Shown here: one piece after another, positions 1 through 64,000 of the stretch | Layout: each line of letters opens with the position of its first letter | How positions within the stretch are numbered: position 1 is the stretch's first letter | NCBI GenBank assembly: GCA_029567505.1 | Contig: JAKPXO010000228.1 | Coordinates: forward strand, 3,376 to 67,375 | Source of the DNA: Acidobacteriota bacterium | GTDB lineage: Bacteria > Acidobacteriota > Thermoanaerobaculia > UBA5066 | DNA length: 64,000 bases | Reading direction: 5' to 3' | Notes under the pieces: model-generated | The model's input: only the letters and a program-made list of their open reading frames with translations | Database searches by the model: none | What the model was told of the DNA's origin: nothing | Program-made: the position numbers and the translations under genes

Positions 1-419
1 AGGAAGGCGGCGCTGTCGAGCGTCTTCACGAGGACGAAGAGCGCCCCCGCGCGGGCCCAGCCGGTGCCGAGGACGCGGCGGTAGAGGGCCCAGCTCGCCA
101 CCTCGCCGCCCCGGAACGGGAGGACCTGAAGGAGGAACGTCGTCGCCCCCGAGACGGCCCACGCGCGCCCGAACGGGATGCGGCTCTCCGGCGGGAGGAG
201 GAGGTTCAGGCGAAGGGCGCGCGCCGCGAAGCCGAGCGCGTAGACGGCCCCTCCCGCCAGGAGGAGCCACGGGCGCGCCTGCGAAAGGCGGCCGAGCACG
301 TCGGCCGGGGCGTGGGCCACGTGCCGCGCCACGAGCGCGAGAAGGGCGAGCCAGAGGAGCGTGAGCGCCGCGCGGCGCAGGAGGGACCGCCGCCGGGGGT
401 CAGCCGCGGGCGTCGTCAC
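1..419 (-). CDS. Flippase-like / UPF0104 (lysyl-PG-synthase TM-region family) membrane protein; N-terminal part only, gene runs off the window start
   Basis: Manual translation of the minus strand from GTG at 419: VTTPAADPRRRSLLRRAALTLLWLALLALVARH...WAVSGATTFLLQVLPFRGGEVASWALYRR. Hydrophobic helices and a GGE..R motif typical of the UPF0104 family often paired with GT2 enzymes. Not in the ORF track because it is truncated by the window edge. Confidence 0.4.
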   Translation of the reverse strand, partial: MTTPAADPRRRSLLRRAALTLLWLALLALVARHVAHAPADVLGRLSQARPWLLLAGGAVYALGFAARALRLNLLLPPESRIPFGRAWAVSGATTFLLQVLPFRGGEVASWALYRRVLGTGWARAGALFVLVKTLDSAAF

Positions 420-1374
420 GGTCCTCGGCGCCCGGCGCCGCCTCTCTCCGGCGCAGGCGCAGGAGGATCTCCTCCGACAGCTTCCTGTTGATCGAGATCA
501 GGTCGGCGAGGAGACCCGTCAGGAAAGCCAGGAACGACGTGACGAGGAAGACGGTCGCGAGGAGGAGCGACTGCAGGTGCGCGCCGGGCGTCGGGTCGGT
601 GACGAGGATCCACGCGTAGCGGCCGAAGAGACCGGTCCCGAGGAGAAAGAGGAGGGCGGAGAGGCCGAGGAAGACCGGGAGCGGCTTGTAGAGCGCGGTG
701 ATCCGGAGGATGTTCGCGGCCTGGACGAGGACGTATCGCGACGTGCGGCGGAAGAGGCGCGACGGGCGGACGGGCGGGTTCGTCCCGACGCGGACGGAGG
801 CGACCGCCATCTCCTTGTGCCCCGCCTGGATCAGCGTCTCGACCGTGTAGGTCATTCGTCCGAAGACGTTCAGACGGAGCGCCGCCTCGCGCGTCAGGGC
901 GCGGAAGCCGGACGTGGCGTCGGGCACCTCGGTGCCGGAGGCGCGCCTCACGACCCACGACCCGAACCGCTGCATCCGCCGCTTGCCGGGGGAGAAGTCC
1001 TCCTTCGTCGCCACCCCGCGGTCGCCGACGACGATCTCCGCCTCCCCGCGCAGGATCGGGCCGACGAGGGTCACGACGTCGGCCGCCGCGTACTGCCGGC
1101 CGGCGTCGGTCGAGACGATCACGTCGGCTCCGAGCGCCAGCGCCCTGTCGAGCCCGGCTCGCCAGGCGACCGCGAGCCCGCGATGGATCGGAAGCCGGAG
1201 GACGTGGTCGGCGCCCGCCTCCTTCGCGACGCGCGCCGTCGCGTCGGTCGACCCGTCGTCGACGACGAGCACCTCGACGCGAGCGAAACCGGGGACCTGC
1301 CGGGGGAGCTCGCGGACGGCGGCCGCGATCTGCTCCTCCTCGTCCCAGGCCGGGATCTGGATGACGAGCTTCAC
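400..1374 (-). CDS. Family 2 glycosyltransferase (DPM1/GtrB-like) with two C-terminal TM helices
   Basis: 324 aa. GT2 fold signature VLVVDDGSTD...D.D in the N-terminal domain, C-terminal hydrophobic helices. Its TGA stop at 400-402 lies 15 nt downstream of the next gene's candidate GTG start at 419. Confidence 0.8.
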   Translation of the reverse strand: MKLVIQIPAWDEEEQIAAAVRELPRQVPGFARVEVLVVDDGSTDATARVAKEAGADHVLRLPIHRGLAVAWRAGLDRALALGADVIVSTDAGRQYAAADVVTLVGPILRGEAEIVVGDRGVATKEDFSPGKRRMQRFGSWVVRRASGTEVPDATSGFRALTREAALRLNVFGRMTYTVETLIQAGHKEMAVASVRVGTNPPVRPSRLFRRTSRYVLVQAANILRITALYKPLPVFLGLSALLFLLGTGLFGRYAWILVTDPTPGAHLQSLLLATVFLVTSFLAFLTGLLADLISINRKLSEEILLRLRRREAAPGAEDRDDARG

Positions 1375-1430
1375 GACACCCGAGGATATCCGAAGCCCTG
1401 CGGCGGACGGGGCGCGGCGTTCCGCCTCCG

Positions 1431-1952
1431 ATGCCGATCGACTATGTTCGGGGCATGTCGACGCGCCGCGAGCGCTTCCTCTTCCGGATCATCAACGTCT
1501 ACCCGCCGTATCTCGGCGCGGGGGTGCGAGTCCTGCACCGCGAGGGAGACGAGCGGACCTTCCGCGTCGAGATGCGCCTGCGCCCGTGGAACCGGAACCT
1601 CTTCGGCACGCACTTCGGCGGCTCGCTCTACGCGATGTGCGACCCGTGGTTCTGCTGGCTTCTCGTGCGCCACCTCGGGAGCGCCTACCTCGTCTGGGAC
1701 AAGGCCGCGTCGATCGAGTTCCTCAAGCCGGGCCGCGGTCGCGTCTCGGCGACGTTCCACGTCTCGTCGGAGACGGTCGAGGAGATCCGCGCCGCGGCCG
1801 ACCGGGACGGCAAGACGGAGCCGGTCCTGACCGCGGAGGTCGTCGCCGTTGACGGCGAGGTCGTCGCGCGAGTGACGAAGACGCTCTGGGTGAGGCGCAA
1901 GGACGCGCCGAAGCCTCCGGGGCGGGACGTCCCCGACCCGGGCTCGCCCTGA
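1431..1952 (+). CDS. DUF4442 / hotdog-fold thioesterase-like protein
   Basis: 173 aa. Motifs [14 protein letters not shown]...[20 protein letters not shown] resemble the DUF4442 family. Start could instead be the ATG at 1455. Confidence 0.5.
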
Positions 1953-2005
1953 GGGCGCGTGCGGGCGCGGTTCCCCGGCGAGGCGATCTCGGAGAAGATC
2001 GGTCC

Positions 2006-2671
2006 ATGGCGAAGCTCGCCCCCTCCATCCTCTCCGCCGACTTCGGCCGGCTCGCCGCCCACGCCCGCGAGGCGATCGCGGCCGGCGCCGACTGGCTCCA
2101 CGTGGACGTCATGGACGGGCGGTTCGTCCCGAACCTCACGATCGGCCCGCTCGTCGTCGAGGCGCTCCGCCCGCTGCGCGAGGAGACCGGGGCGCTCCTC
2201 GACGTCCACCTCATGATCGTGGAGCCCGAGCGTTACCTCACCGACTTCGCGAGGGCGGGAGCCGACGTCCTGACGGTCCACGTCGAGGCGTGTCCGCACC
2301 TCCACCGGACGGTGCAGCAGATCCGCGAGCTCGGCGTGAAGGCGGGCGTCACGCTCAACCCCGCGACGCCGCTCTCCGCCCTCGAGGAGATCCTCCCGGA
2401 TGTCGACCAGGTGCTCGTCATGTCGGTCAACCCCGGCTTCGGCGGCCAGTCCTTCATCCCCGGCGCGACCGCACGCGTCCGCCGCCTCCGCGCGATGCTC
2501 GACGGAATCGGGTCGACGGCGGAGCTGGAGATCGACGGCGGCATCAAGCCGGAGAACGCCCGCGAGGTCGTCGACGCCGGAGCCACGGTCCTCGTCGCCG
2601 GCTCCGCCGTGTTCCGGGGAGACGTCGCGGCGAACGTGCGGAGGCTCCGGGAGGCGGCGGGACCGCGGTAG
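2006..2671 (+). CDS. rpe: Ribulose-phosphate 3-epimerase
   Basis: 221 aa. SILSADF...HVDVMDG.FVPN...VHLM...NPGFGGQ.F is a canonical Rpe TIM-barrel signature. Confidence 0.9.
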
Positions 2672-2750
2672 GACGGGAGCCGCGCGCGGACGGTTCCGCC
2701 GACGGCCTCGACGAAGCGGTCTGCCGAGGCGCCCCTCCCCGAAACGCATC

Positions 2751-2775
2751 GGCCGCCCCGCGGTAGAGGGCGGCC
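2751..2775. terminator. GC-rich hairpin between convergent rpe and the outer-membrane gene (putative bidirectional terminator)
   Basis: ggccgccc-cgcggtaga-gggcggcc: 8-bp perfect stem. No clear T-tract. Confidence 0.35.
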
Positions 2776-2805
2776 GGGAAGGGGGCCGGCGGGGCAGACG
2801 GCGGG

Positions 2806-3465
2806 TCAGAAAGAGACGGTGACGCCGAGGCGGGCCTGGGCCTGGAAGAGGCCGCTCGAGCACTCGTCGTCGTGGCATCCGTGGTGGTGGTCGTCCTCGT
2901 CGTCGTCGAACCGCGTGTCGCCGGTGTCGGTCCAGAAGGCGCGCCCCTCGAAGCGGACTCCGATGTTGGCGGAGAGCGGGATCTTCACGCCGCCGCCGAG
3001 ACTCCCGGAGAAGCGCCGGGTGCTGGAGTTGAACCCGTCGCGCGGATCGAGGTTGGCGATTCCCATCGACCCGACGACGAAGGGTTTCACGCGGGCGGTC
3101 GTCCACTGATAGAGCGCGCCGACGTGGTAGTAGTCGATGTCGAGGTCGAACTGGCGGTCGGACGGGCCGAAGAGCGTGCCGCTGTCGAGGCCGGTGCGCT
3201 GGTGGTCGGCGAGGAGCTCGATCTGGAGGTGCTCGGTGACGGGGATGTCGATCACGAGGCCGAGCGAGTGACCTTCCTCGAGGTCGGCGTCGCGATCCAG
3301 CGTGGTCGTTTCCTCGGCCCGGATCTCGCCGCCCCAGCGGAAGCCCACGGTCGGTGTGATCTCGAGGACGGGCTGGGCGTTCGCTCCGAGCGCTCCTCCG
3401 AGCAGAATGATCGCCGCGGCGAGGGTGGCGAGGTTGGAGGTGCGGGTCGGGTTGACCGGTGTCAT
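2806..3465 (-). CDS. Small outer-membrane beta-barrel protein with a His/Asp/Cys-rich C-proximal segment
   Basis: Real start reassigned to ATG at 3465 (MTPVNPTRTSNLATLAAAIILLGGALGANA signal peptide; GGAGGA 8 nt upstream). Alternating beta-strand pattern, C-terminal ...GVTVSF. The 393-aa ORF-track N-terminal extension is discarded as low-complexity. Confidence 0.65.
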   Translation of the reverse strand: MTPVNPTRTSNLATLAAAIILLGGALGANAQPVLEITPTVGFRWGGEIRAEETTTLDRDADLEEGHSLGLVIDIPVTEHLQIELLADHQRTGLDSGTLFGPSDRQFDLDIDYYHVGALYQWTTARVKPFVVGSMGIANLDPRDGFNSSTRRFSGSLGGGVKIPLSANIGVRFEGRAFWTDTGDTRFDDDEDDHHHGCHDDECSSGLFQAQARLGVTVSF

Positions 3466-3583
3466 GGTCGATGGTCCTCCTTGAATCTCTGGGGGCCAGG
3501 GCATGTCGCCCGGCACGGTCCACAAGATCCGCCCTGCGGCCGGCAGACGCTTGACCGAACCGTGATCACCGCGTGACCTCGGC

Positions 3584-4864
3584 GTGAGGAATGCGGACGA
3601 GGCCTCGACGGGCCCGAAAGCCGCGTTCTTCCGGGTTAGCATCCCGGCCGTGAAACGCGGCGCCGGCCCGCATTCCTCCGCTCTCCGCGCATCGCTCCGC
3701 CGTTCCGCGCCGCTGCTCGCGCTCCTCGCCTTCGCCCTGGCGGGGGCGCCCGCGGCCCGCTCGGAGGACGCTCCGCGGCCGTTCGTCCTGACCTTCTCCA
3801 ACCCGGGCGCGCGCAGCCTCGCGTTCGGGGGCGCCTTCGCGCCGCTCGCCGACGACGCCACCGCCGCGTACGCGAACCCGGCGGGGCTCGTGCAGCTGCT
3901 CCGGCCCGAGGTCTCCGTCGAGCTGCGCGTCAGCGGCGCTCTCGAGGACGACGACGCGACCGGGGACCCCACGGTGAAGCGGGCCAACGGGCTCTCGTAC
4001 TTCTCGGCGGTCTACCCGCTGCGGCGGTTCTCGCTCGCCCTCTACGGCCACCAGCTCGCGGGCATCGACATCGAGCCCCCCGGCGAGGAGGGCCCGGAGG
4101 CGGTGGCGCGGACGGCCCGGCGGGCGGCAGCGGGGGAGCGGCTCTCCGGCCTCGACGTCTGGCGCCTCGGCGTCTCTGCGGCGTTCCGGCTGCGCGACGA
4201 CCTCAGCGTCGGCCTCGGCGCGTCGTACTTCGACGGGAACGTGGAGCTGGCCCCGAGCGATGACCCGGACGCCGCAGGGCGGAGCGTTTCCAGCAACGAC
4301 TGGACGCTCAACACCGGGGTGCTCTGGCAGCCCGCGGAGCAGCTCCGGCTGGGGGCTTTCTACCGCCAGGGACCGACGCTCTCGCTCGGGAGGCTCGGCG
4401 CGACGCCCTGCGCGGGACGGGAGTGCGTCGAGGCCTCGCTCCGCCTCCCCGACACCTTCGGCGCCGGCGCCGCGCTGCGGTCGGCCGGCGGCGGGCTCAC
4501 GGTGGCCTTCGAGTGGGACCGGGTCCGCTACTCGAGCCTCGTCGCGGGGCTCTCCGCAGCGGCGCTCGGCGCCGACCGGCTCTCCCTCTCGGACGCGAAC
4601 GAGTTCCACGTGGGCGCCGAGTACGCGTTCCTGCGGCTCGACCCGGTGCTGGCCGTGCGCGTCGGCGGGTGGCTCGACCCCGATCACCGCCTTTGCGGCG
4701 CGGCCGCGGACTCGGCGTACCGATGCGAGACCGATGTCCGCTCGGGCGAGGGGCACGTCACGCTGGGCTTCGGAATGGCGTTCAAGCGCTTCCAGCTCGA
4801 CCTGGCGGTCGACGGCTCTCGCGCCGAGGTGACGACGTCGATCTCCGGGATCTTCAGCTTCTAG
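3584..4864 (+). CDS. FadL/OmpP1/TodX-family outer-membrane hydrophobic-compound transporter
   Basis: 426 aa. N-terminal family motif NPGARSLAFGGAFAPLADDATAAYANPAGLVQL. Signal peptide LLALLAFALAGAPAARS. C-terminal Phe. Confidence 0.7.
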   Translation: MRNADEASTGPKAAFFRVSIPAVKRGAGPHSSALRASLRRSAPLLALLAFALAGAPAARSEDAPRPFVLTFSNPGARSLAFGGAFAPLADDATAAYANPAGLVQLLRPEVSVELRVSGALEDDDATGDPTVKRANGLSYFSAVYPLRRFSLALYGHQLAGIDIEPPGEEGPEAVARTARRAAAGERLSGLDVWRLGVSAAFRLRDDLSVGLGASYFDGNVELAPSDDPDAAGRSVSSNDWTLNTGVLWQPAEQLRLGAFYRQGPTLSLGRLGATPCAGRECVEASLRLPDTFGAGAALRSAGGGLTVAFEWDRVRYSSLVAGLSAAALGADRLSLSDANEFHVGAEYAFLRLDPVLAVRVGGWLDPDHRLCGAAADSAYRCETDVRSGEGHVTLGFGMAFKRFQLDLAVDGSRAEVTTSISGIFSF

Positions 4865-5852
4865 GCCGCGCTGCCGCCGCGAGGTGGCGACCGAGGAACC
4901 AGCTGCCGGGCTCCGGGCGCCCGCCGGCGCCGCTCCGTACGAGGCCCAGCGCGCGAAGGCGGGCGATTCGCTCGGCGACACAGGTCGCGTCGCCCGCCGA
5001 AGGGGAGGCGATTCCGGCGAGAAGCTCGCGATCGGCGTCCCCGAGGAGGCCGAGATCGACGTCGCAGAGGCGTGTCACCGTCGGGTCGCGGGCCAGCCCC
5101 TCGCACGCTTCCTGGGCGTTGCCGAGCTCGATCGCGCGCTTGGCGCCGAGCTGGAGGAGGAACGGATGCCCGCCGCAACGAGTCGTCAGGAGATCGACCG
5201 CGGCTTCGGCGAGGTCGGGCCTCCGCCCCGCGGGTAGGTTCTCCTGCCTCAGGAGGCGGCGCGCCTCCTCGTCCTCCAGGGGTCCGATCCACAGCGGTGC
5301 GCCGAAGGCCGCGAGAAGGCGGTGGTCCGGTCCGCTTGTCGAAGTCCCGGCGAGGCGGACGGAGGAAGCCAGGACGACCCTCGTACCGGACTCGTTCCAC
5401 GCGCTTTCGAGCGATCCGAGCCGCTCCGGGTGGCGCCGCAGGAGGGCGAAGAGGTCCTCGGCCTCGTCACAGAGGAGAAGCAGCCGCCGGCCGTGTCGTC
5501 CGAGCTCCCCGGCGAGGCCGGCGAGCGTCGCCGACGCCGGCCCGGGCTTCGGCAGCCCGACGCCCGTCGCGGCGAGAGCGGGTTCGACGTCGATCAGCGC
5601 CTCGTGGAGGCCGAGGTCCAGCTCGTCCGGCTCGTCCGAGCCCTGGAGGTCCCAGACGACTGGCAGGAAGGGCCCCGGCCTGTCGCCGGCGAGCCGTTCG
5701 ACCTCGCGGAGGAGCGAGGTCTTGCCGACGCGGCGCATCCCGACGAGCCAGAGCCGATCCCGTGGCCCGTGGAGCGCCTCCCGGAGCAGGTCGCTCCGGC
5801 CGTAGAAGCGCTCGCCGCGCACCCACGGGCCGACGACGTACGGGACGTTCAT
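4854..5852 (-). CDS. Stand-alone AAA_16/STAND-like ATPase (third gene of the ATPase cluster)
   Basis: Start reassigned to ATG at 5852 (MNVPYVVGPWVRGERFYGRSDLLREALHGPRDRLWLVGMRRVGKTSLL = Walker A; LLLLCDEAEDL = Walker B). Its ATG overlaps the upstream gene's TGA (ATGA). Confidence 0.7.
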   Translation of the reverse strand: MNVPYVVGPWVRGERFYGRSDLLREALHGPRDRLWLVGMRRVGKTSLLREVERLAGDRPGPFLPVVWDLQGSDEPDELDLGLHEALIDVEPALAATGVGLPKPGPASATLAGLAGELGRHGRRLLLLCDEAEDLFALLRRHPERLGSLESAWNESGTRVVLASSVRLAGTSTSGPDHRLLAAFGAPLWIGPLEDEEARRLLRQENLPAGRRPDLAEAAVDLLTTRCGGHPFLLQLGAKRAIELGNAQEACEGLARDPTVTRLCDVDLGLLGDADRELLAGIASPSAGDATCVAERIARLRALGLVRSGAGGRPEPGSWFLGRHLAAAARPRS

Positions 5853-8248
5853 TCGAGGCCCTCGCCGGCGATCGCCTCCACGTCGGCGAGCGTGATCGTC
5901 CCGCGGCCCTCCTGGTGGAGCCGGCCGACGAGCGCGACGCACGCCTTCTGGATCCGGTACGGCCGGCCGGCGGTGACGTCGACCAGACGCTGGAGGGCCG
6001 CGTCGTCGATGTCGAAGACGCCGTCGATGGGGCGGCGCACGAGCGCCTCGGCGGCCCCGCGGTCGAGCGGCGCGACCTCGAGCTCCTCGAAGAAGTTGTA
6101 CCAGGGCGAGCCGGCGAGCTCCCAGTGCTTCAGGATCCCGACCCCGGAGACGACGGCCACGAGGTGCTCGGAGAAGGCGCGCATGAAGAGGCTTCGAAGC
6201 CTCTGGTTCACCTTCGGGTCGTAGGAGTTGAGCTCGTCGACCTCGTCGATGAGAAGGACGAGCTTCACGCGCTTGACCGTGCGGCGTCCCAGGGATTCGA
6301 GCACGGCTCGCAGGTCGCGGGTGAGCTCGTGGTAGCCGTAGCCGGCGACGCGGCCCGCCTCGGGGGCGACGGCGCCGGGCGGGAGGAGCGGGCCGAGCTC
6401 GTCGAGGATCGCGACCATCAGGGCACCGAAGAAGCGCTCCTCCGGGACCCCCTGGAGGTCGACGAGGACGGGGTGGAACGCGAACTCCGGGTCGTCGAGC
6501 TGCTCGAGCCGGCGCTTGAGGTGGTGGAGGAGCGAGGTCTTGCCGATGCGGCGCTCGCCGTAGAGGAGGAGGCTGTTGTTGGGAATCGTCTGCAGGACCC
6601 GGTCGATGAGCGGCTCGCGTCCGAAGAAGAGACGCTCGTCGAGGACTGGCGCGCCGGCGACGTAGGGATTGAACTTCCGTCGCCGCCGGCGTCGCCTCCG
6701 GAGCCTTCGGCCGGTGACGAAGGCACCCGCCGCGGCGAGCGGGATCGCGGCGAGGAGCGCGAGGGCCCACGGCGAGCGCGCGAAGGGCCGCTCGTAGAGG
6801 ACGACGTACTCGGCGCTTGCCGAGAGGCCCTCCGCGTCGGTGGCGACGACGCGGAGCGTCGTGCGGCCCGGGGCGAGCCGCGACGTCGACGAGAACTCCG
6901 TGAGGACGAAGTCGCCGACGTCCTGGCCCGCGGTGCCGGCGGGAGCACCGGCGTCCGTCCCGACGCCGACGTGGACGCGGACGGCCGACCGGTCGAACAC
7001 CACCCCCGAGAGGCGGAACTCCGGGGCGTCGACGATCTCCGCCCGCGTGCCGTCCGGAAGGGTCTCTCGCTGGTCCGAGAAACGGATGGCCGGAGGGAGG
7101 TTCTGACCGGTGCCCCTGCCGAGGAGCGCGCGGCTGATCTCGCCGTAGGCGCGACGGACGGCGGCGCGGGCCGGCTCGCTCGCAGCGTCGAGGGCGAGGG
7201 CACGGTTCGCGGCGGCAAGCGCCCGTTCGTGGCGCCCCGCGGCGTGCTCGGCGTCCGCTTCGGCGAGGGCGCGCGCCACGGCGTCCCGCTTCGCGTTGGA
7301 GCGGCGATCGGAGAGGAGACGCTCGAGGAGCGCCGCCGCGTCGCGGTTGCCGGGGTCGAGCGCCAGCGCCGGCTGGAGGCGATCGAGCGCCTCGGCGTTG
7401 CGCCCGGTACCGGCCAGCTCGCGGGCCGATGCGAGCGCCTCGTCGACCGCGGCGGCACGCGACCCTCGGGCGGCGTCGAGGGCCGAGAGCATTCCCTCCT
7501 CCGCACGGCGCAGGAGCCCCTCCGGGTCGGCGCCCGGCCGGAGCGAGAGGGCCTGTCTCAGGAGGCTCGCCGCCTCCGCGAAACGCCCGGCGGCCAGGGC
7601 GACACGGGCCGAGGAGACGAGACCCGCGGCGTGCTCGCTCTCCTGCCTCTCGCGCTCGCGGCGGTCGGCGTCCTTTCGGAGCCGGGCCGCCCTCGTGACG
7701 GCTCCAGCGTGCTCGGGAGAGACGGCGAGCGCGCGCGAGAGCGCGTCGAGCGCCTCCGCGGGCTTCCCCTGAGCCTCGAGCGCGTCAGCTTCGCTCAGGG
7801 CCCGCGCGACGATCGCCGCCACCCGCTCCGACTCGCCCTCCTCGGCGCCCGCGCGGGCCTCGTCCGTCAGCTGCCGGTACCGCTTGAGGAGCACGCGGGC
7901 CTCGACGGAGCGCGCGACGGCGCCGAGCCGTTCCTCGGTTTCGAACGCCTGCCGTGCGGCGTCGATCTCTCCGAGGTGGAAGTAGGCGATGCCCAGCCTG
8001 AGGTAGGGGAAGTAGTCGACGACCCGCATGCCGTACGTGCGCTCGCGGACGCCGGAATCGCCCTTCGCTTCGATCGCGCCGTTCAGCTCGGCCACGGCCG
8101 TTCGCCAGTCGCTGGCGGCGAGCGCCTTCTCGGCGCGCGCGTAGTGCTCGTACCAGCGGTCCGCGCGGGCGGGCGCGGCGAGGAGAACGAAGGCGAAGGC
8201 GACGAGGGCCGGCGCGAACGGGCGCGGGCGGGGTGCGCGCGCTCTCAC
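5849..8248 (-). CDS. Signal peptide + extracytoplasmic TPR array + single TM helix + poly-Arg tract + cytoplasmic AAA_16/STAND-like ATPase
   Basis: 799 aa. N-terminal signal peptide (AFAFVLLAAPARA). Six or more TPR-like helical repeats and an Ig-like segment. TM helix ALALLAAIPLAAAGAFVTG followed by RRLRRRRRRRRK. Then FFGREPLIDRVLQ...LLLYGERRIGKTSLL (Walker A) and LVLLIDEVDEL (Walker B). GTG start overlaps the upstream TGA (GTGA). Confidence 0.7.
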   Translation of the reverse strand: MRARAPRPRPFAPALVAFAFVLLAAPARADRWYEHYARAEKALAASDWRTAVAELNGAIEAKGDSGVRERTYGMRVVDYFPYLRLGIAYFHLGEIDAARQAFETEERLGAVARSVEARVLLKRYRQLTDEARAGAEEGESERVAAIVARALSEADALEAQGKPAEALDALSRALAVSPEHAGAVTRAARLRKDADRRERERQESEHAAGLVSSARVALAAGRFAEAASLLRQALSLRPGADPEGLLRRAEEGMLSALDAARGSRAAAVDEALASARELAGTGRNAEALDRLQPALALDPGNRDAAALLERLLSDRRSNAKRDAVARALAEADAEHAAGRHERALAAANRALALDAASEPARAAVRRAYGEISRALLGRGTGQNLPPAIRFSDQRETLPDGTRAEIVDAPEFRLSGVVFDRSAVRVHVGVGTDAGAPAGTAGQDVGDFVLTEFSSTSRLAPGRTTLRVVATDAEGLSASAEYVVLYERPFARSPWALALLAAIPLAAAGAFVTGRRLRRRRRRRRKFNPYVAGAPVLDERLFFGREPLIDRVLQTIPNNSLLLYGERRIGKTSLLHHLKRRLEQLDDPEFAFHPVLVDLQGVPEERFFGALMVAILDELGPLLPPGAVAPEAGRVAGYGYHELTRDLRAVLESLGRRTVKRVKLVLLIDEVDELNSYDPKVNQRLRSLFMRAFSEHLVAVVSGVGILKHWELAGSPWYNFFEELEVAPLDRGAAEALVRRPIDGVFDIDDAALQRLVDVTAGRPYRIQKACVALVGRLHQEGRGTITLADVEAIAGEGLE

Positions 8249-9657
8249 GACCGGGTCACCAGCCAGCGGCGGAAGAAGTGGCTCGCGATCGCGACGGAGC
8301 CGTCCGGCGCGCGACGGAGGAGGCCGAGCCGCTCGAGCTCGAGGAGCCGGCCCGTCGGGCCGGATGTCCGCGCCGCGGCCTCGTCCGCCGCGGCCAGACC
8401 GCGCAGGAGGTCACGGTCCTCCTCGTCGAGGAGCGAGAGGTCGACCGAAAAGAGGCGCCCGAGCGCCGGGTCGTCCTCGAGCTCGGCGATGGCCGCCTCC
8501 GTGTCGCCGCGCTCGAGGACGCGCGCCGCGAGCGCCTGCAGCTGGAACGGGTGGTTCCCGCAGGTCTCGCGGATCCTCTCCACCGTCCTCGCGTCGAACG
8601 CCATCCCGGCGCCGGGGCCCGGGCGGGCCGGGCCGAGCAGGTCGCGCGCCTCGGAGTCGGCGAGCGCGCCGAGGTAGACGGGCGGCGTGAAGCCGTGCAG
8701 GAAAGGCGACGTCTCGCCGTCCGGATCGGCGAGCGCCCAGAGCCGGCGCGAGGCCGCCAGAACGGTGCGGATCCCTTCGCGCGACTGGAGCGCGCGGCGG
8801 AGCTTGCGCAGGATCGCGGGCTCGCGCTCCCGCAGCCGGAGGAGCTCCTCGGCCTCGTCGACGAGGAGCAGCAGCTTGAGTCCCTGGGCGCCGAGCAGAC
8901 GGCGCAGGCGTCCGAGCGACGTGAAGAAGTCGCCGGACGGGACCTCGCCGGGCGCGATCCCCGCGGCCGAGAGGCGCGGAGAGGCGTCGAGGAGCGCTTC
9001 CGCGAGGTCCTCCTCGAGCTCGGCGGCATCCTCGACTCCCTCGAGGTCGAGAACGAGCGGCATGAAGCCGCGCTCCGGTGCGGCGGCCGTCAGGTATTCG
9101 GCCTGTCGGAGGAGCGAGGTCTTGCCCACGGCCCGGGTCCCCACGACCCAGAGCGCGTCGCGCGGGCCGTCGAGGATCTCCGCGAGCTGCGCGTCCCGCC
9201 CGAAGAAACGCTCGGCGCGGACCCACCCCCCGGCAACGAAGGGTCTCGACATGGCGGCGACCGCCGGGCGCGCGTTTGTAGCCGGGTTTCGTTCGGGCGG
9301 CACCGGTGGCGACGCCGCCTTCACCGGGGCGAGCAGGCGATAGCCTCGCTTCGAGATCGTCTCGATGTAGCGTGGCTGGCCGGCCACGTCGCCGAGAGCC
9401 CGCCGGAGCTTCGCGATCGCCCGGGTGATCGCCCACTCGGTGATGAACTCGACCTTCCAGACGCCTTCGACGAGCTGGTCGCGGGAGACGACCTGGCCGG
9501 CCCGGTCGGCCAGGAAGACGAGGACGTCCATGAGCCGCGGCTCGAGCTGCACGCTCGCGCCCGGACGCGAGATCCGATTCTGGTCGGGCTGGACGAGCCA
9601 GCCACCCAGCTCGAGGCTGCCGACCCCGACGGCGGGTCCGCGCTCGGAACTGGCCAT
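8245..9657 (-). CDS. OmpR/CadC-type winged-helix DNA-binding domain fused to an AAA_16/STAND-like ATPase
   Basis: Trans_reg_C-like segment LEPRLMDVLVFLADRAGQVVSRDQLVEGVWKVEFITEWAITRAIAKLRRALGD...YIETISKRGYRLLAPV, then FFGRDAQLAEILDGPRDALWVVGTRAVGKTSLL and LLLLVDEAEEL. Start taken as ATG at 9657 (MASSERG...). The ORF-track start at 9747 is possible. Confidence 0.7.
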   Translation of the reverse strand: MASSERGPAVGVGSLELGGWLVQPDQNRISRPGASVQLEPRLMDVLVFLADRAGQVVSRDQLVEGVWKVEFITEWAITRAIAKLRRALGDVAGQPRYIETISKRGYRLLAPVKAASPPVPPERNPATNARPAVAAMSRPFVAGGWVRAERFFGRDAQLAEILDGPRDALWVVGTRAVGKTSLLRQAEYLTAAAPERGFMPLVLDLEGVEDAAELEEDLAEALLDASPRLSAAGIAPGEVPSGDFFTSLGRLRRLLGAQGLKLLLLVDEAEELLRLREREPAILRKLRRALQSREGIRTVLAASRRLWALADPDGETSPFLHGFTPPVYLGALADSEARDLLGPARPGPGAGMAFDARTVERIRETCGNHPFQLQALAARVLERGDTEAAIAELEDDPALGRLFSVDLSLLDEEDRDLLRGLAAADEAAARTSGPTGRLLELERLGLLRRAPDGSVAIASHFFRRWLVTRS

Positions 9658-9931
9658 CGGTGCCGATTCTAGCGGTGCGGGGAGGAGGCCCTCGGAGGCG
9701 AGGCATCGGTCCCGGCCCGCCGCTCGCGCGGGAGCGAGGCGTTCCATGCGGCCACGCTAGGACACCCACGCGGGGAAAGGGTGACCGATCAGGAACCGAA
9801 CGATGACCCCCGATCACGTCCCGGCGACGGCGACGAGGACGCGGGGCGGCCAAAGGAGGCCGGGAGGCGGAAAATGCGGGCGATTCGGGTCTTCCGGCGC
9901 GGGCCGACCGCCGCATCCGGCGCCCCCCCGC

Positions 9932-9985
9932 TTGACGGCTCCGGGCAGGTCCCCTTATTCTCCGCGGTCCCGGCACGTGTGCCGG
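9932..9985 (+). promoter_or_regulatory. Sigma70-like promoter (TTGACG-18-TATTCT) followed by a perfect palindrome CCGGCACGTGTGCCGG, upstream of the tRNA-Val pair and thrS
   Basis: -35 at 9932-9937 and -10-like at 9956-9961. 16-bp inverted repeat with CACGTG core at 9970-9985 near the predicted start site. Confidence 0.3.
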
Positions 9986-10073
9986 AGCGGGTCTTTTGAG
10001 AATCAGATCCGGGTCGAGGGTGGGGCCGAAGTACCTCTACGAGGTCCCCTGCCGGTAGCCCTGGAAAGCACAT

Positions 10074-10148
<75 letters not shown>

Positions 10149-10170
10149 TCCCGCTTTCCGCTGCGTTCGC

Positions 10171-10246
10171 AGGCGCTTAGCTCAGCCGGTAGAGCACTTC
10201 CTTCACACGGAAGGGGTCAGCGGTTCGAGTCCGCTAGCGCCTACCA
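10171..10246 (+). tRNA. tRNA-Val (anticodon CAC)
   Basis: Same acceptor stem as the first copy. Anticodon loop TTCACAC, T-arm GGTTCGAGTCC, encoded CCA. Confidence 0.85.
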
Positions 10247-10319
10247 TCCCGCTCCATCCCTCCTCCCCAGAATCCGATCTCGAGCTTCCCGCCACCACGA
10301 GATGGAGGAGGTCGTCGCC

Positions 10320-12278
10320 ATGTCCGCCAACGCCGAAAACGTCGTCCGCCTGACCCTTCCCGACGGTTCCGTCCGGGAGGTGACTACGGGCACGACGGGC
10401 GAGGCGGTGGCGGCCTCCATCGGCGCCCGCCTCGCGAAGGACGCCCTCGCCGTCAAGGTCGCCGGGAAGATCCTCGACCTGAAGCGCCCGATCACCGAGT
10501 CGGGGGCGTTCGAGGTGATCACCCCGAAGCACCCCGACGCGCTCGAGGTCTACCGCCACTCGACCGCCCACCTCACCGCCCACGCCGTCAAGCGCCTCTT
10601 CCCGGGCGTGAAGATCGGGATCGGTCCGGCCATCGAGAACGGCTACTACTACGACTTCGACCCGGGCCGGGCCTTCACCCCGGAAGACCTCGAGAGGATC
10701 GAGGCCGAGATGCGGAAGATCGTGGCGGAGAACGCCCCGGTCGAGCGGCTCGAGATGTCGAAGGCCGAGGCCGTGAAGATCTTCGAGGAGCAGGGCGACC
10801 ACCTGAAGGTGGAGATCGTCTCCGGCATCCCCGAGGGCTCGCTCTCCTGCTACCGCCAGGCCGACTTCATCGACCTCTGCCGCGGACCGCACGTCCCCTC
10901 CACCGGGAAGCTCGGCGTCTTCAAGCTGACGCACGCCGCGGGCGCCTACTGGAAGGGCGAAGAGCGGAACCCGATGCTCCAGCGGATCTACGGGGCCGCG
11001 TTCCTCTCCCAGAAGGAGCTGGACGAGCACCTGCTTCGCATGGAGCAGGCCCGGGCCCGCGACCACCGCAAGCTCGGCAAGGAGCTGGGGCTCTACCTCT
11101 TCCACCCGTGGGCGCCGGCCTCGCCGTTCTTCCTCCCGAAGGGGGCGACGGTCTACACCCTCCTCGTCGACTACATGCGGAGCCTCTACCCGAAGTACGG
11201 GTACACCGAGGTCGTGACCCCGCAGGTCTACGACGTGGAGCTCTTCAAGAAGTCGGGGCACTACCAGAACTACCACGAGAACATGTTCTTCACGGTGGCC
11301 GACGAGCGGGAGTACGGCGTCAAGCCGATGAACTGCCCGGGCCACTTCCTGATGTTCTCGCAGCAGGCCTTCTCCTACCGCGACCTCCCGGTGAGGTACG
11401 CCGACTTCGGGCGGCTCCACCGCTACGAGCGGTCGGGCGTGACCCAGGGGCTGACCCGCGTGCGGACCTTCTGCCAGGACGACGCGCACCTCTTCGTCTC
11501 GCTCGAGGAGATGCCGGCGGAGATGGACCGCTTCATCGACCTGATCGACGAGGTCTACGGCGCGTTCGGCTTCACGGACGTGAAGGTCGCGCTCGCGACC
11601 CGCCCCGAGAAGTACATGGGGTCGCTCGAGAACTGGGACCTCGCCGAGAAGGCGCTCGCCGCGGCGTTCGAGCGGCGCGGCCGGGCGTACGAGATCAACG
11701 CCGGGGACGGCGCGTTCTACGGCCCGAAGCTCGACTTCCAGGTCACCGACGCGATCGGGCGCGCCTGGCAGCTCGGGACGCTCCAGGTCGATTTCTCGAA
11801 CCCCGAGCGGTTCGACCTCGAGTACACGGCCGAGGACGGCACCAAGAGGCGGCCGGTGGTCCTTCACCGCGCGGTCCTCGGGTCTCTCGAGCGGTTCTTC
11901 GGGATCCTCGTCGAGCACACCGGGGGCGACTTCCCGCTCTGGCTCTCGCCGGAGCAGGCGCGCGTCATCCCGGTCTCCGACAAGCTCCTCGATTACGCCC
12001 GCTCCGTCGCGGCCGAGCTCCGCGCCGCGGGCCTGCGCGTGACGGTCGACGAGCGGAACGAGAAGCTCGGGGCGAAGATCCGGCACGGCGAGCTCGAGAA
12101 GGTCCCGGCGCTCCTCGTCGTCGGCGAGAAGGAGCGCGAGGCCGGGGCGGTGTCGCTCCGGAAGCGCCACGAGGGGGACCTCGGGTCGCGGAAGCTCGCC
12201 GAGGTCGTCTCCGAGATGAAGCAGGCCGTCGCCGCGCGTGCGGCGACGTGGGGCGCGAAGACGCCCGCCAAGAAGTAA
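10320..12278 (+). CDS. thrS: Threonine--tRNA ligase
   Basis: TGS domain, second 'additional' domain, class II catalytic core and anticodon-binding domain, all with clear ThrRS motifs. Start placed at ATG 10320 (GGAGGAGG 7 nt upstream). The ORF-track ATG at 10302 lies inside that Shine-Dalgarno. Confidence 0.9.
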   Translation: MSANAENVVRLTLPDGSVREVTTGTTGEAVAASIGARLAKDALAVKVAGKILDLKRPITESGAFEVITPKHPDALEVYRHSTAHLTAHAVKRLFPGVKIGIGPAIENGYYYDFDPGRAFTPEDLERIEAEMRKIVAENAPVERLEMSKAEAVKIFEEQGDHLKVEIVSGIPEGSLSCYRQADFIDLCRGPHVPSTGKLGVFKLTHAAGAYWKGEERNPMLQRIYGAAFLSQKELDEHLLRMEQARARDHRKLGKELGLYLFHPWAPASPFFLPKGATVYTLLVDYMRSLYPKYGYTEVVTPQVYDVELFKKSGHYQNYHENMFFTVADEREYGVKPMNCPGHFLMFSQQAFSYRDLPVRYADFGRLHRYERSGVTQGLTRVRTFCQDDAHLFVSLEEMPAEMDRFIDLIDEVYGAFGFTDVKVALATRPEKYMGSLENWDLAEKALAAAFERRGRAYEINAGDGAFYGPKLDFQVTDAIGRAWQLGTLQVDFSNPERFDLEYTAEDGTKRRPVVLHRAVLGSLERFFGILVEHTGGDFPLWLSPEQARVIPVSDKLLDYARSVAAELRAAGLRVTVDERNEKLGAKIRHGELEKVPALLVVGEKEREAGAVSLRKRHEGDLGSRKLAEVVSEMKQAVAARAATWGAKTPAKK

Positions 12279-12308
12279 CGAGTCGTCGCAGCAAAAGGAG
12301 GAAGCGCC

Positions 12309-12857
12309 ATTTTCTTTCGAGGCGGTCCACGGATTCCCCCCCAGAAGAACTCCCCGATCAACGAGTTCATCCTCCGCTATCCCGAAGTGCGCCTGATCGC
12401 CGCGGACGGCGAGCAGCTCGGGGTCGTCACCCCGCAGGACGCGCTCGCGAGGGCGCGCGAGGTGGCCCTCGACGTCGTCGTCATCGCGGAGCAGGCCCAG
12501 CCTCCCGTCTGCAAGATCATGGACTTCGGCAAGTTCACCTTCGAGAAGAAGAAGAAGGAGCACGAGTCGAAGCGGAAGCAGAAGGTGACGCAGGTCAAGG
12601 AGGTCAAGTTCCGCCCGAACATCGACGACCACGACTACGACTTCAAGGTCAAGAACATGATCCGGTTCATCGAGGAGGGCGACAAGGTCAAGGCCACGAT
12701 CCAGTTCCGCGGCCGCGAGATGTCCCGCCTCGAGAACGGGCGGAAGGTCCTCCAGCGCCTCGGCGCGGACCTCGAGGGGAAGGCCCACGCGGAAGGGAAC
12801 CCCGAGATGCTCGGCAACCGGATGCACCTGATCTTCGCGCCCCCGAAGAAGCACTGA
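12309..12857 (+). CDS. infC: Translation initiation factor IF-3, probably initiating at a non-canonical ATT codon
   Basis: The in-frame extension upstream of the ORF-track GTG (12387) encodes ...[24 protein letters not shown], the conserved IF-3 N-terminus. ATT at 12309 sits 7 nt after AAGGAGG (12295-12301). Confidence 0.75.
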
Positions 12858-12951
12858 CCTCCCGCCGGGGGGACCCCGGGACCGCCCCGCGACGCGGGGA
12901 CCCGCAGCCCTCCGGCTCACGAACGATCCACGGAGCAAGGAGACCCGGCCC

Positions 12952-13155
12952 ATGGCCACCCACAAGAGGAAGACCCATCGCGGCGCCGCCAAGCGCTTCA
13001 CCATCACCGCGAGCGGGAAGTTCAAGCGCGGCAACGCGATGAAGCGGCACATCCTGACGAAGAAGGCGTCCAACCGGAAGCGGCAGCTCGCGAAGTCGGG
13101 CCTCGTCGCCAAGGCGGACCAGGCCACCGTCCGGCAGATGCTTCCGTACGCGTGA
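12952..13155 (+). CDS. rpmI: 50S ribosomal protein L35
   Basis: 67 aa, [16 protein letters not shown]... Confidence 0.9.
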
Positions 13156-13176
13156 GAAGGAAGAGGAGATAGGACC

Positions 13177-13539
13177 ATGCCTCGCGTCAAGCGCGGAACG
13201 AAGAGGAACGACCGTCGGAAGAGGATCCTGGCCCTGGCGAAGGGCTACTACGGAACGAAGCACAACTGCTTCCGCATCGCCGAGCTCCAGGTCGAGCGCT
13301 CGCTCGCATACGCCACGCGCGACCGCAAACAGAAGAAGCGCGAGTTCCGGGGCCTCTGGATCACGCGTATTAACGCCGCCGCCCGGATGAACGACATCAG
13401 CTACTCGCAGCTGGTGGCGGGCCTCAAGAAGGCCGGCTCGGACGTGAACCGCAAGGTCCTCGCCGAGATCGCCTTCCAGGATCCGAAGGGCTTCGCCGCC
13501 CTCGTCTCCTCCGCCAAGAGCGCCCTCTCCGCCGCCTGA
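13177..13539 (+). CDS. rplT: 50S ribosomal protein L20
   Basis: 120 aa, [26 protein letters not shown]... Confidence 0.9.
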
Positions 13540-13551
13540 GGCGGGAGCCCG

Positions 13552-14643
13552 GTGAGCAGCACTCGCCCTGAGGCCGGGGGGGCGGCGCCCGTCAGCGTCG
13601 AGGAGGCACGGGGCCTCCTCGACGCCGAGCTCGCCGCCGCGGCGGGACGCGGCGGCCTCCTGCCGGGTGACGTCCACGAGCTGAAGGTCCGGTGGCTCGG
13701 GAAGAAGCAGGGCGTCGTCACGACCCTCCTCGCGCGCCTGAAAGAGGTGCCGAAGGAGGAGAAGGCCGCGTTCGGCGCGGGTGTGAACGCGCTGAAGCAG
13801 GAGGTCGAGGCGCGCCTCGACGTGCTCGAGGCGGAGGCCTCCGCCCGCGCGGCCGCGCTCGCGGAGGCGGCGAAGGCCGTCGACGTCACGCTGCCGCCGC
13901 GGGTCCCGCCGGTCGGGCGCCTCCACCCGCTGACGGTCGTGAGGCGGCGAATCGAGCACGTCTTCCGGGGCCTCGGCTACGAGGTCGCGGACGGGCCGGA
14001 GATCGAGACCGACTGGTACAACTTCGAGTCGCTCAACTTCGCCCCGGACCACCCGGCGCGCGACTCGGTCGACACGTTCTTCATCGAGGGGGGCGGGACG
14101 GGGCGCGACGCGCTCCTCCTCCGGACCCACACCTCGCCCGTGCAGATGCGGACGATGGAGGGGCGCAGGCCCCCGATCCGCGTTCTCTGCCCGGGGCGCG
14201 TCTACCGCAAGGACGACATCGACCCGCGCCACTCTCCCGTCTTCCACCAGATGGAGGGGCTCGTCGTCGACGAGGGGATCACGTTCGCGCACCTGCGCGG
14301 CACGCTCTCGGCCTTCGCGAAGAGCTTCTTCGGCGGGCGCGCCGAGGTGCGCCTCGCGCCGACGTTCTTCCCGTTCGTCGAGCCGGGGGTCGACTGCGCC
14401 GTGAGCTGCGTGTTCTGCGAGACCGGGTGCCGGATCTGCTCGTACTCCGGCTGGATCGAGATCATGGGGGCCGGGATGGTCCACCCGAACGTCCTCGCGA
14501 ACGCGGGGATCGACCCGGAGCGCTACACGGGGTTCGCGTTCGGGATGGGGATCGACCGGATCGCGATGCTCCTCCACGGCATCCCCGCCCTGCGCCTCCT
14601 CTTCGAGAACGACGTCCGGTTCCTCGACCGGACGTGGAGCTGA
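13552..14643 (+). CDS. pheS: Phenylalanine--tRNA ligase alpha subunit
   Basis: Class II motifs (FRPSYFPFTEPS-like FFPFVEPG; GMGIDRIAML). Confidence 0.9.
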   Translation: MSSTRPEAGGAAPVSVEEARGLLDAELAAAAGRGGLLPGDVHELKVRWLGKKQGVVTTLLARLKEVPKEEKAAFGAGVNALKQEVEARLDVLEAEASARAAALAEAAKAVDVTLPPRVPPVGRLHPLTVVRRRIEHVFRGLGYEVADGPEIETDWYNFESLNFAPDHPARDSVDTFFIEGGGTGRDALLLRTHTSPVQMRTMEGRRPPIRVLCPGRVYRKDDIDPRHSPVFHQMEGLVVDEGITFAHLRGTLSAFAKSFFGGRAEVRLAPTFFPFVEPGVDCAVSCVFCETGCRICSYSGWIEIMGAGMVHPNVLANAGIDPERYTGFAFGMGIDRIAMLLHGIPALRLLFENDVRFLDRTWS

Positions 14644-14706
14644 CCGTGCGCTCTGCGCCCGGGGAACGAGGAAGCCGCGGCCGCGGCTTCCCGGGGAGCT
14701 GACCCG

Positions 14707-16773
14707 ATGAAGTTCCGCCTCGAGTGGCTCGGGCAGTACCTGCCCGGCGACCTTCCCGACCTCGCCACGCTCCGCCGCCGCCTCACGGACGTCGGCTTCA
14801 TCGTGGAAGGGACGGAGGGGGAGGGGAAGGACGCGGTCCTCGAGGTCGAGCTGACGGCGAACCGCCCCGACGGTATGAACCACCGCGGGCTGGCCCGCGA
14901 GGCCGCCTGCGCCCTCGGCCGGCCGTTCCGCGACGTCCCCGTGCCGGCGCCGGCGGAGGGAGCGGCCGCGGTGTCCTCCCTCGCGACGGTGACGATCGCG
15001 GCGCCGGAGCTCTGCTCCCGGTACTCGGCGCGCGTCGTGGAGGGGATCCGGGTCCGTGAGGCGTCGGCCAGGGTGCAGGTGCGCCTCCGCGCCCTCGGCA
15101 TGAACCCGATCAGCGCGCCCGTCGACGCGACGAACCACGTCCTCTGGGACCTCGGGCAGCCGCTCCACGCCTTCGACCTCGAAACGCTCGCGAAGGGCCC
15201 GGACGGGCTCCCCGCGATCGTCGTCCGGCTCGCACGCGCCGGGGAGACGCTCGTCACCCTCGACGGCGTCGAGCGGACGCTCACTCCGGAGGATCTCGTC
15301 ATCGCCGACGCCGAGCGGCCCGTCGCCCTCGCCGGCGTCATGGGGGGCCTCGAGACGGCGATCACGCCGTCCACGACGCGCGTCCTCCTCGAGTCGGCCC
15401 ACTTCAACGCGACGGCGGTGAGGAAGACGGCCCGCCGCCACGGGATGCACACGGACGCCTCGCACCGCTTCGAGCGGGGGACCGACCCGGAGACGACGGT
15501 CGAGGCGCTCGACCGCGTCACGGAGCTCCTCCTCGCCGACTGCGGCGGAACGGTCGCGCGCGGGGTGATCGACGCCCTCGGGACGCCGCGCCCGCGGCAG
15601 ACGGTGACCCTGCGCCACGCGCGCCTCGTCTCGTTCCTCGGGATGGAGGTGCCGCTCCCGCGCTGCGCCGAGATCCTCTCCTCCCTCGCGTTCGGCGTGA
15701 GGGAAGCGGCCCCCGGAGTCCTCGAGGTCTCCGTGCCGACCTGGCGGGTCGACGTCGAGCAGGAGTGCGACCTGATCGAGGAGGTCATCCGGGTCGTCGG
15801 CTATTCCTCGCTCCCCGAGACGCTGCCGCACGCCTACAACCCCACCTGGTCCGAGCCGACCCTCGCCCGCGAGGAGCGCGCCCGGGACCTCTTCGCCGCG
15901 GCGGGCTTCGCCGAGGCGTGCACCTACTCGTTCGTCTCGGCCGAGGAGAACTCTCCTTTCGCGTCCTGCGTCGACGGGACGCCCCCGGTCGTCTCGAACG
16001 CGCTCGGGGAGCCGTTCACGACGATGCGTTCGACGCCGGTGGTCGGGCTCCTCCGGGCGGCCCGGCACAACGTCCGGCGCGGGCTCGGCGACCTCGCCCT
16101 CTTCGAGGTCGGCCGCTCCTATGCGCTCGTCGAGGGCCGCCCGGTCGAGTCCCGCCGCGCGGCGATCCTCCTGCGAGGCCGCCGCGGCGTGCACTGGGCG
16201 GCCGAGGCGCGCCCCGCCGACTTCTACGACGGCTCGGGCGCCGTGGCCGCCCTCTTCGCCGGGTTCGGCGCGCCCGCCCCGGCGTTTCGGCCGGCCGCGC
16301 TCCCCTTCCTCGCGCCGGGTCGCTCGGCCGAGGTCGTCGCGGACGGGAAGGTCGCCGGGTGGGTCGGTGTCCTCGCCGGGCCGCTGGGCGCCACGTGGGA
16401 CCTCGGAGAGGCGGTCGTCGCCGACGTCGAGCTCGCCGCGATTCCGGTGCCGTCCCCCCCATCGTCGGTGGAGATGCCGTCGAGGTTCCCCGGCAGCGGT
16501 GTCGACCTGACGGTGACGCATCCGATCGCGCTTTCGTGGGACACGCTCGTCGCGGCCGTCCGGACCGGCGCCCCGGCCGAGCTCCTCTCGGTCGAGGCGA
16601 AGTACCTCTGGCGCGGTGCCGGCGTGCCCGAGGGGCACGTCAAGACGACCCTCACCGTGGCCTTCGGGTCCGCGGAGCGCTCCCTCGAGCGCGACGAGAT
16701 CAACCGCTGGCGCGACGAGGCCGCCCGGCGCCTCCTCGCCGTCCCCGGGGCGGCGGTGGACGGAATCTCCTGA
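14707..16773 (+). CDS. pheT: Phenylalanine--tRNA ligase beta subunit (short form lacking the N-terminal OB/EMAP tRNA-binding domain)
   Basis: 688 aa. B3/B4, B5, catalytic-like and FDX-ACB domains are recognisable. The ~110-aa OB-fold segment after the first ~35 residues is absent. Confidence 0.85.
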   Translation: MKFRLEWLGQYLPGDLPDLATLRRRLTDVGFIVEGTEGEGKDAVLEVELTANRPDGMNHRGLAREAACALGRPFRDVPVPAPAEGAAAVSSLATVTIAAPELCSRYSARVVEGIRVREASARVQVRLRALGMNPISAPVDATNHVLWDLGQPLHAFDLETLAKGPDGLPAIVVRLARAGETLVTLDGVERTLTPEDLVIADAERPVALAGVMGGLETAITPSTTRVLLESAHFNATAVRKTARRHGMHTDASHRFERGTDPETTVEALDRVTELLLADCGGTVARGVIDALGTPRPRQTVTLRHARLVSFLGMEVPLPRCAEILSSLAFGVREAAPGVLEVSVPTWRVDVEQECDLIEEVIRVVGYSSLPETLPHAYNPTWSEPTLAREERARDLFAAAGFAEACTYSFVSAEENSPFASCVDGTPPVVSNALGEPFTTMRSTPVVGLLRAARHNVRRGLGDLALFEVGRSYALVEGRPVESRRAAILLRGRRGVHWAAEARPADFYDGSGAVAALFAGFGAPAPAFRPAALPFLAPGRSAEVVADGKVAGWVGVLAGPLGATWDLGEAVVADVELAAIPVPSPPSSVEMPSRFPGSGVDLTVTHPIALSWDTLVAAVRTGAPAELLSVEAKYLWRGAGVPEGHVKTTLTVAFGSAERSLERDEINRWRDEAARRLLAVPGAAVDGIS

Positions 16774-16784
16774 AGGAGAACCAG

Positions 16785-17123
16785 ATGAGCGGAAAGAAGG
16801 ACAAGGCTCCTGTCGAGGAGCCGGCTTCGGAAACGGTCTCGGAGCTGGAGCAGCTGCTCGGCGTGATGGAGGAGAAGGTGACCCGTCTCCTTTCCGCGGT
16901 GAGATCGGCCGCCGGTGAGAACGCCCGGCTGCTCGCGGCGCTGGAGGAGACGGCCGCCGAACGGGATCGTCTCAAGGCCGAGCTCACGGACAGCCGGGAG
17001 GGAGCCGTCCACGTGGCCGAGCTGAACGAGAAGCTTTCTCGGCTGGCGGGCGAACGGGAAGAGGTCCGGGCCCGTATCGAACGTCTGGTCAAGAGCTTGG
17101 AGGACCCGGCCGCGATCGGCTGA
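16785..17123 (+). CDS. zapB: Coiled-coil cell-division protein, ZapB-like
   Basis: 112 aa, entirely coiled-coil (LEQLLGVMEEKVTRLL...RDRLKAEL...). AAGGAG 6 nt upstream of the ATG. It is the C-terminal part of spurious ORF 15765-17123, which overlaps pheT out of frame. Confidence 0.5.
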   Translation: MSGKKDKAPVEEPASETVSELEQLLGVMEEKVTRLLSAVRSAAGENARLLAALEETAAERDRLKAELTDSREGAVHVAELNEKLSRLAGEREEVRARIERLVKSLEDPAAIG

Positions 17124-17173
17124 GTCGGCGCGTGCTATCCTCGGAACGGCAGCAGCGAAGGAGAGCTGCCGGG

Positions 17174-17530
17174 ATGGAGAACAGGCCGACCGTCATTCAG
17201 GTGGAGATTTTCGGACAGACCTATTCGGTCCGCGCGGCGGGCGAGGAGGAGTACATCCGTGACCTCGCCGCGTTCGTGGACCGGAAGATGCGGGAGGTGG
17301 CGGCGCACGCCCCGACCGTCGACTCGACGAAGATCGCCATCCTTGCGGCCCTGAACGTCTCCGACGAATTCCATCAGTACCGAAACAAGACCCGGATGGG
17401 TGATCCGGGGCGGCTCGTCCCGGTGGCGGGCCGTCTCGTCGAGAAATTGGATGAGATTCTCGGGATCCTGCCTGCGGAACTCCCGGCGGACGCCGGAACG
17501 GAATGGCGTGGCACCCTGCGCGGTGCGTGA
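17174..17530 (+). CDS. zapA: Cell-division protein ZapA
   Basis: VQVEIFGQTYSVRAAGEEEYIRDLAAFVDRKMREV is a ZapA family signature. Start moved to ATG 17174 with AAGGAG upstream. Confidence 0.7.
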   Translation: MENRPTVIQVEIFGQTYSVRAAGEEEYIRDLAAFVDRKMREVAAHAPTVDSTKIAILAALNVSDEFHQYRNKTRMGDPGRLVPVAGRLVEKLDEILGILPAELPADAGTEWRGTLRGA

Positions 17531-17803
17531 TTGAGCACATGTCCTTGAACCGATATTTGGACCCCGAACGCCTCGAAGCCCGGCCACCCTGTGACGCCCC
17601 GGCCCCGGCCGGGGAACTGACGGGTCGCCCCGCGGCGTTCTCCCTGGTTTGGCAAGGGTTCAAAGACGCTCGCTCACACGGCCGAGGCGGGGGCCTTTTC
17701 CCCTCTTCGAGGACGTCGTAGCGGCAGCAGATCTCCGGCCTCTCGGCCCGGTTTCCCGGCTCAGGATCACCCTCGAAGAGACGCAAGACGAGGGGGATCA
17801 CAG

Positions 17804-19405
17804 GTGAATTCAATCATTTACGTCGCCATCGCCGCGATCCTCTTCGTGGCGGCCGGCGTCTTCTTCGTCCTCGCGACGAAGGCGAAGGGAAGGGCCGAGG
17901 ACGCCCGGGCCCTCGCCGACCTCGAGGCGAAGAAGGTCCTCGAGACGGCCAAGCTCCAGGCCGAGGCCGAGGTCCGCAAGGCCCAGGCTTCCGCCCAGAA
18001 AGCCGAGCTCGACGCCAAGGAGCAGCTCCTCAAGGCCCGCGAGGCGGTGGACGAGGAGGTCGCCCGCCGCCGCAACGAGCTCGCCGACCTGGAGAAGCGC
18101 CTCCTCTCGAAGGAGGAGTCGCTCGAGCGAAAGATCGGCAGCGCCGAGAAGCGGGAGCAGGACGCCGAGAACCGCGCGAAGAACCTCGACAAGAGGGAGA
18201 AGCGGCTCGGAGAGATCGAGGAGGAGGCCCAGAAGGCGGCCGAGGAGCTCGTCGCCGCCCAGCGGACGAAGCTCGAGCAGATCGCCGGCCTCACCGCGGA
18301 GCAGGCGAAGAAGGATCTCGTCCGCGACCTCGAGAATGAGGCCCGCCTCGAGGCGACCGGCCTGATCCGGCGCATCGAGGAGGACGCGGTCGACAACGCG
18401 CAGATGAAGGCCAAGCGCCTCCTGGCGATGACGACGCAGCGGATGGCCTCGGACTACGTCGCGGAGACGACGGTCACGGTCCTAGACCTGCCGAGCGACG
18501 AGATGAAGGGGCGGATCATCGGCCGCGAGGGTCGGAACATCCGCGCCGTCGAGGCCGCGACAGGCGTCGACATCATCATCGACGACACGCCGGAGGCGGT
18601 CCTCCTCTCCTCGTTCGACCCGATCCGGCGCGAGGTCGCCCGCAGAGCCCTCGAGCGGCTCATCCAGGACGGCCGGATCCATCCCGGCCGGATCGAGGAG
18701 GTCGTCGAGAAGGTCCGGGGCGAGCTCTGGGAGGACCTCAAGAGGACGGGCGAGGCGGCGGCCTACGAGTTCGGCATCGCCGACCTGCACCCGGAGCTCG
18801 TCAAGCTCCTCGGGCGCCTGAAGTACCGGACGAGCTACGGGCAGAGCGTCCTGCAGCACTCCAAGGAGGTCGCCTGGGCCGCCTGCCACATGGCGAGCGA
18901 GCTGAAGGTCGACGTCGCCGTCGCCAAGCGCGCCGGGATCCTCCACGACATCGGCAAGGCGATCGACCGCGAGCAGGAGGGGACGCACCTCGAGCTCGGC
19001 CGGCAGCTCCTGAAGAAGTACGGCGAGAGCGAAGCGGTCATCCACGGCATGGAGTGCCACCACGGCGACTACGAGCCGCGGACGATCGAGGCGGTCCTCG
19101 TGAACGCGGCGGACGCGATCTCGGCGGCCCGCCCCGGCGCCCGGCGCGAGATCATCGAGACCTACGTCAAGCGGCTCGAGAAGCTCGAGCAGATGACGCA
19201 GGGGATGAAGGGGGTCGAGAAGACCTTCGCCATCCAGGCCGGGCGCGAGCTGCGCGTCGTCGTCGACGCCAAGCAGGTGAACGACTCGGAGTGCTTCTGG
19301 ATGTCCAAGGACCTGGCCAAGCGGATCCAGTCGGAGCTCCAGTACCCGGGCCAGATCAAGATCACCGTCATCCGGGAGACCCGCGCGGTCGAGTACGCCA
19401 AGTAG
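17804..19405 (+). CDS. rny: Ribonuclease Y
   Basis: 533 aa. N-terminal TM helix, long coiled-coil, KH domain, HD domain (HS..VA.....A...G, H.G...H). GTG start with AGGGGG upstream. Confidence 0.9.
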   Translation: MNSIIYVAIAAILFVAAGVFFVLATKAKGRAEDARALADLEAKKVLETAKLQAEAEVRKAQASAQKAELDAKEQLLKAREAVDEEVARRRNELADLEKRLLSKEESLERKIGSAEKREQDAENRAKNLDKREKRLGEIEEEAQKAAEELVAAQRTKLEQIAGLTAEQAKKDLVRDLENEARLEATGLIRRIEEDAVDNAQMKAKRLLAMTTQRMASDYVAETTVTVLDLPSDEMKGRIIGREGRNIRAVEAATGVDIIIDDTPEAVLLSSFDPIRREVARRALERLIQDGRIHPGRIEEVVEKVRGELWEDLKRTGEAAAYEFGIADLHPELVKLLGRLKYRTSYGQSVLQHSKEVAWAACHMASELKVDVAVAKRAGILHDIGKAIDREQEGTHLELGRQLLKKYGESEAVIHGMECHHGDYEPRTIEAVLVNAADAISAARPGARREIIETYVKRLEKLEQMTQGMKGVEKTFAIQAGRELRVVVDAKQVNDSECFWMSKDLAKRIQSELQYPGQIKITVIRETRAVEYAK

Positions 19406-19431
19406 AAGCCCGGACAGCCGAACGGAAGCCC

Positions 19432-19458
19432 GCCGCCCCGGGGACTCCCCGGGGCGGC
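19432..19458 (+). terminator. Perfect 12-bp GC hairpin between rny and ymdB (partial terminator or processing hairpin)
   Basis: gccgccccgggg-act-ccccggggcggc followed by ttcgt. Weak U-tract, so read-through into ymdB is likely. Confidence 0.35.
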
Positions 19459-19486
19459 TTCGTCAGAGCCTGGGGAGGAACGGATC

Positions 19487-20272
19487 GTGAAGCTCCTTTT
19501 CGTCGGAGACGTCGTCGGGAAGCCGGGGCGCAAGGCGCTCGGCCTCCTCGAGAAGGTCATCGCCCGCGAGGCGGTCGACTTCACCGTCGTGAACGTCGAG
19601 AACGCCGCGGGCGGCTTCGGCGTGACGGCGGAGATCTTCGCCGACCTCTCGAAGCTCCCCATCGACGTCTTCACGTCGGGGAACCACATCTGGGACAAGA
19701 AGGACTTCGTCCCGCTCCTCGACGAGATCCCGAACCTCCTTCGTCCCGCGAACTACCCGCCCGGGAACCCGGGACGAGGATGGGCGATCCAGCCGACGCC
19801 GGCAGGCATCCCGGTCGGCGTCCTGAACCTCCAGGGGCAGGTCTTCATGGCCGCGACCGACTCGCCGTTCCGCGTCGGCGACGCCTGCCTCGAGGAGATG
19901 AAGGCCGCCTGCCCGGAGCTGAAGGTCGTCGTCGTCGACATCCACGCCGAGGCGACCTCGGAGAAGCAGGCGACGGGGTGGTGGTTCGACGGGCGGGTCT
20001 CCCTCGTCATCGGGACCCACACGCACGTCCCGACGGCCGACGCGCGCGTCCTCCCGCAAGGGACGGCCTACCAGGGGGACGCCGGGATGACCGGGGCCTA
20101 CGAGGGGATCATCGGGTTCGACCCGAAGAACATCCTCGAGCGGTTCCGCTTCCAGACCCCCCGCGGAATGGAGACGGCCACGCGCGACGTGCGGCTCTGC
20201 GGCGCCGTCGTCGACGTGGACGAGGCGAACGGGAAGGCCCGGTCGATCACCCCGATCCAGGAGCGGCTCTGA
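19487..20272 (+). CDS. ymdB: YmdB-like TIGR00282 metallophosphoesterase
   Basis: MKLLFVGDVVGKPGR...GNH...GTHTHV metallophosphatase motifs. Conserved rny-ymdB pairing. Confidence 0.8.
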   Translation: MKLLFVGDVVGKPGRKALGLLEKVIAREAVDFTVVNVENAAGGFGVTAEIFADLSKLPIDVFTSGNHIWDKKDFVPLLDEIPNLLRPANYPPGNPGRGWAIQPTPAGIPVGVLNLQGQVFMAATDSPFRVGDACLEEMKAACPELKVVVVDIHAEATSEKQATGWWFDGRVSLVIGTHTHVPTADARVLPQGTAYQGDAGMTGAYEGIIGFDPKNILERFRFQTPRGMETATRDVRLCGAVVDVDEANGKARSITPIQERL

Positions 20273-20297
20273 GGCCGCCTGCTGCTAGCATTCGCGC

Positions 20298-20555
20298 ATG
20301 GCCGTCGATCCCGAGCTCCTCGCCATCCTCGCGTGCCCGGCCTGCGAGCCGCGCCCACCCGTGACGCTCTGTCGGCTCGAGGCCGGAGCCGCCGCCGGGG
20401 TCGTCGAGAAGTACCGTGACAAGTTCCGCGACGAGGAGCCGGTGGTGACCGACGGGCTCCACTGTGCCGCCTGCGGCCGGGTCTACCCGATCGTCTCGGA
20501 CATCCCGGTCATGCTCGTCGAGGAAGCCCTGCCCGCCGGGGCGCGCGCGTCCTGA
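20298..20555 (+). CDS. Trm112-family small zinc-ribbon protein
   Basis: 85 aa. LLAILACPACEPRP...LHCAACGRVYPIVSDIPVMLVEEA. Confidence 0.7.
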   Translation: MAVDPELLAILACPACEPRPPVTLCRLEAGAAAGVVEKYRDKFRDEEPVVTDGLHCAACGRVYPIVSDIPVMLVEEALPAGARAS

Positions 20556-20701
20556 ATCTCCTCCCGGGGCCGCTCGTTCGCCGGGCGCCGCTCGCGAGGT
20601 CGGCCTTCGCGGGCCTCGTCCTTTGCGCCGCGCTGACCCCTTCGAACGCGCTCGCGAACGGCGCGCTGGCGCTCGCCCTCCTCGGCGCCGCCGTCCTCGC
20701 G

Positions 20702-21763
20702 ATGGGCGCGCACGGGACGCGCCCCGCCGCGGACGGCCGACGCGGCTCGCCGCTCCTCGGGCCGGTCGCTCTCTTCGTCCTCCTGAGCGTCCTCTCGGCG
20801 CTCTTCTCGACGGACGTCCTTCGCTCGCTCGGCGAGCTGAAGGGGCTCCTCACGTTCTCGCTCGTCCTCCTCGTGGCGCTCCTCGTCGACGACGTCGAGG
20901 ACGCGCACCTCCTCGTCGACGCGCTCCGGCTGACGACGCTCTACCTCGTCCTGCGCGGTCTCGGCGACTGGTTCCTGCTGGGGCACGACAACGTCGACGA
21001 GCGGCTCTCGGGCGGCCTCTCGATCTACATGACGTACGCGGGCCTCCTGATGGTCCTCTCGCTCCTGCTGGCGGCGCGGGCGCTCACCCGGAGCCGGCCG
21101 GCCGCGAGCCGCGTCGCGGACGGCGTGCTCGCGACCGGGGCGGCGCTCCTCGTCGGGCTGACGTTCACCCGTAACGCCTACCTCGGCCTCGCGGCGGGCC
21201 TCGTCGTTCTCGTCCTGACCGCGCGGCCCCGGCTCGGCCTCGCGGTGCCCCCGCTCGTCGTGCTCCTCGTCCTCTTCCTCCCCTCGGGCGTGAAGCAGCG
21301 CGCGGCGTCGACGTTCGACCGGACCGACGCCGCGGCCCGGGACCGGCTCGCGATGTGGCGCGCCGGGGCGGTGATCGTCTCCGAGAGGCCGTTCTTCGGC
21401 GTCGGTCCGGGGCGAATCAAAGAGCTCTACCCGCTCTACCGGCAGCCGGGGTTCGTCGAGCCTTCGGTGGGGCACCTTCACGACAACGTCATCCACGTGG
21501 CGGCGGAGACCGGCGTGCCGTCGGCTCTCGCCTACCTGGCGCTCGTCGCGGCGGCGTTCTCGGCGTGGCCGCTCGCGCGCGACCGCTCCCGCCCGGCCGT
21601 CCGCGCGCTGGCGCGAGGGGCGCTGGCGGCGAACGCGGCCCTCCTCGTGGCCGGCGTCTTCGAATACAACTTCGGCGACGTGGAGGTCCTTCGGCTGATG
21701 CTCGTCGTCCTCGCCCTTCCCTTCGCGGCGGCGCGCGGGACGGAGCGCGCGTCGGACACCTAG
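20702..21763 (+). CDS. O-antigen ligase / Wzy_C-family polytopic membrane protein
   Basis: Ten or more predicted TM helices. The in-frame upstream sequence also encodes TM-like residues but has no ATG/GTG/TTG, so the true start is uncertain. Confidence 0.5.
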   Translation: MGAHGTRPAADGRRGSPLLGPVALFVLLSVLSALFSTDVLRSLGELKGLLTFSLVLLVALLVDDVEDAHLLVDALRLTTLYLVLRGLGDWFLLGHDNVDERLSGGLSIYMTYAGLLMVLSLLLAARALTRSRPAASRVADGVLATGAALLVGLTFTRNAYLGLAAGLVVLVLTARPRLGLAVPPLVVLLVLFLPSGVKQRAASTFDRTDAAARDRLAMWRAGAVIVSERPFFGVGPGRIKELYPLYRQPGFVEPSVGHLHDNVIHVAAETGVPSALAYLALVAAAFSAWPLARDRSRPAVRALARGALAANAALLVAGVFEYNFGDVEVLRLMLVVLALPFAAARGTERASDT

Positions 21764-21772
21764 AATCGGACG

Positions 21773-23197
21773 ATGTCGTTCCGCTATCGGGTGCCCCGGA
21801 GAGCGACGAGCCGTCCCGCGGAGCCGACCCTGCCGTTCGGCGACGGAACCCCGGAGGCGACGGCGATCCCGGTCTCGCTCTTCGTCGCGAAGCTCAACGG
21901 CGTCCTCCGCGCCTCGCTCCCCGACACCTGGGTGAAGGGGGAGATCGGGGAGTGGAGGGTCTGGTCGTCCGGCCACGCGTACTTCACGCTGAAGGACGCG
22001 AGCGCCGCGCTCGCGGCGGTGATGTGGGCGTCGGACGTCGCGCGGGTGCCGTTCCGCCCCGAGGAAGGGATGGAGGTCCTCGCGCGCGGGCGGCCGGACG
22101 TCTACCCGCGGAGCGGGAAGCTCTCGTTCGTCGTCTCCGAGATCCAGCCGGTCGGCGCCGGCGCGCTCCAGCTCGCCCTCGAGCAGCTCCGGGCGCGGCT
22201 CGCCGCCGAAGGGCTCTTCGACCCGGCGCGGAAGAAGAAGCTCCCGCTCCTCCCGCGACGGATCGGGGTCGTCACGTCGCGGCATGGGGCCGCGATGAGG
22301 GACGTGCTCAAGGTCCTCTCCGCGCGCTTCCCGAACGCCCACGTCACGGTCTGGCCGGTCGCGGTCCAGGGGCCGTCGGCGCCGGTCGAGATCGCGCGGG
22401 CCGTGGAGGGCTTCTCGCGCCTCGGCGCCGCCGACGTCGTGATCGTGGCCCGCGGCGGAGGGTCGCGGGACGACCTCTCGGCATTCAACGACGAGAAGGT
22501 CGTCCGGGCCGTGGCCGCCTGCCGCGTCCCGACGATCTCGGCGGTCGGGCACGAGATCGACGTCACGCTGACGGACCTCGCGGCCGACCTGCGGGCCGCG
22601 ACCCCCTCCCAGGCGGCCGAGCTCGTCGTCGCCCGGCGGGAAGACTTCGAGTCCCGGATCGGGGGACTCACGCGCGAGCTCTCCCGGACTCTGAAGGGAC
22701 GGCTCCTCGCCGCGCACGCCGACGCGGCGCGGCTCGTCCACGCTCCGGCCCTGGCCGGCTTCCCGGCGCGGGCTGAATCCGCGCGGAGTCGGCTCTCCTC
22801 GGCCGCGCGGGAGCTCCTCTCGGCCGTACGAAGGCTGCCCGCGGCCTACGGCGAGCGGCTCCTCCGCTCCGAGTCGGCCATCGCGTCTTGGCCGGAGCGC
22901 GCGGCGCTCCCGCTCGGCCTCGCGCGCGTCGCGGCGGCCGAACGTGCCGCGGCGGACCGGCTCGAGCGGAGCCTCGGCGGCGCTCGAGAGCGGCTCGGCG
23001 CCCTGGCCGGCGCCCTGTCGGCGCTCGACCCGCTCCGGGTCCTCGCCCGGGGCTACTCCGTGACCTACCGCGAGGGGACGAAGGCGCCCCTCGTCGACGC
23101 GGAGGGGGTGGCCCCGGGCGACCCCCTCCGGATCGTCCTCGCGCGCGGAGTCCTCCGCGCGCGGGTGACCGACATCCCCAGGGACGGTGACCGATGA
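21773..23197 (+). CDS. xseA: Exodeoxyribonuclease VII large subunit
   Basis: OB-fold N-terminus plus catalytic domain (GVVTSRHGAAMRDVL..., ARGGGS.DDL..FNDE). Confidence 0.9.
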   Translation: MSFRYRVPRRATSRPAEPTLPFGDGTPEATAIPVSLFVAKLNGVLRASLPDTWVKGEIGEWRVWSSGHAYFTLKDASAALAAVMWASDVARVPFRPEEGMEVLARGRPDVYPRSGKLSFVVSEIQPVGAGALQLALEQLRARLAAEGLFDPARKKKLPLLPRRIGVVTSRHGAAMRDVLKVLSARFPNAHVTVWPVAVQGPSAPVEIARAVEGFSRLGAADVVIVARGGGSRDDLSAFNDEKVVRAVAACRVPTISAVGHEIDVTLTDLAADLRAATPSQAAELVVARREDFESRIGGLTRELSRTLKGRLLAAHADAARLVHAPALAGFPARAESARSRLSSAARELLSAVRRLPAAYGERLLRSESAIASWPERAALPLGLARVAAAERAAADRLERSLGGARERLGALAGALSALDPLRVLARGYSVTYREGTKAPLVDAEGVAPGDPLRIVLARGVLRARVTDIPRDGDR

Positions 23198-23481
23198 CGT
23201 CGAAGACGAAGCTGCCGAAGGGGCTGACGTTCGAGAAGGCGCTCGAGCGCCTGGAGAAGATCGTAGCGGAGCTGGAGGAGCCGGAGCGGGGCCTCGAGGC
23301 CTCGCTGGAGCTCTTCGAGGAGGGGGTCGCCCTCTCCCGCTTCTGTCGCGGGAAGCTCGAGGAGATCCAGAAGCGGGTCGACGTCGTCCTGAAGGAGACG
23401 CCGGACGGGCTCGTCACGGAGCCGCTCGACGCCGACGAGGAGCCGGGCGGGGGCGACGACGGCGACGAGGAGGAGGCGTGA
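23194..23481 (+). CDS. xseB: Exodeoxyribonuclease VII small subunit
   Basis: 95 aa. FE.ALERLE.IV..LE......LE.SL.L...G. ATGA overlap with xseA. Confidence 0.85.
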   Translation: MTSKTKLPKGLTFEKALERLEKIVAELEEPERGLEASLELFEEGVALSRFCRGKLEEIQKRVDVVLKETPDGLVTEPLDADEEPGGGDDGDEEEA

Positions 23482-24377
23482 GCCTCGAGGCGTTTCTCAC
23501 GTCGGCGAAGGCGGAAGCGGAGGCGGCCCTCGAGCGTGTCCTCCCTGCGCCGGGCGACCCGCTCGCCGACGCGATGCGCTACTCGACCCTCGCCGGGGGC
23601 AAGCGCCTCCGCCCGGCGCTCGCGCTGGCGTTCCACGACGTCCTCGGCCCGAGCGGGGCGCCCCGCGAGGAGGTCGCCGAGTCGGCCGCGGCGCTGGAGC
23701 TCGTCCATACCTACTCGCTCGTCCACGACGACCTCCCGTGCATGGACGACGACGCGCTCCGGCGCGGAAAACCGACCTGCCACGTCGTCCACGGCGAGGC
23801 GACGGCCCTCCTCGCGGGCGACGCGCTCCAGTCCCTCGGCTTCGAGGTCCTCGCGTCGCGCCCGCGCGGGGAGGCGTTCGCGCCGCGACGGGCCGAGGCG
23901 GTCCTCCTCCTGGCCCGGGCGATCGGGGCCGGCGGGATGGCCGGCGGCCAGGCGCTCGACCTCGCCGCGTCGGGACACGCCCACGGGGAGCTCCGGACCG
24001 CGGGGCGCCTGAAGGAGATCCACGAGAAGAAGACCGGGAGGCTCCTCTCGGCCGCGTGCGAGCTCGGGGCGGTCCTCGCGGGCGCTCCGGCGGAGAGCCG
24101 GCGCGCCGCCGCGGAGTACGGCGACGCGCTCGGCGTCCTCTTCCAGATCGCCGACGACCTCCTCGACGTCACCGCGAGCGCCGCGGTCCTCGGCAAGAGC
24201 GTCGGGAAGGACGAGGCCCAGGAGAAGCTGACCTACGTCTCCGTCTACGGCCTCGAAGGGGCCGTTGCCGAGCGGGAGCGTGCGCTCGCCGTGACGCTCG
24301 AGCGGGCACGGGCGCTTGAGGGGGAGCCGGGGCTCCTCGCCGCGCTCGCCGGCTACGCGGCCCACCGGGACCGGTGA
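23478..24377 (+). CDS. ispA: Farnesyl-diphosphate synthase (IspA-type trans-prenyltransferase)
   Basis: GTG start overlapping the xseB stop (GTGA), with GAGGAGGAGG upstream. FARM HDDLPCMDDDALRRG and SARM FQIADDLLD. Confidence 0.85.
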   Translation: MSLEAFLTSAKAEAEAALERVLPAPGDPLADAMRYSTLAGGKRLRPALALAFHDVLGPSGAPREEVAESAAALELVHTYSLVHDDLPCMDDDALRRGKPTCHVVHGEATALLAGDALQSLGFEVLASRPRGEAFAPRRAEAVLLLARAIGAGGMAGGQALDLAASGHAHGELRTAGRLKEIHEKKTGRLLSAACELGAVLAGAPAESRRAAAEYGDALGVLFQIADDLLDVTASAAVLGKSVGKDEAQEKLTYVSVYGLEGAVAERERALAVTLERARALEGEPGLLAALAGYAAHRDR

Positions 24378-24399
24378 TCCGGATATCATCGATAGTTCT

Positions 24400-26319
24400 A
24401 TGACCCAGCGTCCGACCCCGCTCCTGGACCGGGTGAACTGGCCCCGGGACCTCAAGCCCCTCACGCTCGAGCAGCTCGCGACCCTCTCGGACGAGCTCCG
24501 CACGTTCCTGATCGACTCGGTGTCGAAGACGGGCGGGCACTTCGCGTCCGGGCTCGGGACCGTCGAGCTGACCGTCGCGCTCCATTACGTCTTCGACACG
24601 CCGCGGGACCTCCTCGTCTGGGACGTGAGCCACCAGTGCTACCCGCACAAGGTCCTGACGGGGCGGCGCGACCGCCTCCACACGATCCGGCAGAAGGGGG
24701 GGCTCTCGGGCTTCACCAGCCGGGCCGAGTCGGAGTACGACGTCTTCGGCGCGGCGCACGCCTCGACCTCCATATCGGCCGCGCTCGGCATGGCGGCCGC
24801 GCGGGACGCGAAGGGGGACGACTACAGCGTCGTCGCGGTCATCGGCGACGGCGGCCTGACGGGCGGCGTCGCGATGGAGGGGCTGAACCAGGGGGGCTAC
24901 CTCAAGCGCCGGCTCATCGTCATCCTGAACGACAACGAGATGTCGATCGCCCCGAACGTCGGGGCGATGTCGGGCTACCTCCTCCGGATCGCGCGCGGGC
25001 AGATCTACAAGCGCGTCCGGGAGGAGGTCGGGGGGATCCTCAAGAAGCTCCCGAAGGGAGAGCGGCTCGCCGAGATGGCCGAGCACCTGGAGGACGGCCT
25101 GAAGAAGGCGCTCGTCCCCGGCACGCTCTTCGAGGAGCTCGGCTTCAAGTACGTCGGGCCGATCGACGGCCACAACCTCCCGGTCCTCGTGCGGACTCTC
25201 CGCGAGGCGAAGGAGTACGACGGGCCGATCCTCCTCCACGTCCGGACGACGAAGGGAAAGGGATACGCGCTCGCCGAGAAGGACCCGGTCTTCTGGCACG
25301 GGCCGTCGCCGTTCAAGGTCGAGACGGGCGAGGTCGCGAAGAAGGCCGCGCCTCCGAGCTACACGCAGGTCTTCGCCGACACGCTCGCCGACCTCGCCCG
25401 GAAGGACGAGCGGGTCGTCGCGATCACCGCGGCGATGCCCGACGGCACCGGCCTCGACCGTTTCGCGAAGGCGTTCCCGGCGCGGACGTTCGACGTCGGG
25501 ATCTGCGAGCAGCACGCCGTCCTCTTCGCGGCCGGCATGGCCACGCAGGGGATGAAGCCGGTCTGCGCCATCTACTCGACGTTCCTCCAGCGCGCCTACG
25601 ACCAGGTCTTCCACGACGTCTGCCTCATGGACCTCCCCGTCGTCTTCGCGCTCGACCGGGGCGGGGTCGTCGGGGCGGATGGGCCGACGCACCACGGCGC
25701 CTACGACCTCTCCTACCTCCGCGTCTTCCCGAACATGCACGTCGCCGCGCCGAAGGACGAGAGCGAGCTCCGGAACCTCGTCGCCACGGCCCTCGACCTC
25801 GGCCGCCCCGTGGCGATCCGCTACCCGCGCGGCGCCGGGCACGGCGTGGCGCTCGACGCCGAGCCGAAGCTCCTGCCGGTCGGCAAGGGCGAGGTCCTCC
25901 GCGTCGGCAAGGACGGCGTCGTCCTGGCGGTCGGGGACCCGGTCCTGCCGGCGCTCGGCGCGGCCGAACGGCTCGCGGCGGAGGGGGGCGCGTCGCTCTC
26001 CGTCCTCAACGCGCGGTGGGTCAAGCCGCTCGACACCGAGCTCCTCGCGCAGTTCGTGAAGCCCGGGACGACCGTCTTCACCGTCGAGGAGAACGCCGTC
26101 GCCGGAGGGTTCGGATCGGCGGTCTCCGAGGCGCTCGACGCTCTCGGTATCGCGGCTCGCGTCCACCGGCTCGGGATCCCCGACCGCTTCGTCCCGCACG
26201 CCACGCAGGCCGAGCAGAGGGCTGAGCTCGGCATCGACGAGGAGGGGCTCCTCCGGGCGTTCCGGACGGGGACCGCCGGGGCCGGCGTCGTCCCGCTCCG
26301 GGCGCGGGTCGCGGGCTGA
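24400..26319 (+). CDS. dxs: 1-deoxy-D-xylulose-5-phosphate synthase
   Basis: Start at ATG 24400 (MTQRPTPLLDRVNWP...). TPP-binding GDG...N, transketolase-like domains. Confidence 0.9.
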   Translation: MTQRPTPLLDRVNWPRDLKPLTLEQLATLSDELRTFLIDSVSKTGGHFASGLGTVELTVALHYVFDTPRDLLVWDVSHQCYPHKVLTGRRDRLHTIRQKGGLSGFTSRAESEYDVFGAAHASTSISAALGMAAARDAKGDDYSVVAVIGDGGLTGGVAMEGLNQGGYLKRRLIVILNDNEMSIAPNVGAMSGYLLRIARGQIYKRVREEVGGILKKLPKGERLAEMAEHLEDGLKKALVPGTLFEELGFKYVGPIDGHNLPVLVRTLREAKEYDGPILLHVRTTKGKGYALAEKDPVFWHGPSPFKVETGEVAKKAAPPSYTQVFADTLADLARKDERVVAITAAMPDGTGLDRFAKAFPARTFDVGICEQHAVLFAAGMATQGMKPVCAIYSTFLQRAYDQVFHDVCLMDLPVVFALDRGGVVGADGPTHHGAYDLSYLRVFPNMHVAAPKDESELRNLVATALDLGRPVAIRYPRGAGHGVALDAEPKLLPVGKGEVLRVGKDGVVLAVGDPVLPALGAAERLAAEGGASLSVLNARWVKPLDTELLAQFVKPGTTVFTVEENAVAGGFGSAVSEALDALGIAARVHRLGIPDRFVPHATQAEQRAELGIDEEGLLRAFRTGTAGAGVVPLRARVAG

Positions 26320-26332
26320 CGCCGCGAGAGAG

Positions 26333-27349
26333 ATGCGCGCGCTCGTCTGCGAGCGGCCCGGACACGTCGCCCTCCGGGAGCTTCCCGAGCCCGTTCCGGG
26401 CCCGGGGGAGGTCGTCGTCCGGGTCGAGTCGGCGCTGACCTGCGGGACGGATCTCAAGCTCATCCGGCGGGGGCACCCGAAGGTGCCGTTCCCGACGGTC
26501 CTCGGGCACGAGTACTGCGGACGGGTCGCCCGCGTCGGAGAGGGGGCGCCGTTCGCGGTCGGCGAGCGCGTCGTCTCCGGCGTCAGCGGCCCCTGCGGGG
26601 CGTGCCACGATTGCCGCGGGGGTCGACCGAACCACTGCCCGACCGCCTTCGACCACGCCGTCTGGGGGACCTGGGCCGAGGAGACGCGGATCCCCGCGCG
26701 CGTCGTCGCGTCGACGCTCTGCCGCGTCCCCGACGCGCTGTCGTCCGACGCCGCGGCGCTCCTCGACCCGCTCGCGTCGGTCCTGCGTGGCCTCAGCCGA
26801 CTGCCCGACCCGTCGGGGCGGACGGTCCTCGTCCTCGGGTCCGGGCCGATCGCCCTGCTGTTCACGGCGCTCCTCCTGCGTCGCGGGGCGGGCCGCGTCG
26901 TCGTCGCGGGACGGAACGCCGCCCGCCTCGCGGCGCACGCCTCGCTCGGAGCCGAGACGATCTCCGCGCGGGAGAGCCTGGGTCCGCAGGTCCTCGTCCG
27001 GAGCGGCGCACGCGGCGCCGAGATCGTCGTGGAGACGACGGGGGCGCTCGAGGTGGCCGAGGAGGCGCCGAGCCTCGCGGCGCGCGGCGGGATGGTCCTC
27101 CTCTTCGCGGGCCTGGCCCGCGAGGCGCGCCTCGCGGTCCTCGCGCACCGTGTCCACTACGACGAGGTTACGCTCGCCGGCTCGTTCCACTACACGCCGG
27201 AAGACACGAGGACGGCTCTCGACCTCCTCTCGCGGGGGGAGCTTCCCGTCGGCCTCCTGGTCACGTCGGAGAGCTCCCTGGAGAAGCACCCGTTCGTCCT
27301 GGAGAGGCTTTCGCGTGGCGAGGAGATGAAGGTGGCGTTCCGGCCGTGA
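26333..27349 (+). CDS. Zinc-dependent medium-chain dehydrogenase/reductase (threonine/sorbitol-dehydrogenase-like)
   Basis: GHEYCG, C..C..C zinc ligands, GSGPIAL Rossmann motif. Confidence 0.8.
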   Translation: MRALVCERPGHVALRELPEPVPGPGEVVVRVESALTCGTDLKLIRRGHPKVPFPTVLGHEYCGRVARVGEGAPFAVGERVVSGVSGPCGACHDCRGGRPNHCPTAFDHAVWGTWAEETRIPARVVASTLCRVPDALSSDAAALLDPLASVLRGLSRLPDPSGRTVLVLGSGPIALLFTALLLRRGAGRVVVAGRNAARLAAHASLGAETISARESLGPQVLVRSGARGAEIVVETTGALEVAEEAPSLAARGGMVLLFAGLAREARLAVLAHRVHYDEVTLAGSFHYTPEDTRTALDLLSRGELPVGLLVTSESSLEKHPFVLERLSRGEEMKVAFRP

Positions 27350-27360
27350 TCCCGCGCACG

Positions 27361-28380
27361 ATGAAGGCCGCGCTCGTCCGCGCCCCCGGGCAGGTCGAGA
27401 TCGTCGAGATGGAGACCCCGCGCCCCGGGCCGGGCGAGCTCCTCGTGGCGATGAAGGCGGTCGTCGTCTGCGGGAGCGACGTCCACCCCTGGTACGTCGC
27501 GTCGAAGGCCCCGGCCGTCCTCGGCCACGAGACCGCGGGGATCGTCGCGGAGACGGGGCCGGGGGTCGTCCACGTCCGGAGCGGCGATCGGGTCTTCGTC
27601 CATCACCACGTCCCGTGCGGCGCCTGCCGCTGCTGCGAGGCGGGAGAGCCGGTCATGTGCCCCGAGTGGAAGCCGTCGCGCCTCCACCCCGGCGGCCTCG
27701 CCGAGTACGTCCGCGTCGAGGCGCCCTCGGTCGCCCGCGACGCCCTCCTCCTCCCCCCGCACGTCTCGTTCACGGGCGGCGCGTTCGTCGAGCCGGTCGC
27801 GTGCGCGCTGAAGGCGGTCGACCGCGCCCTCGTCCGCTCCGGCGACGCCGCGCTCGTCGTCGGCCTCGGCTCGAACGGGCTTCTCCTCGGCTGGCTCGCG
27901 CGGCTCGCGGGCGCGGGGCTCCTCGTCGGGAGCGATCCCGACCCGATCCGGCGGCGCCTCGCGCTCGACCACGGCTTCGACGCGGCGATCGACCCCTCCG
28001 CGGCGGGTCTTCCCGAGGCGGTCCGCGCCGTCTCGCCGCGCGGGGCCGACGTCGTCTTCGTCGTCCCGACGTCGCCCGCGGCCGTCCTGCCCGCGATCGA
28101 GGCAGCGGCGCCCGCGGCGCGGGTCGCCTTCTTCTCGCCCGTCGCGCCGGGGGAGACGTGGCCGATCGCTCCGAACGCCCCGTACTTCAGGGACCTGACG
28201 CTTCGCTTCAGCTATTCCTCGGGGCCGCTCGAGACCCGACGCGCGCTCGACCTCATCGCCTCCGGCGCGCTCCCGGTCGAGCGGCTGGTCACGCACCGCC
28301 TCCCGCTCGCACGGACGGCCGAGGCATTCGCGCTCGCCGAGGCCGGCGGCGCGACGCTGAAGGTCGTCGTCGAGATCTGA
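27361..28380 (+). CDS. Second zinc-dependent medium-chain dehydrogenase/reductase, paralogue of the previous gene
   Basis: GHETAG, CGACRCC, GLGSNGL. Start at ATG 27361. An upstream in-frame GTG at 27346 would overlap the previous TGA. Confidence 0.8.
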   Translation: MKAALVRAPGQVEIVEMETPRPGPGELLVAMKAVVVCGSDVHPWYVASKAPAVLGHETAGIVAETGPGVVHVRSGDRVFVHHHVPCGACRCCEAGEPVMCPEWKPSRLHPGGLAEYVRVEAPSVARDALLLPPHVSFTGGAFVEPVACALKAVDRALVRSGDAALVVGLGSNGLLLGWLARLAGAGLLVGSDPDPIRRRLALDHGFDAAIDPSAAGLPEAVRAVSPRGADVVFVVPTSPAAVLPAIEAAAPAARVAFFSPVAPGETWPIAPNAPYFRDLTLRFSYSSGPLETRRALDLIASGALPVERLVTHRLPLARTAEAFALAEAGGATLKVVVEI

Positions 28381-29141
28381 TGGCGACGCCGAGGACGCGG
28401 CTCGACCTCCTCCTCGTCGCGCGAGGGCTGGCCGAGTCGCGGTCGAGGGCCGAGGCGCTCGTCCTGTCGGGGCGCGTGAAGGTGAAGGGCGTCGAGCGGC
28501 CCAAGCCCGGCACGCCTCTCCTCGAGGACGCGGAGCTGACCGTCGAGGGACCGGAGCACCCCTGGGTCTCGCGCGGCGGCGTGAAGCTCGCGGCCGGGCT
28601 CGACGCCTTCGGGATCGACCCTTCGGGACGGGTCTGCCTCGACGTCGGAGCCTCGACAGGCGGGTTCACCGACGTCCTTCTCACGCGCGGGGCGGCCCGG
28701 GTCTGGGCGATCGACGTCGGGCACGGACAGCTGCACGCGAAGCTCCGCTTCGACCCGCGCGTCGTCCTGCGCGAGGGGGTCAATGCGCGGCTCCTGACGC
28801 GCGACGACGTCCCGGAGCCGTGCTCGCTCCTCGTCGCCGACGTCTCCTTCATCTCGCTCCGCCTGATCCTCCCGGCGGTCGTCCCGCTGCTCGACCCGGC
28901 CGCGGAGGCTCTGCTCCTCGTGAAGCCGCAGTTCGAGTCGGAGCGCGGCGAGGTCGGGAAGGGAGGAATCGTCCGCGACCCGGACGTGCGGACGCGCGCG
29001 CTCGAGCGGGTCGTCGCCGCGGCCGTCGCGCTCGGCCTGGTCCACGTCGGGACCGTCCCGTCGCCGATCACGGGCGCCGACGGAAACGTTGAGCTCCTGG
29101 CGGCGTTCCGGCGCGACCCGCCGCCGAGCGGCAGCGACTAG
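28380..29141 (+). CDS. tlyA: TlyA-family rRNA (cytidine-2'-O)-methyltransferase with S4 domain
   Basis: S4 RNA-binding N-terminus (RLDLLLVARGLAESRSRAEALVLSGRVKV) plus FtsJ-like MTase (DVGASTGGFTDVLL). Its ATG shares one nucleotide with the preceding TGA. Confidence 0.85.
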   Translation: MATPRTRLDLLLVARGLAESRSRAEALVLSGRVKVKGVERPKPGTPLLEDAELTVEGPEHPWVSRGGVKLAAGLDAFGIDPSGRVCLDVGASTGGFTDVLLTRGAARVWAIDVGHGQLHAKLRFDPRVVLREGVNARLLTRDDVPEPCSLLVADVSFISLRLILPAVVPLLDPAAEALLLVKPQFESERGEVGKGGIVRDPDVRTRALERVVAAAVALGLVHVGTVPSPITGADGNVELLAAFRRDPPPSGSD

Positions 29142-29150
29142 AATCGGCCG

Positions 29151-30041
29151 ATGTCGACGCGACCGAAGGCGCGCCGGAAGCCGGTCCGGCGGGTGGGACT
29201 CGTCACCCGGACGACCAGCGGCGAGGCGATCCACATCACCCGCCGGCTCGAAGCCTGGCTGCGCAAGCGCGGCGTCGAGGTGCTTCACGACGCCGAGTCG
29301 ATGGGTGCGCGCTCCGCGATGGGAGGGTTGCCGCGCGCGGAGATCGGGAGACACGTCGACCTCCTCGTCACGCTCGGAGGCGACGGGACGCTCCTCTCCG
29401 TCGCGCGTCACCCGGCGCCGGGCGTGCCGATCCTCGGCATCGACATCGGCACCTTCGGGTACCTGACCGCTTGCCCGCCGGACGCGTGGGAAGGCCTCCT
29501 GACCGACGCCCTCGCCGGGAACGCCCCGGTCGAGACGCGCCGGCTGCTCGCGGTCGACGTGGTCGAGCCGGGGCGGCCGCGCCGGAGGATCCGGGTCGTC
29601 AACGACGCGGTGATCGGCAAGTCCGCGCTCTCGCGGATCGCGACGATCCGCGTCGAGGTGGAGGGCCGCCAGGTCCTCCGCTACCGGGGAGACGGCGTCA
29701 TCGTCTCCACCCCGACCGGCTCCACGGCCTACAACCTCTCGGCGGGCGGGCCGATCCTCGCGCCGACGATGCCGGCGATCATCCTGACTCCGATCTGCCC
29801 TCACACGCTCTCGCTCCGTCCCATGGTCCTCTCGGACCACGTGGAGCTCGGCCTCGCCGTCGAGGGAGAGCCGTCCGACGTCTACCTCACGCTGGACGGG
29901 CAGGAAGGGTTCCCGATCGGGTCCTCCACGCGCGTGCGGATCGCCCGCGCGCGGGAGACGGCGCTCCTCGTGAGGGCCCCGGGGAGCACGTTCTTCGACG
30001 TCCTCGCCAAGAAGCTCTCGTTCGGCGGCGAGAAGGGGTAG
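29151..30041 (+). CDS. nadK: NAD kinase
   Basis: GGDGT, NDAVI.....[17 protein letters not shown] motifs. Confidence 0.9.
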
Positions 30042-30053
30042 GCGGCCGTCGCG

Positions 30054-33000
30054 ATGGGGGCGAAGAAGGGGCTCGGCGGGCGGATCCCCCACCCCCAGAT
30101 TCCCCAGCTGAGTCTCGAGCAGGTCCGGGTCCTCCGGCTCTTCGCGCTTCTCTTCGTCTTCTCGCTCCTCGTCCTGTACGCCGTCTTCCGTTCCGCGCGA
30201 TTCCAGGACCTCCTGCGGCGGCGGACCCAGACCCTCCTCACCGAGAGGATCGGACGGGAGGTGCGGATCGGCGGCTTCGACCTCGCCCTGGTCCCTCCGG
30301 CCTTCCTCGTCAAGGACGTTTTCGTCGCGAACGATCCGCGGGGCCTTCCGGGAGCGTGCTTCTCGGCCGAGGAGATCAGCTTGCGGGGGATCCCGCAGGT
30401 CTCCGAGAGCCGGATCGACCTCCCGAAGGTGAGGGTCATATCCCCCCGGATCGTCCTCGAGGTCTTCGGCGACGGGACGAACAACTTCTCCACCATCGCC
30501 GCGGCGCTCCCGAAGGGCGAGGGCGGGGGACGGGACATCCGCGTGAGGCAGGCGGTGCTCCAGAAGGGGACGATCCGCTTCCGCGAGTGGAAGTCGAAGC
30601 TCGACGTCGCCCTCACCGACGCCGCGCTGACGGCGCGCTCGGGCCGTTTCTCCCGGACGACGCGCGCCTCCCTGGGATGCAGGAAGGCCCGGTTCCGGCT
30701 CGACGACGGAGACGTCCTCGACCTGGAGGTCGGAGCCGACGTCGTCCTCACGCCCGGACGCGTCCGTCTGCGCGGCCTCCGGCTCCGGGGCGACGGTTTC
30801 GTCCTCGACGCCCTCGGCGGCATCGACGACCTGCAGAACCCCGAGGTGAAGGTCCTGGCCCGCGTCCGGGCGCGCGGCGAGGACCTCGACCGGTACTTCG
30901 GCGCCGGAGTCCCGGTGGCGGGGCCGGTGTCCGCGGTGGCGAGCGTTCGCGTGCCGCGGGGCGGCGGCTACCGGATTCGCGGGCGGTTCGAGATCGGGGA
31001 GGGAGGGAGCCTCGGCCCCTTTCCGATGACCGCCGAGGGGTTTCTCCGCGTCGACCCCGAGGGCCTCCTCGCGCACGTCTCCCGCGCCGCCTACGCGGGG
31101 GGGAGCCTCGAGGCGCTCGTCCAGCTCGAGAGGGTCAAGCGCCCGCCGCTCCCGGTCCGGATCGCCGTCTCGGGACGGGAGATCGAGTTCGAGCGGTTCT
31201 TCTCGGACCTCGGCTTGCCCGGGACGGGGCTGATGGCGAAGACCGACCTCGACATGACGCTCACGTTCGGCCCGGGGGGCGTCGAGAGGAGCGACGGCTC
31301 TGGCGTGATCCGGCTCCATCCCGCGTACGGCGTCCCGTCGGCCGTTCGCGGCCGTCACGCGCTCCCCGTCTCCGGCGGCGGGCCCCTCTTCGTGGAGAAC
31401 GGCGCGATCCGCTTCCCCGGGATCCCGTTCGTCACGGCGGGCGGGCTGACGGCGATCCTCGACGGGACGCTCCGGATCGGGTCTTGGGAGCCCGAATGGA
31501 AGCTGACGCTCGACGCGCCCGACCTCCGCGAGGCCGAGCGCCTCGCCGAGAACTTCTACCCGGCGATCCAGGGCGAGCCGCTCCTGCCGAAGCTGAACCT
31601 GGGAGGCTCCGGTCGCCTCGTCGCGACGCTCGCGCGGAGCTTCTCCGATCCGAGGATCTCCGGACGCCTCGACGCCTCGGACTTCGTCCTCAGGAGCGTC
31701 CCGTTCGGACAGACGACGGCCGACTTCGTCGTCGACCGGAACGTCCTCTCCCTGGAGGCCCTGGACGCGCGCGACGGAGAGGGTCGGATGGTCGTCCGCG
31801 GGCAGGTCGGATGGGGAGGGGCGCTCGGGGACGAATACCGCCTGGACGGCCTGGTGCTCGAGACGGATCGCTGGCCGGCGGAGAGGGTCCTTTCGTTCCT
31901 CACGCTCGATCTCCCCATCGCCGGGCGTGTCACGGGCCGGCTGCCGCTGTCCGGCGTCACGCCCCGCGTGATCGGCTCCGGGGATCTCGACTTCGAAGGG
32001 GCGACGCTCTGGGGTCAGCCTTTCGACCGCGTCTCGGGGACGCTCGGCTTCGAGGCCGAGGCCCTTCGTCTCTCCGGCGTGAGCGGGTCCCTCGGCGCGG
32101 GGAGCGCGCGGCTCGACGGCCTCTACCGCTACGACGACGACGGATACGAGGTCCGGGCCGAGGCGTCGGCGTTGCCGCTGGAGCGTCTCGGCGCGCTCTC
32201 CGGCGGGGCGGCCGGTCTCACGGGCCGGCTGACCGGGACGCTGGAAGGATCTGGAACGCTCGAGGAGCCGAGGCTCGCGCTCGCCGGACGGGTGGAGGGC
32301 GGCGCGTTCGGCGGCCGGCCGCTCGGCAAGCCCGATGAGCCGCTCTCGGTCCGGCTCTCGCTCGACGGGGACGACCTCGACGCGGAAGCGAGAGCGCCCG
32401 GCGCCGCGCGCCTGACCGCCCGGGGAGGCGGGGGAGAGGTCGTTCTCGGCCTCGAGGTCCTTTCCCTGGGTGCGTACTCGGCCCTGCTGGGTCTCTCGCC
32501 CGAGGCCGGGCTCGACGGGACGCTCGAGGTCGGCGCGCGGTTCCGGACCGACCCGGAGTCCGGTCTCACCTCCGCGCAGGGCCGTGTCGCGTCTCTCGAC
32601 GCGCGAATGGGGCCGCATCGCTTCTCTCTCCCGGCGCCGGCCCCGTTCGAATGGTCCGCAGGAAAGCTCTCGTGGGCCGGCGCGCGGATCGGCGCGCGGC
32701 GGACGGCGGGAGACGGGCCGGCGCTTCCGGAAGGAGAGGTCACGATCGACGGGAGCCTCGAGACCGGCGGCGCGGGCGCGATCGACGTGCGGGCCGCCGG
32801 GACGATGGAGGCGGCCTTCCTCGCGCCCTTCCTCGGCGTCGCGAGCCTCGAAGGCCGGATGGCGGTGTCGGCCACGGCCTCGGGGACGACGGCGCGGCCG
32901 GTCTTCGAGGGGAGGGTCGTCCTGGAGGACCTCGAGCTCGTCACGTCGCCCGGAGAGGAGCCCGTGGAGGCGATCTCGGGGACGATCCTGCTGACGCCGG

Positions 33001-34079
33001 GCCGCGTCACGACAGACGACCTGACCCTTCGCTGGAACGGCGACGTCGCGGTCGCCGGAGCGGCGACCCTCGACGGCTTCGCCATGACCGGGATGCGCCT
33101 GAACGTCCACCTCGACGGGCTCCGCGGCGAGCCGTTCCCCGGCCTTCGCTCGACCGTCTCGGGCGACCTCGTCCTCCTCGGCGACGACGAGCTCCGCTCG
33201 GCCCGCGGCGAGCTCACGATGACCCGGGGCCTCTACGCCGAGGACCTCGACCTCTCTCTCCAGTCGCTCCTCGGTGGCCGGCGCGGCGCCGCGGAGGCTC
33301 CTCCCGAGCCGACCCGCTTCGACGACGTCGACCTCGAGGTCCGCGTCGCGATCCCGCCGGGGGCCCTCGAGGTCCGCAACAACGTGGCCCGACTTCGCGG
33401 CTCCGGCGACCTGACGGTCCGCGGCACGTTCGGCCACCCGCTCCTGCTCGGGACGATCGAGGCGACCGAAGGGGGGCGCCTGGAGCTTCGCGGCCTGCGC
33501 TACGACGTCACGCGCGCCAAGCTGGTCTTCGCGAACCCCGCGGCGAACGACCCCTACTTCGAGCTGGAGGCGCGAACGCAGGTCAAGGAGTACGCGATCA
33601 CGCTCGGCGTCACCGGCACGGCCTCCCGGATCGTCCCGCGCTTCACGTCGTACCCGCAGCTCCCCGAGGCGCAGATCGTCTCGATCCTCGCGACGGGAGA
33701 GATCCCGAGCACGACGGCCGGGAGCGTCGGCTCCGTCTCGCCCGTGTCGACCGACCAGGACATCGTGGCGGCCGCACGCGAGCTGATCACGGGGCTCGCC
33801 ACCGACGCCGCCGCGAGCCGGACGAAGGAGTTCCTCCGCCTCGACCGCCTCCAGATCGACCCCGTCTTCATCGGGTCCACGTTCGACGCGCCCCGGCTCA
33901 CCGTTGCCAAGCGTCTCTCGAACGACCTGACGGTCACCTACTCCTACAAGGCCTCGACGGACCAGGAGCAGGTCCTCCTCGTCGAGTACCAGCTCTCCCC
34001 GGCGGCCTTCCTCCAGCTCCTCCGGGACGAGAACGGCGTCTACTCGGCGGAGGTGAAGATCCGTCAGAGGCTCCGTTGA
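30054..34079 (+). CDS. tamB: Translocation and assembly module subunit TamB (AsmA-like, DUF490 C-terminus)
   Basis: 1341 aa. N-terminal signal-anchor, long beta-rich body, C-terminal DUF490 signature ...RLSNDLTVTYSYKASTDQEQVLLVEYQLSPAAFLQLLRDENGVYSAEVKIRQRL. Confidence 0.8.
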   Translation: MGAKKGLGGRIPHPQIPQLSLEQVRVLRLFALLFVFSLLVLYAVFRSARFQDLLRRRTQTLLTERIGREVRIGGFDLALVPPAFLVKDVFVANDPRGLPGACFSAEEISLRGIPQVSESRIDLPKVRVISPRIVLEVFGDGTNNFSTIAAALPKGEGGGRDIRVRQAVLQKGTIRFREWKSKLDVALTDAALTARSGRFSRTTRASLGCRKARFRLDDGDVLDLEVGADVVLTPGRVRLRGLRLRGDGFVLDALGGIDDLQNPEVKVLARVRARGEDLDRYFGAGVPVAGPVSAVASVRVPRGGGYRIRGRFEIGEGGSLGPFPMTAEGFLRVDPEGLLAHVSRAAYAGGSLEALVQLERVKRPPLPVRIAVSGREIEFERFFSDLGLPGTGLMAKTDLDMTLTFGPGGVERSDGSGVIRLHPAYGVPSAVRGRHALPVSGGGPLFVENGAIRFPGIPFVTAGGLTAILDGTLRIGSWEPEWKLTLDAPDLREAERLAENFYPAIQGEPLLPKLNLGGSGRLVATLARSFSDPRISGRLDASDFVLRSVPFGQTTADFVVDRNVLSLEALDARDGEGRMVVRGQVGWGGALGDEYRLDGLVLETDRWPAERVLSFLTLDLPIAGRVTGRLPLSGVTPRVIGSGDLDFEGATLWGQPFDRVSGTLGFEAEALRLSGVSGSLGAGSARLDGLYRYDDDGYEVRAEASALPLERLGALSGGAAGLTGRLTGTLEGSGTLEEPRLALAGRVEGGAFGGRPLGKPDEPLSVRLSLDGDDLDAEARAPGAARLTARGGGGEVVLGLEVLSLGAYSALLGLSPEAGLDGTLEVGARFRTDPESGLTSAQGRVASLDARMGPHRFSLPAPAPFEWSAGKLSWAGARIGARRTAGDGPALPEGEVTIDGSLETGGAGAIDVRAAGTMEAAFLAPFLGVASLEGRMAVSATASGTTARPVFEGRVVLEDLELVTSPGEEPVEAISGTILLTPGRVTTDDLTLRWNGDVAVAGAATLDGFAMTGMRLNVHLDGLRGEPFPGLRSTVSGDLVLLGDDELRSARGELTMTRGLYAEDLDLSLQSLLGGRRGAAEAPPEPTRFDDVDLEVRVAIPPGALEVRNNVARLRGSGDLTVRGTFGHPLLLGTIEATEGGRLELRGLRYDVTRAKLVFANPAANDPYFELEARTQVKEYAITLGVTGTASRIVPRFTSYPQLPEAQIVSILATGEIPSTTAGSVGSVSPVSTDQDIVAAARELITGLATDAAASRTKEFLRLDRLQIDPVFIGSTFDAPRLTVAKRLSNDLTVTYSYKASTDQEQVLLVEYQLSPAAFLQLLRDENGVYSAEVKIRQRLR

Positions 34080-36862
34080 AGACGCGCTTCCTCCTCGCCG
34101 CGCTCCTCGTCCTCGCCGCGCTCCCGGCGGGTGGGGAGGAGCTCTGGGGCCGGCGCATCGAGTCGCTCGCCTTCCGGGGCGACGCGCCGGTCGAGGAGGC
34201 GTCGTTCGCGCGCCTCACTGACCTCGGCCCCGGGCAGGTGCTGACGAAGAGCGCCGTCCACTCGTCGCTCCGGAACCTCTTCGCCACCGGACGCTTCGCC
34301 GACCTCGCCGTGGAGGCGGCGCCGTCGCCGGACGGTGCCGTCGTCACGATCGTCTTCGCCGCCGCGGCTCGCGTCGCCGAGGTCGAGGTGGCGGGGGAGC
34401 GGATCCCGGTGAAGGGCCGGGTCCTCGACGCCCTGAAGACCCGCCCGCGCGACCGCTGGACCGAGGAGCGCGGCCGGACGGCGACGCGGGCGGCGCTTCG
34501 CGTCCTCGAGGAGCGCGGCTATTTCGAGGCCGAGGTAACGCCGTGGGTCTCGCCCGGGCCCGACGACACCTCGGTGAACGTCCGGTTCGAGGTCGTGGCG
34601 GGCCGGCCGGCCGCGCCGGCGCCGGCGGAGTTCGCAGGGGACCTGGGACCGCTCACGGCCGACGAGCTCCGGCGGAAGGGGAAGCTCCGGAAGGAGCGGA
34701 CGTTCCGGGAGGCGGTCGCGAGGGAGGACGCGGAGCGCTACGCGGCGCTCTACCACAGCCTGGGCCGCTCCCGAGCGGAAGTGCGCTACGAGGGCGTGTC
34801 TTACGAGAAGGGCTCGGGCCTCGCGACGGCCCGTTACGCCGTCTTCGCGGGCCCCGACGTCGTCCTCGACGTGACGGGGATCGCCGAGGCGGAGGTCCGA
34901 CGGCATCCGTCGTCTCCCTGGGCGAAAGGGGACCCGCCCGACGCCGACGCCCTCGAGCGGCTCCGCACGGCGCTCCGGGAGGGGCTCCAGCGGAAGGGCT
35001 ACGCGCGCGCCGAGGTCGACGTCGACGTCGAGGTCTCCTCGGACCGCGAGGAAGTCCGCCTTCACGCCGAGCGAGGCGAACGCTGGGTCGTGGGGCGGAC
35101 CGTCGTCGAGGGGACGTGCGCGGTCCCCGAGAGGTCGCTCCTGGCCGTGCTTCGGACCCGGCCGCGGGGGATCTTCGAGACGGGGCGTCTCGTCGACTCG
35201 GATCTCGCGGCCGATCGCGCCTCGCTCCTCGCGGTCTACCGTGCCCGCGGCTTCCCGGACGCGAAGGTGACCGCCGAGGTCCTCGGCGGGGCGCTCCCGT
35301 ACGAGCTCGACGTCCGCTTCCACGTGGACGAGGGACCGGCCGCCTGGCTCGGCCGCGTCTCGATCGAAGGGCTCGCCACGATCGACACCGCCACGGTCTC
35401 ACGGCGCCTGCGCGTGCGGCACGGCGGTCCGTATCTCCAGGAGGACGTCGACGCGGACCTCGCGTCCCTCCGGTCGGCGCTGGGGGATGGCGGCTTCCCG
35501 GACGGACGCGTCGAGGCGCGTGCCTCGCGGCGACCCGCGGAGCCCGGAGCGCCGATCGTCGTCGACGTCGTCTACGAGGTCTCCGAGGGACCGCGGGCGG
35601 TCTTCGGGAAGACGATCCTCCGGGGAGCGCGGGCGACGCGCCTCTCCGTCCTCGAGCGCGAGCTCGCGTACGAGGAAGGGACGCCGTTCTCGATGGCGAG
35701 GCTCATCCGCACCCAGCAGAACCTCGACCGGCTCGGCGTCTTCTCCCGCGTCGACGTCTCCGGCCTCTCCCCGGAGCCGGGCGGCCCCGCCCGCTCGATC
35801 CTCGTCCAGGTGGAGGAGGCGAAGCCCTGGAGCCTCCTCTACGGCCTCGGCGTCGAGTACGACGAGCGGGCCGAGAAGGCCTTCAACCCGCGCCTCTCAC
35901 TCGCCCTGACGCACGCGAACCTCTTCGGACGGGCGATCGCCGGCGTGGTCGAGGCGCGCTCCTCGCGGAGGGACACGCGGGTCCTCGTCCGCCTCGCCGA
36001 CCGGTCGGTCTTCGACTCCGGACTGGCGGGCACGATCACCGGCTACGTCGCCGAGGAGATCCGGCAGTCCTACAGCGTCCGGCGCGGCGGGGCCTTCTTC
36101 GAGGCGAGCCGCGTCTTCGCCGGGACGGTCAAGGGGGCGCTGCGGTACCAGTACGAGATCGTGGAGCCCGACGCGCCGGACGACTCAATCCTTTCGGAGA
36201 TCGAACGGCAGGACCAGCGGATCTTCATCAACTCCATCGGAGCGAGCGCCGTCGTCGACCGTCGGGACGACCCGATCGTCCCGACGAAGGGTTTCTTCGC
36301 CGCGGCGGAGGGGAAGTGGGCCTTCCCGGCCGCCTCGGCGGACGCGCATTTCCTGAAGGGCTCGACGCAGCTCTCTCTCTACCGGCCGTTCCGCGGCGGG
36401 ACGCTCGCCGCGGGCGTTCGGGCGGGCCTGACGGAGTCTCTCGTCACGTGTAACCCGGAGGCGAACCCGGGGTGTCTCCCGAACCTCGACACGCCGATCG
36501 TCGAGAGGGTCTTCGCCGGCGGCCGGACGACGCACCGCTCGTTCCCTCTCGACGACCTCGGAGTGCCGGGCCAGACTCTGAAGGACGGGCGGGGCATCGG
36601 AGGGAACGCCTTCCTCCTGGCGAACCTGGAGTGGCGGGTGCCGCTCACGGGAGGGCTCGGGGTCGTCCTCTTCGCCGACTGGGGAAACGTCTGGGCCGGC
36701 CCGGCCTACGTGAGGCTCCCGGAGGGGCGCTGGGGCGCCGGCCTCGGGATCCACTACCTGACGCCGGTCGGTCCCTTCCGGCTCGAATACGGCTTCCGCC
36801 TCGATCGAAAGAAGGACGAGGACACGGGGGCGCTCAGCTTCAGCATCGGCTACCCGTTCTGA
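34076..36862 (+). CDS. tamA: Omp85-family outer-membrane protein (TamA/BamA-like; POTRA repeats plus 16-strand barrel)
   Basis: TTG start overlapping the tamB stop (TTGA). Signal peptide LLAALLVLAALPAGG, several POTRA-like units, C-terminal barrel ending ...LSFSIGYPF. Confidence 0.8.
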   Translation: MKTRFLLAALLVLAALPAGGEELWGRRIESLAFRGDAPVEEASFARLTDLGPGQVLTKSAVHSSLRNLFATGRFADLAVEAAPSPDGAVVTIVFAAAARVAEVEVAGERIPVKGRVLDALKTRPRDRWTEERGRTATRAALRVLEERGYFEAEVTPWVSPGPDDTSVNVRFEVVAGRPAAPAPAEFAGDLGPLTADELRRKGKLRKERTFREAVAREDAERYAALYHSLGRSRAEVRYEGVSYEKGSGLATARYAVFAGPDVVLDVTGIAEAEVRRHPSSPWAKGDPPDADALERLRTALREGLQRKGYARAEVDVDVEVSSDREEVRLHAERGERWVVGRTVVEGTCAVPERSLLAVLRTRPRGIFETGRLVDSDLAADRASLLAVYRARGFPDAKVTAEVLGGALPYELDVRFHVDEGPAAWLGRVSIEGLATIDTATVSRRLRVRHGGPYLQEDVDADLASLRSALGDGGFPDGRVEARASRRPAEPGAPIVVDVVYEVSEGPRAVFGKTILRGARATRLSVLERELAYEEGTPFSMARLIRTQQNLDRLGVFSRVDVSGLSPEPGGPARSILVQVEEAKPWSLLYGLGVEYDERAEKAFNPRLSLALTHANLFGRAIAGVVEARSSRRDTRVLVRLADRSVFDSGLAGTITGYVAEEIRQSYSVRRGGAFFEASRVFAGTVKGALRYQYEIVEPDAPDDSILSEIERQDQRIFINSIGASAVVDRRDDPIVPTKGFFAAAEGKWAFPAASADAHFLKGSTQLSLYRPFRGGTLAAGVRAGLTESLVTCNPEANPGCLPNLDTPIVERVFAGGRTTHRSFPLDDLGVPGQTLKDGRGIGGNAFLLANLEWRVPLTGGLGVVLFADWGNVWAGPAYVRLPEGRWGAGLGIHYLTPVGPFRLEYGFRLDRKKDEDTGALSFSIGYPF

Positions 36863-36895
36863 CGAGGCGCGGCGGTGACCGGGCGCTCCGCCCGC

Positions 36896-36923
36896 TTGCG
36901 TCGGAGAGGCTCCTGCGTATAAT
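36896..36923 (+). promoter_or_regulatory. Sigma70 promoter for tRNA-Asp (TTGCGT-16-TATAAT)
   Basis: Perfect TATAAT hexamer at 36918-36923, which is rare in this GC-rich DNA. It lies 35 nt upstream of the tRNA 5' end. Confidence 0.5.
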
Positions 36924-36957
36924 GCGCGTCCGCCCGTAAGGGCCGGTCTTTCGAAAC

Positions 36958-37034
36958 GGGGTCGTAGTTCAGTTGGTTAGAACGCAGGCCTGTCACGCCT
37001 GAGGTCGCGGGTTCGAGCCCCGTCGGCCCCGCCA
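36958..37034 (+). tRNA. tRNA-Asp (anticodon GTC)
   Basis: Acceptor GGGGTCG/CGGCCCC, D-arm AGTTCAGTTGGTTAGAAC, anticodon loop CTGTCAC, T-arm GGTTCGAGCCC, discriminator G, encoded CCA. Confidence 0.9.
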
Positions 37035-37062
37035 TTTCGAGAGACGACGAGGACTGGGAGAG

Positions 37063-37086
37063 CGGCGGGAAGACCCGCCGTTTTTT
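37063..37086 (+). terminator. Rho-independent terminator of tRNA-Asp
   Basis: cggcggg-aaga-cccgccg followed by TTTTTT. Confidence 0.7.
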
Positions 37087-37273
37087 CGTCTCCGGCCTTC
37101 CCGGGTCGCCGCGGACCGCCGGCGGGATCGCGCCGGGCGGGTCGCGGAGCCCCTGCCGGAGCTCCACGACGCGCTGCTAGACTTCGCCGCTCGCGGGATG
37201 AACGCCCACTCCTCTTCCTCGACGTCGCGAACGCATCCTCGTCCGGTCCCGGAAGCGGGCCGGTGAGCGGACC

Positions 37274-38053
37274 GTGAAGCCGATCGACCTCGTCCTCCTC
37301 CTCGGGGTCGGGCTCCCGATCGTCGCGGCGATCGTCGTCGTCGCGGCGCGGCGCGGCGCGTTCCGGCGGGACGAGTTCCCTCACGATCGGCGGCGGGCCG
37401 GTGCGCTCGTCGCGCTCGGCGTCACGCTCGCGGCCACGACGATCCTACCGGCGTTCTCGCTCGGTCGCCCGATCGACCCGGCCCGCCTCAGCCTCCCGTC
37501 GATCCTCGCGCTCCAGCAGCTCCTCCTGTTCTTCCTCGTCGCGTGGTGGCTGCTCGCGGGGCGACCGCCGCTCGCGGAGTTCCTCGCGCTCACGTCCGCG
37601 AGCCCGCGGAGGGAGGTCCGGACGGGTCTCGTCGTGGGTCTCGCGGGGTGGGGGCTGACGGTCGCCGCCGGGCTCGTCGTGCTGGGCGTCCTCCGCTTCG
37701 CCGGCGTGGACGAGGTCCGGCCGATCCCGCCGCTCGTCCGCTGGCTCGCGAGCCAGCCCTTCGCGAGCCGGCTCGTCCTGGTGGCGGCGGCCATGACCGT
37801 CGAGGAGGTCTTCTTCCGAAGCTTCCTCCAGCGGCGGCTCGGGGCGGTCCCCGCGTCGATCCTCTTCCTCGTCTCCCACGGCGGCTACGGCGACCCGCTC
37901 TACTTCGTCGGTCTCCTCGCCATCACGACGGTCCTCGCCGTGACGTTCGAGAGGACGGGCTCCGTCCTCGCCCCGATGGTGGCCCACGGGACGTTCGACG
38001 CGGTCCAGCTGCTCCTCGTCCTCCCGTCCGCGGTCCGGGCGATCCCGGGCTGA
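37274..38053 (+). CDS. CPBP-family (CAAX-protease-like) intramembrane metalloprotease
   Basis: Polytopic. Motif 1 VEEVFFRSFLQ (EExxxR), later FxxxH-type motif HGTFDAV. Confidence 0.7.
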   Translation: MKPIDLVLLLGVGLPIVAAIVVVAARRGAFRRDEFPHDRRRAGALVALGVTLAATTILPAFSLGRPIDPARLSLPSILALQQLLLFFLVAWWLLAGRPPLAEFLALTSASPRREVRTGLVVGLAGWGLTVAAGLVVLGVLRFAGVDEVRPIPPLVRWLASQPFASRLVLVAAAMTVEEVFFRSFLQRRLGAVPASILFLVSHGGYGDPLYFVGLLAITTVLAVTFERTGSVLAPMVAHGTFDAVQLLLVLPSAVRAIPG

Positions 38054-38056
38054 GGC

Positions 38057-39349
38057 TCAGGCGGGGGGCGGGGGGACCACGCTCCGGACGACTTCGACGA
38101 GATCGCCGCGAACGGAGATCCGGGGCCGGGCCGGAGCGGGACGCGTCGCGTAGAGCGGCCCGAGGAGCTCCGCGATGCGGGCCGCGCCCGCCGGCGTCGC
38201 CGCCCGGATCCGCCAGAGGAATCCGACGCCATGCGCGCCCGGCGACTTTCCGGGGCAAGAGAAGACGATCCGGTCGTCCTGCCAGGCGGCCGCGGCGTCG
38301 CGGGACTCGTCGCCGGCCCCGGCCTGCTCGAGGAGTGTGCCGAGGACCCACTCGCCGAGCGTGTCGGCCCACGACGCGGTCCCGCCGCCCGGGACCGCCC
38401 GCGGCGTCGGACGGTCGGCCGGAGCGAGGCGGAGGCGCGCGGGGAGGACGACGCCGGGCCGGAGGATCTCCCGGGTCGTCGTGGGAAGCCGGCGGTAGGC
38501 TGCGTCGACGGCGGGCCAGCCACCGGCCGCCTTCTTCTGCCGGACCCAGGCGGTGCCGGCGGCGTAGGGAAAGACGAGCTCCCGCACGAAGTACGCGGGG
38601 ACGCCCTCGGCGCCGTCGACGCCGTCCGGGTCGTCGAGGCCGTCGAGGACCTGCCCGAGGGGATCGGCTCCGAGGGCCTCCCGGGCCTCTTCGGGAACGC
38701 TCTCGAGGAGGGCCTCGGTCATGAGGACCGTCGCCTCTCCTTCGAGGAAGGCCTGGAGGGCGAGGAGGGCGTCCGTCGAGTCCCGAAGCGCCTTCATCCT
38801 CCGGTCGAGGCCGAGACGCTGGTCCTGGAGGGCGTGCGTCAGCTCGTGAGCGAGGAGCAGCTGCTCCATCAGCTCGCCCGCCGGGCCGGCGACGTCCCGG
38901 GACCGCTCCGGGACGATGTAGAAGCGTTTCTCGCCCGGGTCGTAGAAGCCGACGACCTGGCGGGTGTAGAGGCGAATCAGGCGATCGAGGAGCCCGGGAG
39001 AAGGCTCGATCAGCCCGAGGGCGGCCAGTCCCGCGGCGTAGGCCTCGAACGGGATCGGGAGGTCCTGGACGAGCTTCTTCGCGAGGACGGTCTCGAGCTG
39101 CTTCTCCGGGAGGAGAGCGGAGGCGACCGGGGCCCGGAAGGCGGCGCCCCTCACCTTCTCGACGAGCGTCTGGGCCCTCGCGACCCGGACGGCGAGAAGG
39201 GCGGAATCGTCGGAACGGGCGGGCGGGGCGGCGAGGGCGGCGAGGACGAGGAGCCCGACGACGGGGGAGAGCGGCTTCCCGAGTGGACGCCGCCGACCGG
39301 GGTCGCGTATGATTTCGGCGACGTCGTCGCAGGGCTCGGGCGCGCACAT
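38057..39349 (-). CDS. Secreted putative zinc metallopeptidase (HExxH)
   Basis: Start reassigned to ATG 39349 (signal peptide LVLAALAAPPARS). LLAHELTHALQD is an HExxH motif, with a downstream Glu-rich segment (FLEGEATVLMTE) as a possible third ligand. Confidence 0.5.
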   Translation of the reverse strand: MCAPEPCDDVAEIIRDPGRRRPLGKPLSPVVGLLVLAALAAPPARSDDSALLAVRVARAQTLVEKVRGAAFRAPVASALLPEKQLETVLAKKLVQDLPIPFEAYAAGLAALGLIEPSPGLLDRLIRLYTRQVVGFYDPGEKRFYIVPERSRDVAGPAGELMEQLLLAHELTHALQDQRLGLDRRMKALRDSTDALLALQAFLEGEATVLMTEALLESVPEEAREALGADPLGQVLDGLDDPDGVDGAEGVPAYFVRELVFPYAAGTAWVRQKKAAGGWPAVDAAYRRLPTTTREILRPGVVLPARLRLAPADRPTPRAVPGGGTASWADTLGEWVLGTLLEQAGAGDESRDAAAAWQDDRIVFSCPGKSPGAHGVGFLWRIRAATPAGAARIAELLGPLYATRPAPARPRISVRGDLVEVVRSVVPPPPA

Positions 39350-39428
39350 GGCGCCGCAGCTTAGCAGGGGCGGGGCCCCTGACCCCGTCGCTCCCGGTCT
39401 CGGTGCCGCGTCCTGACAGACCGAAACG

Positions 39429-39884
39429 ATGCCCGCAGCAGCGCCCGGCCCCATCGTCCTCTGGCTTTCGAGCCGCTACGAGAACATCGAGCTGGCTCAG
39501 GCGGCGCTCGCCCACGTCTGCCGCCTCCGGGGAATCGACGCGGAGATGGAGCACTGGATCGGAATGGCGATGCGGGAGGCGGTGGCCAACGCAGTGAAGC
39601 ACGGCAACCGGCTCGACCCCGACAAGCGCGTCCTCGTGAGGCTCGAGTCGGCGGGCGACGAGCTGACGATCGTGATCGGGGACGAGGGCGGTGGCTTCGA
39701 CCCGGAACGGGTCTCCGACCCGCTCGCCCCGGAGAACCAGCTCAAGACCTCGGGCCGCGGGATCTTCTACATCCGGACCTTCATGGACGACGTCACCTTC
39801 TCGCGGGGCGAGGGGGGCGGCACCGTCCTGACGATGCGCAAGGACCTGAGCAAGCGCGGAAACGCGAAGGGAGAGAAGCAATGA
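39429..39884 (+). CDS. Anti-sigma regulatory factor serine kinase (RsbW/SpoIIAB-like, HATPase_c)
   Basis: N-box EAVANAVKHGN, G1 box DEGGGFD, G2 GRGIF. Confidence 0.7.
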   Translation: MPAAAPGPIVLWLSSRYENIELAQAALAHVCRLRGIDAEMEHWIGMAMREAVANAVKHGNRLDPDKRVLVRLESAGDELTIVIGDEGGGFDPERVSDPLAPENQLKTSGRGIFYIRTFMDDVTFSRGEGGGTVLTMRKDLSKRGNAKGEKQ

Positions 39885-40228
39885 ACAAGAACGCCAGCAT
39901 CCGCAAGGCGGGAGAAATCACGATCATCGAGCTGAAGGGGAAGATCACGATCGGCGCCGGCGACCTCCAGATGAGGGAGGCGATCCACGCCGCTCTCGCG
40001 GAAGGGGCGCGCAAGCTCGTCGTCGACATGTCGCAGGTCGTCACGATCGACTCCTCCGGCGTCGGCGAGCTCGTCGGCTGCTTCACGACCGCCACGCACA
40101 AGGGCGCGAAGATGAAGCTGATGAACCTGCCGGCCAAGATCAGCGACGTCCTCACCGTGACGCAGCTGATCACCGTCTTCGACGTCTACCCCAACGAGGC
40201 CGAGGCGATCGCCAGCTTCAACGGCTGA
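39881..40228 (+). CDS. STAS-domain anti-sigma-factor antagonist (SpoIIAA/RsbV-like)
   Basis: 115 aa. ...LKGKIT......L......A..EGARKLVVDMSQVVTIDSSGVGELV. ATGA overlap with the kinase gene. Confidence 0.75.
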   Translation: MNKNASIRKAGEITIIELKGKITIGAGDLQMREAIHAALAEGARKLVVDMSQVVTIDSSGVGELVGCFTTATHKGAKMKLMNLPAKISDVLTVTQLITVFDVYPNEAEAIASFNG

Positions 40229-40317
40229 CCCCCCTCAGCGCCGCCGACCCTCCGGCCCGGCCCGCCTCCAACGGAGCGCGCCGGGCCGTTTCGTCTGCGT
40301 CTCCCGCGGCGTCCCGT

Positions 40318-43300
40318 TCAGGGCTCGAGCCAGAGCTCGTTCCACCTCACCGGCGGCAGGAGGAGGTGCGCCTGGACTCCGCGCAGGCGCGGGGCGTGCG
40401 CGACGAAGCCGCGGTTGTGGAAGAGGAAGACGAGCGGGGCCTCGGACTGGACGAGCCGGTCGAGCTCGCGGTAGAGCGCCTCGCGCTCGGCCGCGTCGAG
40501 CAGACGGGCGCCCTTTTCGACGAGCCGGTCGACCTCCGGATTCGCGTAGCCGCCGTCGAGGACGCTCTCGGCCTTCGAAGAGAAGAGCGAGCGGAAGAAC
40601 GTGTCGGGGTCGGGGAAGTCGGCGAACCAGCGCGAGAGCCTCACGTCGGGGAAGACGCCGTTCCTCTTGCGGGCCGCCGCCTCCTCGCCGGGAAGCACCT
40701 CGAGCGCGAGGTTCACGCCGACCGCCTCGAGCTGGGTCGCGATCGCCGGGAGCGGATTCAGCGGGTCGCGCGCGTCCTTCGGGCTGAGCCACGCCGAGAG
40801 CGTCAGCCCGTCGCCGTGGCCCGCCTCGCGGAGGAGCGCCCTCGCGGTCTCCGGCTCGTGACGGAACGGGCGGAGCGCGGGGTCGTGCCCGACGACGTGA
40901 GGCGGGAGGATCGAGGCCGCCGGGATGGAGAGGCCCGCGAAGGTCCTCTCGTTCAGCGCCGCCCTGTCGACGGCGTAGTTGAGCGCCCGGCGGACCCGGA
41001 CGTCGTCGAGCGGCGCACGGTCGCACCGGAGGACGAGGAACGACGTGTGGAGCTGGACCGAGGAGTCGATGTAGGGCCGCCAGGCCGGGTCGCCCATCAG
41101 GCGGGCCGCCTCGGGGTACGGGATGTCCCAGACGACGTCGAGCTGGCCGTCGAGGAAGCGCTGGAAGACGCCGGCCTCCGAGTCCTCGGCCAGGGCGAGG
41201 TCGATCCCGTCGGGCGCGATCCGGTTCCGCTCCCAGTAGCCGTCGAAGCGGTCGAAGCGCGCGGACTTCCCGAACGCGATCTCCCGCGGGACGAACGCGC
41301 CGGTGCCGCACGGGAAGCGACGGATCCTCTCCGGGTCGCCCAGGATCGCGGGGGGGAGGACCGTGATGTCGGGGAGCGTCAGCAGCTGTAGGAAGAAGGG
41401 GACCGGCCGCGAGAGCCGGACGGCGAGGACCGATCCGGAAGGCGCCTCGAGCCCGGCGACGCCGGGGCTCCGTCCGGCCCGGAAGTCCTCGTATCCCTCG
41501 ACGGCGTCGAACAGGGCGGCGAGCGGCGCGCCCGTGGCCGGCGAGAGGAAGCGCTCGAAGGAGGCCTTGACGTCCGCCGCCGAGAGGGTCCCGCCCTCGT
41601 GCCACCTCACGCCGCGCCGGAGGTGGAACGTGAAGAGGGTTCCGGTCGGGTCGATCTCCCACCGCTCGGCGAGCTCGGGGACGATCCGGGTCCCCTCGCC
41701 GAACTTGACGAGCCCCTCTCCCCAGGTCCGCGCGAGGATGGCCTGGGGCACGGTCTGGCTGAAGGCGGGGTCGAAGTTCGCCTCGTCGAGGTAGCGCAGC
41801 GCGGCGCGAATCCGCCCGCCGGGCGCGGGCGAGGGAAGGCGGAACAGCGAGGAGCGGGAACGGAGCAGTAGGGATTCCTGCTCGAGCGCCTGGGCCGCCT
41901 GGTTCATCGAGGTCGCGGCGTAGGCGTTCTGCCGGGCGGCTCTGCGAATCTCGTCCATCGACCCGACCACGGCGGCGGAGCCGTCGGCGAGCGTCACGGT
42001 CGCCTCCGCGATGGCGTCGACCGTCGAGGTGACGCGCTCCATCGAGCCGAGGAGCGTCTGGCCTCCGACGGCCTGCTCCTCCATCGCCCGGGCCAGCTGC
42101 TCGGTGAGCTCTCGAACGCGATCCGCCCGCGCGTGGACGGTCCGCGTCGTCTCGAGCTGGCCGCGCGTCGCCTCGGAGATTCGACCGACCTCGGCCGAGA
42201 CGCGGCCGGTCGCCTCGGAGACGCGGGCGGCGTCGGCGCTCTGCGCCACGGCCATGCCGGCGATCCCCTCGGACGCGCGGCGGGACTCGAGCGCGAGCGC
42301 CTCGATCTCGTCGAGCGTGGCGTCGGAGGTCTGGGCGAGGTCGACGCCCTCCTCCGTGCGGCGCCGCGCGTCGGCGAGGAGCCTGCGGACGTCCTCGACG
42401 CCCCCGCGGACGGAGGAGACGAGGCCGCGGACCTCCTCGGTGGAGACGGCCGTCCGCTCGGAGAGGTCGCGGATGTCGTCGGCGAGGACGGAGAAGGTCT
42501 TGCCGCTCTCGCCTGCCTGGGCGGCGATGATCGAGGCGTTGAGGGCGAGGAGGTTCGTCTCTCCCGCGATCTCCTCGATCGCGTGGAGGATCTCCCCGAT
42601 GCGCGCGCTGTGCTCGGCGAGCGCCGTGGAGGCGTCGGAGGCGCCCGAGACGGCGGCGCGGATCTCGTGCATCCCCGCCAGAGTCCCCGAGACGGCGGTC
42701 TTCCCCGAGACGACGGCCGCCGAGACGCGCTCGGAGAGCCGCGCGCCGGTCTGGGCCTGCCGGTCGGTCTCGGCGGTGGAGGAGCGGATCGCGGCGGTGG
42801 CGCGGGCCGTTTCGTCCGCGAGGCCCGAGAGGTTCTCGACGGCGGAGGCGACCTGCTGAAGAGCGGAGACGACGCCGCCGAGCGAGGCGGTCGTCTCGTC
42901 GACGAACGCCCGGAGCGCCGTGGTGCTTCGCGAGACCTCGGTGACGGAGGCCGTCATCTCGTGGAGCGAGGCGCCGGCGTTCTCGGCGGCTCCCGCGAGC
43001 GTCTCCATCGACTCGCGCAGCGAGCCGATCGCCGCGTCGGTGCCGCGCATCGCGTCGGCCGTCTCCTCCGCGCGGGAGCTCTGCATCGCCGCGGCGAGGG
43101 AGAGCTCCCGTCCCCGCGTCGTGAGGTCCACGGCTACGCCGGAAACGGCTGCGGAGAGGCGCGTGAACGACGCCAGAATCCGCTCCATCGCGACCATCAG
43201 GCCGTGGAGCGCCTCGGCGAGCGCGTTCTCTCCCGACCGCGCGAGCGCGGCCCGCGAAAGCGTGAGGTCGCCGGCCGAGGCTCGGTGCAGCGCGTCGCGC

Positions 43301-43515
43301 GTGGCTTCCCGCGAGCGCAGGAGGCGGCCGGCCGAGAGCCGACCGAGCGCCGCGACCGCCGCGGCCGTCAGGAGGCCGGTCGTGAGGACCCGAAGGGGCG
43401 ATGGACCGCGGGTGAGAGCGAGAGCGGCGAACCCGAGCAGGACGACCGCCGGCGCCAGGAGGGCCGACAGCCATTCCCGCGCGCGGGACGAGGGCTTCGT
43501 CGACGCGGCTGGCAT
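40318..43515 (-). CDS. Methyl-accepting chemotaxis protein with a C-terminal family-5 solute-binding-protein (DppA/OppA-like) domain
   Basis: Start reassigned to ATG 43515 (MPAASTK...). Two TM helices separated by only about 7 residues, a HAMP-like linker, and the MCP signalling motif EIAGETNLLALNASIIAAQAGESGKTFSVLADDIRDLSERTA. Then, with no intervening TM segment or signal peptide, an SBP_bac_5 domain (GGRIRAALRYLDEANFDP...ILARTWGEGLVKF...RRGVRWHEGG...) of about 500 aa. Confidence 0.75.
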   Translation of the reverse strand: MPAASTKPSSRAREWLSALLAPAVVLLGFAALALTRGPSPLRVLTTGLLTAAAVAALGRLSAGRLLRSREATRDALHRASAGDLTLSRAALARSGENALAEALHGLMVAMERILASFTRLSAAVSGVAVDLTTRGRELSLAAAMQSSRAEETADAMRGTDAAIGSLRESMETLAGAAENAGASLHEMTASVTEVSRSTTALRAFVDETTASLGGVVSALQQVASAVENLSGLADETARATAAIRSSTAETDRQAQTGARLSERVSAAVVSGKTAVSGTLAGMHEIRAAVSGASDASTALAEHSARIGEILHAIEEIAGETNLLALNASIIAAQAGESGKTFSVLADDIRDLSERTAVSTEEVRGLVSSVRGGVEDVRRLLADARRRTEEGVDLAQTSDATLDEIEALALESRRASEGIAGMAVAQSADAARVSEATGRVSAEVGRISEATRGQLETTRTVHARADRVRELTEQLARAMEEQAVGGQTLLGSMERVTSTVDAIAEATVTLADGSAAVVGSMDEIRRAARQNAYAATSMNQAAQALEQESLLLRSRSSLFRLPSPAPGGRIRAALRYLDEANFDPAFSQTVPQAILARTWGEGLVKFGEGTRIVPELAERWEIDPTGTLFTFHLRRGVRWHEGGTLSAADVKASFERFLSPATGAPLAALFDAVEGYEDFRAGRSPGVAGLEAPSGSVLAVRLSRPVPFFLQLLTLPDITVLPPAILGDPERIRRFPCGTGAFVPREIAFGKSARFDRFDGYWERNRIAPDGIDLALAEDSEAGVFQRFLDGQLDVVWDIPYPEAARLMGDPAWRPYIDSSVQLHTSFLVLRCDRAPLDDVRVRRALNYAVDRAALNERTFAGLSIPAASILPPHVVGHDPALRPFRHEPETARALLREAGHGDGLTLSAWLSPKDARDPLNPLPAIATQLEAVGVNLALEVLPGEEAAARKRNGVFPDVRLSRWFADFPDPDTFFRSLFSSKAESVLDGGYANPEVDRLVEKGARLLDAAEREALYRELDRLVQSEAPLVFLFHNRGFVAHAPRLRGVQAHLLLPPVRWNELWLEP

Positions 43516-43581
43516 CGCGCCGATGCTACACTTTCCGCTCCTCCGAATCGCCCGCGCCGATCGCAGCCGGAGTCGCCCGCC

Positions 43582-44481
43582 GTGTCCATCTCCCTCCCGG
43601 AAACCCTCGCCCGCGTCCGCCGCGCGGTGGACGATCGGCTCCCCGCGCTCCTCTCCGCTCAGCCTTCGGGAGCCGGCGCCCCCGCCGTCGGAGACGCGCT
43701 CCCCACGGCGGCCCGGGAGGCGCTCCTCTCGCCCGGGAAGAGGGTCCGCCCGGGCCTCGTCTTCCTCGTCGGCGAGCTCTTCGGCGCGCCGGAGGAGCGT
43801 CTCCTCGACCCCGCCTGCGCCGTGGAGATGATCCACGCCGCGTCGCTCGCGCTGGACGACCTCCCGTCGATGGACGACGCCACGACGCGGCGGGGACGCC
43901 CGGCGCTCCACGCCGTCCACGGCGAGGACCTCGCGATCCTCGCCGCGGTCACGCTCATCGTCCGGGCGTTCGGCGTCCTCGCCGACGCCGGGCTCTCCGC
44001 GCTCCGGCCGGCCACGGCGCTCGACCTCGTCTCCCGCCTGGCCGACGCGACGGGACTCCTCGGGCTCGCCTCAGGACAGTCGCTCGACCTCCGGACGCCG
44101 GAGGCGGCGGCCTCCTTCGACCGGCTCGAGACGATTCACGCCCGGAAGACCGGGGCCCTCTTCGTGGCGTCCGCGGAGTTCGGGGCGGTCCTGGGCGGGG
44201 CCCGGGAGCGCGAGCTCGCCGCGGTCCGCTCCTACGCGCGGAACGTCGGCCTCGCGTTCCAGATCGTCGACGACCTGCTGGAGCGGCAGGACCCGGCCCG
44301 GACCGGGAAGCACGCGAATCGCGCCCCGGCACCGACCTTCGCCCGGCACGTCGGCGAGGAGGGGGCCCGGCGGCTCGTCGCGGAGCTGACGGCGCACGCC
44401 GTGGAGGCGCTCGAGCCGTTCGGCGCGAAGGGGGCGCTCCTCCGGGAGTTCGCGTCGCTCCTCGGCGCGCGGACGGCCTGA
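43582..44481 (+). CDS. Second IspA-like trans-prenyl diphosphate synthase (possible GGPP synthase)
   Basis: GTG start. FARM LALDDLPSMDDATTRRG, SARM FQIVDDLLE. Confidence 0.75.
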   Translation: MSISLPETLARVRRAVDDRLPALLSAQPSGAGAPAVGDALPTAAREALLSPGKRVRPGLVFLVGELFGAPEERLLDPACAVEMIHAASLALDDLPSMDDATTRRGRPALHAVHGEDLAILAAVTLIVRAFGVLADAGLSALRPATALDLVSRLADATGLLGLASGQSLDLRTPEAAASFDRLETIHARKTGALFVASAEFGAVLGGARERELAAVRSYARNVGLAFQIVDDLLERQDPARTGKHANRAPAPTFARHVGEEGARRLVAELTAHAVEALEPFGAKGALLREFASLLGARTA

Positions 44482-44521
44482 AGGCGGGCACCGCGTCCCG
44501 CGCCCTGCTAAGGTCCGAGCC

Positions 44522-46309
44522 GTGACCGAACCCGCCGCCGGGACCCCTTCGGAACGCGATCCCGCGACGTTCGAGGAGGCGCGCGAGCGTCTTCGCGCGC
44601 GCGGCTACCTGGACCGCGGGGTCGAAGGCGCGGTCCTGAAGGGGGCGCTCGCCGCGCGGACGCGGACGCGGGCGCTCCTGCGCGGAGCCGCGCTGGCCTC
44701 CCTGCTCCTCGCCCTCGCCCTCGCCGTCGTCGAGACGGCCGCCGTCGCCCTCTCCTCCGCCCTCTCCCCGCGCGACGCCCTCGTTCTCTTCGCCTGGCTG
44801 GGCGCCGGGGCCCTCGTCGCCGCGGCCGCGCTCGTCCTCGCCCTGGCGGCGATCGCCTGGCTGCGGACGCGCGGACGGAGCGACCCGTCCCGCGCCTCGA
44901 CGGAGGTCGCCGTCGGCTTCGGCCTTCTCGCGGGCGTGGGCGCCGCCCTCGCCGCGCGCCCCGTCCTCGACGCCGCGGGACCCGTCGCCGCGGCCGTGGC
45001 GTTCGCCGCCGCGGCCGCCGCCGTCGTCCTCGCGGTCCGCGTCGCACGCGGGCTCGCGTTCACCGTCCTCGCCGCGTCGGGTCGCTCGGTCCTCTCGAGG
45101 GCGCCGCGGCCCGCACTCGCGCTCGGGACGGCGCTCGCCGCCGTCGCGGTGGCCACGGGCGGATGGCTCCTCGCGAGGCGTCCGGAGCCGCGGGCCGAGC
45201 CGCTCGTCGTCCGTGCGGGCCCGGCCCGGGTCGTGCTGGTGGCGGTGGACGGCTGGGTCCCGGAGCTTGCGCGCGGCGCGTTGCCGGTCCCCGCCGCGTC
45301 ACGCTACTCCTACCGCAAGGAGACGTCGGACCCGGCGGCGTTCTGGACGACGGTCGCGACTGGAGAGGTCGCGCGACGGCACGGCGTGGGGGCGCTCGAT
45401 CTCGTCCGTCTCGACGGTGTCTCCGCGCCGGTGAAGCTGACCGCCGGGACCGGCTGGTACCTCGGGCGGCTCCTTCCGGCGCTCGGCGTGGCGCGCGAGG
45501 AGTCGGTCACGTCGGCCGCGCGGAGGGTCCCGGCGATCTGGGAGGTGGCCCATCGAGGCGGCCTCGCGTCGCTGACGGTCAACTGGTGGACGACGTGGCC
45601 CGCGGGCGACGCGGGAGGGGTCGTCCTCGGGAACCACCTCTACTTCGCCGCGCGTGCGGGGGGGGCGCTCGAGGGCGAGGGCTGGCCGGCGGAGGCGGTG
45701 AGGCGCGCCGCGACTGCGGCGCCGCCGGCGGCCCCGGCGGCCGACGGTGCCCAGCGCCTGGTCGACGACGCGCGGGGGCTCGATGCGTTCGCGATCGCCG
45801 CGTTCCGCGGAGAGACGGCCCGATCGCGGCCGCGCCTTTCCCTCCTCTATCTTCCGGGCCTCGACATCCTCGGGGCGGCGCTCTCCGAGCCGGGACGTTC
45901 CGTCGGCGAGCGGGCCACGCTCGCGGCCGCCCTCGCCGAGGAGACGCGATCGCTCGCCTCCTTCCTCGCCGGCCCCGATGTCCTCGGCTCCTCCGCGGAG
46001 CTCGTCGTCGTGGTCCTCGACCCCGGGCGGACGGGCCGGGAGGGGGAGCTGCTCGTCGCCGGGCCTCTCGCAGCGGAAGGCGCGTCCGGAGAGGTCCGGC
46101 CGATCGACCTCGCGCCGACGCTCCTCGCCGTCCTCGGCGTCCCCGCCTCGCGTCAGGCGGAAGGGCGCGTCGACTCCCGGATCGTCCGGGCGGGTTCCGC
46201 CACGACCGCGACCGTCGGCTCGTGGGGCGCGCGGCCCCGCGGGGTCGCGGCGCCGATCGACCCGAAGGAGTACGTCGAGAGTCTCCGCTCGCTCGGTTAC
46301 CTCCGTTGA
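44522..46309 (+). CDS. Membrane-anchored alkaline-phosphatase-superfamily protein (type I phosphodiesterase / nucleotide pyrophosphatase-like)
   Basis: About six N-terminal TM helices. Then RVVLVAVDGW (metal-ligand motif) and C-terminal ...IDLAPTLLAVLGVP, typical of the Phosphodiest family. Confidence 0.5.
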   Translation: MTEPAAGTPSERDPATFEEARERLRARGYLDRGVEGAVLKGALAARTRTRALLRGAALASLLLALALAVVETAAVALSSALSPRDALVLFAWLGAGALVAAAALVLALAAIAWLRTRGRSDPSRASTEVAVGFGLLAGVGAALAARPVLDAAGPVAAAVAFAAAAAAVVLAVRVARGLAFTVLAASGRSVLSRAPRPALALGTALAAVAVATGGWLLARRPEPRAEPLVVRAGPARVVLVAVDGWVPELARGALPVPAASRYSYRKETSDPAAFWTTVATGEVARRHGVGALDLVRLDGVSAPVKLTAGTGWYLGRLLPALGVAREESVTSAARRVPAIWEVAHRGGLASLTVNWWTTWPAGDAGGVVLGNHLYFAARAGGALEGEGWPAEAVRRAATAAPPAAPAADGAQRLVDDARGLDAFAIAAFRGETARSRPRLSLLYLPGLDILGAALSEPGRSVGERATLAAALAEETRSLASFLAGPDVLGSSAELVVVVLDPGRTGREGELLVAGPLAAEGASGEVRPIDLAPTLLAVLGVPASRQAEGRVDSRIVRAGSATTATVGSWGARPRGVAAPIDPKEYVESLRSLGYLR

Positions 46310-46381
46310 GCGGGGAGGGACGCTCCGTAGAATCGGCGAACCGATGAAGAGCGGTCGATCGCGGGCCTACGAGGGAGCGCC

Positions 46382-47962
46382 GTGACGCGCTGGCCCGTTC
46401 GTCTCGTCGCCGCGGTCCTTCTGGCGGCGCTGCTGCCGCCGGCCGTCCTCGTCTGGCTCTCCTTCCGCCTCGAGCGGCGGGCCCTGCGCGACGACCTCGA
46501 GCGCCGCGCCCGGTCGGCCGCCGCGCTCACCGACGCCCTCCTCTCGAGCACGGAGGGCCTCCTTTCACGGCTCGGAACGGACTGGGACGGAGGCTGCGGG
46601 GCCGAGACCGCGGAATCGCTCCGTTCCGCGCTCGAGGTCGGAGCCGGCGTCCGAGGCGTCGCGCTGCTCGACGCGGAGCTCCGCCCCGTCTGCGTGGCCG
46701 GGACGGCGCCGGTGCCCCCGTCGCCGTCCGTCCGGGGAGCGCTCGGCCGCGACGCGCGTGCCGTCTGGGAGGCCGGGGCGCCGGGCGGCCTCATCCGCCT
46801 CGCGCTGCGGCTCCCGGAGGGTTCGGCCGAGGCGGCCCTCGACGCCGGGCCGATCGCGCGCGCTCTCACGGAGCTCGCGGGGGGCGGCCGGGACGCCGTC
46901 GAAGTCCGGGGCGTCGCCGGTCCCGTCCTCTCCATCCCCGCGGCTCCCGCCTCACGGCGCCTCGCTTCGCCGTTCCTCCTCCTCCTCGGTTCGCTCGTCG
47001 GCGCGCGGGACGAGACCGCTGTCGCCCCCTGCGCCGGCGGGGGCGTCTCCGTCCACCTGTACGCCCGCCGGGAGGCGCAGCTCGCCGCGTGGGGAGAGAC
47101 CCTCCCGCTTCTCGTCGCGATCGGCCTCGGCTTCGGCGCCGGCGCCGCCGCGCTCGTCCTCCTCGCGGGATCGCCCGGCGCGGCGCTCACGCGCCAGCTG
47201 CGCGGAGCGCTCCGGCGCGGCGAGCTGGAGGTGAGGTACCTGCCGATCGTGGACGTGTCGTCCGGTCGCTGTGTCGGCGCCGAGGCCCTCCTCCGGTGGC
47301 GTCACGCGCGGGAGGGGCTCCTTTCGCCCGACCTCTTCATCGCGCTCGCCGAGGAGACGGAGCTGATCGTCCCGATCACGGAGTGGCTCATGCGACGGGT
47401 CGCGCGGGACCTTCCCGGCGGTCTCCGCGAGCCCGACCGCTTCTACGTGGCGATCAACCTCGCCGGGGCGCACCTGCGCGATCCCGGGACCGTGGCGGCC
47501 GTCCTGCGCGCGTTCGCGGGCTCGCGGCTCGGGCCGAAGGGCCTCGTCTTCGAGGTGACGGAGCGGGAGGTGATCGACGACGTGGACGGGACGGCCCGAA
47601 ACGTCCTCGAGGCGCTCCAGGGGTGGGGCGCCACGATCGCTCTCGACGACTTCGGCACCGGCTACTCGAACATCGCCACGCTGCGGCGCTTCCGTCTCGA
47701 CCACCTGAAGATCGACAAGAGCTTCGTCGAGGGGATCGGCACCGGCTCGGTCGCCGAGACGGTCGTCGACACTCTCGTCGAGCTGGGACGGAAGCTCGAG
47801 ATGACGGTCGTGGCGGAGGGTGTCGAGCGGGAGGAGCAGGTGGAGTACCTCGTCGAACGAGGCGTCCGCCACTTCCAGGGGTACCTCTTCTCGAAGCCCC
47901 TCCCCCTGAAGGAGCTCGTCGCGTTCGTGAACGAACGGGCGGGCGGCCCGGTCGTCAGCTGA
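46382..47962 (+). CDS. Membrane-anchored c-di-GMP phosphodiesterase: periplasmic Cys-containing sensor domain plus EAL domain
   Basis: N-terminal TM, periplasmic segment with conserved cysteines (DGGCGAE...PVCVAG), second TM, EAL domain (GAEALLRW, DDFGTGYS, KIDKSF). Confidence 0.75.
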   Translation: MTRWPVRLVAAVLLAALLPPAVLVWLSFRLERRALRDDLERRARSAAALTDALLSSTEGLLSRLGTDWDGGCGAETAESLRSALEVGAGVRGVALLDAELRPVCVAGTAPVPPSPSVRGALGRDARAVWEAGAPGGLIRLALRLPEGSAEAALDAGPIARALTELAGGGRDAVEVRGVAGPVLSIPAAPASRRLASPFLLLLGSLVGARDETAVAPCAGGGVSVHLYARREAQLAAWGETLPLLVAIGLGFGAGAAALVLLAGSPGAALTRQLRGALRRGELEVRYLPIVDVSSGRCVGAEALLRWRHAREGLLSPDLFIALAEETELIVPITEWLMRRVARDLPGGLREPDRFYVAINLAGAHLRDPGTVAAVLRAFAGSRLGPKGLVFEVTEREVIDDVDGTARNVLEALQGWGATIALDDFGTGYSNIATLRRFRLDHLKIDKSFVEGIGTGSVAETVVDTLVELGRKLEMTVVAEGVEREEQVEYLVERGVRHFQGYLFSKPLPLKELVAFVNERAGGPVVS

Positions 47963-49592
47963 TCCCGACGATCTTCCCGTCGACGAGGTCGATCCGCTCC
48001 GCCTGAGGAACGGAGGGGAGCCCCGGCATCCGCAGGATGTCGCCGAGGAGCGGCACGAGATAGCCGGCGCCCGCCGCGAGGAGGACGCCCCGGACGGTGA
48101 CGTCGAACCCTTCGGGACGGCCGACGACCCCGGGGTCGTCCGAGAGCGACATCTGGGTCTTCGCGACGCAGAGCGGCAGATTCTCGTACCCGAGGCGGGC
48201 GATCTCCGCGAGGTCGCGCTCCGCCTCCCGGCTCCACTCGACGGACGACGCGCCGTACATGTGACGGGCGATCTTCGCCAGCTTCTCCTTCGGCGGGTCC
48301 TCGCGCGCGTAGAGCGGCCGGAACGGGCTCGACTTCCGCTCCGCGTGGGCGAGGACCGCCTCGGCGAGCGCGACCGCTCCCTCGCCTCCCCTCTCGAACG
48401 CGTCGCAGACGGCGAACGGCGCGCCCCAGCCCTCCGCGGCGCGGCGGACGACGGCGACCTCCTCCCCGGAGTCGGTCGCGAACCGGTTGAGCGCGACCAC
48501 CGGCACCTCCCCGAACGCGCGGATGCTCTCGAGGTGCTTCGCGAGGTTCGGCAGGCCCCGCTCGACGGCGGCCGGATCGGGCGTCGTGAGCCCCTCCTTC
48601 GAAACGCCGCCGTGCCGCTTCAGGGCCCGAACGGTCGCCACGAGGACGACGGCGGCCGTGTCGAGGCCCGCCCCGGCGCACTTGATGTCGAAGAACTTCT
48701 CCGCGCCGAGGTCGAAGCCGAAGCCGGCCTCGGTGACGACCCAGTCGGCGAGCGAGAGCGCCGTCTTCGTCGCGATCACCGAGCTGCAGCCGTGGGCGAT
48801 GTTCGCGAACGGGCCGCCGTGGACGAACGCCGGCACCCCCTCGCCCGTCCGGACGAGGTTCGGAAGGAGCGCGTCGCGCAGGAGCGCGAGCATCGACCCC
48901 GCCCCTCGCAGGTCCCCCGCCGTGACCGGCTCCTTCCCGAACGTCAGCGCGACGACGATGCGCGAGAGGCGCGCGCGCAGGTCCTCCGCGTCCTCGGCGA
49001 GGCAGAGCGCGGCCATGACCTCGGAGGCCGGAGTGATGTCGAAGCCGGTCTCGCGCGGCACCCCCTGGAGGACGCCTCCGAGGCCGATGACGACGTGGCG
49101 GAGCGCCCGGTCGTTCACGTCCAGGACGCGGCGCCAGAAGACCCGCCTCGGGTCGATCTCGAGCCGGTTCCCGTGGTGGACGTGGTTGTCGAGGAGCGCC
49201 GCGAGGAGGTTGTGAGCCGAGGTGACGGCGTGGAAGTCGCCCGTGAAGTGGAGGTTGATGTCGTCCGAGGGGACGAGGCGTGCCCGGCCTCCGCCCGTCG
49301 CGCCCCCCTTCATCCCGAACGTCGGCCCGAGCGAGGGCTCGCGGAGCGCGACGCTGGCGCGCGCGCCGATCCGGGCGAGGCCCTGGGCGAGGCCGATGGA
49401 GGTCGTCGTCTTCCCCTCGCCGGCGCCGGTCGGCGTGATCGCCGAGACGAGGACGAGCCGGCCGCGCTGCGTGAACCCGGCCGGCGACGGGAGCACCTTC
49501 GCCTTGTCGTGGCCGTACGGGACGAGGCGTTCCGGCGGAAGGCCGAGCGCGGCGGCCGCTTCGGCCAGGGACGGGATCGCGGGCTCGGGCAT
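47955..49592 (-). CDS. fhs: Formate--tetrahydrofolate ligase
   Basis: 545 aa. TPTGAGEGKTTT P-loop and full-length FTHFS similarity. Overlaps the convergent EAL gene end by 8 nt. Confidence 0.9.
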   Translation of the reverse strand: MPEPAIPSLAEAAAALGLPPERLVPYGHDKAKVLPSPAGFTQRGRLVLVSAITPTGAGEGKTTTSIGLAQGLARIGARASVALREPSLGPTFGMKGGATGGGRARLVPSDDINLHFTGDFHAVTSAHNLLAALLDNHVHHGNRLEIDPRRVFWRRVLDVNDRALRHVVIGLGGVLQGVPRETGFDITPASEVMAALCLAEDAEDLRARLSRIVVALTFGKEPVTAGDLRGAGSMLALLRDALLPNLVRTGEGVPAFVHGGPFANIAHGCSSVIATKTALSLADWVVTEAGFGFDLGAEKFFDIKCAGAGLDTAAVVLVATVRALKRHGGVSKEGLTTPDPAAVERGLPNLAKHLESIRAFGEVPVVALNRFATDSGEEVAVVRRAAEGWGAPFAVCDAFERGGEGAVALAEAVLAHAERKSSPFRPLYAREDPPKEKLAKIARHMYGASSVEWSREAERDLAEIARLGYENLPLCVAKTQMSLSDDPGVVGRPEGFDVTVRGVLLAAGAGYLVPLLGDILRMPGLPSVPQAERIDLVDGKIVGIS

Positions 49593-49662
49593 CGCTCCCT
49601 CCTCGAGCCGGGAGGCGACGGCCTGCCGGCCCTCGTGAGTATGGACCCGCGGCCGGGACGGC

Positions 49663-50487
49663 TCAGGTGAAGCCCTGGAGCCTCTTCAGCGCGGCGACTT
49701 TGAGAGCCATGCTCGTCGCGGCGCCGCGCGAGATGTTCCTCACCTCCGACTCGGGGAGCGTCGGGAGGATCCGGAGGGCGAACGCGGGGGGCGTCTTCGC
49801 GTTGTGGACGAGCGCGACGCGCACCTCGAGGTTCGAGAACCACTGGGTCGACTTCATCATCGCCTCGGCGGTCTGGAACGTCAGGAACGGCGACTTCGCG
49901 ATCCGGATCACCTCGTCTGCGGTGAGGCGCGGGTTCTTCAGGAGGGAGTAGAGGACCTGCGGGTCGCTGTCCTGGGCGAGGATCATCCGCTCGACGCGGT
50001 CCGCCTTCGCCGCGAGGAGGAGCTTCTCGACGCGCGTCAGGCCGCGAAGGCGGTCCCAGACGCTCTCGCGGACGGCGGTCTCCTCCGCCTCCGCGACGTC
50101 CTCGAGGACCTCCTCTCCGGGCTCTTCGGGAGCGTCGCGGAGCGCTTCGGCGAGGGCGGTGGCGTCTCCGTCCACGTGAAGGGCGTAGCCGTCGGGGAGG
50201 GGGGCGACGACGGTCGCCGTGGCGGGGACCTCGCCGCCTCCCGCGAGCCGGAGGACGAGGGTGAGCTTCGAGAAGATCGCGAGCCTCTCCCGCGTCGGGA
50301 GCCTCAGGCCGCCCGCGGAGAGGTTCGTCCGCGCCTCGGCCTCGAGCTCGGCCTCGGCCTCGAACTCGACCGTGAACGCCGCGGGGCCGGTCCTCTCGGT
50401 TCTCACGCGCCTTCTCTCCCCGGAGAGTGTAGGCCGGCCGGCGGTCGCAGCGGCCTCAGCGGATCCCGCGGAAGGAGACGGCGACAT
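49663..50487 (-). CDS. PilZ-domain protein with a C-terminal helical-repeat region
   Basis: RRRVRTER...NLSAGGLRL matches the PilZ RxxxR / D/NxSxxG c-di-GMP-binding motifs. The start may be internal, because the listed start overlaps the upstream gene by 32 nt. Confidence 0.5.
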   Translation of the reverse strand: MSPSPSAGSAEAAATAGRPTLSGERRRVRTERTGPAAFTVEFEAEAELEAEARTNLSAGGLRLPTRERLAIFSKLTLVLRLAGGGEVPATATVVAPLPDGYALHVDGDATALAEALRDAPEEPGEEVLEDVAEAEETAVRESVWDRLRGLTRVEKLLLAAKADRVERMILAQDSDPQVLYSLLKNPRLTADEVIRIAKSPFLTFQTAEAMMKSTQWFSNLEVRVALVHNAKTPPAFALRILPTLPESEVRNISRGAATSMALKVAALKRLQGFT

Positions 50488-51937
50488 TGCGCAGGCCCGG
50501 CGCGCCGCGCAGCGGCGTCACGGCCGTGACCTCCGCCGCATCGTCGAAGAAATAGGGACGGAGCCCATCGGGAAGCGCCCCGTCCGGAAGCGCGAAGTGA
50601 AGCGTCGCGGGCCGGCCGTGCAGCTCCTGGGCGACGAGATACGAGACGAGCGCGTGCTCGGCCGAGTGGTAGCCGTTCTTCCAGAGGTGCTGCTTGGCGC
50701 CGCGCCGCTCGGGACGGTCCAGGTCGATCCAGCTCCAGACCTCGCCGTCCTCGTGGTCGACGAGCCGGTCGAGCCAGCAGGTCCAGGTCCTCTCGAGGTA
50801 GCCGGTGTATCGGCGGTCCGTGAGCGCGAGCGTGGCGGCGGCCTGGTCGAGCTCGGCGGCGGTCCACCAGGTGACGCCGGCGTCGAGAGAGCCGTCGGGC
50901 CGGAGGCCGGTGGCCCAGCAGCCGTGCCGCGGGAGAAAGGCCCTCTCGAGGAGGGCGGGAAGGCGCTCGCGCGCCCACGCGGAGAGGGCGGCATCGCCGA
51001 GGAGCGCGCCGGTCCTCTCGATCATCCAGAGCGCCTTGACCGTGTGGCCGAAATCGGTGTGGCGGGCGCCGGGTCCCCGCTCCACGGGATCGTGGAGGGA
51101 GCCGTGGAAGAGGCCGAGCTCCTCGCTCCAGAAGCGGTCGATCAGGACCCTGGCGATCCGCGCGAGGTCGGCACGCAGGCGCGAGCGGTGCGGCTCGGGG
51201 GCGAACGAGGCGAGGAGGAGGGCGTAGGCGTTCACCTGGTCGAGCTGGGCGACGAGCTCGACGCGCGCCGTCTCGCCGCCGACGCCCCCGGCCGCCCACC
51301 GAAGGAGGCCGCGCTCCGGGTCGTCGTAGCGGTCGAAGGTCCCCTCGTAGAGGAGGAGCGCGTCCGCGAGAACGTCCGGGTCGCGCGTCAGGTAGGCCCA
51401 GAACGCGAGGCCCAGGTTCGCGTAGGCGAGGTCCTGCGAGCTGCGCGCCGGGACGGGAGGCCCGGCGACGCCGTCCTTCCACCACGACACGGCGCTCCGC
51501 TCCGCCCGGTCGAGCGCGTGCGCGCGGAGGTGGTCGACGCCCGCCTTCGCGAGCGCGAGGTAGCGCTCCTCGCCCGTGAGGTGGAAGGCGACGCCGTAGA
51601 AGAACGTCTGGCGGGAGCGCATCCGCGTGTACTCGACTCCGAGGCGCGAGGAGACCCAGGGGCCCGCGACGAGCATCTCGCCGCAGGGGAGCTCGGGGTC
51701 GACGAGGCTCCCGTCGTCGCAGCGGAACGTGGGGAAGGCGCCAACCGGCGAGCCGAGGGCCTGCGGCGTCAGCCAGAACGGGGCGAGGTCGCGCGAGAGG
51801 TGCTCGACCCATACCTTTCCCTCGGGGAGCGCGGCCGGAGCCGGCTCGAACCGCCCCTTCCCGCAGCCGGCGGCGAGGCCGGCCGCGAGGACGAGCGACG
51901 CGAAAGGGCTCGTGACGAGGCGACGCACGGCGATCAC
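50456..51937 (-). CDS. Lipoprotein of the N-acylglucosamine 2-epimerase (AGE) / six-hairpin glycosidase-like superfamily
   Basis: Lipobox LAAGC. Alpha/alpha-toroid-like repeats with conserved W/H/E positions typical of AGE-family enzymes. Confidence 0.6.
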   Translation of the reverse strand: MIAVRRLVTSPFASLVLAAGLAAGCGKGRFEPAPAALPEGKVWVEHLSRDLAPFWLTPQALGSPVGAFPTFRCDDGSLVDPELPCGEMLVAGPWVSSRLGVEYTRMRSRQTFFYGVAFHLTGEERYLALAKAGVDHLRAHALDRAERSAVSWWKDGVAGPPVPARSSQDLAYANLGLAFWAYLTRDPDVLADALLLYEGTFDRYDDPERGLLRWAAGGVGGETARVELVAQLDQVNAYALLLASFAPEPHRSRLRADLARIARVLIDRFWSEELGLFHGSLHDPVERGPGARHTDFGHTVKALWMIERTGALLGDAALSAWARERLPALLERAFLPRHGCWATGLRPDGSLDAGVTWWTAAELDQAAATLALTDRRYTGYLERTWTCWLDRLVDHEDGEVWSWIDLDRPERRGAKQHLWKNGYHSAEHALVSYLVAQELHGRPATLHFALPDGALPDGLRPYFFDDAAEVTAVTPLRGAPGLRNVAVSFRGIR

Positions 51938-52985
51938 GGCGGAGGTCCGGCGCCGAGATTAGCAGCGGCGAGAGGGCCGAACGCGAGCGCCCGGTCCGCC
52001 TTGCCGAGGGGGAGCGCCTCCACGAGGAGCGCGCCGACCGCTCCCGTCTCGAGGAGGAAGCCGTCGTGCCCGCTCTGCGAGGCGAGCTCGCGGTACTCGG
52101 CTCCCGCGGCGCGCGTCCAGCGGAGGACCTCCTCGGGCGGGTAGAGCAGGTCCCCGGGAATCCCGACGCCGACCAGGCGCCCGCGGAAAGGGCGGAGCGC
52201 GGCCTCCACGCTGCCGCGTCCGCGCCCGACGTCGTGCGAGTCGATCGCGTCGAGGAGCGTCCGGTAGGAGCGGGCCGTGAAGCGGCGGGCGAGCTTCTCC
52301 CCGTGGTGGTCGAGGTAGCCTCGGACGGGGCAGGGCCCGGCTCCGTCCGGGCGGAATCGCTGCTCCAGCTCGAGAGGCGTCCGGTAGGTCAGCATCCCGA
52401 CCATTCGGGCCAGGGCGAGGCCGGAGCGCGGCGCCGCCTCGATCGCCGTTCGGTGGACGTGGTTCCACGCCGAGCCCCACGCCGTCGGGGAGGCGGGGGC
52501 CGCGAAGACGATCGCCGCGCGGGCCGCGTCGGGGCGCGTCGCGCAGAGCTCGAGCGTCACCATCCCGCCGAGGGAGCCACCGGCGACGAGCGCGAGCCTC
52601 TGCACGCCGAGGGCGTCGAGGAGGAGAGAGGCGAGGCGCGCCTGGTCACGCGTCGTGATTGAGAGGGGCGTCCTCCCGTGCTCCGTGCCGCGGTGGAAGC
52701 GCGTGCCGTAGCAGGAGCCGAGAAGGTTCGGGGCGAGGACGGCGCAGCGGCGCGTGTCGATCGGCAGGCCCGGTCCGACGAACGGGCGCCAGCCGCCGAG
52801 GTCGGCCGGGGAGCCGGTGAGCGAGTGAAGGAGGAGGACGACGTTCGACCCTTCGGCGTCGACCTTCCCCTCGAGGCGGAACGCCTGCCGCACGTCGCGG
52901 AGCGTCTCGCCCGACTCGAGCGTGAAGTCGCCCGCCCGGTGCTCCGAGTGGCCGGCCGAGAGGGCCGCGGCGTCGGGCGGGCCGT

Positions 52986-52989
<4 letters not shown>
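51934..52989 (-). CDS. metX: Homoserine O-acetyltransferase
   Basis: Alpha/beta hydrolase, GGSLGGM nucleophile elbow, MetX-type N-terminus (FTLESGETL.DV..A....G). Start overlaps the upstream stop. Confidence 0.8.
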
Positions 52990-55198
<2,209 letters not shown>

Positions 55199-55360
55199 TC
55201 ACATTCGCCGTCCCGCCGCGTACCCCGACTCCTCCTGCGAGAGCAGGGAAGAGCCGCACATGGGCATCGACATGGACATGGCGAGGACGCAGGCCGGCAG
55301 GCACGCACCACCCGCGACGAGCGTGCTCGCGAGCGAGCGCGGGGCGGCGGAGCGTTCCAT
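55199..55360 (-). CDS. Met-codon-rich leader peptide (53 aa) upstream of the metY-aspartokinase-metX operon
   Basis: MERSAAPRSLASTLVAGGACLPACVLAMSMSMPMCGSSLLSQEESGYAAGRRM*. It is the C-terminal part of ORF-track entry 55199-55687. Five ATG codons within 8 codons, in DNA where ATG is rare. Confidence 0.5.
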   Translation of the reverse strand: MERSAAPRSLASTLVAGGACLPACVLAMSMSMPMCGSSLLSQEESGYAAGRRM

Positions 55361-55481
55361 GGCGCGGCAGGGTACGGGAAGGGACCGGGGCGTTGTCAAG
55401 CGAAAAGCGGAGGAGCCGGTGCGGTCGCCGTCCGATCGGGGCGCGGACGGGAGGGGGCGCCGCCGTGCCGGTCGGCGCTCG

Positions 55482-56603
55482 TCAGGTCGCGTCGAGAGCC
55501 TTCGCGAGGCGCTGCGACCAGCGCTCGTCGTGGACGACGCGCGCGAGGGTGGCGGTGCGAAGCCGCTTGAGAGGGTCGAGGCGCCGGAGCGCGAGCCGAT
55601 AGGAACGGCCCGCGGGGCCGCTCTCCTCGGCCCGCGTGAGGGCGAGGCCGCGCCGTCGAAAGTGAAGTGCCGCGAGGTCGGCCCCAATCTCCGCGCGCGT
55701 CCCCCGGAAGACGTAGGTCGCGGCGGACGGTCCCGAGAGGAGCTCGAGGACGACGCGGCCCCGGACCTCGGCGAGGAGGAAGGCCGCCGTGTTCACCGGG
55801 AGCTCCGCCTTCGCCGCGAGACTCCCCTCGTCCGGGTCGAGCAGCTCGGCGAGGCCGATCGACGCCGCTTCGCGCCCGGCGCGACGGACGATCTCCCGGG
55901 CGCCGTCGAGCCGCTCGGCGGCGCTCCAGGCCTCGAGGAGCCGCTCGAAGTCGCTCGCGAGGGCGGGGGCGGAAACGGCGCGCCCATCGGCGAAGAGCCG
56001 GGTGCCGGAGGCGTTCGCGCAACGCTCCAGCATCGCCGCGCGGGCGGCGCGGACCGAGCGCGCGAACGCGTCGGTCCGGCGCGCGAGACGACCGAAGTGA
56101 AAGGGGCCGCCCGGAGCGTCGAGGACGACCTCCCAGGTCCCTTCGGTGAACCTCACGTCCGCCACGCCGCCGAGCGGCACCTGGAACGAGTCGGCGCCGG
56201 CGGGGACCACGGCGACGTGCGTCGGCCAGACGAGGAGCCGGGCCTCGCGCGCGGGGCCCGGCTCCAGGAGCGCGCCGTCGAACGCCTCGGGAACGCCGAG
56301 GCCGTGGGCGAGGAGGCCCCGAATGCGCGCGGAATCGCGGGCCTCTCCGAGCGCCTTCGCGAACGTCTCGTGACGCCGGGCGAGCATCGAGATCCGCAGG
56401 GCTCCCGCGGGATGGAGGCCGAGCGTCAGGACGCGCCGCTCGTCCGTAAGGACGTCCACGTCGAGGAACTCGACCCGGAAGCCGCCGACCGAGACGCCCT
56501 CGTCGTCGATCCGGGCTTCGCCCTCGCCGTGCGCGGGCGCGTCCGCGATCCCCTCGGTCTCGAACGCGCAGAGGGCGCGCCGCGTCTCCTCGACGCCGCT
56601 CAC
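55482..56603 (-). CDS. Uncharacterised 373-aa protein (no family recognised by eye)
   Basis: Balanced amino-acid composition, unlike the overlapping Arg-rich plus-strand ORF. Immediately downstream of, and slightly overlapping, the zinc-ribbon gene. Confidence 0.5.
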   Translation of the reverse strand: MSGVEETRRALCAFETEGIADAPAHGEGEARIDDEGVSVGGFRVEFLDVDVLTDERRVLTLGLHPAGALRISMLARRHETFAKALGEARDSARIRGLLAHGLGVPEAFDGALLEPGPAREARLLVWPTHVAVVPAGADSFQVPLGGVADVRFTEGTWEVVLDAPGGPFHFGRLARRTDAFARSVRAARAAMLERCANASGTRLFADGRAVSAPALASDFERLLEAWSAAERLDGAREIVRRAGREAASIGLAELLDPDEGSLAAKAELPVNTAAFLLAEVRGRVVLELLSGPSAATYVFRGTRAEIGADLAALHFRRRGLALTRAEESGPAGRSYRLALRRLDPLKRLRTATLARVVHDERWSQRLAKALDAT

Positions 56604-56616
56604 GTCGCGGCCCCCG

Positions 56617-57264
56617 TTAGGAGAAGCGGCCGCCGCACTCGGGGCAGAACTTCGGGCTCCCGTCCGCCTCGGTGCCGCAGGTGACGCACTTCTTCTTCGT
56701 CGCGAGGGGCTTCCCGCAGTCGCCGCAGAACTTCCCTCCCTGCGTCTTCGCCCCGCAGTGGGGGCAGACGGCGCCCGTCACCGTCGCGACGTCGCGCTGC
56801 TTCATCCAGTCGACCTCGCGGGCCTTCTGCTGGACCTGCTCGCGCGCGGCCTCCGCCTGGGCGGCCGCCATCTCCTCGTCGAGGTCCGGCGCGCAGCCCT
56901 CGCAGAGGCCGGCCTTCTTGTTGAAGCAGGCGGGGCCGCAGACCCACTGCCCGCAGCGGGTGCAGTGGATGAACAGCGGGCGGATCTCGGCGACGGCGTC
57001 CTTCAGGGCGGCGTCGTGCGCCGGGCCGCCGACGGCCCGCTGCACCTCGTAGGCGCCGTGGGCGGCCCGCCCGAGGAGGCCGCCGAAGATGTTGCCGGCC
57101 GCCTGGAGCGCCGAGGTCGCCATCCCGAGCTTCGACGCCTTGAAGCTCGACATGTAGCCGTTCCCGCACTTCTCGCAGAAGAACTTGAACTGATAGCCCT
57201 TGTCGGTCGAGAGGTCCTCGTAGTTCCCCGTGAACTCGATCGTGGCCACGTTCCCTCCGGTCAC
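56617..57264 (-). CDS. Multi-zinc-ribbon protein (six or more CxxC pairs)
   Basis: 215 aa. CEKCGNG, CTRCGQWVCGPAC, CEGC, CPHCGAK, CGDCGK, CVTCG, CPECGGRF. Confidence 0.65.
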   Translation of the reverse strand: MTGGNVATIEFTGNYEDLSTDKGYQFKFFCEKCGNGYMSSFKASKLGMATSALQAAGNIFGGLLGRAAHGAYEVQRAVGGPAHDAALKDAVAEIRPLFIHCTRCGQWVCGPACFNKKAGLCEGCAPDLDEEMAAAQAEAAREQVQQKAREVDWMKQRDVATVTGAVCPHCGAKTQGGKFCGDCGKPLATKKKCVTCGTEADGSPKFCPECGGRFS

Positions 57265-57594
57265 TTGGTGAGCGGGGGATTATCGGCCAGAACCCGGCGG
57301 GGCGCGACGAGGCTCCTTTCGCTGAGCCCGCGGTCCAGAACCTGACCCGGTGAACGAGTTCGACCCTGGTATCGGGTCAGGGATCGACCCCATGCGCGCC
57401 CTTTCGATGCCGTTGCCCCCACGCTCTCAGCGAGACCGGGCGGCGCGCGGGCCGCACGGAATGCAGGTTCGCTCGTCGTCAGGCAGCCGGGACGCCGGCT
57501 GCGCCCCGGCCTCGGACCACGGCACGACCGTTGCGAAGCACGACCCGAATCTCATCGAGACGGTCTTCGACCGTATCCGGGCTGGAGGGACTGC

Positions 57595-60516
57595 ATGAAT
57601 CGTAAGTACGGCCTGTTCCTGGCGTCCGTGTTCGCCGCGGCGGCTCTTCTGGTGCCGGGCGACTCTCTCGCTCGTCCCGCCGGGGACGAGGGGATCGCCC
57701 GTCCGGCGGCCCGCGACGTCGACCTCAGGGTCCGCGAGCCGCACGTCGGCGAAGCGATGCGGGCGGGCGCCGTCGTGCGCCGCGAGCCGCTCGCCGCGGC
57801 CGCCGAGGCGCTCGAGGAGTACCGCGACGTCCTCGGCCGCGGGCCGGAGGACGGCTTCGCGTTCCGGCTGGAGGAGAAGGACCAGCTCGGCCAGTCCCAC
57901 GTGAGGATGATGCAGACCTATCGGGGCATCCGAGTCCTCGGGGGCGACGTCGTCGTCCACCTCGACGGGGACGGGCTCCTCGGGATGAGCGGCCGTTTCG
58001 TCGGCGGCCTAGACCTTCCGGTCGTCGCCGCGCTCGCCCCGGCCGAGTCGGCGGGAGCCGCGATCGCCTGGATCGAACGCGAGGGCGGGGCGAACGTCGA
58101 GATCGTCGACGTCCTCGACCCGGTCGTCTGGGCGCTTTCGGGCGAGCCGGCCCTCGTCGTCCCGATCCGCGCGATGTGGGTCGAGGACGACGAGCTCCGG
58201 TTCGAGGACGTCCACGTCGACGCCGCGACCGGCGGGTTCGTCGGGTCGCTCTCGAAGATCTTCACGGCGAAGAACCGGAAGATCTACAACATGAACCAGG
58301 CCTGCCTCTCGACCGGAAACGAGCTCCCCGGGACGCTCGTCATCAACGAGGGCGGCACGTCGTCCGACACGGCGGTCATGGGCGCCTACGACAACACGGG
58401 CCTCGCCTACGACTACTACAAGAACATCCACGGGCGGGACTCGTACGACGGCTCCGGCTCGGTCATCGTCTCCTCGGTCCACGGCCAGTTCTCGACGGGC
58501 TACAGCTGCTCGAAGAACAACGCGGCCTGGATCGATTCGCCCTACAACCAGATGGTCTTCGGCGACGGCGACGGGAGCACGTTCTCGAACCTGGCGCGCG
58601 GCATCGACGTCACGACGCACGAGTTCTCGCACGCCGTCTGCTCGCGGACCGCGGATCTCGCCTACCAGAACGACTCCGGCGCCCTGAACGAGGCGAACTC
58701 CGACATCCTCGGCCGCGCCGCGGCGTTCTACGGCGGGGACGGCAACGCCTCGACGCGGACCCACTGGGCGGTCGGCGCCGACGTCTACACCCCGGGCACC
58801 TCGGGCGACGCCCTCCGCTACATGTACGACCCGGCCAAGGACGGCGACTCGGCCGACTACTACCCGACCCGGAACTACGCGAGCGGCTGCTCGCCGTCGG
58901 ACAGCAACGACTACTGCGGCGTCCACACGAACAGCGGTATCGGGAACCTCTTCTTCTACCTCCTCTCCCAGGGCGGGACTCACCCGCGCGGCAAGACGAC
59001 GGTGTCCGTCACCGGGATCGGCCTCACGAAGGCCGAGAGGATCTGGTACCGGGCCCTCTCCGTCTACATGACCTCTTCCACGACCTTCCAGGGCGCCCGC
59101 ACGGCGACGGCGAACGCCGCGTCGGACCTCTACGGCGGGACATGCACGGCGGAGTGGCAGTCGGTCCACAAGGCGTGGGACGCGGTCGGAGTCCCGGGCA
59201 CCTGGTCCTGCGGGACGACCTACTCCATCGCCGGCAACGCCGGGACGAGCGGCGCCACCGTCTCCGCCGGGGGCGTCTCGACGACCTCCGACACGAGCGG
59301 CAACTACACCCTCGCCGGCCTCGCGGCGGGCACCTACTCCGTCACCGCGTCGAAGACGGGCTGCACGTTCTCGCCCACCTCGATCTCCGTCACGGTCGGC
59401 CCGAGCGCGACCGGCAGGAACTTCACGGCCACCTGCTCGACGGGCGACACGGCGCTGACGAGCGGCGTCACGCTCACGGGGCAGAGCGTCGCGAAGAGCG
59501 CCTGGAAGTATTACTACATCGACGTCCCGTCGGGCGCGACGAGCCTCGTCTTCCAGACGACGAGCGCCACGGCCGACATCGACATCTACACGCGCTTCAA
59601 CGCGAAGCCGACGTCCTCCACCTATACCTGCCGTCCGTACACCTCCTCGGGCAACGAGACCTGCACGGCGACGAACCCGAGCGCCGGACGCTGGTGGCTC
59701 GGCGTGTACGGCTACGCGGCCGGGAGCTTCTCGGTGACCGCGACCGTTCAGACGGGCACGACGACCTACTCCATCGCCGGGAACGCCGGGACGAGCGGAG
59801 CGACGGTCAGCGCGGGCTCGAAGTCGGCCACGTCCGACGCGAGCGGCAACTACTCGATCACCGGGCTGACCGCCGGGACCTACTCGGTCTCGGCCACGAA
59901 GAGCGGCTGCACCTTCTCGCCGACGTCCCTCTCCGTCACGGTGGGCCCGAACGCCACGGGCAAGAGCTTCACGGCGAGCTGCGGCTCCGGCGGACAGGTG
60001 GAGCGCCTGGCGAACGGGAGCTTCGAGTCGCTGACGGCCTCGACGAACAGCGCGCCGGACGGCTCCTGGTCGCGGACGGCCTATAGCGGGTCGAGCTTCA
60101 ACACGCTGATCGCGAACGGCAGCGCCCCGCACGGTGGCTCGGACTACGCCTACGTCGGCGTCTACAACTCCTCCTCGCAGTCGGTGACGAGCGCGAACGT
60201 CGTCATCCCGTCCGGGGCGACGAGCGCCACGCTCACGTTCTACGTCTCGATCGTCACGAGCGAGACGACGACCACCCGGGCGTACGACAAGCTGAACGTC
60301 CAGCTGGTCAACGCGTCCACGGGGTCGGTGCTCGCCACGCTCGGCACGCTCTCGAACCTGAACAAGACGGGCAGCGCGTCGACCTATGCCCTGAAGAGCT
60401 ACTCCGTGACGTCCTACAAGGGACAGACCGTCAAGGTCCGCTTCGCGGCCACGAACGACTCGTCTCTCACGACGACGTTCCGGATCGACGACGTCAGCCT
60501 GAAGTCGGACGGCTGA
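57595..60516 (+). CDS. Secreted M4 (thermolysin-like) zinc metallopeptidase with FTP/PepSY propeptide and duplicated C-terminal Ig-like plus PPC modules
   Basis: Signal peptide. HEFSHAV (HExxH) with downstream NEANSDI (GxxNExSD third-ligand motif). C-terminal CarboxypepD_reg-like and pre-peptidase C-terminal domains. Confidence 0.85.
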   Translation: MNRKYGLFLASVFAAAALLVPGDSLARPAGDEGIARPAARDVDLRVREPHVGEAMRAGAVVRREPLAAAAEALEEYRDVLGRGPEDGFAFRLEEKDQLGQSHVRMMQTYRGIRVLGGDVVVHLDGDGLLGMSGRFVGGLDLPVVAALAPAESAGAAIAWIEREGGANVEIVDVLDPVVWALSGEPALVVPIRAMWVEDDELRFEDVHVDAATGGFVGSLSKIFTAKNRKIYNMNQACLSTGNELPGTLVINEGGTSSDTAVMGAYDNTGLAYDYYKNIHGRDSYDGSGSVIVSSVHGQFSTGYSCSKNNAAWIDSPYNQMVFGDGDGSTFSNLARGIDVTTHEFSHAVCSRTADLAYQNDSGALNEANSDILGRAAAFYGGDGNASTRTHWAVGADVYTPGTSGDALRYMYDPAKDGDSADYYPTRNYASGCSPSDSNDYCGVHTNSGIGNLFFYLLSQGGTHPRGKTTVSVTGIGLTKAERIWYRALSVYMTSSTTFQGARTATANAASDLYGGTCTAEWQSVHKAWDAVGVPGTWSCGTTYSIAGNAGTSGATVSAGGVSTTSDTSGNYTLAGLAAGTYSVTASKTGCTFSPTSISVTVGPSATGRNFTATCSTGDTALTSGVTLTGQSVAKSAWKYYYIDVPSGATSLVFQTTSATADIDIYTRFNAKPTSSTYTCRPYTSSGNETCTATNPSAGRWWLGVYGYAAGSFSVTATVQTGTTTYSIAGNAGTSGATVSAGSKSATSDASGNYSITGLTAGTYSVSATKSGCTFSPTSLSVTVGPNATGKSFTASCGSGGQVERLANGSFESLTASTNSAPDGSWSRTAYSGSSFNTLIANGSAPHGGSDYAYVGVYNSSSQSVTSANVVIPSGATSATLTFYVSIVTSETTTTRAYDKLNVQLVNASTGSVLATLGTLSNLNKTGSASTYALKSYSVTSYKGQTVKVRFAATNDSSLTTTFRIDDVSLKSDG
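59215..59982 (+). repeat. Two near-identical ~225-bp direct repeat units (59215-59439 and 59761-59982) inside the M4 protease gene
   Basis: DNA tactccatcgccggcaacgccgggacgagcggcgcc... vs tactccatcgccgggaacgccgggacgagcggagcg.... They encode TTYSIAGNAGTSGATVSAG(G/S)...CTFSPTS(I/L)SVTVGP.ATG..FTA(T/S)C. Confidence 0.6.
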
Positions 60517-60558
60517 GGCCGGCTGGAGGAGAGGAGTCCGATCGGGCTTCGGGGGGGA

Positions 60559-60585
60559 GGGGAGCGATCCTCTCCCCCTTTTCTC
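60559..60585 (+). terminator. Putative Rho-independent terminator after the M4 protease gene
   Basis: ggggag-cgatcct-ctcccc then CTTTTCT. Confidence 0.35.
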
Positions 60586-60586
60586 G

Positions 60587-61750
60587 TCAGAGGGGGCGCG
60601 TTCTCGTCATCATCGAGAAGAGCCGGGCGCCCTTCGGCACGGACGAGAAGGCGTGGAACAGGAGCGCGACGCCGTCCTCGGGAGCTCGGACCTCGACGAC
60701 GGCGTCGGCGGCGCGCGGCGGCAGGCTCCGGCAGCGCGACGGGTCGGCGAGCCGAACCACCACGTCGCCCGCCTTCACGCGCGTGCCGGGGCGAACGGCC
60801 AGGTCGACGAGACCGCCGACGGGGGCGTGCATCGACCGGTAGTCGGAGGCCGAGCACGCGGTGATCGGGCCGAGAGGGGCGTCCGGCTCGCCCTCGAGGA
60901 CGCCGTAGTAGCGGAGCGCGGATGCGATCCGCCGGGCGTCCTCCCGGCCGGCGTCCAGAGAGAAATCGTTCATCGAGCCGAGCTCGACAGTGAAGCCGTC
61001 GACGAGGCGCGGAACGTCGTCCCGGCCGAGCCGCCGGAAAGCGTCGGAGAGGTCCTGCCAGGGAACGAAAGAGGCCTCGTCCAGGGCGCCGCCGAAACGG
61101 GCCGGGACCTCGAGGACGAACGGCAGCCCGAAGGCACGCGCGGCGGCGACGGCTCCTTCCGGCGAGTAGAGGTAGCGGGGGGCGCGGTCTCCCGTGTGGA
61201 GGTCGAGGACGAGGTCGGCGTCGACCGCCATCTTCTGGATCGCGAGCGCGAAGTCGAGCCGGGAGTCGGCTCCCCAGGCGGCCGCTTCCTCCTCAATCGC
61301 GGCGAGGGCCGCCTTGAGCGCCTCCCGGAAACCGGTCCGGATCTCTCCGATGGGGGACGAGAGGTGCGCGGCCGCGAACGAATCGACGTCGACGTAGCAG
61401 GCGGCCGACGCCGACCGGGACGGGCCGGTGAGGTAGAGGTAGCCCCGGTTGAAGTTGACCCCGGTGAGGAGGTCGTAGACCCCTGCGACGTAGTCCCCGA
61501 CCTGCTGGTTTGCGGAAATCGGGTTGACCCGCGGGACGAGGACGATCGACCCGCGAAGCGGCGCCGTCTCGAGGAGCTCGAAAAGGCCGAGGATGGCGGC
61601 GTTCCCCTGGAGCTCGCCGCCGTGGACGTTCGCCTGGACATAGGCCACGGGCCGCTCCTGGCGGCCCCGAGCCGTAAACACCGGTGCGGTCAGCTCGTGA
61701 CCGGTCGCGGTGGTGCGGACGACGACGTCCCGGCGCTCCCAGTTCGCCAT
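60587..61750 (-). CDS. Succinylglutamate desuccinylase / aspartoacylase (AstE/AspA) family zinc hydrolase
   Basis: Start at ATG 61750 (MANWERRDVVV, GGAGGAG RBS). Motifs PVAYVQANVHGGE, ...DLH.G... typical of the family. Confidence 0.7.
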   Translation of the reverse strand: MANWERRDVVVRTTATGHELTAPVFTARGRQERPVAYVQANVHGGELQGNAAILGLFELLETAPLRGSIVLVPRVNPISANQQVGDYVAGVYDLLTGVNFNRGYLYLTGPSRSASAACYVDVDSFAAAHLSSPIGEIRTGFREALKAALAAIEEEAAAWGADSRLDFALAIQKMAVDADLVLDLHTGDRAPRYLYSPEGAVAAARAFGLPFVLEVPARFGGALDEASFVPWQDLSDAFRRLGRDDVPRLVDGFTVELGSMNDFSLDAGREDARRIASALRYYGVLEGEPDAPLGPITACSASDYRSMHAPVGGLVDLAVRPGTRVKAGDVVVRLADPSRCRSLPPRAADAVVEVRAPEDGVALLFHAFSSVPKGARLFSMMTRTRPL

Positions 61751-61791
61751 GTGCTCTCCTCCGCCGGGGAGTCTAGCGAACCGCAAACGGG

Positions 61792-61861
61792 TTAGATCAT
61801 ATGATTTGCATCATATTGCGACGAGTTCTCGATTGACACGGGTACGCGCTGGCCCTATCTT
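61792..61861 (+). promoter_or_regulatory. AT-rich divergent control region: ATCATATGAT palindrome with ATCATAT direct repeats, followed by a consensus sigma70 promoter (TTGACA-17-TATCTT) for apbE
   Basis: ttagATCATATGATttgcATCATATtgcg at 61792-61820. -35 TTGACA at 61833-61838. -10 TATCTT at 61856-61861. Confidence 0.45.
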
Positions 61862-61889
61862 CCCTTCGGTGCTGAGATCGTCTCTCAAG

Positions 61890-62954
61890 ATGCGCCGTTC
61901 ACGTGGGGCCGCCGTTCTCGCACCGCTCTTCCTGGCGACCGCGGGCCTGGGTGCAGGAGCGAACGAGGCCGAAGACGGCCTCGAGAAGGTCCGGGCCCGC
62001 TGGCTCATGGGGACGGTCCTGGAGATCCGGCTCCCGGCGGGAACCGTCGACACCGGCGGAGCCTTCGAGGCCGCGTTTCGGGCCGTCTCCGACGTCGAGG
62101 AGGTCGCTTCGCTCTGGAGGCCCGGCACCGAGCTCGGGCGCGTGCACGCGCGAGCCGCCGAAGGGGCGACGACGGTCGTCTCCGCCTCCCTCGGCGCTCT
62201 CGTCGCCGAGGCGCTGCGCGTCTCCGAGCTGACCGGTGGGGCATTCTCGCCCGCGGTCGGAGCCTTGGTGACCGCGTGGGACCTTCGCGGCGGCGGGCGA
62301 CGGCCCACGCCGGACGAACGGCGAATCGCCGTGGGGCGCTCCCGGTCGGACGGCGTCCGCTACGACCCGTCGACGCGCGAGCTCGGTCTCGACCCGGGCG
62401 TCACGCTCGACCTCGACGGCATCGCGAAGGGATTCGCCCTCGATCGGGCGGCGGAGGCGCTCCGGGCCCGGGGCGTCGACGACGCCCTCCTGAACTTCGG
62501 TGGGCAGATCCTCGTGATCGGTCCGCCCGTCGGCCGGCCGCCCCGCGAGGCGCAGGTCGCGTCGCCGTTCGACGGCGCCGCTCCGGTCCTCTCCGTCCGG
62601 CTCCGGGACGGGTCCCTCTCCACGTCGTCGAGCTCCGAGCGCGCGCGGATGGTCGACGGGCGGGAAGCGGGGCACCTCCTCGATCCCCGGACGGGAGAGC
62701 TCGTCTTCGCCACGGGATCGGTGACCGTTCTCGCCTCGTCCGGCGCCCTGGCGGACGCCCTCTCGACGGCGTGGGCCGTCGAGGGGCCGGCCGGGTTCCG
62801 ACGCGCCGAGCCCGTGGGGCCGTTCCGGCGCTCGGGCGCGGTCGCGTTCGTCCTTCCGGGCGCGGAAGGCGGGTTCGAGACGGTTGCCGATGCCCCTTTC
62901 GTCCGACTCCGGCCGCCGTCGCGCGGCCCCGAGGTCACCGCGACCAGACCTTGA
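61890..62954 (+). CDS. apbE: FAD:protein FMN transferase (ApbE family), periplasmic
   Basis: Start at ATG 61890 with signal peptide. LDLDGIAKGFALD, GG.....A....STSS family motifs. Confidence 0.8.
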   Translation: MRRSRGAAVLAPLFLATAGLGAGANEAEDGLEKVRARWLMGTVLEIRLPAGTVDTGGAFEAAFRAVSDVEEVASLWRPGTELGRVHARAAEGATTVVSASLGALVAEALRVSELTGGAFSPAVGALVTAWDLRGGGRRPTPDERRIAVGRSRSDGVRYDPSTRELGLDPGVTLDLDGIAKGFALDRAAEALRARGVDDALLNFGGQILVIGPPVGRPPREAQVASPFDGAAPVLSVRLRDGSLSTSSSSERARMVDGREAGHLLDPRTGELVFATGSVTVLASSGALADALSTAWAVEGPAGFRRAEPVGPFRRSGAVAFVLPGAEGGFETVADAPFVRLRPPSRGPEVTATRP

Positions 62955-62976
62955 ATCCACCTCAGAGGAGAGATCG

Positions 62977-64000
62977 ATGAACCCGATTCCGAGAGCGCTC
63001 GTCGCGCTCCCGATCTGTGCCCTGACCCTTCTCGCGGGCCCCGCCCGCTCCGACGAGCCCGCGCCGGCGCCCCCGCCGGCCGGTTCCGAGGAGGCCCCCT
63101 CCAACGAGGAGCTCGCCCGGCGCATCGAGGTCCTCTCGCGCGAGCTCGAAGCGCGCCGCCTGGGCGACGCGGCGGATCCCGCCCCGCTGGCCGGGTCCAC
63201 CGGCAAGTGGGGCCTCGGCCCCGCCGCCTCGAAGGTCTATTCGAAGAGCTCCGGCCTCTCGATCGGAGGCTACGGCGAGTCGCTCTACCAGAACTTCGAC
63301 GCGACGCGCGAAGACGGCGCCCGGTCGGGGAAGACGAACGAGTGGGACTACCTCCGCGCGGTCGTCTATCTCGGCTGGAAGTTCGACAAGACCTTCGTCC
63401 TGAACAGCGAGATCGAATACGAGCACGCTTCGACGGGGAAGGGGGGCGAGGTCTCGGTCGAGTTCCTGACCCTCGACGCGATGCTGCGCGACGAGCTGAA
63501 CCTTCGGGCCGGCCTCCTCCTCGCGCCGGTCGGCCTCGTGAACGAGATGCACGAGCCGACGACCTCCCTCGGCGCCCGCCGCCCCGACACCGAGAGCCGG
63601 ATCCTCCCCTCGACCTGGAGGGCGAACGGGGTCGGCGTCTTCGGCGAGGCGGGGCCGGTCGCCTACAAGCTCTATCTGACGGAGAGCCTCTCCGCGGCGT
63701 CGTTCAACGCCGCGAACGGCATCCGGGGGGGGCGGCAGAACGGCGCCCGGGCGACGGCCGACAACCTCGCCGTGACGGGACGCGTCGACCTCGTCTCCGT
63801 GCCGGGGCTCCTCGCGGGGGTTTCGTTCTTCTCGGGCGAATCGGGGAAGGACCTCGTCGCCGACGGAGAGTCGTTCGGCGCCCGGACGACGACGTTCGAC
63901 GTGCACGCCGACTGGCGGTTCCGCGGGCTCTGGCTGCGGGGCGTCTTCGCGCGCGTCTCGATCGACGACGCCGCGCTGCTGAACCGGTCGCTCGGCCTGA
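62977..64000 (+). CDS. Putative outer-membrane porin with an N-terminal coiled-coil (phosphate-selective porin O/P-like); C-terminus beyond the window end
   Basis: ATG 62977 with GAGGAG RBS. Signal peptide, then EELARRIEVLSRELEARRL coiled-coil, then alternating beta-strand pattern. No stop within the window, so it is absent from the ORF track. Confidence 0.45.
   Translation, partial: MNPIPRALVALPICALTLLAGPARSDEPAPAPPPAGSEEAPSNEELARRIEVLSRELEARRLGDAADPAPLAGSTGKWGLGPAASKVYSKSSGLSIGGYGESLYQNFDATREDGARSGKTNEWDYLRAVVYLGWKFDKTFVLNSEIEYEHASTGKGGEVSVEFLTLDAMLRDELNLRAGLLLAPVGLVNEMHEPTTSLGARRPDTESRILPSTWRANGVGVFGEAGPVAYKLYLTESLSAASFNAANGIRGGRQNGARATADNLAVTGRVDLVSVPGLLAGVSFFSGESGKDLVADGESFGARTTTFDVHADWRFRGLWLRGVFARVSIDDAALLNRSLGL

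Follow-up and report, generated by a model that had tools for sequence, protein, structure and literature searches.

A predicted split transmembrane signalling system of paralogous STAND-like ATPases linked to outer-membrane channel genes

Three linked genes of an uncultured member of the Acidobacteriota, here G1, G2 and G3, appear from their sequences to provide an undescribed route for passing a signal across the inner membrane. With moderate confidence, we infer a system for transmembrane signalling in which an AAA+/STAND-like ATPase, not a histidine kinase or an anti-sigma factor, is the transmitter; in our best reading, this system would control outer-membrane channels for hydrophobic compounds. 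A split envelope-to-DNA pathway had been suggested for this trio (the original prediction), and paralogy, co-occurrence across genomes, topology and the outcome of a PADLOC search all support that suggestion. The case is made much stronger by the linked FadL-family and OMP_b-brl genes and a phased repeat array that co-varies with a G1 helix, as well as by the kinase and ECF sigma outputs found elsewhere and the occurrence of the same module behind classic periplasmic sensor domains.

A coupled trio of paralogous ATPases

The genes lie on one strand of the window, that is, the whole 64-kb stretch of DNA analysed:

8245–9747, minus strand: G1, ORF; winged helix and ATPase
5849–8248, minus strand: G2, ORF; exported TPR-like sensor, transmembrane (TM) helix and ATPase
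4854–5852, minus strand: G3, ORF; bare ATPase, no output domain

Both of the predicted start–stop overlaps were read at the junctions: tcGTGAgag between G1 and G2, in which TGA is the G1 stop and GTG at 8248 the G2 start, and gaATGAacg between G2 and G3, in which TGA is the G2 stop and ATG at 5852 the G3 start. Translation of G1 may instead begin at M31 (nt 9657); among close homologs, both a 470-aa and a 500-aa form have been called. In pairwise comparisons, G1 and G3 share 41% identity across 331 aa (E 1e-58), and G2 shares 28–30% identity with G1 and with G3 over about 275–295 aa (E 1e-13 and 2e-13), bearing out the proposed common ATPase core as opposed to unrelated families. Both Walker motifs, A and B, read as originally quoted. 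A (G/C)(N/G)HPF motif ascribed to the whole trio is present in G1 (CGNHPF) and G3 (CGGHPF) but not in G2, which has AGRPYR instead. The additions to the core differ as described: a CadC/ToxR-like winged helix in G1, a signal peptide, TPR-like region, Ig-like domain and TM helix in G2, and none in G3.

Scanning of the whole proteins revealed no hydrophobic segment in G1 or G3 and exactly two in G2 (aa 8–30 and 489–514). G1 and G3 are cytoplasmic paralogs, termed c-type here, that share an architecture of ATPase, helical domain and winged helix, whereas the membrane-type (m-type) ATPase of G2 has no winged-helix domain and no STAND-type sensor-1 Arg, both of which are retained in G1 and G3 (at the sensor, VVSGV compared with hhhSSxR). 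The parts of G1 are as follows:

9334–9558, minus strand: OmpR-type winged helix, CadC/ToxR-like, aa 64–138 (Pfam, NCBIfam, profile and Foldseek)
8248–9252, minus strand: c-type ATPase, helical domain and C-terminal winged helix, aa 166–500

A flexible linker joins the N-terminal winged helix to the ATPase part. The Pfam match to Trans_reg_C reaches 65 bits (cut-off 26.2), the match to nSTAND1 36 bits (cut-off 27.1), and AAA_22 likewise exceeds its cut-off. G1 matches the NCBIfam CadC N terminus (E 7e-30), and the G1-family profile matches CadC 5ju7 (E 8e-34). Foldseek searches with the AlphaFold2 (AF2) model (pLDDT 81) returned CadC (TM 0.88, 44% identity) and ToxR–DNA complexes, together with the archaeal ATPases 2qen and 2fna (E 1e-10) and the MalT structure 8bob. 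On this evidence, G1 is predicted to be a cytoplasmic transcription factor. The ATPase of G3 matches Pfam only below threshold (AAA_22 23.8, nSTAND1 20.8); its Walker A (GMRRVGKTS) and Walker B (LLLLCDEAED) motifs are intact, followed by the helical domain and winged helix of the c-type architecture.

G2 is a predicted membrane-anchored sensor

The segments of G2, N terminus first, are as follows:

8162–8248, minus strand: signal peptide
7121–8161, minus strand: TPR-like helical ectodomain
6788–7096, minus strand: Ig-like β-sandwich
6710–6769, minus strand: TM helix
6674–6709, minus strand: Arg tract
5852–6628, minus strand: m-type ATPase and lid, without winged helix

TPR_1, TPR_2 and TPR_14 exceed their Pfam cut-offs, as does AAA_16 (32.9 bits; cut-off 32.6). 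The TM helix is followed by RRLRRRRRRRRK; the stop-transfer tract of the original prediction is present, although as 10 Arg in 12 residues and not as a pure R10. All 18 G2 homologs checked have the TM segment and a visible Arg-rich tract (A1 alignment), with 6–10 Lys/Arg per 20 residues in the 15 for which the scan window lies just past the TM segment. An A-x-A-like cleavage site followed by an invariant WY.H motif is found across the family. By these sequence features, the TPR region is assigned to the extracytoplasmic side in all of the homologs examined, in agreement with the predicted topology.

In the AlphaFold2 model of G2 (pLDDT 76, pTM 0.37; low confidence at aa 521–569 and 703–725), residues 31–375 form approximately seven helical hairpins, several with unusually long helices, followed by the β-sandwich (387–485), the TM helix (493–523) and the ATPase with its helical lid. 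Superposition of the sandwich with the C-terminal, Ig-like domain of sulfite dehydrogenase gives 2.3 Å over 121 columns. Conservation of the ectodomain peaks at the membrane-distal N-terminal tip (WYEHY, GDSG.R.R.YGM, YFPY..LGIAY and TEERLG). G2 is probably best described, from sequence and model, as a single-pass membrane sensor with a periplasmic ectodomain, its sensing role being inferred.

The absence of the winged helix and sensor-1 Arg would also fit a non-productive, capping partner, and G2 could conceivably be an anti-activator anchored in the membrane, where it would retain G1 (and G3) by ATPase–ATPase contact until a signal releases them, by analogy with the restraint of MalT by MalK or of a sigma factor by its anti-sigma factor. 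The linkage, topology and cis-element evidence fits that arrangement equally, and small soluble m-type ATPases that precede G1 in other loci could be dedicated inhibitors. Sequences do not tell sequestration from activation; however, the ATPase motifs GERRIGKTS and LLIDEVDE are invariant throughout the G2 family, which favours an active nucleotide cycle over a passive tether, and we regard the anti-activator as possible but unlikely.

Conservation, linkage and alternative outputs

A search of 185,579 species-representative genomes gave 317 stretches matching the G2 family, mainly in Acidobacteriota, with Woeseiaceae in addition; conservation is full length at about 800 aa, with approximately 50% identity across Acidobacteriota classes. 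The comparison took in about 90 related loci, every one of them from a MAG or a metagenomic contig; 46 are well flanked, with 5 kb or more to either side. Of these 46, 45 have one or more c-type paralogs and 42 have a FadL homolog, in 41 cases within 5 kb. The exact G2/G3/G1 trio occurs in 9 of the 46 and is only one among several arrangements of a modular system. The same gene set was recovered when three G1 homologs served as the starting point, and the expected co-occurrence is thus seen in many genomes from either end. The 4-nt overlap of G2 with the downstream c-type gene is kept in L001–L003, the three loci with called gene coordinates. OMP_b-brl homologs also occur in related loci (called as OMP_b-brl/OmpW in L002 and L086). 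A TIR gene is inserted within one related locus.

The outputs carried by c-type modules vary. Members of the G3-type family either are bare, at about 330 aa, or carry a fused Trans_reg_C, ECF sigma or Pkinase domain, and across c-type modules in general Pkinase plus ECF sigma is also found; where partner c-type modules carry any output, it is a signalling domain only. Pairing of m-type with c-type ATPases recurs, in that a small soluble m-type ATPase precedes G1 where a kinase fusion is the partner of G2, and we count this in favour of the signalling reading. The m-type module likewise occurs behind Reg_prop/Y_Y_Y domains, classic sensor domains of two-component systems, with a TM helix 20–30 aa upstream and c-type paralogs adjoining, and these versions occur in loci without a FadL gene. 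A more distant 716-aa class with TPR and Big_7 domains has a FadL gene on one side and a c-type-kinase gene on the other, and one relative of the m-type module bears a CHAT protease domain.

These observations bear on two further explanations. G2 and G3 might form an ATP-driven, periplasm-spanning TPR envelope machine that assists assembly of FadL/OMP_b-brl barrels or passes on hydrophobic cargo from them, with G1 merely a local regulator. The linkage to FadL is very tight and at times operonic, and the long helical rod, best conserved at its far tip, could reach the outer membrane. Yet the partners bear DNA-binding, kinase and sigma outputs, the same ATPase serves FadL-less Reg_prop/Y_Y_Y loci and one TM helix offers no transport path, and we find this account improbable. 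The other is an nSTAND1-type anti-phage or conflict system in which G2 would detect invasion at the envelope and oligomerization of the paralogs would trigger a response. The above-threshold nSTAND1 match of G1 is relevant here, the family having been defined in predicted counter-invader (conflict) systems, as are weak, sub-threshold matches to Avs1b, the CHAT-bearing relative and the TIR gene. Against this stand the transcription factor and kinase outputs, the conserved linkage to genes for outer-membrane channels, together with the matched promoter elements of these genes, and full-length conservation across classes of one phylum amid housekeeping genes, which make up the flanks of the window. 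No defence model was significant in the PADLOC search (best E 0.0014, 14 bits), consistent with the original ranking of defence below signalling, and no toxic effector domain was found in any of the approximately 90 loci; we give a defence role very little credence.

A phased repeat array upstream of the channel genes

Signalling, the reading that we prefer, has a plausible endpoint beside the trio:

3584–4864, plus strand: FadL/TodX-family channel gene, predicted target (Pfam Toluene_X)
2806–3465, minus strand: OMP_b-brl small outer-membrane β-barrel gene (Pfam OMP_b-brl)
3551–3589, plus strand: repeat array, predicted G1 binding site (no binding data); four direct repeats in exact 11-bp phase

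The FadL-family gene (32.4 bits; cut-off 29.7), which probably starts at GTG 3650, converges on G3 with an 11-bp overlap and encodes a product with a C-terminal Phe; the 64-kb window holds no further FadL homolog. The OMP_b-brl gene (33.4 bits; cut-off 28.7) diverges from it, and is probably a second regulatory target. In their common intergenic region lies the array, TTGACC gaacc GTGATC accgc GTGACC tcggc GTGAGG, which points towards the FadL gene and ends about 60 nt ahead of its likely start. The pattern is unique in the 64-kb window (0.01 chance matches expected, the pattern having been chosen post hoc) and is conserved in relatives.

Among 60 loci, 22 have an equivalent array upstream of FadL; such arrays consist of three to five TGAGG or TGAYC direct repeats, spaced at exactly 11 bp. 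A search of 1.46 Mb of related loci for three copies of TGA[GCT][GC]-N6 gave 57 matches, corresponding to about 40 sites, 31 of them at the 5′ end of a FadL gene and in the same orientation as the gene. The wHTH gene is present in 20 of the 22 array-bearing loci, the other two being cut contigs, and arrays are absent from 16 of 18 loci without it (Fisher p = 0.0085). A strict array upstream of FadL is missing in 22 wHTH-bearing loci, mainly from Woeseiaceae and of the G2-G3-G1>FadL< type, some of which have variant or relocated arrays instead: in L049 and L067 the array sits just after G3 and before G1, directed back at G3, and in the related L003 an OMP_b-brl gene sits between G3 and G1. The recognition helix of G1 co-varies with the repeat, TEWAITRAIAKLR accompanying TGACC/TGATC and TESV[IL]TR[AS]IAGLR accompanying TGAGG. 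In ECF-fusion loci, a different bipartite motif lies upstream of FadL; all four of its occurrences across all loci are there. Although linkage, array and co-variation can be read from the sequences, binding of G1 to the array and the direction of regulation are inferred: G1 probably activates the neighbouring FadL-family gene.

In many loci the last repeat lies about 10–14 nt upstream of a TAnGAT-like −10 element, at near-constant spacing, whereas here about 45 nt separate the last repeat from the only −10-like element (TAGCAT, 3637–3642); the core promoter is not assignable in the window's own lineage.

Proposed mechanism

We propose that G2 would be exported through its signal peptide and held by its one TM helix, with the TPR-like rod and Ig-like domain in the periplasm and the m-type ATPase just beneath the membrane. 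A periplasmic cue, whose nature is inferred only and which probably has to do with hydrophobic substrates or with the channels of the outer membrane, would alter the state of this ATPase, which may then engage the c-type modules in a nucleotide-dependent hetero-oligomer. Such contact has no support beyond paralogy, adjacency and translational coupling. The hetero-oligomer would promote head-to-tail oligomerization of G1 on the three to five phased repeats upstream of the FadL-family and OMP_b-brl genes and thereby activate transcription in the manner of SARP/PhoB-type winged helices. G3, translationally coupled to G2, would be a partner without an output domain and would probably serve to modulate or cap the assembly, its position being taken in other genomes by a putative kinase and/or ECF sigma output.

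Relation to known systems

AfsR/SARP-STAND regulators of Streptomyces carry an OmpR-type winged helix N-terminal to a STAND-like P-loop NTPase, an order that G1 shares; SARPs bind direct repeats one helical turn (11 nt) apart that adjoin or overlap the −35 region, and AfsR is fed by a Ser/Thr kinase. Unlike AfsR, the G1 chain has neither a BTAD domain nor a TPR sensor, its winged helix is CadC/ToxR-like and not SARP-like, and the sensor resides on a separate exported, membrane-anchored paralog, G2. MalT of E. coli is a signal- and ATP-dependent oligomerizing STAND activator that acts at repeated sites and is restrained by the membrane-associated ATPase MalK. It combines, however, a LuxR-type HTH and a sensor domain of its own in a single cytoplasmic chain, and MalK is an ABC ATPase unrelated to it, whereas in the present system the partner at the membrane is paralogous to the ATPase of the regulator itself. 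The DNA-binding domain of G1 is most closely related to those of CadC and ToxR (of ToxR/ToxS), which couple periplasmic sensing to direct-repeat binding, ToxR controlling outer-membrane porin genes; they place winged helix, TM helix and periplasmic sensor on one polypeptide without an ATPase, whereas G1 has an ATPase module and no TM segment.

FecA–FecR–FecI cell-surface signalling and kinase-controlled ECF sigmas of the ECF43 type (PMC7826278, PMC13147305) offer two further parallels. The former likewise links the gene for an outer-membrane protein with a sensor that crosses the inner membrane once and with a cytoplasmic transcription factor, but the present locus has no FecR/anti-sigma domain and no TonB-dependent transducer, and its FadL homolog lacks an N-terminal signalling extension; the latter recalls the related loci with Ser/Thr kinase and ECF sigma outputs. 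The main text of the ECF re-classification paper mentions neither ATPase nor FadL. Hybrid two-component sensors with Reg_prop/Y_Y_Y domains share their periplasmic domains and TM helix with relatives of the G2 ATPase, but here the transmitter is an AAA+/STAND-like ATPase in place of HisKA/HATPase_c and the partner a paralogous ATPase in place of a receiver domain. The best structural matches to the ATPase, lid and winged helix of G1 are archaeal ATPase_2 proteins PAB2304 (2qen) and SSO1545 (2fna) and ORC/Cdc6 (E 1e-10 to 1e-7), which are soluble single proteins, either without known function or involved in replication, and have neither an OmpR-type domain nor a membrane partner.

The coupled ATPase genes and their outer-membrane neighbours

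The system comprises three linked minus-strand ATPase genes (G1, G2 and G3) beside two outer-membrane genes, its presumed targets, with a phased repeat array upstream of one of them:

8245-9747, minus strand: G1, winged-helix (wHTH) ATPase, 500 aa (470 aa if the start is M31 at 9657)
5849-8248, minus strand: G2, exported TPR/membrane ATPase, 799 aa, GTG start
4854-5852, minus strand: G3, bare ATPase, 332 aa
3584-4864, plus strand: FadL homolog
2806-3465, minus strand: OMP_b-brl gene
3551-3589: array of phased direct repeats

Gene starts are approximate and the maps were built on stop-to-stop ORFs. At both junctions the stop and the next start share 4 nt (tcGTGAgag for G1/G2 and gaATGAacg for G2/G3), and the G+C content of the region (73-74%) is that of the remainder of the window. 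The FadL gene, the only FadL homolog within the 64-kb window, converges on G3, and the OMP_b-brl gene diverges from it. The 3' ends of G3 and the FadL gene overlap by 11 bp (4854-4864), leaving no space for a terminator hairpin between them. The FadL homolog scores 32.4 bits against the Pfam Toluene_X model (cut-off, 29.7), and the homologs of other loci are unmarked Toluene_X matches. The known lateral-gate channels through which hydrophobic molecules pass belong to the FadL and OmpW families.

As the original prediction held, the three ATPases are paralogous: in BLASTP comparisons, G1 and G3 share 41% identity across the whole ATPase and C-terminal part (E = 1e-58), and G2 is 28-30% identical to each across the ATPase (E ~1e-13). 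We coined the names c-type for the G1/G3 kind and m-type for the G2 kind. All three have the P-loop motifs by which STAND NTPases (Leipe et al. 2004) are recognised, GK[TS] for Walker A and hhhhD[DE] for Walker B (GTRAVGKTS and LLLLVDEAEE in G1; GERRIGKTS and LVLLIDEVDE in G2; GMRRVGKTS and LLLLCDEAED in G3), and these are invariant in family alignments. After Walker B, G1 and G3 have a STAND-like hhhSSxR strand; G2 has VVSGV at the same place.

Domain content, predicted folds and topology

Pfam assigns Trans_reg_C (65 bits; cut-off, 26.2) and nSTAND1 (36 bits; cut-off, 27.1) to G1. In G2, several TPR models and AAA_16 are above threshold and the STAND models nSTAND6 (17.9) and NACHT (17.0) are both under cut-off, and G3 has ATPase matches only, all sub-threshold (nSTAND1, 20.8 versus 27.1). 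ATPase_2 and AAA_16/22 score similarly to the STAND models. The winged helix of G1 is of the OmpR/PhoB type and is nearest to CadC (NCBIfam, E = 7e-30; PDB profile search, E = 8e-34), with matches also to ToxR and with Foldseek TM scores of 0.85-0.88 to the DNA-binding domains of both.

The G1 model (pLDDT 81) is ordered as winged helix, disordered linker (aa 116-148), ATPase (150-345), helical domain (356-423) and C-terminal winged helix (435-469), with the archaeal ATPase_2 structures 2qen and 2fna, CadC, ToxR-DNA complexes and ORC/Cdc6 as its top structural neighbours and plant NLRs, CED-4 and MalT slightly weaker. The AlphaFold2 model of G2 (pLDDT 76, pTM 0.37) has about seven helical hairpins in aa 31-375, including three whose helices run to 35-45 residues, a beta sandwich at 387-485 that resembles the Ig-like C-terminal domain of sulfite dehydrogenase (Foldseek, rmsd 2.3 Å), a transmembrane helix at 493-523 and an ATPase that resembles ORC/Cdc6 and TnsC. 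For neither the G2 ATPase nor the FadL homolog did PDB sequence searches find a relative of solved structure.

G2 contains only two hydrophobic segments (aa 8-30 and 489-514), and G1 and G3 contain none. The first ends in an A-x-A-like site followed by an invariant WY.H motif; the second is followed by RRLRRRRRRRRK. The transmembrane segment is kept in 18 of 18 diverse G2 homologs and an Arg-rich tract is visible in the alignment of all 18, with 6-10 Lys/Arg per 20 residues in the 15 whose scripted tail window falls just after the segment. The positive-inside rule and the signal-peptide pattern are established guides to membrane topology, and from them the TPR region of G2 is predicted to be periplasmic and its ATPase cytoplasmic, in agreement with the exported TPR sensor and single transmembrane helix proposed originally.

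The STAND order of nucleotide-binding domain (NBD), helical domain and winged helix is thus present in the G1 model, and G3 aligns throughout; G2 lacks the STAND winged helix and has a four-helix lid alone after its NBD. C-terminal sensor repeats (TPR, WD40 or LRR) on the same cytoplasmic chain are absent, G1 and G3 ending after the winged helix, and the TPR region is N-terminal in G2, across the transmembrane helix from the NBD, unlike the STAND layout. Pfam, hydropathy and the models together bear out DNA-binding, membrane-TPR and bare variants with modules split across genes. Pfam scans detected no HisKA, HATPase_c or Response_reg domain in G1-G3 and, at E values up to 1, no BTAD domain in G1, such as follows the winged helix in the SARP regulators AfsR and ActII-ORF4. 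G1 also lacks the transmembrane helix and periplasmic sensor that ToxR/CadC-like regulators have on the winged-helix chain: none of its 19-mers exceeds 0.95 on the Kyte-Doolittle scale.

G1 alone is similar to AfsR-type regulators, but without BTAD and TPR; the logic is similar to that of MalT with membrane control by MalK, and to that of ToxR/CadC and Fec-type surface signalling. Every defining feature of the AfsR, MalT, ToxR/CadC and Fec families that is testable here is missing.

Conserved linkage to FadL genes with interchangeable outputs

The G2 family (around 800 aa) is conserved full-length at about 50% identity in members from Holophagales, Thermoanaerobaculia and Vicinamibacteria, labelled in the sources only 'AAA family ATPase' or 'TPR repeat protein'. 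The G1 family exceeds 1,100 members, labelled 'winged helix-turn-helix domain-containing protein', and the G3 family has bare 'hypothetical proteins' of about 330 aa. Scanning one genome per species for G2 gave 317 matching stretches, of which 80 loci were kept, all from metagenome-assembled genomes (MAGs) and mostly Acidobacteriota, the exceptions being about a dozen Gammaproteobacteria/Woeseiaceae and one Binatia MAG. The nearest genome loci to the window (85-89% identity) are from uncultured Holophagales or Thermoanaerobaculia. All relatives are MAGs or metagenomic contigs.

In the first three loci inspected, a c-type gene overlaps G2 by 4 nt and a Toluene_X (FadL/TodX) gene and an OMP_b-brl gene lie beside G2 in every case, with a wHTH-ATPase gene in two of the three. 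We then combined a BLAST-based map of 84 loci with all-against-all ORF clustering. In this unbiased clustering, nothing but the ATPases and FadL is present in more than 40 loci; other conserved neighbours were rejected, the remaining clusters being lineage-specific synteny or shadow ORFs. Among 46 well-flanked, species-level loci (at least 5 kb on both sides), 45 have at least one c-type paralog, so that the expected co-occurrence in other genomes is found, and 42 have a FadL homolog, within 5 kb in 41. The conservation of the trio as such holds only in part: bare and wHTH ATPases do accompany G2 elsewhere, but the set seen in the window occurs in just 9 of the 46 loci, as one arrangement among several.

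Output genes of the c-type ATPases in 46 well-flanked loci
wHTH only: 14
bare + wHTH (trio as in the window): 9
kinase fusion only: 8
kinase fusion + wHTH: 6
ECF fusion + kinase fusion: 3
kinase-ECF double fusion: 2
bare only: 2
bare + kinase: 1
none: 1

The Pkinase and Sigma70_ECF domains sit C-terminal to the c-type ATPase (Pfam, E = 1e-46 to 1e-55), and the sole fusions in a search of the G3 family are Trans_reg_C, ECF sigma and Pkinase. Three G1 homologs on long contigs, used as starting points, recovered the identical gene set. In the loci that pair G2 with a kinase fusion, G1 comes after a small soluble m-type ATPase (about 200-236 aa) bearing the G2-specific SPWYNFFEE motif, so that each c-type gene in these loci directly follows an m-type gene; in Woeseiaceae and in G2-FadL-G1 arrangements, other genes separate the two types. 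In the three loci with separate ECF-fusion and kinase-fusion genes, FadL is directly next on the same strand.

A role in defence, which the original prediction had kept as the less likely option, draws on the fact that nSTAND1, the model matched by G1, was defined in predicted conflict systems (PMC8195603). Against PADLOC-DB 2.0, G1 had no matches, and the best matches of G2 (Avs1b, E = 0.0014, 14 bits over 80 aa) and G3 (IetA, E = 0.065) were not significant; no toxin-like domain was found in any related locus. On these grounds we rejected defence as the main reading in favour of signalling.

Several individual loci carry insertions or additional genes. A DDE_3 transposase gene lies between the G3 homolog and the FadL gene of a Holophagales MAG (L001, 11524-12609), the remaining arrangement being intact. 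Between the OMP_b-brl gene and the G1 homolog of L087 (5518-8706), a TIR_2 gene and two unannotated genes lie on the opposite strand, which looks like a small defence cassette inside a signalling locus. A bacterial ubiquitin-like conjugation cluster (zf-B_box, YukD, ThiF E1-like, JAB, FHA, Prok-RING and UQ_con E2-like) is located directly upstream of the G2 homolog in L003 (1649-7757; same contig as L033), with a reverse-oriented repeat array in the gap between cluster and G2. In the G1-G2 gap of a Woeseiaceae locus (L016, 8216-9856, plus strand), directly upstream of G2, is a gene for a 546-aa DUF5666 and DUF2807 (adhesin-head-like) protein, to which an ORF family recurring in eight loci is related. 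Kinase-type loci can also contain an 861-aa Beta-lactamase-family protein, possibly an esterase, between two FadL genes that both bear repeat arrays (L002, 13813-16398; L086, 3335-5920; L088, 4041-6626), which fits a theme of hydrophobic-substrate use.

A phased repeat array that varies with the recognition helix

A conserved block came to light when the OMP_b-brl/FadL intergenic regions of close relatives were aligned. In the window (3551-3589) it reads TTGACC gaacc GTGATC accgc GTGACC tcggc GTGAGG, four hexamers set exactly 11 bp apart. Nowhere else in the 64 kb does the pattern occur (expected matches, 0.06 with two repeats and 0.01 with three), and the three occurrences of a relaxed two-repeat pattern all fall within the array. 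These statistics are post hoc because the pattern was derived from this very site; the cross-locus tests, unlike them, are not.

When the upstream regions of all FadL homologs were searched blind for phased hexamers, TGAGG arrays of 11-bp period emerged in many distant loci. Across 1.46 Mb of loci, the pattern TGA[GCT][GC]-N6, three times repeated, has 57 matches at about 40 sites, of which 31 are co-oriented with a FadL gene and situated at its 5' end and two lie upstream of G1 in Woeseiaceae. The other seven are found just past the stop of G2 or G3, facing back into the operon, or else upstream of G2. In many loci a TAnGAT-like hexamer follows the last repeat at a near-constant distance of about 10-14 nt downstream, the same geometry as in PhoB and SARP activators, which stand in for the -35 element. 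Of the 60 loci whose FadL upstream region was usable, 22 have arrays; 20 of these 22 have the wHTH gene and the contigs of the other two are cut on that side, and 16 of 18 loci without a wHTH gene have no array (Fisher p = 0.0085). In four of five kinase-ECF double-fusion loci, the array is replaced upstream of FadL by a bipartite motif, GGGT[AG]TTG[AG]G-N13/14-CTGCCAG, found nowhere else in the data. In the kinase-ECF fusion loci L025, L040, L056 and L082, this ECF-like motif is preceded at a distance of 20-30 nt by a GC-rich inverted repeat (for example, CCACCCCGCGGGGTGG).

The recognition helix of the window and its relatives, TEWAITRAIAKLR, pairs with TGACC/TGATC repeats, and the helix TESV[IL]TR[AS]IAGLR pairs with TGAGG repeats. 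Judged from these sequences, the repeat variant tracks the recognition helix of G1, which is the most telling of the cis-element evidence for a putative operator. Woeseiaceae loci L018 and L054 have TGATG arrays upstream of G1; a divergent helix, TEYTLNRCIYRLR, comes from L039 and L042, a different pair of Woeseiaceae loci. Autoregulation of G1 in the window was rejected, the repeat motif being absent upstream of G1.

A wider class of membrane ATPases

An exhaustive search with the ATPase part of G2 gave 6,641 cluster representatives at E values up to 1e-3 and 339 at values up to 1e-30. The m-type module is mostly C-terminal, in proteins of widely differing length. The N-terminal parts of the proteins sampled include Reg_prop beta-propellers, most with Y_Y_Y (classic periplasmic sensors of hybrid two-component systems), and also TPR with Big_7, CarboxypepD_reg and, once, CHAT with TPR. 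By comparison of hydropathy segments with Pfam coordinates, a hydrophobic helix precedes the ATPase by 20-30 aa in most sampled m-type proteins. Behind one Reg_prop/Y_Y_Y member comes a c-type ATPase (38% identity to that of G1) with a coiled-coil tail, among LysM and polysaccharide genes; at a second locus, two Reg_prop/Y_Y_Y sensors flank one c-type gene; and a 716-aa TPR and Big_7 member is located between a FadL gene and a c-type-kinase gene. The CHAT-bearing relative, P0443 (1481 aa), contains a CHAT protease, TPR and HEAT repeats and has no transmembrane helix adjoining the ATPase, its sole hydrophobic segment being aa 664-684; its architecture is conflict-system-like within the wider m-type family.

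A proposed envelope-to-DNA relay

Paralogy, domain content, the export and anchor signals and translational coupling are established directly, at the level of sequence, as are the conserved outer-membrane channel linkage, the signalling-only outputs and an operator-like array whose sequence changes with that of the DNA-binding helix. We consider it likely that the locus encodes a signalling system that acts through G1 to regulate the outer-membrane genes beside it. We propose that G1 would bind the array as a head-to-tail oligomer, activating the FadL gene and probably the OMP_b-brl gene; that the m-type ATPase of G2 would contact c-type modules and thereby control the action of G1; that G3 may modulate assembly; and that the cue may have to do with hydrophobic substrates or with outer-membrane state. 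The specific mechanism of an activating hetero-oligomer remains tentative, with more doubt than support attached to it. As a whole, this account is the explanation we favour, with some reserve.

The broader proposal, which we regard as a serious possibility falling slightly short of an even balance, is of a widespread, undescribed transmembrane class in which a periplasmic sensor (TPR and Ig, Reg_prop/Y_Y_Y or others), a transmembrane helix and an m-type ATPase would relay to c-type ATPases by nucleotide-dependent hetero-oligomerization, with interchangeable outputs (OmpR-type winged helix, Ser/Thr kinase or ECF sigma). The parts are of known kinds: an OmpR-type winged helix, a STAND/ATPase_2-like NTPase and TPR. 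We place the novelty in STAND-type signalling whose modules are distributed over several genes, which crosses the membrane and which, as proposed, passes from one paralogous ATPase to another. The arrangement had not been recognised as a described system, and the literature that we searched likewise held no published description; coverage was incomplete and an earlier description is not excluded.

If the proposal is true, it would constitute a separate membrane-crossing route beside two-component, ECF/anti-sigma and Hanks-kinase signalling, and confirmation of the relay would earn it the name of a separate transmembrane signalling class. Oligomerization of STAND-like ATPases, known from cytoplasmic regulators and immune receptors, would have been adapted to signal transfer at the inner membrane, and thousands of proteins labelled 'AAA family ATPase', 'TPR repeat protein', wHTH protein or 'hypothetical' would gain a function. 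Acidobacteriota are among the most abundant bacteria of soil and sediment, and knowledge of their environmental sensing is very limited; the proposal would provide a concrete circuit of sensor, relay, DNA site and target for hydrophobic-compound uptake channels in uncultured lineages. The predicted phased TGAGG/TGAYC operator and its co-variation with the helix would make the DNA-binding step testable in vitro with synthetic genes.

Flanking genes and regulatory signals in the window

Scanning positions 2700-10300 for promoters and terminators yielded only a sigma-70-like site and chance-level terminators, and left the G1 operon and the FadL gene of the window lineage without an assignable promoter. 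The sigma-70-like match, the sole one in the region (9932-9961, plus strand), precedes two tRNA-Val genes (anticodons GAC and CAC; 10074-10148 and 10171-10246, plus strand) just upstream of G1 on the opposite strand; a search of positions 1-12000 against Rfam found these two tRNAs and nothing else. A mobile island at tRNA-Val was considered and rejected in view of the flat GC content, the housekeeping flanks and the lack of a tRNA beside the system in related loci. On the other side of the system are ordinary flank genes:

400-1374, minus strand: family-2 glycosyltransferase
1431-1952, plus strand: DUF4442 thioesterase-like protein
2006-2671, plus strand: ribulose-phosphate 3-epimerase

Two long minus-strand ORFs, at 10203-13190 (995 aa) and 12688-16638 (1316 aa), have no Pfam match and may be spurious, given DNA of 70% G+C.

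Follow-up and report, generated by a model that had tools for sequence, protein, structure and literature searches.

A predicted single-pass receptor NTPase with a TPR-like ectodomain and its coupled paralogous NTPases in an Acidobacteriota genome

We analysed, by computation throughout, a 64,000-nucleotide stretch of DNA from an Acidobacteriota bacterium (the window), in which three NTPase genes on one strand face a gene for an outer-membrane protein on the other. The genes are as follows.

3584..4864 (+): gene for a FadL/Toluene_X-type outer-membrane protein, convergent with the NTPase operon (Pfam Toluene_X 32.4 bits, cut-off 29.7)
4854..5852 (-): gene 3, a soluble bare partner NTPase of 332 aa with NBD-HD-WHD organisation
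5849..8248 (-): gene 2, the receptor NTPase, 799 aa, GTG start in the ORF list, with Pfam matches and an AlphaFold2 (AF2) model
8245..9747 (-): gene 1, a soluble partner of 500 aa with a CadC-like winged-helix DNA-binding domain and a paralogous NTPase

The gene 1 stop and the gene 2 start overlap by 4 nt, and the gene 2 stop overlaps the gene 3 start codon, also by 4 nt, in the sequence ATGA. On this layout, translation of gene 2 is coupled to that of both paralogous genes for soluble NTPases. The locus lies among chromosomal housekeeping genes (thrS, pheT) with stable synteny. More than 120 full-length homologues of gene 2 were found, with identities of 47-99%, and the family is present in 212 species genomes. 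The mean column identity of its alignment is 56%, and its inheritance looks vertical across Acidobacteriota.

The gene 2 product consists, in order, of a signal peptide, a TPR-like region, a beta-sandwich, a transmembrane (TM) helix, a basic linker and an NTPase.

8162..8248 (-): signal peptide, aa 1-29, from hydropathy, with predicted cleavage between PARA and DRWYEHY
7121..8161 (-): helical TPR-like ectodomain, aa 30-376 (Pfam TPR_1/2/14/19, AF2, Foldseek)
7949..8068 (-): most conserved ectodomain block in the alignment, aa 61-100, KGDSGxRxRxYGMxVVxYFPYLxLGIAY
6794..7090 (-): membrane-proximal beta-sandwich (Ig-like) domain, aa 387-485, eight strands in AF2
6710..6772 (-): transmembrane helix, aa 493-513, hydrophobic core 495-513 (Kyte-Doolittle 2.0)
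6674..6709 (-): basic juxtamembrane linker RRLRRRRRRRRK, aa 514-525, from sequence and homologue comparison
5852..6673 (-): predicted cytoplasmic NTPase, aa 526-799, a nucleotide-binding domain and a helical domain with GxP, no winged helix
6533..6559 (-): Walker A, G564-ERRIGKT-S572; G564, R566, R567, I568, G569, K570 and T571 invariant in 66 sequences
6233..6259 (-): Walker B, V664-LLIDEVDE672; L665, L666, D668, E669, V670, D671 and E672 invariant

Residues 1-29 comprise a basic n-region and a hydrophobic core of 15 residues, then PARA ahead of an Asp. In the alignment of 66 homologues, position -1 of the cleavage motif is Ala in 63 and position +1 is Asp in 62, position -3 is A, V or L, and W32 and Y33, just after the predicted cleavage site, are invariant. 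The first-pass annotation had called this signal peptide cleavable-looking, and the n-region, the core and the conserved AxA-then-D motif bear it out. It had also proposed a single anchoring helix, which was recovered as the sole internal hydrophobic peak, at 495-513 with a Kyte-Doolittle value of 2.0. The motif and both hydrophobic segments are kept family-wide, and the homologues share the TM helix, with RSPW just before it. Net charge rises from +0.7 on the N-terminal side of this helix to +8.3 on the C-terminal side, a step of about +8. By sequence heuristics, the gene 2 product thus shows every feature taken to mark a Sec-exported type I membrane protein, namely a basic n-region, a hydrophobic core, an AxA site, one later TM helix and a positive-inside bias. 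Since an ATP-dependent domain must be cytoplasmic, the NTPase was placed inside; the outside placement of the TPR region is supported by relatives that carry Reg_prop and Y_Y_Y ahead of the same TM-linker-NTPase module. All sequence-based indicators agree and argue strongly for a periplasmic TPR domain and a cytoplasmic NTPase. The predicted orientation is the one first suggested for this protein, and it draws on the signal-peptidase motif, the single internal TM helix, the charge step and the periplasmic-type ectodomains of relatives.

Structure prediction resolved what had been described as about 480 aa of TPR/Ig-like sequence into an all-helical part (aa 31-376) and a beta-sandwich (aa 387-485), in an AF2 model of the whole protein with a mean pLDDT of 83.9. 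Pfam models TPR_2 (41.9 bits), TPR_1 (41.4 bits) and TPR_14 (32.5 bits) exceeded their cut-offs, and TPR_19 matched at 29.5 bits. Scores over the Pfam thresholds and a fold of helical repeats place gene 2 among TPR repeat proteins. Its ectodomain profile matches consensus TPR structures, and Foldseek matched the ectodomain to the TPR domains of OGT, CTPR and P58IPK. The modelled TPR-like region includes three long connecting helices (115-159, 181-219 and 302-336). The beta-sandwich was matched weakly by Pfam Big_13 (E=0.069), and a comparison with Y_Y_Y by hhalign gave a probability of 19.6%, which does not show kinship.

Within the block at aa 61-100, the frequency of the commonest residue per column averages 0.84, equal to that of the NTPase motifs, and D64, G66, R68, R70, Y72, G73, M74, Y79, P81 and Y82 are invariant. 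Residues 64-74 have a pLDDT below 50 in the AF2 model. The TYG..Y.PY motif of the block is also retained by a sister class of about 700 aa. We regard this block as a candidate ligand or partner site.

The linker RRLRRRRRRRRK holds 11 basic residues out of 12. Its longest basic run is nine (eight Arg and a Lys), so that the earlier count of ten or more consecutive basic residues was slightly overstated, while the extreme basicity of the tract stood. The number of runs of at least eight Arg expected by chance in the gene 2 protein is 2e-5. A search for homologues that keep the tract, as had been suggested, showed that each of the 163 distinct homologue contexts has an equally long basic tract; the linker is fixed at 12 residues, and the 14 residues preceding FNPY include 6-11 basic ones. 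The clade of the window is the extreme of linker basicity. AF2 modelled the TM helix and the linker as one continuous helix, 493-523. Judged from the homologues, the poly-Arg tract is an extreme form of a conserved, fixed-length basic linker and not a one-off stop-transfer signal. The positive-inside charge invoked for a stop-transfer role is there, but in a conserved 12-residue linker that extends the TM helix in the AF2 model.

The annotated Walker A/B NTPase was confirmed, with GERRIGKTS and LLIDEVDE invariant in 66 homologues and with Pfam AAA_16 (32.9 bits) and AAA_22 (32.2 bits) both above their cut-offs. We compared it with the hallmarks generally ascribed to STAND NTPases (after Leipe et al. 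2004 and the Pfam nSTAND families). The canonical Walker A (GxxxxGK[ST]) and Walker B (hhhhD[DE]) are present, as is a GxP motif in the helical domain (TAGRPY, P763 invariant; GGHPF and GNHPF in the paralogues), which was modelled at 749-798. No winged helix was found in gene 2, whose chain stops after the helical domain and is about 60 residues shorter at the C-terminus than genes 1 and 3 in the alignment. Nor does gene 2 follow the single-chain cytoplasmic order of STANDs: its repeats lie at the N-terminus, on the predicted extracytoplasmic side, and the chain carries no effector. Against the curated models, gene 2 scored 17.9 with nSTAND6 (cut-off 27.7) and did not reach the nSTAND1 threshold. 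The nSTAND1 cut-off of 27.1 was passed by five of eight tested receptor homologues (27.4-41.3) and by gene 1 (36.0 bits), and that of nSTAND6 by one homologue. Among solved structures, the nearest in fold are PF01637 ATPases and Orc1/Cdc6, with classical STANDs behind them, and STAND-style activation is therefore used here as an analogy. An Orc1/Cdc6-type AAA+ initiator, which would be expected to combine the closest fold with a DNA-binding winged helix at the C-terminus and a tie to replication origins, was considered and rejected. By profile and fold comparison, the gene 2 NTPase is to be placed on the border of PF01637, Orc1/Cdc6 and STAND (nSTAND1).

Gene 1 matched Pfam Trans_reg_C with 65 bits and the NCBIfam CadC N-terminal region with E=6.7e-30, and it shares 28% identity with the gene 2 NTPase and 41% with gene 3. 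We surveyed 48 related loci flanked by 5 kb or more on each side. A paralogous NTPase was kept in 47 of them, the exception without a detectable partner being L030. In 45 of the 48, a paralogous NTPase is fused to an output domain (wHTH in 23, Ser/Thr kinase in 23, both in one locus), and a FadL-like outer-membrane protein is encoded within 8 kb in 43. In 53 loci the partner start lies no more than 14 nt from the receptor stop, and 34 of these have a 4-nt overlap. Partner architectures were bare, with N-terminal Trans_reg_C, with C-terminal Pkinase (174 bits) or with a C-terminal ECF sigma domain; the ECF-sigma partner P0300 directly follows the receptor gene in locus L027. In the sister class of about 700 aa, the FadL-like gene directly adjoins the receptor gene.

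The TM-linker-NTPase module defines a wider class, with 376 cluster representatives at E<=1e-30. The NTPase is C-terminal with a hydrophobic helix before it in 110 of the 131 best matches having at least 80 residues upstream, and the mean net charge of the 14 residues ahead of the NTPase is +4.3 to +7.2 by class. The ectodomains of the wider class include Reg_prop propellers with Y_Y_Y, which in Bacteroides hybrid two-component systems are known to act as the periplasmic sensor (PMC3243724). A soluble AAA_22/ATPase_2 partner directly follows the receptor in both of the two Reg_prop-class loci with enough downstream contig. No FadL-like gene was found in these loci, which puts the FadL-like protein outside the invariant core. 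Gene 2 seems to be part of a widespread signalling system with soluble sister ATPases that bear DNA-binding, sigma-factor or kinase outputs. Literature searches did not find a description of this receptor/partner-NTPase system.

Whereas the architecture, its conservation, the gene coupling, the fusion partners and the folds are direct results, their interpretation is graded. We propose, with a probability of about 0.6, that gene 2 encodes a transmembrane receptor NTPase that signals by co-assembly with output-bearing paralogues. A signalling role is held with moderate confidence. Hetero-oligomerisation with the paralogues, which we suggest from paralogy, gene coupling and fusion patterns, and a role for the outer-membrane protein are put forward more tentatively. 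The product would be a type I single-pass inner-membrane receptor, with a TPR-like superhelix of about 350 residues and an Ig-like domain in the periplasm, whose TM helix would extend as a rigid, strongly basic 12-residue helix straight into a cytoplasmic PF01637/STAND (nSTAND1-like) NTPase. The poly-Arg segment may set the N-out/C-in orientation and keep the NTPase pressed to the anionic surface of the membrane. The ectodomain would be triggered when it binds a ligand or a partner in the periplasm or outer membrane, an event probably linked to the co-conserved FadL-like channel, and this would be passed on through the TM and basic helix to shift the nucleotide or oligomeric state of the tethered NTPase. 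The latter may then co-assemble with the translationally coupled soluble paralogues, which have the complete NBD-HD-WHD and would deliver the outputs: here a CadC-like wHTH for transcription and one bare NTPase, elsewhere a Ser/Thr kinase or an ECF sigma domain. The whole would resemble a ToxR/CadC-like membrane regulator split into two polypeptides and rejoined by NTP-dependent association of paralogous NTPases. The earlier idea of a sensor and switch in a single protein thus holds for the architecture but not as a self-contained device, as gene 2 has neither winged helix nor output domain and the outputs lie on soluble paralogues.

Two alternatives question the primary structure or topology on which this proposal is built. 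That a CGG-rich repeat was misread or misassembled into the poly-Arg tract, a caveat raised in the first-pass annotation, has next to no probability left. The region is CGN-rich, and Tandem Repeats Finder reported just one weak 12-bp x2 repeat (score 41); however, several Arg codons are used (CGA, AGG, CGG and CGC) and the reading frame continues undisturbed on either side. Five independent assemblies of related genomes keep the exact tract length and differ by substitutions only, which argues against slippage, and together with the equal-length basic tracts of all homologue contexts these comparative data refute the artefact. It is very improbable, too, that gene 2 encodes a soluble or peripheral TPR-NTPase, whose hydrophobic segments do not span the membrane or whose N-terminus is not exported, leaving the TPRs in the cytoplasm. 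The TPR sensors of classical STANDs are indeed cytoplasmic. Yet the family-wide conservation of both hydrophobic segments and of the cleavage motif, the charge step over the internal helix and the fixed linker length speak against such a protein, as do the class of about 700 aa, which likewise begins with a hydrophobic leader followed by the WYE.Y motif seen in gene 2, and the relatives in which Reg_prop/Y_Y_Y periplasmic sensors hold the same position (PMC3243724).

Other explanations accept the topology of the predicted receptor but assign it another function. Periplasmic TPR proteins often scaffold outer-membrane proteins, and the gene 2 ATPase might drive multimerisation of a periplasm-spanning TPR scaffold that helps to insert, anchor or gate the FadL-like protein, as an ExeA/GspA-like envelope assembly or tethering factor that carries no signal. 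ExeA is a precedent: this AAA ATPase crosses the inner membrane once and has a large periplasmic domain, and its ATPase is needed for complex formation and outer-membrane protein assembly (PMC4098917). The AAA_22 match and the frequent proximity of a FadL-like gene, which abuts the receptor gene in the class of about 700 aa, fit this role. We nevertheless consider it unlikely: the constant companions are NTPases fused to wHTH, ECF sigma or Ser/Thr kinase domains, which are regulatory and have no obvious assembly role, and Reg_prop relatives keep the partner NTPase without a FadL-like gene. ExeA/GspA proteins are defined by an N-terminal cytoplasmic ATPase, a TM helix, a C-terminal periplasmic peptidoglycan-binding domain, the partner ExeB and a secretin. 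In gene 2 the domain order is reversed and Pfam detected no peptidoglycan-binding domain, and no T2SS genes were found in the neighbourhoods. A conflict or defence system, with a STAND-type pattern-recognition receptor watching the periplasm for phage or competitor molecules, seems very unlikely. Antiviral sensing has been reported for many bacterial STAND NTPases, and the periplasmic TPR-CHAT domain of the anti-sigma factor DdvA has been proposed to sense phage infection (PMC11506125). However, the best PADLOC match of gene 2 was Avs1b with E=0.0014 and 14 bits, and genes 1 and 3 and the outer-membrane protein had none; by PADLOC models (Avs, bNACHT and others) and effector domains, no known anti-phage STAND system was recognised at the locus. 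Across about 85 loci no toxic effector domain (nuclease, TIR, protease, pore) was found, and the outputs were transcription and kinase domains. The well-conserved, vertical-looking family, in synteny with housekeeping genes, is also unlike fast-evolving, island-borne defence genes.

Among known systems, the proposed receptor NTPase shares with STAND NTPases (MalT, AfsR-type, NB-ARC/NACHT NLRs and Avs; nSTAND1; the PF01637 group, PDB 2qen and 2fna) a P-loop with Walker A/B and a GxP helical domain; the STAND winged helix is matched by the soluble partners but absent from gene 2. STAND regulators likewise combine the NTPase with TPR repeats and wHTH or kinase outputs. Classical STANDs are single cytoplasmic chains in the order effector-NOD-sensor, an order that Leipe et al. 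are said to have set out in 2004. In gene 2, by contrast, the repeat "sensor" occupies the N-terminal part, its export is predicted and a membrane helix lies between it and the NTPase; sensor and output lie on separate polypeptides that share just the NTPase module. The DNA-binding domain of gene 1 is most similar to the N-terminal wHTH of CadC (NCBIfam), and the logic of a periplasmic sensor, a single TM helix and a wHTH acting at the membrane is common to ToxR/CadC regulators. Here, however, the wHTH is on one protein and the TM sensor on another, both joined to paralogous NTPases, and an NTP-dependent step is proposed between sensing and DNA binding; CadC and ToxR are not known to contain an NTPase.

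The link to Bacteroides HTCS runs through receptor relatives that share the Reg_prop and Y_Y_Y ectodomain before the TM-linker-NTPase module, since in HTCS these domains form a periplasmic glycan sensor just ahead of the TM helix (PMC3243724). The transmitter differs, being a P-loop NTPase instead of HisKA/HATPase_c, receiver and AraC domains, and the ectodomain of the window protein is TPR/Ig instead of propellers. ExeA/GspA of type II secretion has in common with gene 2 the single-pass inner-membrane plan, a cytoplasmic AAA-type ATPase, a large periplasmic domain and a tie to an outer-membrane protein (PMC4098917), but in the opposite domain order and membrane orientation. Its periplasmic domain binds peptidoglycan where gene 2 has TPR/Ig, and it comes without paralogous soluble NTPase partners and without transcription or kinase outputs. 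In anti-sigma/ECF trans-envelope systems, as here, the gene for an outer-membrane protein is found alongside those for a transcription factor and for an inner-membrane protein that crosses the membrane once and has a large periplasmic domain. In DdvA, a single-pass signalling protein, sensing has been proposed to reside in a periplasmic TPR domain (PMC11506125). Some partner NTPases of the present family carry an ECF sigma domain; Pfam and NCBIfam gave no anti-sigma domain match, and ECF sigma domains, where present, are fused to the partner NTPase. The outer-membrane protein here is FadL-like and not a TonB-dependent transducer, and coupling is proposed to run through paralogous NTPases instead of sequestration and regulated proteolysis.

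We examined a predicted receptor gene (gene 2) that the first-pass annotation had described as one 799-aa protein with a cleavable-looking signal peptide, a TPR/Ig-like ectodomain outside the cell membrane, a poly-arginine stop-transfer and a Walker A/B NTPase inside. The single reading frame was found intact. The gene is one of three paralogous NTPase genes that follow one another in the same orientation on the minus strand, their start and stop codons overlapping by 4 nt. The features of the locus, in window positions, are as follows.

3584..4864, converging on the operon: gene for a FadL/Toluene_X-type outer-membrane protein (Pfam 32.4 bits against a cut-off of 29.7)
4854..5852, minus strand: gene 3, a bare NTPase
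5849..8248, minus strand: gene 2, the receptor, an intact ORF of 799 codons with a GTG start
6674..6709, minus strand: basic tract RRLRRRRRRRRK of gene 2 (residues 514-525), eight Arg and a Lys in a row, 11/12 residues basic
8245..9747, minus strand: gene 1, a CadC-like wHTH joined to an NTPase
10074-10246, plus strand: two tRNA-Val genes (anticodons gac and cac), directly upstream of thrS
10302-12278, plus strand: thrS, downstream of the tRNA-Val pair
14707-16773, plus strand: pheT, beyond thrS
47955-49592, minus strand: formate-tetrahydrofolate ligase gene, further along the window

Because the tRNA-Val pair, thrS, pheT and the formate-tetrahydrofolate ligase gene adjoin the receptor operon or lie beyond it, the operon is placed outside any mobile or defence island; it is divergent from the housekeeping cluster. 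A promoter and terminator scan of the locus gave nothing above chance level. Two other genes of the window, unrelated to the receptor, encode a secreted large thermolysin-like M4 peptidase with PPC and CarboxypepD_reg domains (57595-60516, plus strand) and an EAL-domain protein (46382-47962, plus strand).

Residues 1-29 of gene 2 make up a Sec-like signal peptide: an n-region rich in Arg, a hydrophobic core of 15 residues and a predicted cleavage site between PARA and D. Among 66 aligned receptor homologues the site carries Ala at -1 in 63, Asp at +1 in 62 and A, V or L at -3, and it is followed closely by an invariant W32 and Y33; the cleavable-looking signal peptide is thus borne out. In the ectodomain, three TPR models scored above the Pfam threshold (TPR_2, 41.9; TPR_1, 41.4; TPR_14, 32.5 bits). 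An AlphaFold2 model made from the family alignment (mean pLDDT 83.9) has an all-helical region at 31-376 with three long connecting helices and, C-terminal to it, an eight-stranded beta-sandwich at 387-485, in agreement with the proposed TPR/Ig-like fold. Homology of the membrane-proximal sandwich to Y_Y_Y is unproven, the hhalign probability being 19.6% over 20 columns and the sole Pfam match Big_13 at E=0.069. A PDB sequence search with the family profile returned generic TPR matches only, and no NTPase relatives at E<0.01. The best-conserved stretch of the ectodomain, residues 61-100 (window 7949-8068), contains ten invariant residues and is kept in a sister class of about 700 aa as well; within it, residues 64-74 were modelled with pLDDT <50. 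This stretch is likely a binding loop.

The only internal hydrophobic peak of gene 2 lies at 495-513, and one continuous modelled helix (493-523) spans both the transmembrane (TM) segment and the Arg tract. Within 15 residues of the TM helix the net charge is +0.7 on the N-terminal side and +8.3 on the C-terminal side. From such sequence features we strongly infer an N-out/C-in topology. The orientation proposed earlier, with the TPRs outside and the NTPase inside, is supported by the signal peptide, the single TM helix and the charge step, and independently by relatives that carry a Reg_prop/Y_Y_Y periplasmic sensor at the same position.

The basic tract is indeed extreme, but the run is shorter than the ten or more consecutive basic residues first reported, its length being nine (eight Arg and a Lys). 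The number of runs of at least eight Arg expected for a protein of this composition is 2e-5. The suspicion that the tract is a sequencing artefact of a CGG-rich repeat is contradicted by its mixed codons (CGA, AGG, CGG and CGC) and by comparative data. Tandem Repeats Finder reported just one 12-bp x2 repeat with a score of 41, and the tract length is identical in five independent assemblies of related genomes, which differ by substitutions only, so that slippage or misassembly can be ruled out. When homologues were searched for the tract, a basic segment of fixed length between the TM helix and an FNPY[VI]AG motif was recovered in all 163 distinct contexts. The last 14 residues before the motif include 6-11 basic ones, most commonly 8-9, and acidic residues are absent from the segment in 132 of the 163; the family consensus reads R-x-R-R-R-R-[RQ]-L-[RLM]-[RK]-R-[RK]. 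The clade of the window is the extreme of this family, the few non-basic linker positions having changed to Arg. Given the charge difference across the helix and the family-wide basic segment, the tract is predicted to set the orientation strongly by the positive-inside rule. That its length is fixed and the helix runs on without a break points to a role in structural coupling as well, and such a poly-basic helix offers a compact model for the juxtamembrane coupling of a TM helix to a globular switch. Rare Arg codons make up 5/10 of the tract (CGA x3, AGG x2) against a background of 18% in seven window genes (P=0.024); the pattern is absent from close relatives, and rare-codon pausing is probably not functional here.

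The Walker A (GERRIGKTS) and Walker B (LLIDEVDE) motifs of gene 2 are present as described and invariant across the family. AAA_16 and AAA_22 exceed their Pfam thresholds, and Foldseek agreed on the cytoplasmic domain. The best nSTAND score of gene 2 itself is that of nSTAND6, 17.9 bits against a cut-off of 27.7; among eight representatives of the receptor alignment, nSTAND1 was passed by five and nSTAND6 by one. The GxP motif of the STAND helical domain is present as TAGRPY, with P763 invariant, and the chain stops after this domain. Genes 1 and 3 are 41% identical over 331 residues; they share 28-31% identity with the receptor NTPase and are about 60 residues longer at the end of the alignment. 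The gene 3 model (pLDDT 90.9) comprises a nucleotide-binding domain (NBD), a helical domain (HD) and a C-terminal winged helix. A PY[VI].G motif that starts the NTPase modules of these soluble partners is found in the receptor directly after the linker. On the basis of the family-model scores, the GxP motif and the winged helix that is missing relative to the paralogues, the module is placed on the PF01637/STAND border, the membrane protein having a truncated NBD-HD version and the partners complete NBD-HD-winged-helix modules (NODs). Gene 2 thus departs from STAND proteins in its missing winged helix and in the absence of a single-chain effector-NOD-sensor order.

Receptor relatives were found in 212 species-level genomes, nearly all of them Acidobacteriota MAGs (Thermoanaerobaculia, Holophagae, Vicinamibacteria and Polarisedimenticolia), with some Woeseiaceae (Gammaproteobacteria) and one Binatia. 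The proteins of the window were mapped onto six-frame ORFs of the homologue loci, and neighbours were counted in 48 non-redundant loci that extend 5 kb or more on each side. A paralogous NTPase gene lies within 8 kb of the receptor in 47 of the 48; in 45 such an NTPase is fused to an output domain (wHTH in 23, Ser/Thr kinase in 23, both in one), and 43 have a FadL-like outer-membrane protein. Wherever the partner is downstream (53/53 loci), it starts within 14 nt of the receptor stop, with a 4-nt overlap in 34. The partner family, searched with gene 3, has four forms: bare, with N-terminal Trans_reg_C, with C-terminal Pkinase (174 bits) and with C-terminal ECF sigma, the last exemplified by P0300, directly downstream of the receptor in locus L027. 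No second membrane-anchored NTPase paralogue was present among the 113 partner ORFs of the loci.

Stop-to-stop ORFs of 940-1422 aa occur 3' of the receptor in four loci (L026 8267-11092, L036 10636-14901, L041 5660-8686 and L056 7941-10760). Their matches to the partner NTPase, a Ser/Thr kinase and an ECF-sigma C-terminal region suggest NTPase-kinase-sigma triple fusions. In a Vicinamibacteria genome (L003 4343-6004; also L004 and L016) the gene of an FHA-GAF-HisKA-HATPase_c histidine kinase overlaps the receptor start, which links the module to a two-component sensor too. A ubiquitin-like conjugation cluster (YukD, ThiF E1, JAB, FHA, Prok-RING_1 and UQ_con E2) was observed directly upstream of the receptor homologue in a Thermoanaerobaculia MAG (L002 1-5757; contig shared with L034). 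Eleven loci are gammaproteobacterial, five of them from Woeseiaceae (L014, L017-L019, L023, L024, L037, L040, L043, L062 and L081), and two more come from Binatia (L030) and a Hyphomicrobium bin (L069). These homologues outside Acidobacteriota are 45-51% identical, which implies inter-phylum horizontal transfer or binning errors; nine of the 11 gammaproteobacterial loci are ordered differently, the outer-membrane protein gene being followed by a wHTH-NTPase gene on the other strand and finally by the receptor.

Residues 486-799 (TM, linker and NTPase) were used as a query against 1.84 billion cluster representatives, giving 6740 matches at E<=1e-3, 1865 at <=1e-10 and 376 at <=1e-30. Among the best 149 matches the NTPase is C-terminal; of the 131 that have 80 or more residues upstream of it, 110 show a hydrophobic helix in front, and the 14 residues that lead up to it carry a mean net charge of +4.3 to +7.2 by class. 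Two classes beyond the 800-aa family appeared. That of about 700 aa has a short hydrophobic leader and a shorter TPR ectodomain, retains the N-terminal WYE.Y and TYG..Y.PY motifs, and its gene has those of a Toluene_X outer-membrane protein and of an AAA_22 partner of 467 aa on either side. That of 1050-1480 aa carries Reg_prop beta-propellers and a Y_Y_Y domain, the combination that serves hybrid two-component systems of Bacteroides as periplasmic sensor (PMC3243724). The latter class was seen at five loci, and its downstream genes were judged in a near-identical pair and one further locus, the other contig being too short. In these, the gene immediately after the receptor encodes a soluble AAA_22/ATPase_2 partner of 434-441 aa; aminotransferase or glycosyltransferase genes come next, and a FadL-like gene is absent. 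The FadL-like channel is therefore not shared by the whole of the wider class; judged from this sample, what stays invariant is the pairing of a membrane receptor NTPase with a soluble paralogous NTPase.

Several other readings of gene 2 were weighed. That the TPR domain is cytoplasmic, or that the Arg tract is an artefact, is contradicted by the signal peptide and TM evidence, by conservation of the tract and by the Reg_prop relatives. The analogous architecture of ExeA/GspA (PMC4098917) would suit a factor that assembles the outer-membrane protein, but this explanation leaves the regulatory fusions unaccounted for and fails for the Reg_prop class. A defence system is unlikely, as PADLOC models gave no meaningful match, toxic effectors are absent, and the genes are highly conserved in stable synteny beside thrS, the two tRNA-Val genes and pheT.

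We favour a signalling role. From sequences and models we established the domain order, conservation, gene coupling, paralogy, fusion partners and predicted folds of the receptor system. An event at the ectodomain, most likely at the invariant, poorly modelled loop 62-82 of the first TPR unit, would be passed on through the TM and basic helix and alter the state of the NTPase tethered to the membrane. This NTPase would then co-assemble with the complete soluble NODs and so activate, or localise, their wHTH, sigma or kinase domains. In STANDs the winged helix locks the resting state. Hetero-assembly is attractive because the receptor is without this element and because the partner modules start with the very PY[VI].G motif that follows the receptor linker. 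The co-conserved FadL-like channel suggests hydrophobic compounds or outer-membrane state as the signal.

More generally, we tentatively propose, with a probability of roughly 0.4, that such "receptor NTPases" are a widespread and so far undescribed means by which bacteria signal across the membrane, through NTP-dependent, membrane-templated, NLR-like assembly of paralogous NODs. In each, an extracytoplasmic sensor that varies (TPR/Ig, Reg_prop with Y_Y_Y or another type) would be connected by a single TM helix and a rigid basic linker to a STAND-type NTPase in truncated form; on stimulation the receptor would nucleate NTP-dependent co-assembly of soluble NODs bearing wHTH, ECF sigma or Ser/Thr kinase domains. 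If true, signals would have a further, distinct way of crossing the membrane, alongside two-component systems, anti-sigma/ECF pairs, Ser/Thr kinases and chemoreceptors. Switch NTPases of the STAND and AAA+ types have hitherto been understood as cytoplasmic sensors, in bacterial transcription control and NLR-type immunity; a sensor half outside and a switch half recruiting output paralogues inside would carry this paradigm over to signalling across membranes. Proteins whose sole annotation is 'AAA family ATPase', 'TPR repeat protein' or 'hypothetical' would also gain a function; the TPR family occurs in at least 212 species genomes, and the wider module in 376 cluster representatives (E<=1e-30). 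Most carriers are uncultured soil and sediment Acidobacteriota, whose signalling repertoire is poorly known. Since the fusion patterns name likely interaction partners and readouts (wHTH regulon, sigma regulon and kinase substrates), the hypothesis is directly testable.

Literature searches on membrane-anchored, membrane-bound or transmembrane STAND receptors, on Reg_prop/Y_Y_Y with AAA or STAND and on NTPase-extended ECF sigma factors did not yield a description of this architecture; among about 8 million papers, none names a transmembrane, membrane-bound or membrane-anchored STAND or a STAND receptor. The gene 2 protein is distinct from ExeA, from anti-sigma factors and from the known defence STANDs. 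By analogy, its system would work most like a STAND switch grafted on a ToxR/CadC-style membrane regulator split into two chains.

Follow-up and report, generated by a model that had tools for sequence, protein, structure and literature searches.

The minus strand of the window, the whole 64,000-nucleotide stretch of acidobacterial DNA that was analyzed, carries a gene whose product appeared to join a chemoreceptor (MCP) to a family-5 solute-binding protein (SBP). This raises the question whether the fusion is real, on which side of the membrane its binding domain lies and what the protein might sense. The open reading frame starts with an ATG at 43515, ends with a stop codon at 40318–40320 on the minus strand and specifies 1065 amino acids, while the full-length homologues comprise 1033 to 1078. 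Since the frame contains no stop codon further upstream as far as a GTG at 43920, two starts had to be weighed. ATG 43515 was preferred because the homologues begin with the same MPAAS... sequence and because an extension to GTG 43920 would run into the divergent polyprenyl synthase gene (43582–44481, plus strand). The GC3 values of the MCP part (0.935), the junction (0.92) and the SBP part (0.962) indicate that the frame is continuous. The analysis confirmed that 40318–43515 encodes a genuine chemoreceptor to whose inner end a binding domain of the peptide-transporter type is attached in full.

40318..43515, minus strand: complete coding sequence of the MCP-SBP5 fusion, 1065 amino acids plus stop, from the open reading frame, its translation and Pfam matches to MCPsignal and SBP_bac_5
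43516..43581, no strand: divergent intergenic region of 66 bp between the fusion gene and the polyprenyl synthase gene

Both promoters presumably lie within this 66-bp region, in which no sigma-70-type consensus was found. The divergent arrangement with a polyprenyl synthase gene recurs, with gaps of 24 to 67 bp, beside homologues with identities of 85% and 35%. No che genes were detected among the open reading frames scanned in the 64-kb window, and nine genomic contexts held neither che genes nor informative conserved neighbours beside the gene. Likewise, no Opp-/Dpp-type permease or ATPase genes adjoin it in the window or in nine homologous contexts, so that the name 'ABC transporter substrate-binding protein', given to homologues by the NCBI pipelines, is misleading. 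In Thermoanaerobaculia, stand-alone MCPs of the same class are followed by cheW, and one such pair is located beside the type IV pilus genes pilB/T/C/S.

At the N-terminus, two hydrophobic segments precede a segment homologous to HAMP domains:

43414..43476, minus strand: TM1, residues ~14–34, from a Kyte-Doolittle peak of 2.41 at residues 16–34 and an AF2 helix at 10–33
43330..43398, minus strand: TM2, residues ~40–62, from an AF2 helix at 40–80 and a hydrophobic segment at 41–61 kept in most homologues
43162..43329, minus strand: HAMP-homologous segment, residues 63–118, from alignment to the HAMP domain of P0098, invariant columns and AF2 secondary structure

In the AF2 model, TM1 and TM2 are connected by a loop of only 6 residues, 34–39 (TRGPSP), which would be the sole periplasmic part of the protein. 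The two segments at 14–34 and 40–62 are the only hydrophobic ones, which shows that the N-terminal hairpin serves solely as an anchor and that there is no periplasmic sensor, as originally predicted. TM2 is less hydrophobic in the window protein (Kyte-Doolittle ~1.5) than in its homologues (1.7–2.5). A Kyte-Doolittle scan from TM2 to the C-terminus revealed no segment of transmembrane character after residue 62, and the SBP part has neither a signal peptide nor a lipobox of its own. Six members of the family, P0074 to P0078 and P0080, lack TM1 and TM2 and hence any transmembrane segment. Given these findings, and because an MCP module works only in the cytoplasm, the SBP domain must, as predicted from the sequence, be cytoplasmic; its placement inside the cell and C-terminal to the signalling module, which had been anticipated, thus agrees with the missing hydrophobic segment between the two.

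Residues ~60–118 align with the Pfam-positive HAMP domain (223–274) of the stand-alone MCP P0098, although the Pfam scan at E ≤ 0.1 gave no HAMP (PF00672) match in the window protein itself. The linker is HAMP-like, as supposed, and a probable homologue of a recognized HAMP domain. Its first helix (AS1) extends to residue ~80 and its second (AS2) starts at ~97. The connector between them reads A-G82-D83-L84-T, with G82 and L84 invariant in 75 aligned members, and the AF2 model shows a helix, a connector and a helix.

The segment that follows is an unusually long signalling hairpin:

41836..43161, minus strand: MCP signalling hairpin, residues 119–560, from the Pfam MCPsignal match and the absence of indels at residues 98–573 in 75 sequences
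42403..42615, minus strand: hairpin tip region, residues 301–371, with the signature ETNLLALNASIIAAQAGESGKTF, the most conserved segment

The Pfam MCPsignal domain (PF00015) matched residues 269–440 with 104.5 bits, compared to a cutoff of 34.6. The hairpin consists of an N-terminal arm (119–335), the tip residue Glu336 and a C-terminal arm (337–560), which runs back to the membrane-proximal end and closes with F558-R-L560, as is typical of the class. The arms measure ~218 and 222 residues, with 0 indels between residues 98 and 573 among the 75 aligned members, and a length of ~222 residues per arm implies about 63–64 heptads, which would fit a long length class of about 64H. The distance from the tip to the terminal Phe was 222 in every protein measured, namely the window protein, McpK of Myxococcus xanthus, P0098, P0107 and P0111. 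Conservation is highest in the tip region, which is 57–84% identical to all family groups and in which T320, L322, L323, L325, N326, A331, Q333, G335 and F341 are invariant in 75 sequences. This region is presumed to be the contact site for CheA and CheW. I329 and Q333 occupy the positions that E385 and R388 have in E. coli Tsr, and array contacts may differ from the paradigm. A conserved A-M-x-E480-Q481-x-x-G-S stretch resembles the methylation consensus, while other candidate EE pairs of the relatives are not kept here; neither cheR nor cheB was visible in the 64-kb window. With its Pfam score, conserved tip and indel-free arms, the domain is as clearly an MCP signalling domain as had been claimed.

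The remainder of the protein is the binding domain:

40321..41820, minus strand: complete family-5 (cluster C) solute-binding domain, residues 566–1065, from the Pfam SBP_bac_5 match (4e-67), PDB matches and AF2
40603..40629, minus strand: motif W963-F-A-D966-F-P-D969-P-D971, from the HMMER alignment to 1dpp_A

The original prediction had placed a complete DppA/OppA-like domain at GGRIRAAL, and the start indeed falls at G566-G567-R-I-R-A-A-L. Completeness was borne out by the Pfam scan (PF00496, residues 611–982, 227.3 bits compared to a cutoff of 32.4) and by the recovery of the whole fold with Foldseek. The strongest sequence matches in the PDB were 8upi (5.6e-61) and DppA (1e-44). The AF2 model of the domain has a pLDDT of ~90, and its TMt (the Foldseek TM-score normalised to the target) was 0.72–0.90 over ~500–520 columns against solved SBP5 structures. 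The highest values were obtained with the unliganded open forms 5u4o, 1uqw, 4oet, 8azb and 4toz. In some homologues, borderline hydrophobicity peaks of 1.6–1.9 near residue 700 lie within the SBP core, on its buried PLAFFLxLL strand.

The domain shares its whole fold, 22–27% identity and the W-x-x-D motif with its ammonium-binding Asp with DppA (1dpp), OppA, MppA, GbpA/HbpA and the Mesorhizobium protein 8upi. D966 aligns with Asp408 of E. coli DppA, which binds the alpha-ammonium group of the ligand (HMMER, 1dpp_A), and W963, D966 and D969 are invariant in all 75 sequences. DppA binds the C-terminal carboxylate of its ligand through Arg355; the aligned position is occupied by Asp in the window protein and varies across the family, so that a canonical dipeptide ligand is not implied. 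A DppA mutant carrying R383D and D436R (precursor numbering) is available as PDB entry 8z1z. Among solved structures, the nearest relatives are binders of peptides, glutathione or murein peptide/tripeptide, and NikA-type proteins match less well than the peptide-type ones. Since these binders are the best matches in both sequence and fold, and since D966 is invariant, the ligand leans toward a peptide-like or amino-group-bearing compound. Nothing in our analysis supports the decoy or bait role of the SBP domain that had also been considered. Unlike periplasmic family-5 SBPs, the domain lacks a signal peptide or lipobox, nearby ABC genes and an Arg355 equivalent, and it forms a single polypeptide with an MCP.

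The two modules are joined by a very short linker:

41821..41835, minus strand: Pro-rich linker P561-S-P-A-P565, 5 residues, from column counts in 75 sequences and AF2 pLDDT

Its motif, F-x-L-P-x-P-x-x-G-G, is kept in the 75 sequences, with F558 and G567 present in 75/75, G566 in 74/75, P561 in 66/75 and P563 in 54/75. Only the tip is more conserved than the junction, which is 60% identical where its flanks are 27–35% identical, even in comparison to members with 28–33% overall identity, and the linker has a pLDDT of 86–90 in the AF2 model. Stand-alone relatives stop at F-[KR]-φ, 222 to 225 residues beyond the tip Glu, and the SBP begins 6 residues past the end point of stand-alone receptors of equal length class. 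P0098, from TM2 to its very last residue, aligns with residues 6–560 of the window protein. The SBP, a mature-type domain, is thus fused precisely end-on to a natural MCP C-terminus, and the indel-free stretch from 98 to 573 together with the conserved junction suggests that the coupling of MCP and SBP is under selection.

A search for the same fusion in other genomes, proposed at the outset as a check, found it at nearly constant length in more than 200 protein clusters. Approximately 88 of these are related to the window protein (28–97% identity) and more than 120 further fusion clusters belong to Myxococcia, including finished genomes; complete genomes of Myxococcus, Stigmatella and Archangium are among those with the fusion. 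Clustering at 50% yielded ~30–35 full-length representatives among 1.84 billion proteins. The claim that the arrangement reverses every known MCP architecture therefore did not hold, as many RefSeq genomes share it and Moine et al. (2014) had already tabulated McpK (MXAN_6456, ABF92748), an orphan MCP of M. xanthus with the same architecture (PMC3945109). That study lists McpK without functional work (PMC3945109), and a literature search for MXAN_6456 returned no paper; the architecture is thus catalogued yet uncharacterised.

The window protein is collinear with a 1048-residue M. xanthus protein, P0208, with 31% identity over residues 101–1065 (965 residues; E = 1e-102), and we infer from species and length, 1048 residues being published for McpK, that P0208 is McpK. 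Both proteins (1065 and 1048 residues) consist of an N-terminal hydrophobic hairpin without a Pfam HAMP match, an MCPsignal domain and SBP_bac_5, and they share the tip-to-Phe distance of 222 and the junction motif. However, the window protein belongs to another phylum (Thermoanaerobaculia-type Acidobacteriota), and its gene neighbours a divergent polyprenyl synthase gene, while the Myxococcus gene neighbours AstA and Dicty_CTDC genes. The assignment of McpK to class 44H by Moine et al. (PMC3945109) is at odds with the ~222-residue arm measured here. The HAMP segment, both arms, the tip and F-[KR]-φ align end to end with stand-alone long-class MCPs with the IIAAQAGEHGKGF tip (for example P0098, P0099; Geobacter, Desulfuromonas, Nitrospiria), which differ in having periplasmic sensor regions and in stopping at F-[KR]-φ. 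These probably represent the '40+24H' class of Geobacteraceae (PMC3543383). Two further MCPs of the same class, P0107 and P0111, carry a PhnD-type periplasmic-binding-protein (PBP) domain at the same C-terminal position and represent an independent parallel to the SBP5 fusion. SBP5 domains occur in the cytoplasm elsewhere too, in proteins without transmembrane segments that combine Pkinase, AAA_16 and two SBP_bac_5 domains.

Intracellular sensor domains have precedents. In SgrR-type transcription factors, a DNA-binding domain is joined to an SBP_bac_5-like sensor domain that resides in the cytoplasm, and TlpD-type receptors contain a CZB zinc-binding domain. As in SgrR, the family-5 fold would here be an intracellular sensor, and it is C-terminal in both, following the HTH in SgrR, but the output of SgrR is DNA binding and not kinase control. 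The NCBIfam SgrR match at residues 594–665 was weak (E = 0.0025) and does not show a close sequence relationship. Among receptors, Azospirillum brasilense Tlp1/Aer has a C-terminal PilZ domain that binds c-di-GMP and Desulfovibrio vulgaris DcrH a C-terminal hemerythrin domain that binds O2 (PMC13401364), and these two cases likewise contradict the claim of a reversal of all known MCP architectures. The fusion resembles them and the TlpD-type receptors in having a cytoplasmic ligand-binding domain after the hairpin, with input reaching the C-terminal helix close to its membrane-proximal end. In contrast to the small sensors of Tlp1/Aer and DcrH (~100–150 amino acids, other folds), it carries a bilobed Venus flytrap of 500 amino acids, from a family otherwise devoted to extracytoplasmic transport. 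E. coli DppA also signals to an MCP, Tap, but it is a protein of its own and acts on the periplasmic side (PMC8050422), whereas the SBP of the window protein is a fused cytoplasmic domain.

We consider it reasonably probable that the protein is a membrane-tethered chemoreceptor controlled by a Venus-flytrap sensor in the cytoplasm, which would act on the receptor bundle at its membrane-proximal end. This sensor, the SBP domain, would bind a cytoplasmic small molecule. A peptide is the most probable kind, or else some other compound that has a free alpha-amino group; di- and tripeptides, molecules resembling glutathione or murein peptides, and amino-acid derivatives are candidates. The short, rigid and conserved junction would relay lobe closure to the point where the C-terminal bundle helix ends, beside the HAMP segment, and the resulting shifts in helix packing there would change the activity of the CheA kinase, which is bound together with CheW at the distal tip. 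In arrays, its probable partners would be stand-alone receptors from its own length class. As its sensory input would come from within the cell, the receptor would inform a chemosensory pathway of the nutritional or metabolic state. Because the AF2 model is a monomer with low-confidence stretches at 200–221 and 449–468 and no DSSP break at the tip, it does not fix the bundle geometry or the interface between SBP and bundle.

An unlikely alternative is that the SBP domain is a protein-interaction or scaffolding module that localises or biases the receptor and conveys no metabolite signal. Its role could be to grip a flexible terminus or peptide segment of a partner protein, or to bring receptors into contact with one another in the membrane-proximal layer. 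Family-5 SBPs hold extended peptides via backbone contacts, so that a protein tail could fit the cleft, and the tandem SBP5 domains of the STAND kinases could likewise be interaction modules; moreover, transporter or metabolic genes are not consistently linked to the fusion gene. However, the invariant equivalent of the alpha-ammonium-binding Asp argues for a free-amino ligand in the cleft, and the predicted open two-lobe form is like that of apo transport SBPs. Small-ligand sensing is also the simpler account of the independent fusion of a PhnD-type PBP, from a family of small-anion binders, at the same site.

Slightly less probable still is that the MCP module has left chemosensory signalling, the coiled coil being a spacer or oligomerisation rod for a tethered or cytoplasmic binding or buffering ('decoy or bait') protein. 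The orphan status of the gene without che neighbours, the transporter-like names of homologues in the NCBI pipelines and the two departures of the tip from the enteric consensus would fit such a loss, but no other part of the protein is as conserved as the tip (57–84% identity, many invariant residues). The arm, in turn, is fixed at 222 residues without indels across phyla and equals in length that of stand-alone receptors co-transcribed with cheW. Such constraint on tip and arm length is more than expected of a mere spacer.

It is very improbable that the topology is inverted or otherwise unconventional, so that the SBP domain lies outside the cytoplasm and, as classical tethered SBPs do, detects an external solute. 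Other SBP_bac_5 proteins are nearly always extracytoplasmic (PMC8050422, PMC10443332), and three predicted transmembrane segments were given for McpK by Moine et al. (PMC3945109). Yet no hydrophobic segment separates the MCP module from the SBP, the linker has just 5 residues, CheA and CheW, which the MCP module must touch, are cytoplasmic, six members have no transmembrane segment at all, and positive charges border the cytoplasmic sides of the hairpin. The chance that a frameshift or lost stop in sequencing or assembly merged two separate genes, one for an MCP and one for an SBP, as had been raised at the outset as a control, is negligible, as the unbroken frame with uniform GC3 (0.92–0.96) through the junction, the junction motif in 75 independent sequences and the SBP part without its own signal peptide all speak against it, and as the same fusion in more than 200 clusters, including the finished genomes of M. 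xanthus, Stigmatella and Archangium, refutes such a local error.

Returning to the reading as an intracellular sensor, we tentatively suggest that PBP folds, family-5 SBPs and independently the PhnD type, may have become Venus-flytrap sensors of the cell interior on more than one occasion, both on the natural C-terminus of one long MCP class and in tandem on cytoplasmic STAND Ser/Thr kinases. If this is true, they would constitute a largely unrecognised input route from the intracellular peptide or metabolite pool directly to chemosensory and kinase signalling in bacteria such as Myxococcus and Thermoanaerobaculia, and transmission through the end of the C-terminal helix would be distinct from the TM2-HAMP route.

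The window protein had been read from its sequence as a chemoreceptor (MCP) continuing into a family-5 solute-binding-protein (SBP) domain inside the cell, and our results show that it is almost certainly a real cytoplasmic fusion. Its reading frame is the following.

40318-43515, minus strand: MCP-SBP5 fusion ORF, from ATG 43515 to the stop codon at 40318-40320, 1065 aa on translation

Upstream of ATG 43515 the same frame stays open as far as a GTG at 43920; ATG 43515 is the likely start, because close homologues begin with the same MPAAS... and a longer form would overlap the polyprenyl synthase gene (43582-44481). In a Pfam scan, both an MCPsignal domain (residues 269-440, 104.5 bits, cutoff 34.6) and, behind it, an SBP_bac_5 domain (residues 611-982, 227.3 bits, cutoff 32.4) scored above their cutoffs, as predicted. 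The NCBIfam models DppA, Opp4A, GsiB, NikA and OppA gave sub-threshold matches of ~1e-32 to 1e-35.

Hydropathy analysis identified only two hydrophobic segments, both N-terminal, and nothing TM-like between the MCP module and the SBP. The AF2 model contains anchor helices at residues 10-33 and 40-80 with a 6-residue loop between them, so that the hairpin anchor originally described, with two TM helices about 7 residues apart, was borne out. Most family members carry the two hydrophobic helices; they are absent in six (P0074-78 and P0080), which must be soluble. These anchorless members are sufficient on their own to indicate a cytoplasmic site of action for the SBP domain, and with the lack of any TM-like segment before the SBP they agree with the predicted intracellular location. 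Reviews regard SBPs as extracytosolic and as stimulating receptors from outside (including PMC8050422), and it is established that an SBP can act on an MCP as a periplasmic protein of its own, as DppA does on Tap (PMC8050422); an unconventional topology placing the present domain outside the cytoplasm is nonetheless highly improbable. No discussion of fused cytoplasmic SBPs was found in the SBP reviews and literature searched. SgrR is an earlier example of a family-5 SBP fold inside the cell, and its NCBIfam model gave a weak match to the window protein.

A frameshift or assembly error at the junction was the control hypothesis of the original prediction. Along the ORF, GC3 is uniform (0.935 in the MCP part, 0.92 at the junction and 0.962 in the SBP part). 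Among 5.8 billion proteins searched, ~88 clusters shared both Pfam domains (28-97% identity); they are strikingly constant in length (~1064 aa), and their source names are Thermoanaerobaculia, Acidobacteria or Myxococcaceae. When P0085, a member of myxobacterial type, served as the query, >120 additional clusters (1033-1061 aa) were recovered; their sources are cultured Myxococcus, Corallococcus, Pyxidicoccus, Stigmatella, Hyalangium, Archangium, Cystobacter and Vitiosangium, finished chromosomes included. Among 1.84 billion representatives clustered at 50% identity, a profile search detected roughly 30-35 that are full-length. In an alignment of 75 members there were zero indels between window residues 98 and 573, a span covering HAMP AS2, both hairpin arms, the junction and the first SBP strand. 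The even GC3, the indel-free alignment and the finished chromosomes leave a negligible chance that an artefact explains the fusion.

In a genome-contig search with full-length alignment, the fusion was not among the matches listed, which were generic MCP tips. Four candidate fusion loci were rejected, as they proved to be tandem SBPs (L011), an unrelated MCP (L026), tandem MCPs (L040) or an ORF whose length came from passing through masked N's (L020).

We next consider the register in which the two modules are joined. Pfam made no HAMP call in the window protein; the HAMP-like linker of the original prediction is supported by the Pfam HAMP of the stand-alone MCP P0098 (residues 223-274), which aligns with window residues ~60-118, and in the connector motif A-G-D-L-T both G82 and L84 are invariant. 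The tip glutamate is E336, inside ...ETNLLALNASIIAAQAGESGKTF..., and no other part of the protein is as conserved as the tip region (57-84% identity to all groups). From this glutamate to the conserved C-terminal Phe there are exactly 222 residues in the window protein, in the 1048-aa Myxococcus xanthus member P0208, in P0098 and in two further fusion receptors, P0107 and P0111. Stand-alone receptors with the same tip, compared from Nitrospiria, Desulfuromonas, Geobacter, Myxococcota and Thermoanaerobaculia, end ...F-[KR]-[VLIMA]-stop 222-225 residues past it, and SLFRL of the window protein aligns with SIFKM, the last residues of P0098. After this natural MCP end follow P-S-P-A-P and then G566-G567-R-I-R, a typical mature family-5 SBP start at the very place where the domain had been predicted to begin (GGRIRAAL...). 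In effect, the entire chemoreceptor stands in place of the SBP signal peptide. The junction (residues 558-567, pLDDT 86-90) keeps 60% identity even to members only 28-33% identical overall, with F558 and G567 present in 75 of 75 sequences, G566 in 74, P561 in 66 and L560 in 61. Length and junction are under strict constraint.

The only low-confidence stretches in the helical region of the AF2 model (ma90ede09cc92) are residues 200-221 and 449-468. Their distances to E336 are 115-136 and 113-132 residues, so that they flank the tip almost symmetrically and would face each other in the hairpin; they may mark a hinge or the place where a '24H' extension joins a '40H' core, or may be a fold-back artefact of modelling the protein as a monomer. 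The hairpin tip itself shows no DSSP break in the model.

The family includes a protein that has already been tabulated. The window protein is collinear with P0208 (31% identity over residues 101-1065, E 1e-102), which we equate by species and length, not by accession, with the orphan receptor McpK (MXAN_6456). Moine et al. gave McpK the heptad class 44H and, from this class, inferred joint signalling of McpK and DifA to the Dif system (PMC3945109). A 222-residue arm implies ~63-64 heptads, and by measured length, rather than by class HMMs, fits '40+24H' better than 44H; long '40+24H' receptors have been reported in Geobacteraceae (PMC3543383). We flag this discrepancy as a probable error in the class on which the assignment of McpK to the Dif pathway is based. 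Moine et al. report neither a ligand nor a phenotype for McpK (PMC3945109), full-text searches added nothing, and in the literature searched no functional study came up for MXAN_6456 or for SBP_bac_5 combined with a chemoreceptor or with Pkinase.

The original prediction regarded the architecture as the reverse of every MCP architecture known to it. This did not hold: the architecture is already present in databases (>200 clusters in the fusion searches) and literature (McpK), and C-terminal sensors on MCPs are established. Tlp1/Aer (PilZ) and DcrH (hemerythrin) carry their sensory domain at the MCP C-terminus (PMC13401364); for DcrH the same paper states that the transmission mechanism is unresolved. 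In the features we tested the window protein is an MCP, and it is a member of the McpK-type family. In fold its SBP domain is that of family 5, yet it lacks the location and the ABC linkage that define a transport SBP, and the RefSeq/PGAP name 'ABC transporter substrate-binding protein' is misleading for this reason. RefSeq/PGAP gives this name to the myxobacterial members (P0208 and relatives), although they are MCP fusions without transporter linkage, and our analysis flags the misannotation as systematic.

The SBP domain is complete and keeps a key ligand-contact residue. It was modelled with a pLDDT of ~90, and in Foldseek comparisons ~500-520 columns aligned with solved family-5 SBPs at target-normalised TM-scores (TMt) of 0.72-0.90. 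The best scores were obtained with unliganded open forms (5u4o 0.90, 1uqw 0.87, 4oet 0.86, 8azb 0.86, 4toz 0.83), those with liganded DppA/OppA structures being 0.72-0.78, which indicates that the model represents an open flytrap. By sequence, the closest solved protein is a Mesorhizobium peptide-binding protein (8upi, 5.6e-61), followed by DppA (1e-44) and GbpA/HbpA, then OppA and MppA. In a HMMER alignment to 1dpp, D966 of the motif W963-x-A-D966-F-P-D969 coincides with DppA Asp408. The motif is invariant across the family alignment. We take Asp408 to bind the alpha-ammonium group of the ligand. The mutant DppA of PDB entry 8z1z is altered at this residue (Asp436 in precursor numbering) and at Arg383. 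Arg355, the carboxylate binder of DppA, is not conserved. A peptide-like ligand is a tentative proposal, and the ligand class may, with less assurance, be given as peptide-like with a free amino group. Nickel or oligosaccharides, suggested earlier, are rated less likely, the NikA-type match being much weaker (~1e-22) than those of the peptide binders (1e-44 to 1e-61).

How could such a domain act on the receptor? A Pro-rich linker of five residues connects the SBP to the point where the C-terminal bundle helix naturally ends, and because the signalling domain is a hairpin, this point adjoins HAMP at the membrane-proximal end. We consider it fairly probable that the SBP is a sensory input domain controlling MCP output. 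The flytrap would close on a cytoplasmic ligand, its lobes would move relative to the bundle, HAMP or the partner subunit, and helix packing would shift at the membrane-proximal end. The input would thus enter where HAMP normally injects signals, here via the other helix, and the packing change would travel to the tip to control CheA. It is unlikely that the SBP is instead a protein-interaction or scaffold module; the invariant Asp argues for a ligand with a free amino group. A degenerate MCP serving as a tether or buffer is a still more doubtful reading. The gene is an orphan in nine of nine homologous contexts and no che genes were seen among the ORFs scanned in the 64-kb window; the tip is under the strongest constraint of the whole protein.

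The window is an ordinary chromosomal region (thrS, infC, pheST, RNase Y, dxs, xseA, NAD kinase, TamB), with these genes near the fusion.

39429-39884, plus strand: RsbW-like anti-sigma-factor kinase (HATPase_c_2), downstream of and convergent with the MCP-SBP gene
39881-40228, plus strand: RsbV-like STAS anti-anti-sigma protein, overlapping the RsbW-like gene, 89-bp gap to the MCP-SBP gene
43582-44481, plus strand: polyprenyl synthase, 299 aa, divergent neighbour upstream of the MCP-SBP gene, 66-bp gap
46382-47962, plus strand: EAL-domain protein, 526 aa, first ~270 residues unassigned, <10 kb away
49663-50487, minus strand: PilZ-like protein, 274 aa, weak match just under the Pfam cutoff, <10 kb away

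The RsbW/RsbV-like pair also adjoins an 85%-identical homologue (L001). The EAL and PilZ-like genes represent c-di-GMP signalling components near the receptor gene, and two adjacent genes on the minus strand encode STAND-type regulators, one with an OmpR-type winged helix (Trans_reg_C) and nSTAND1/AAA_16 (8248-9756), the other with TPR repeats and AAA_16 (5852-8410). In Thermoanaerobaculia, homologues down to 35% identity retain the divergent polyprenyl synthase across gaps of 24-67 bp (L001, L002, L007), and it is absent in Myxococcia; the head-to-head pair may reflect either co-regulation or plain synteny. Among the nine contexts an EamA gene follows in two and RelA/SpoT is divergent in one. 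Peptidase genes occur in two, M24 downstream of P0085 and M20 near P0076, and at first suggested a peptide link; they are not conserved in M. xanthus or Stigmatella. Since no neighbour pattern reaches these two, we draw no functional inference from context. A promoter/terminator consensus scan found nothing.

In Thermoanaerobaculia, the stand-alone MCPs of the same length class P0099 (L090) and P0104 (L091) are each followed immediately by cheW, indicating that length-matched array partners and chemosensory components exist in that class. At L091, genes for PilS-type kinase, pilB, pilT and pilC are situated ~3.5 kb downstream of the pair, which hints at a pilus-related chemosensory pathway.

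Similar designs were found beyond this family. P0107 (958 aa) and P0111 (951 aa), MCPs of the same long class with a IIAAQAGEHGKGF tip, carry a PhnD-type 'Phosphonate-bd' (PF12974) PBP domain directly after the natural F-x-φ end, apparently a second, independent origin of this design; both have an N-terminal periplasmic region. The MCP-SBP5 combination is not confined to the long class, as P0296 (829 aa), a soluble shorter-class MCP without TM segments (MCPsignal 114-280, tip IEAARAGE), ends in a complete SBP_bac_5 domain (372-742). A further group (P0264, P0265, P0270 and ~80 alike, 1.5-1.95 kaa) has a Ser/Thr kinase at the N-terminus, then an AAA_16 STAND ATPase that includes a helical arm, and a tandem of two complete SBP_bac_5 domains; these proteins lack TM segments, so that their SBP domains are cytoplasmic. 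These domains retain W-x-A-D-[FY]-x-D-x-D and are 26-30% identical to the window SBP. We dropped the claim that they are its closest relatives, since their pairwise identities (30% and 26%) are barely above that of periplasmic 8upi (27%) and their high search rank was inflated by two domains each. No literature was found on these kinase-STAND-SBP5 proteins. Taken together, these cases point to a broader, little-discussed class of intracellular PBP-fold sensors carried by signalling proteins.

In this family a complete family-5 SBP is employed within the cell, in fixed register at the end of a chemoreceptor bundle, and its conservation reaches from Acidobacteriota to M. xanthus, a model organism with genetics. 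It offers testable handles, namely the exact fusion point, the invariant junction, the invariant, predicted ligand-binding Asp and the naturally soluble variants, which bear on what the orphan McpK senses and on how signals enter MCPs from the C-terminal end, the same question as for DcrH. With the end-on fusion, the junction, the soluble variants, the parallel PhnD fusions and a tractable orthologue, C-terminal signal entry becomes directly testable.
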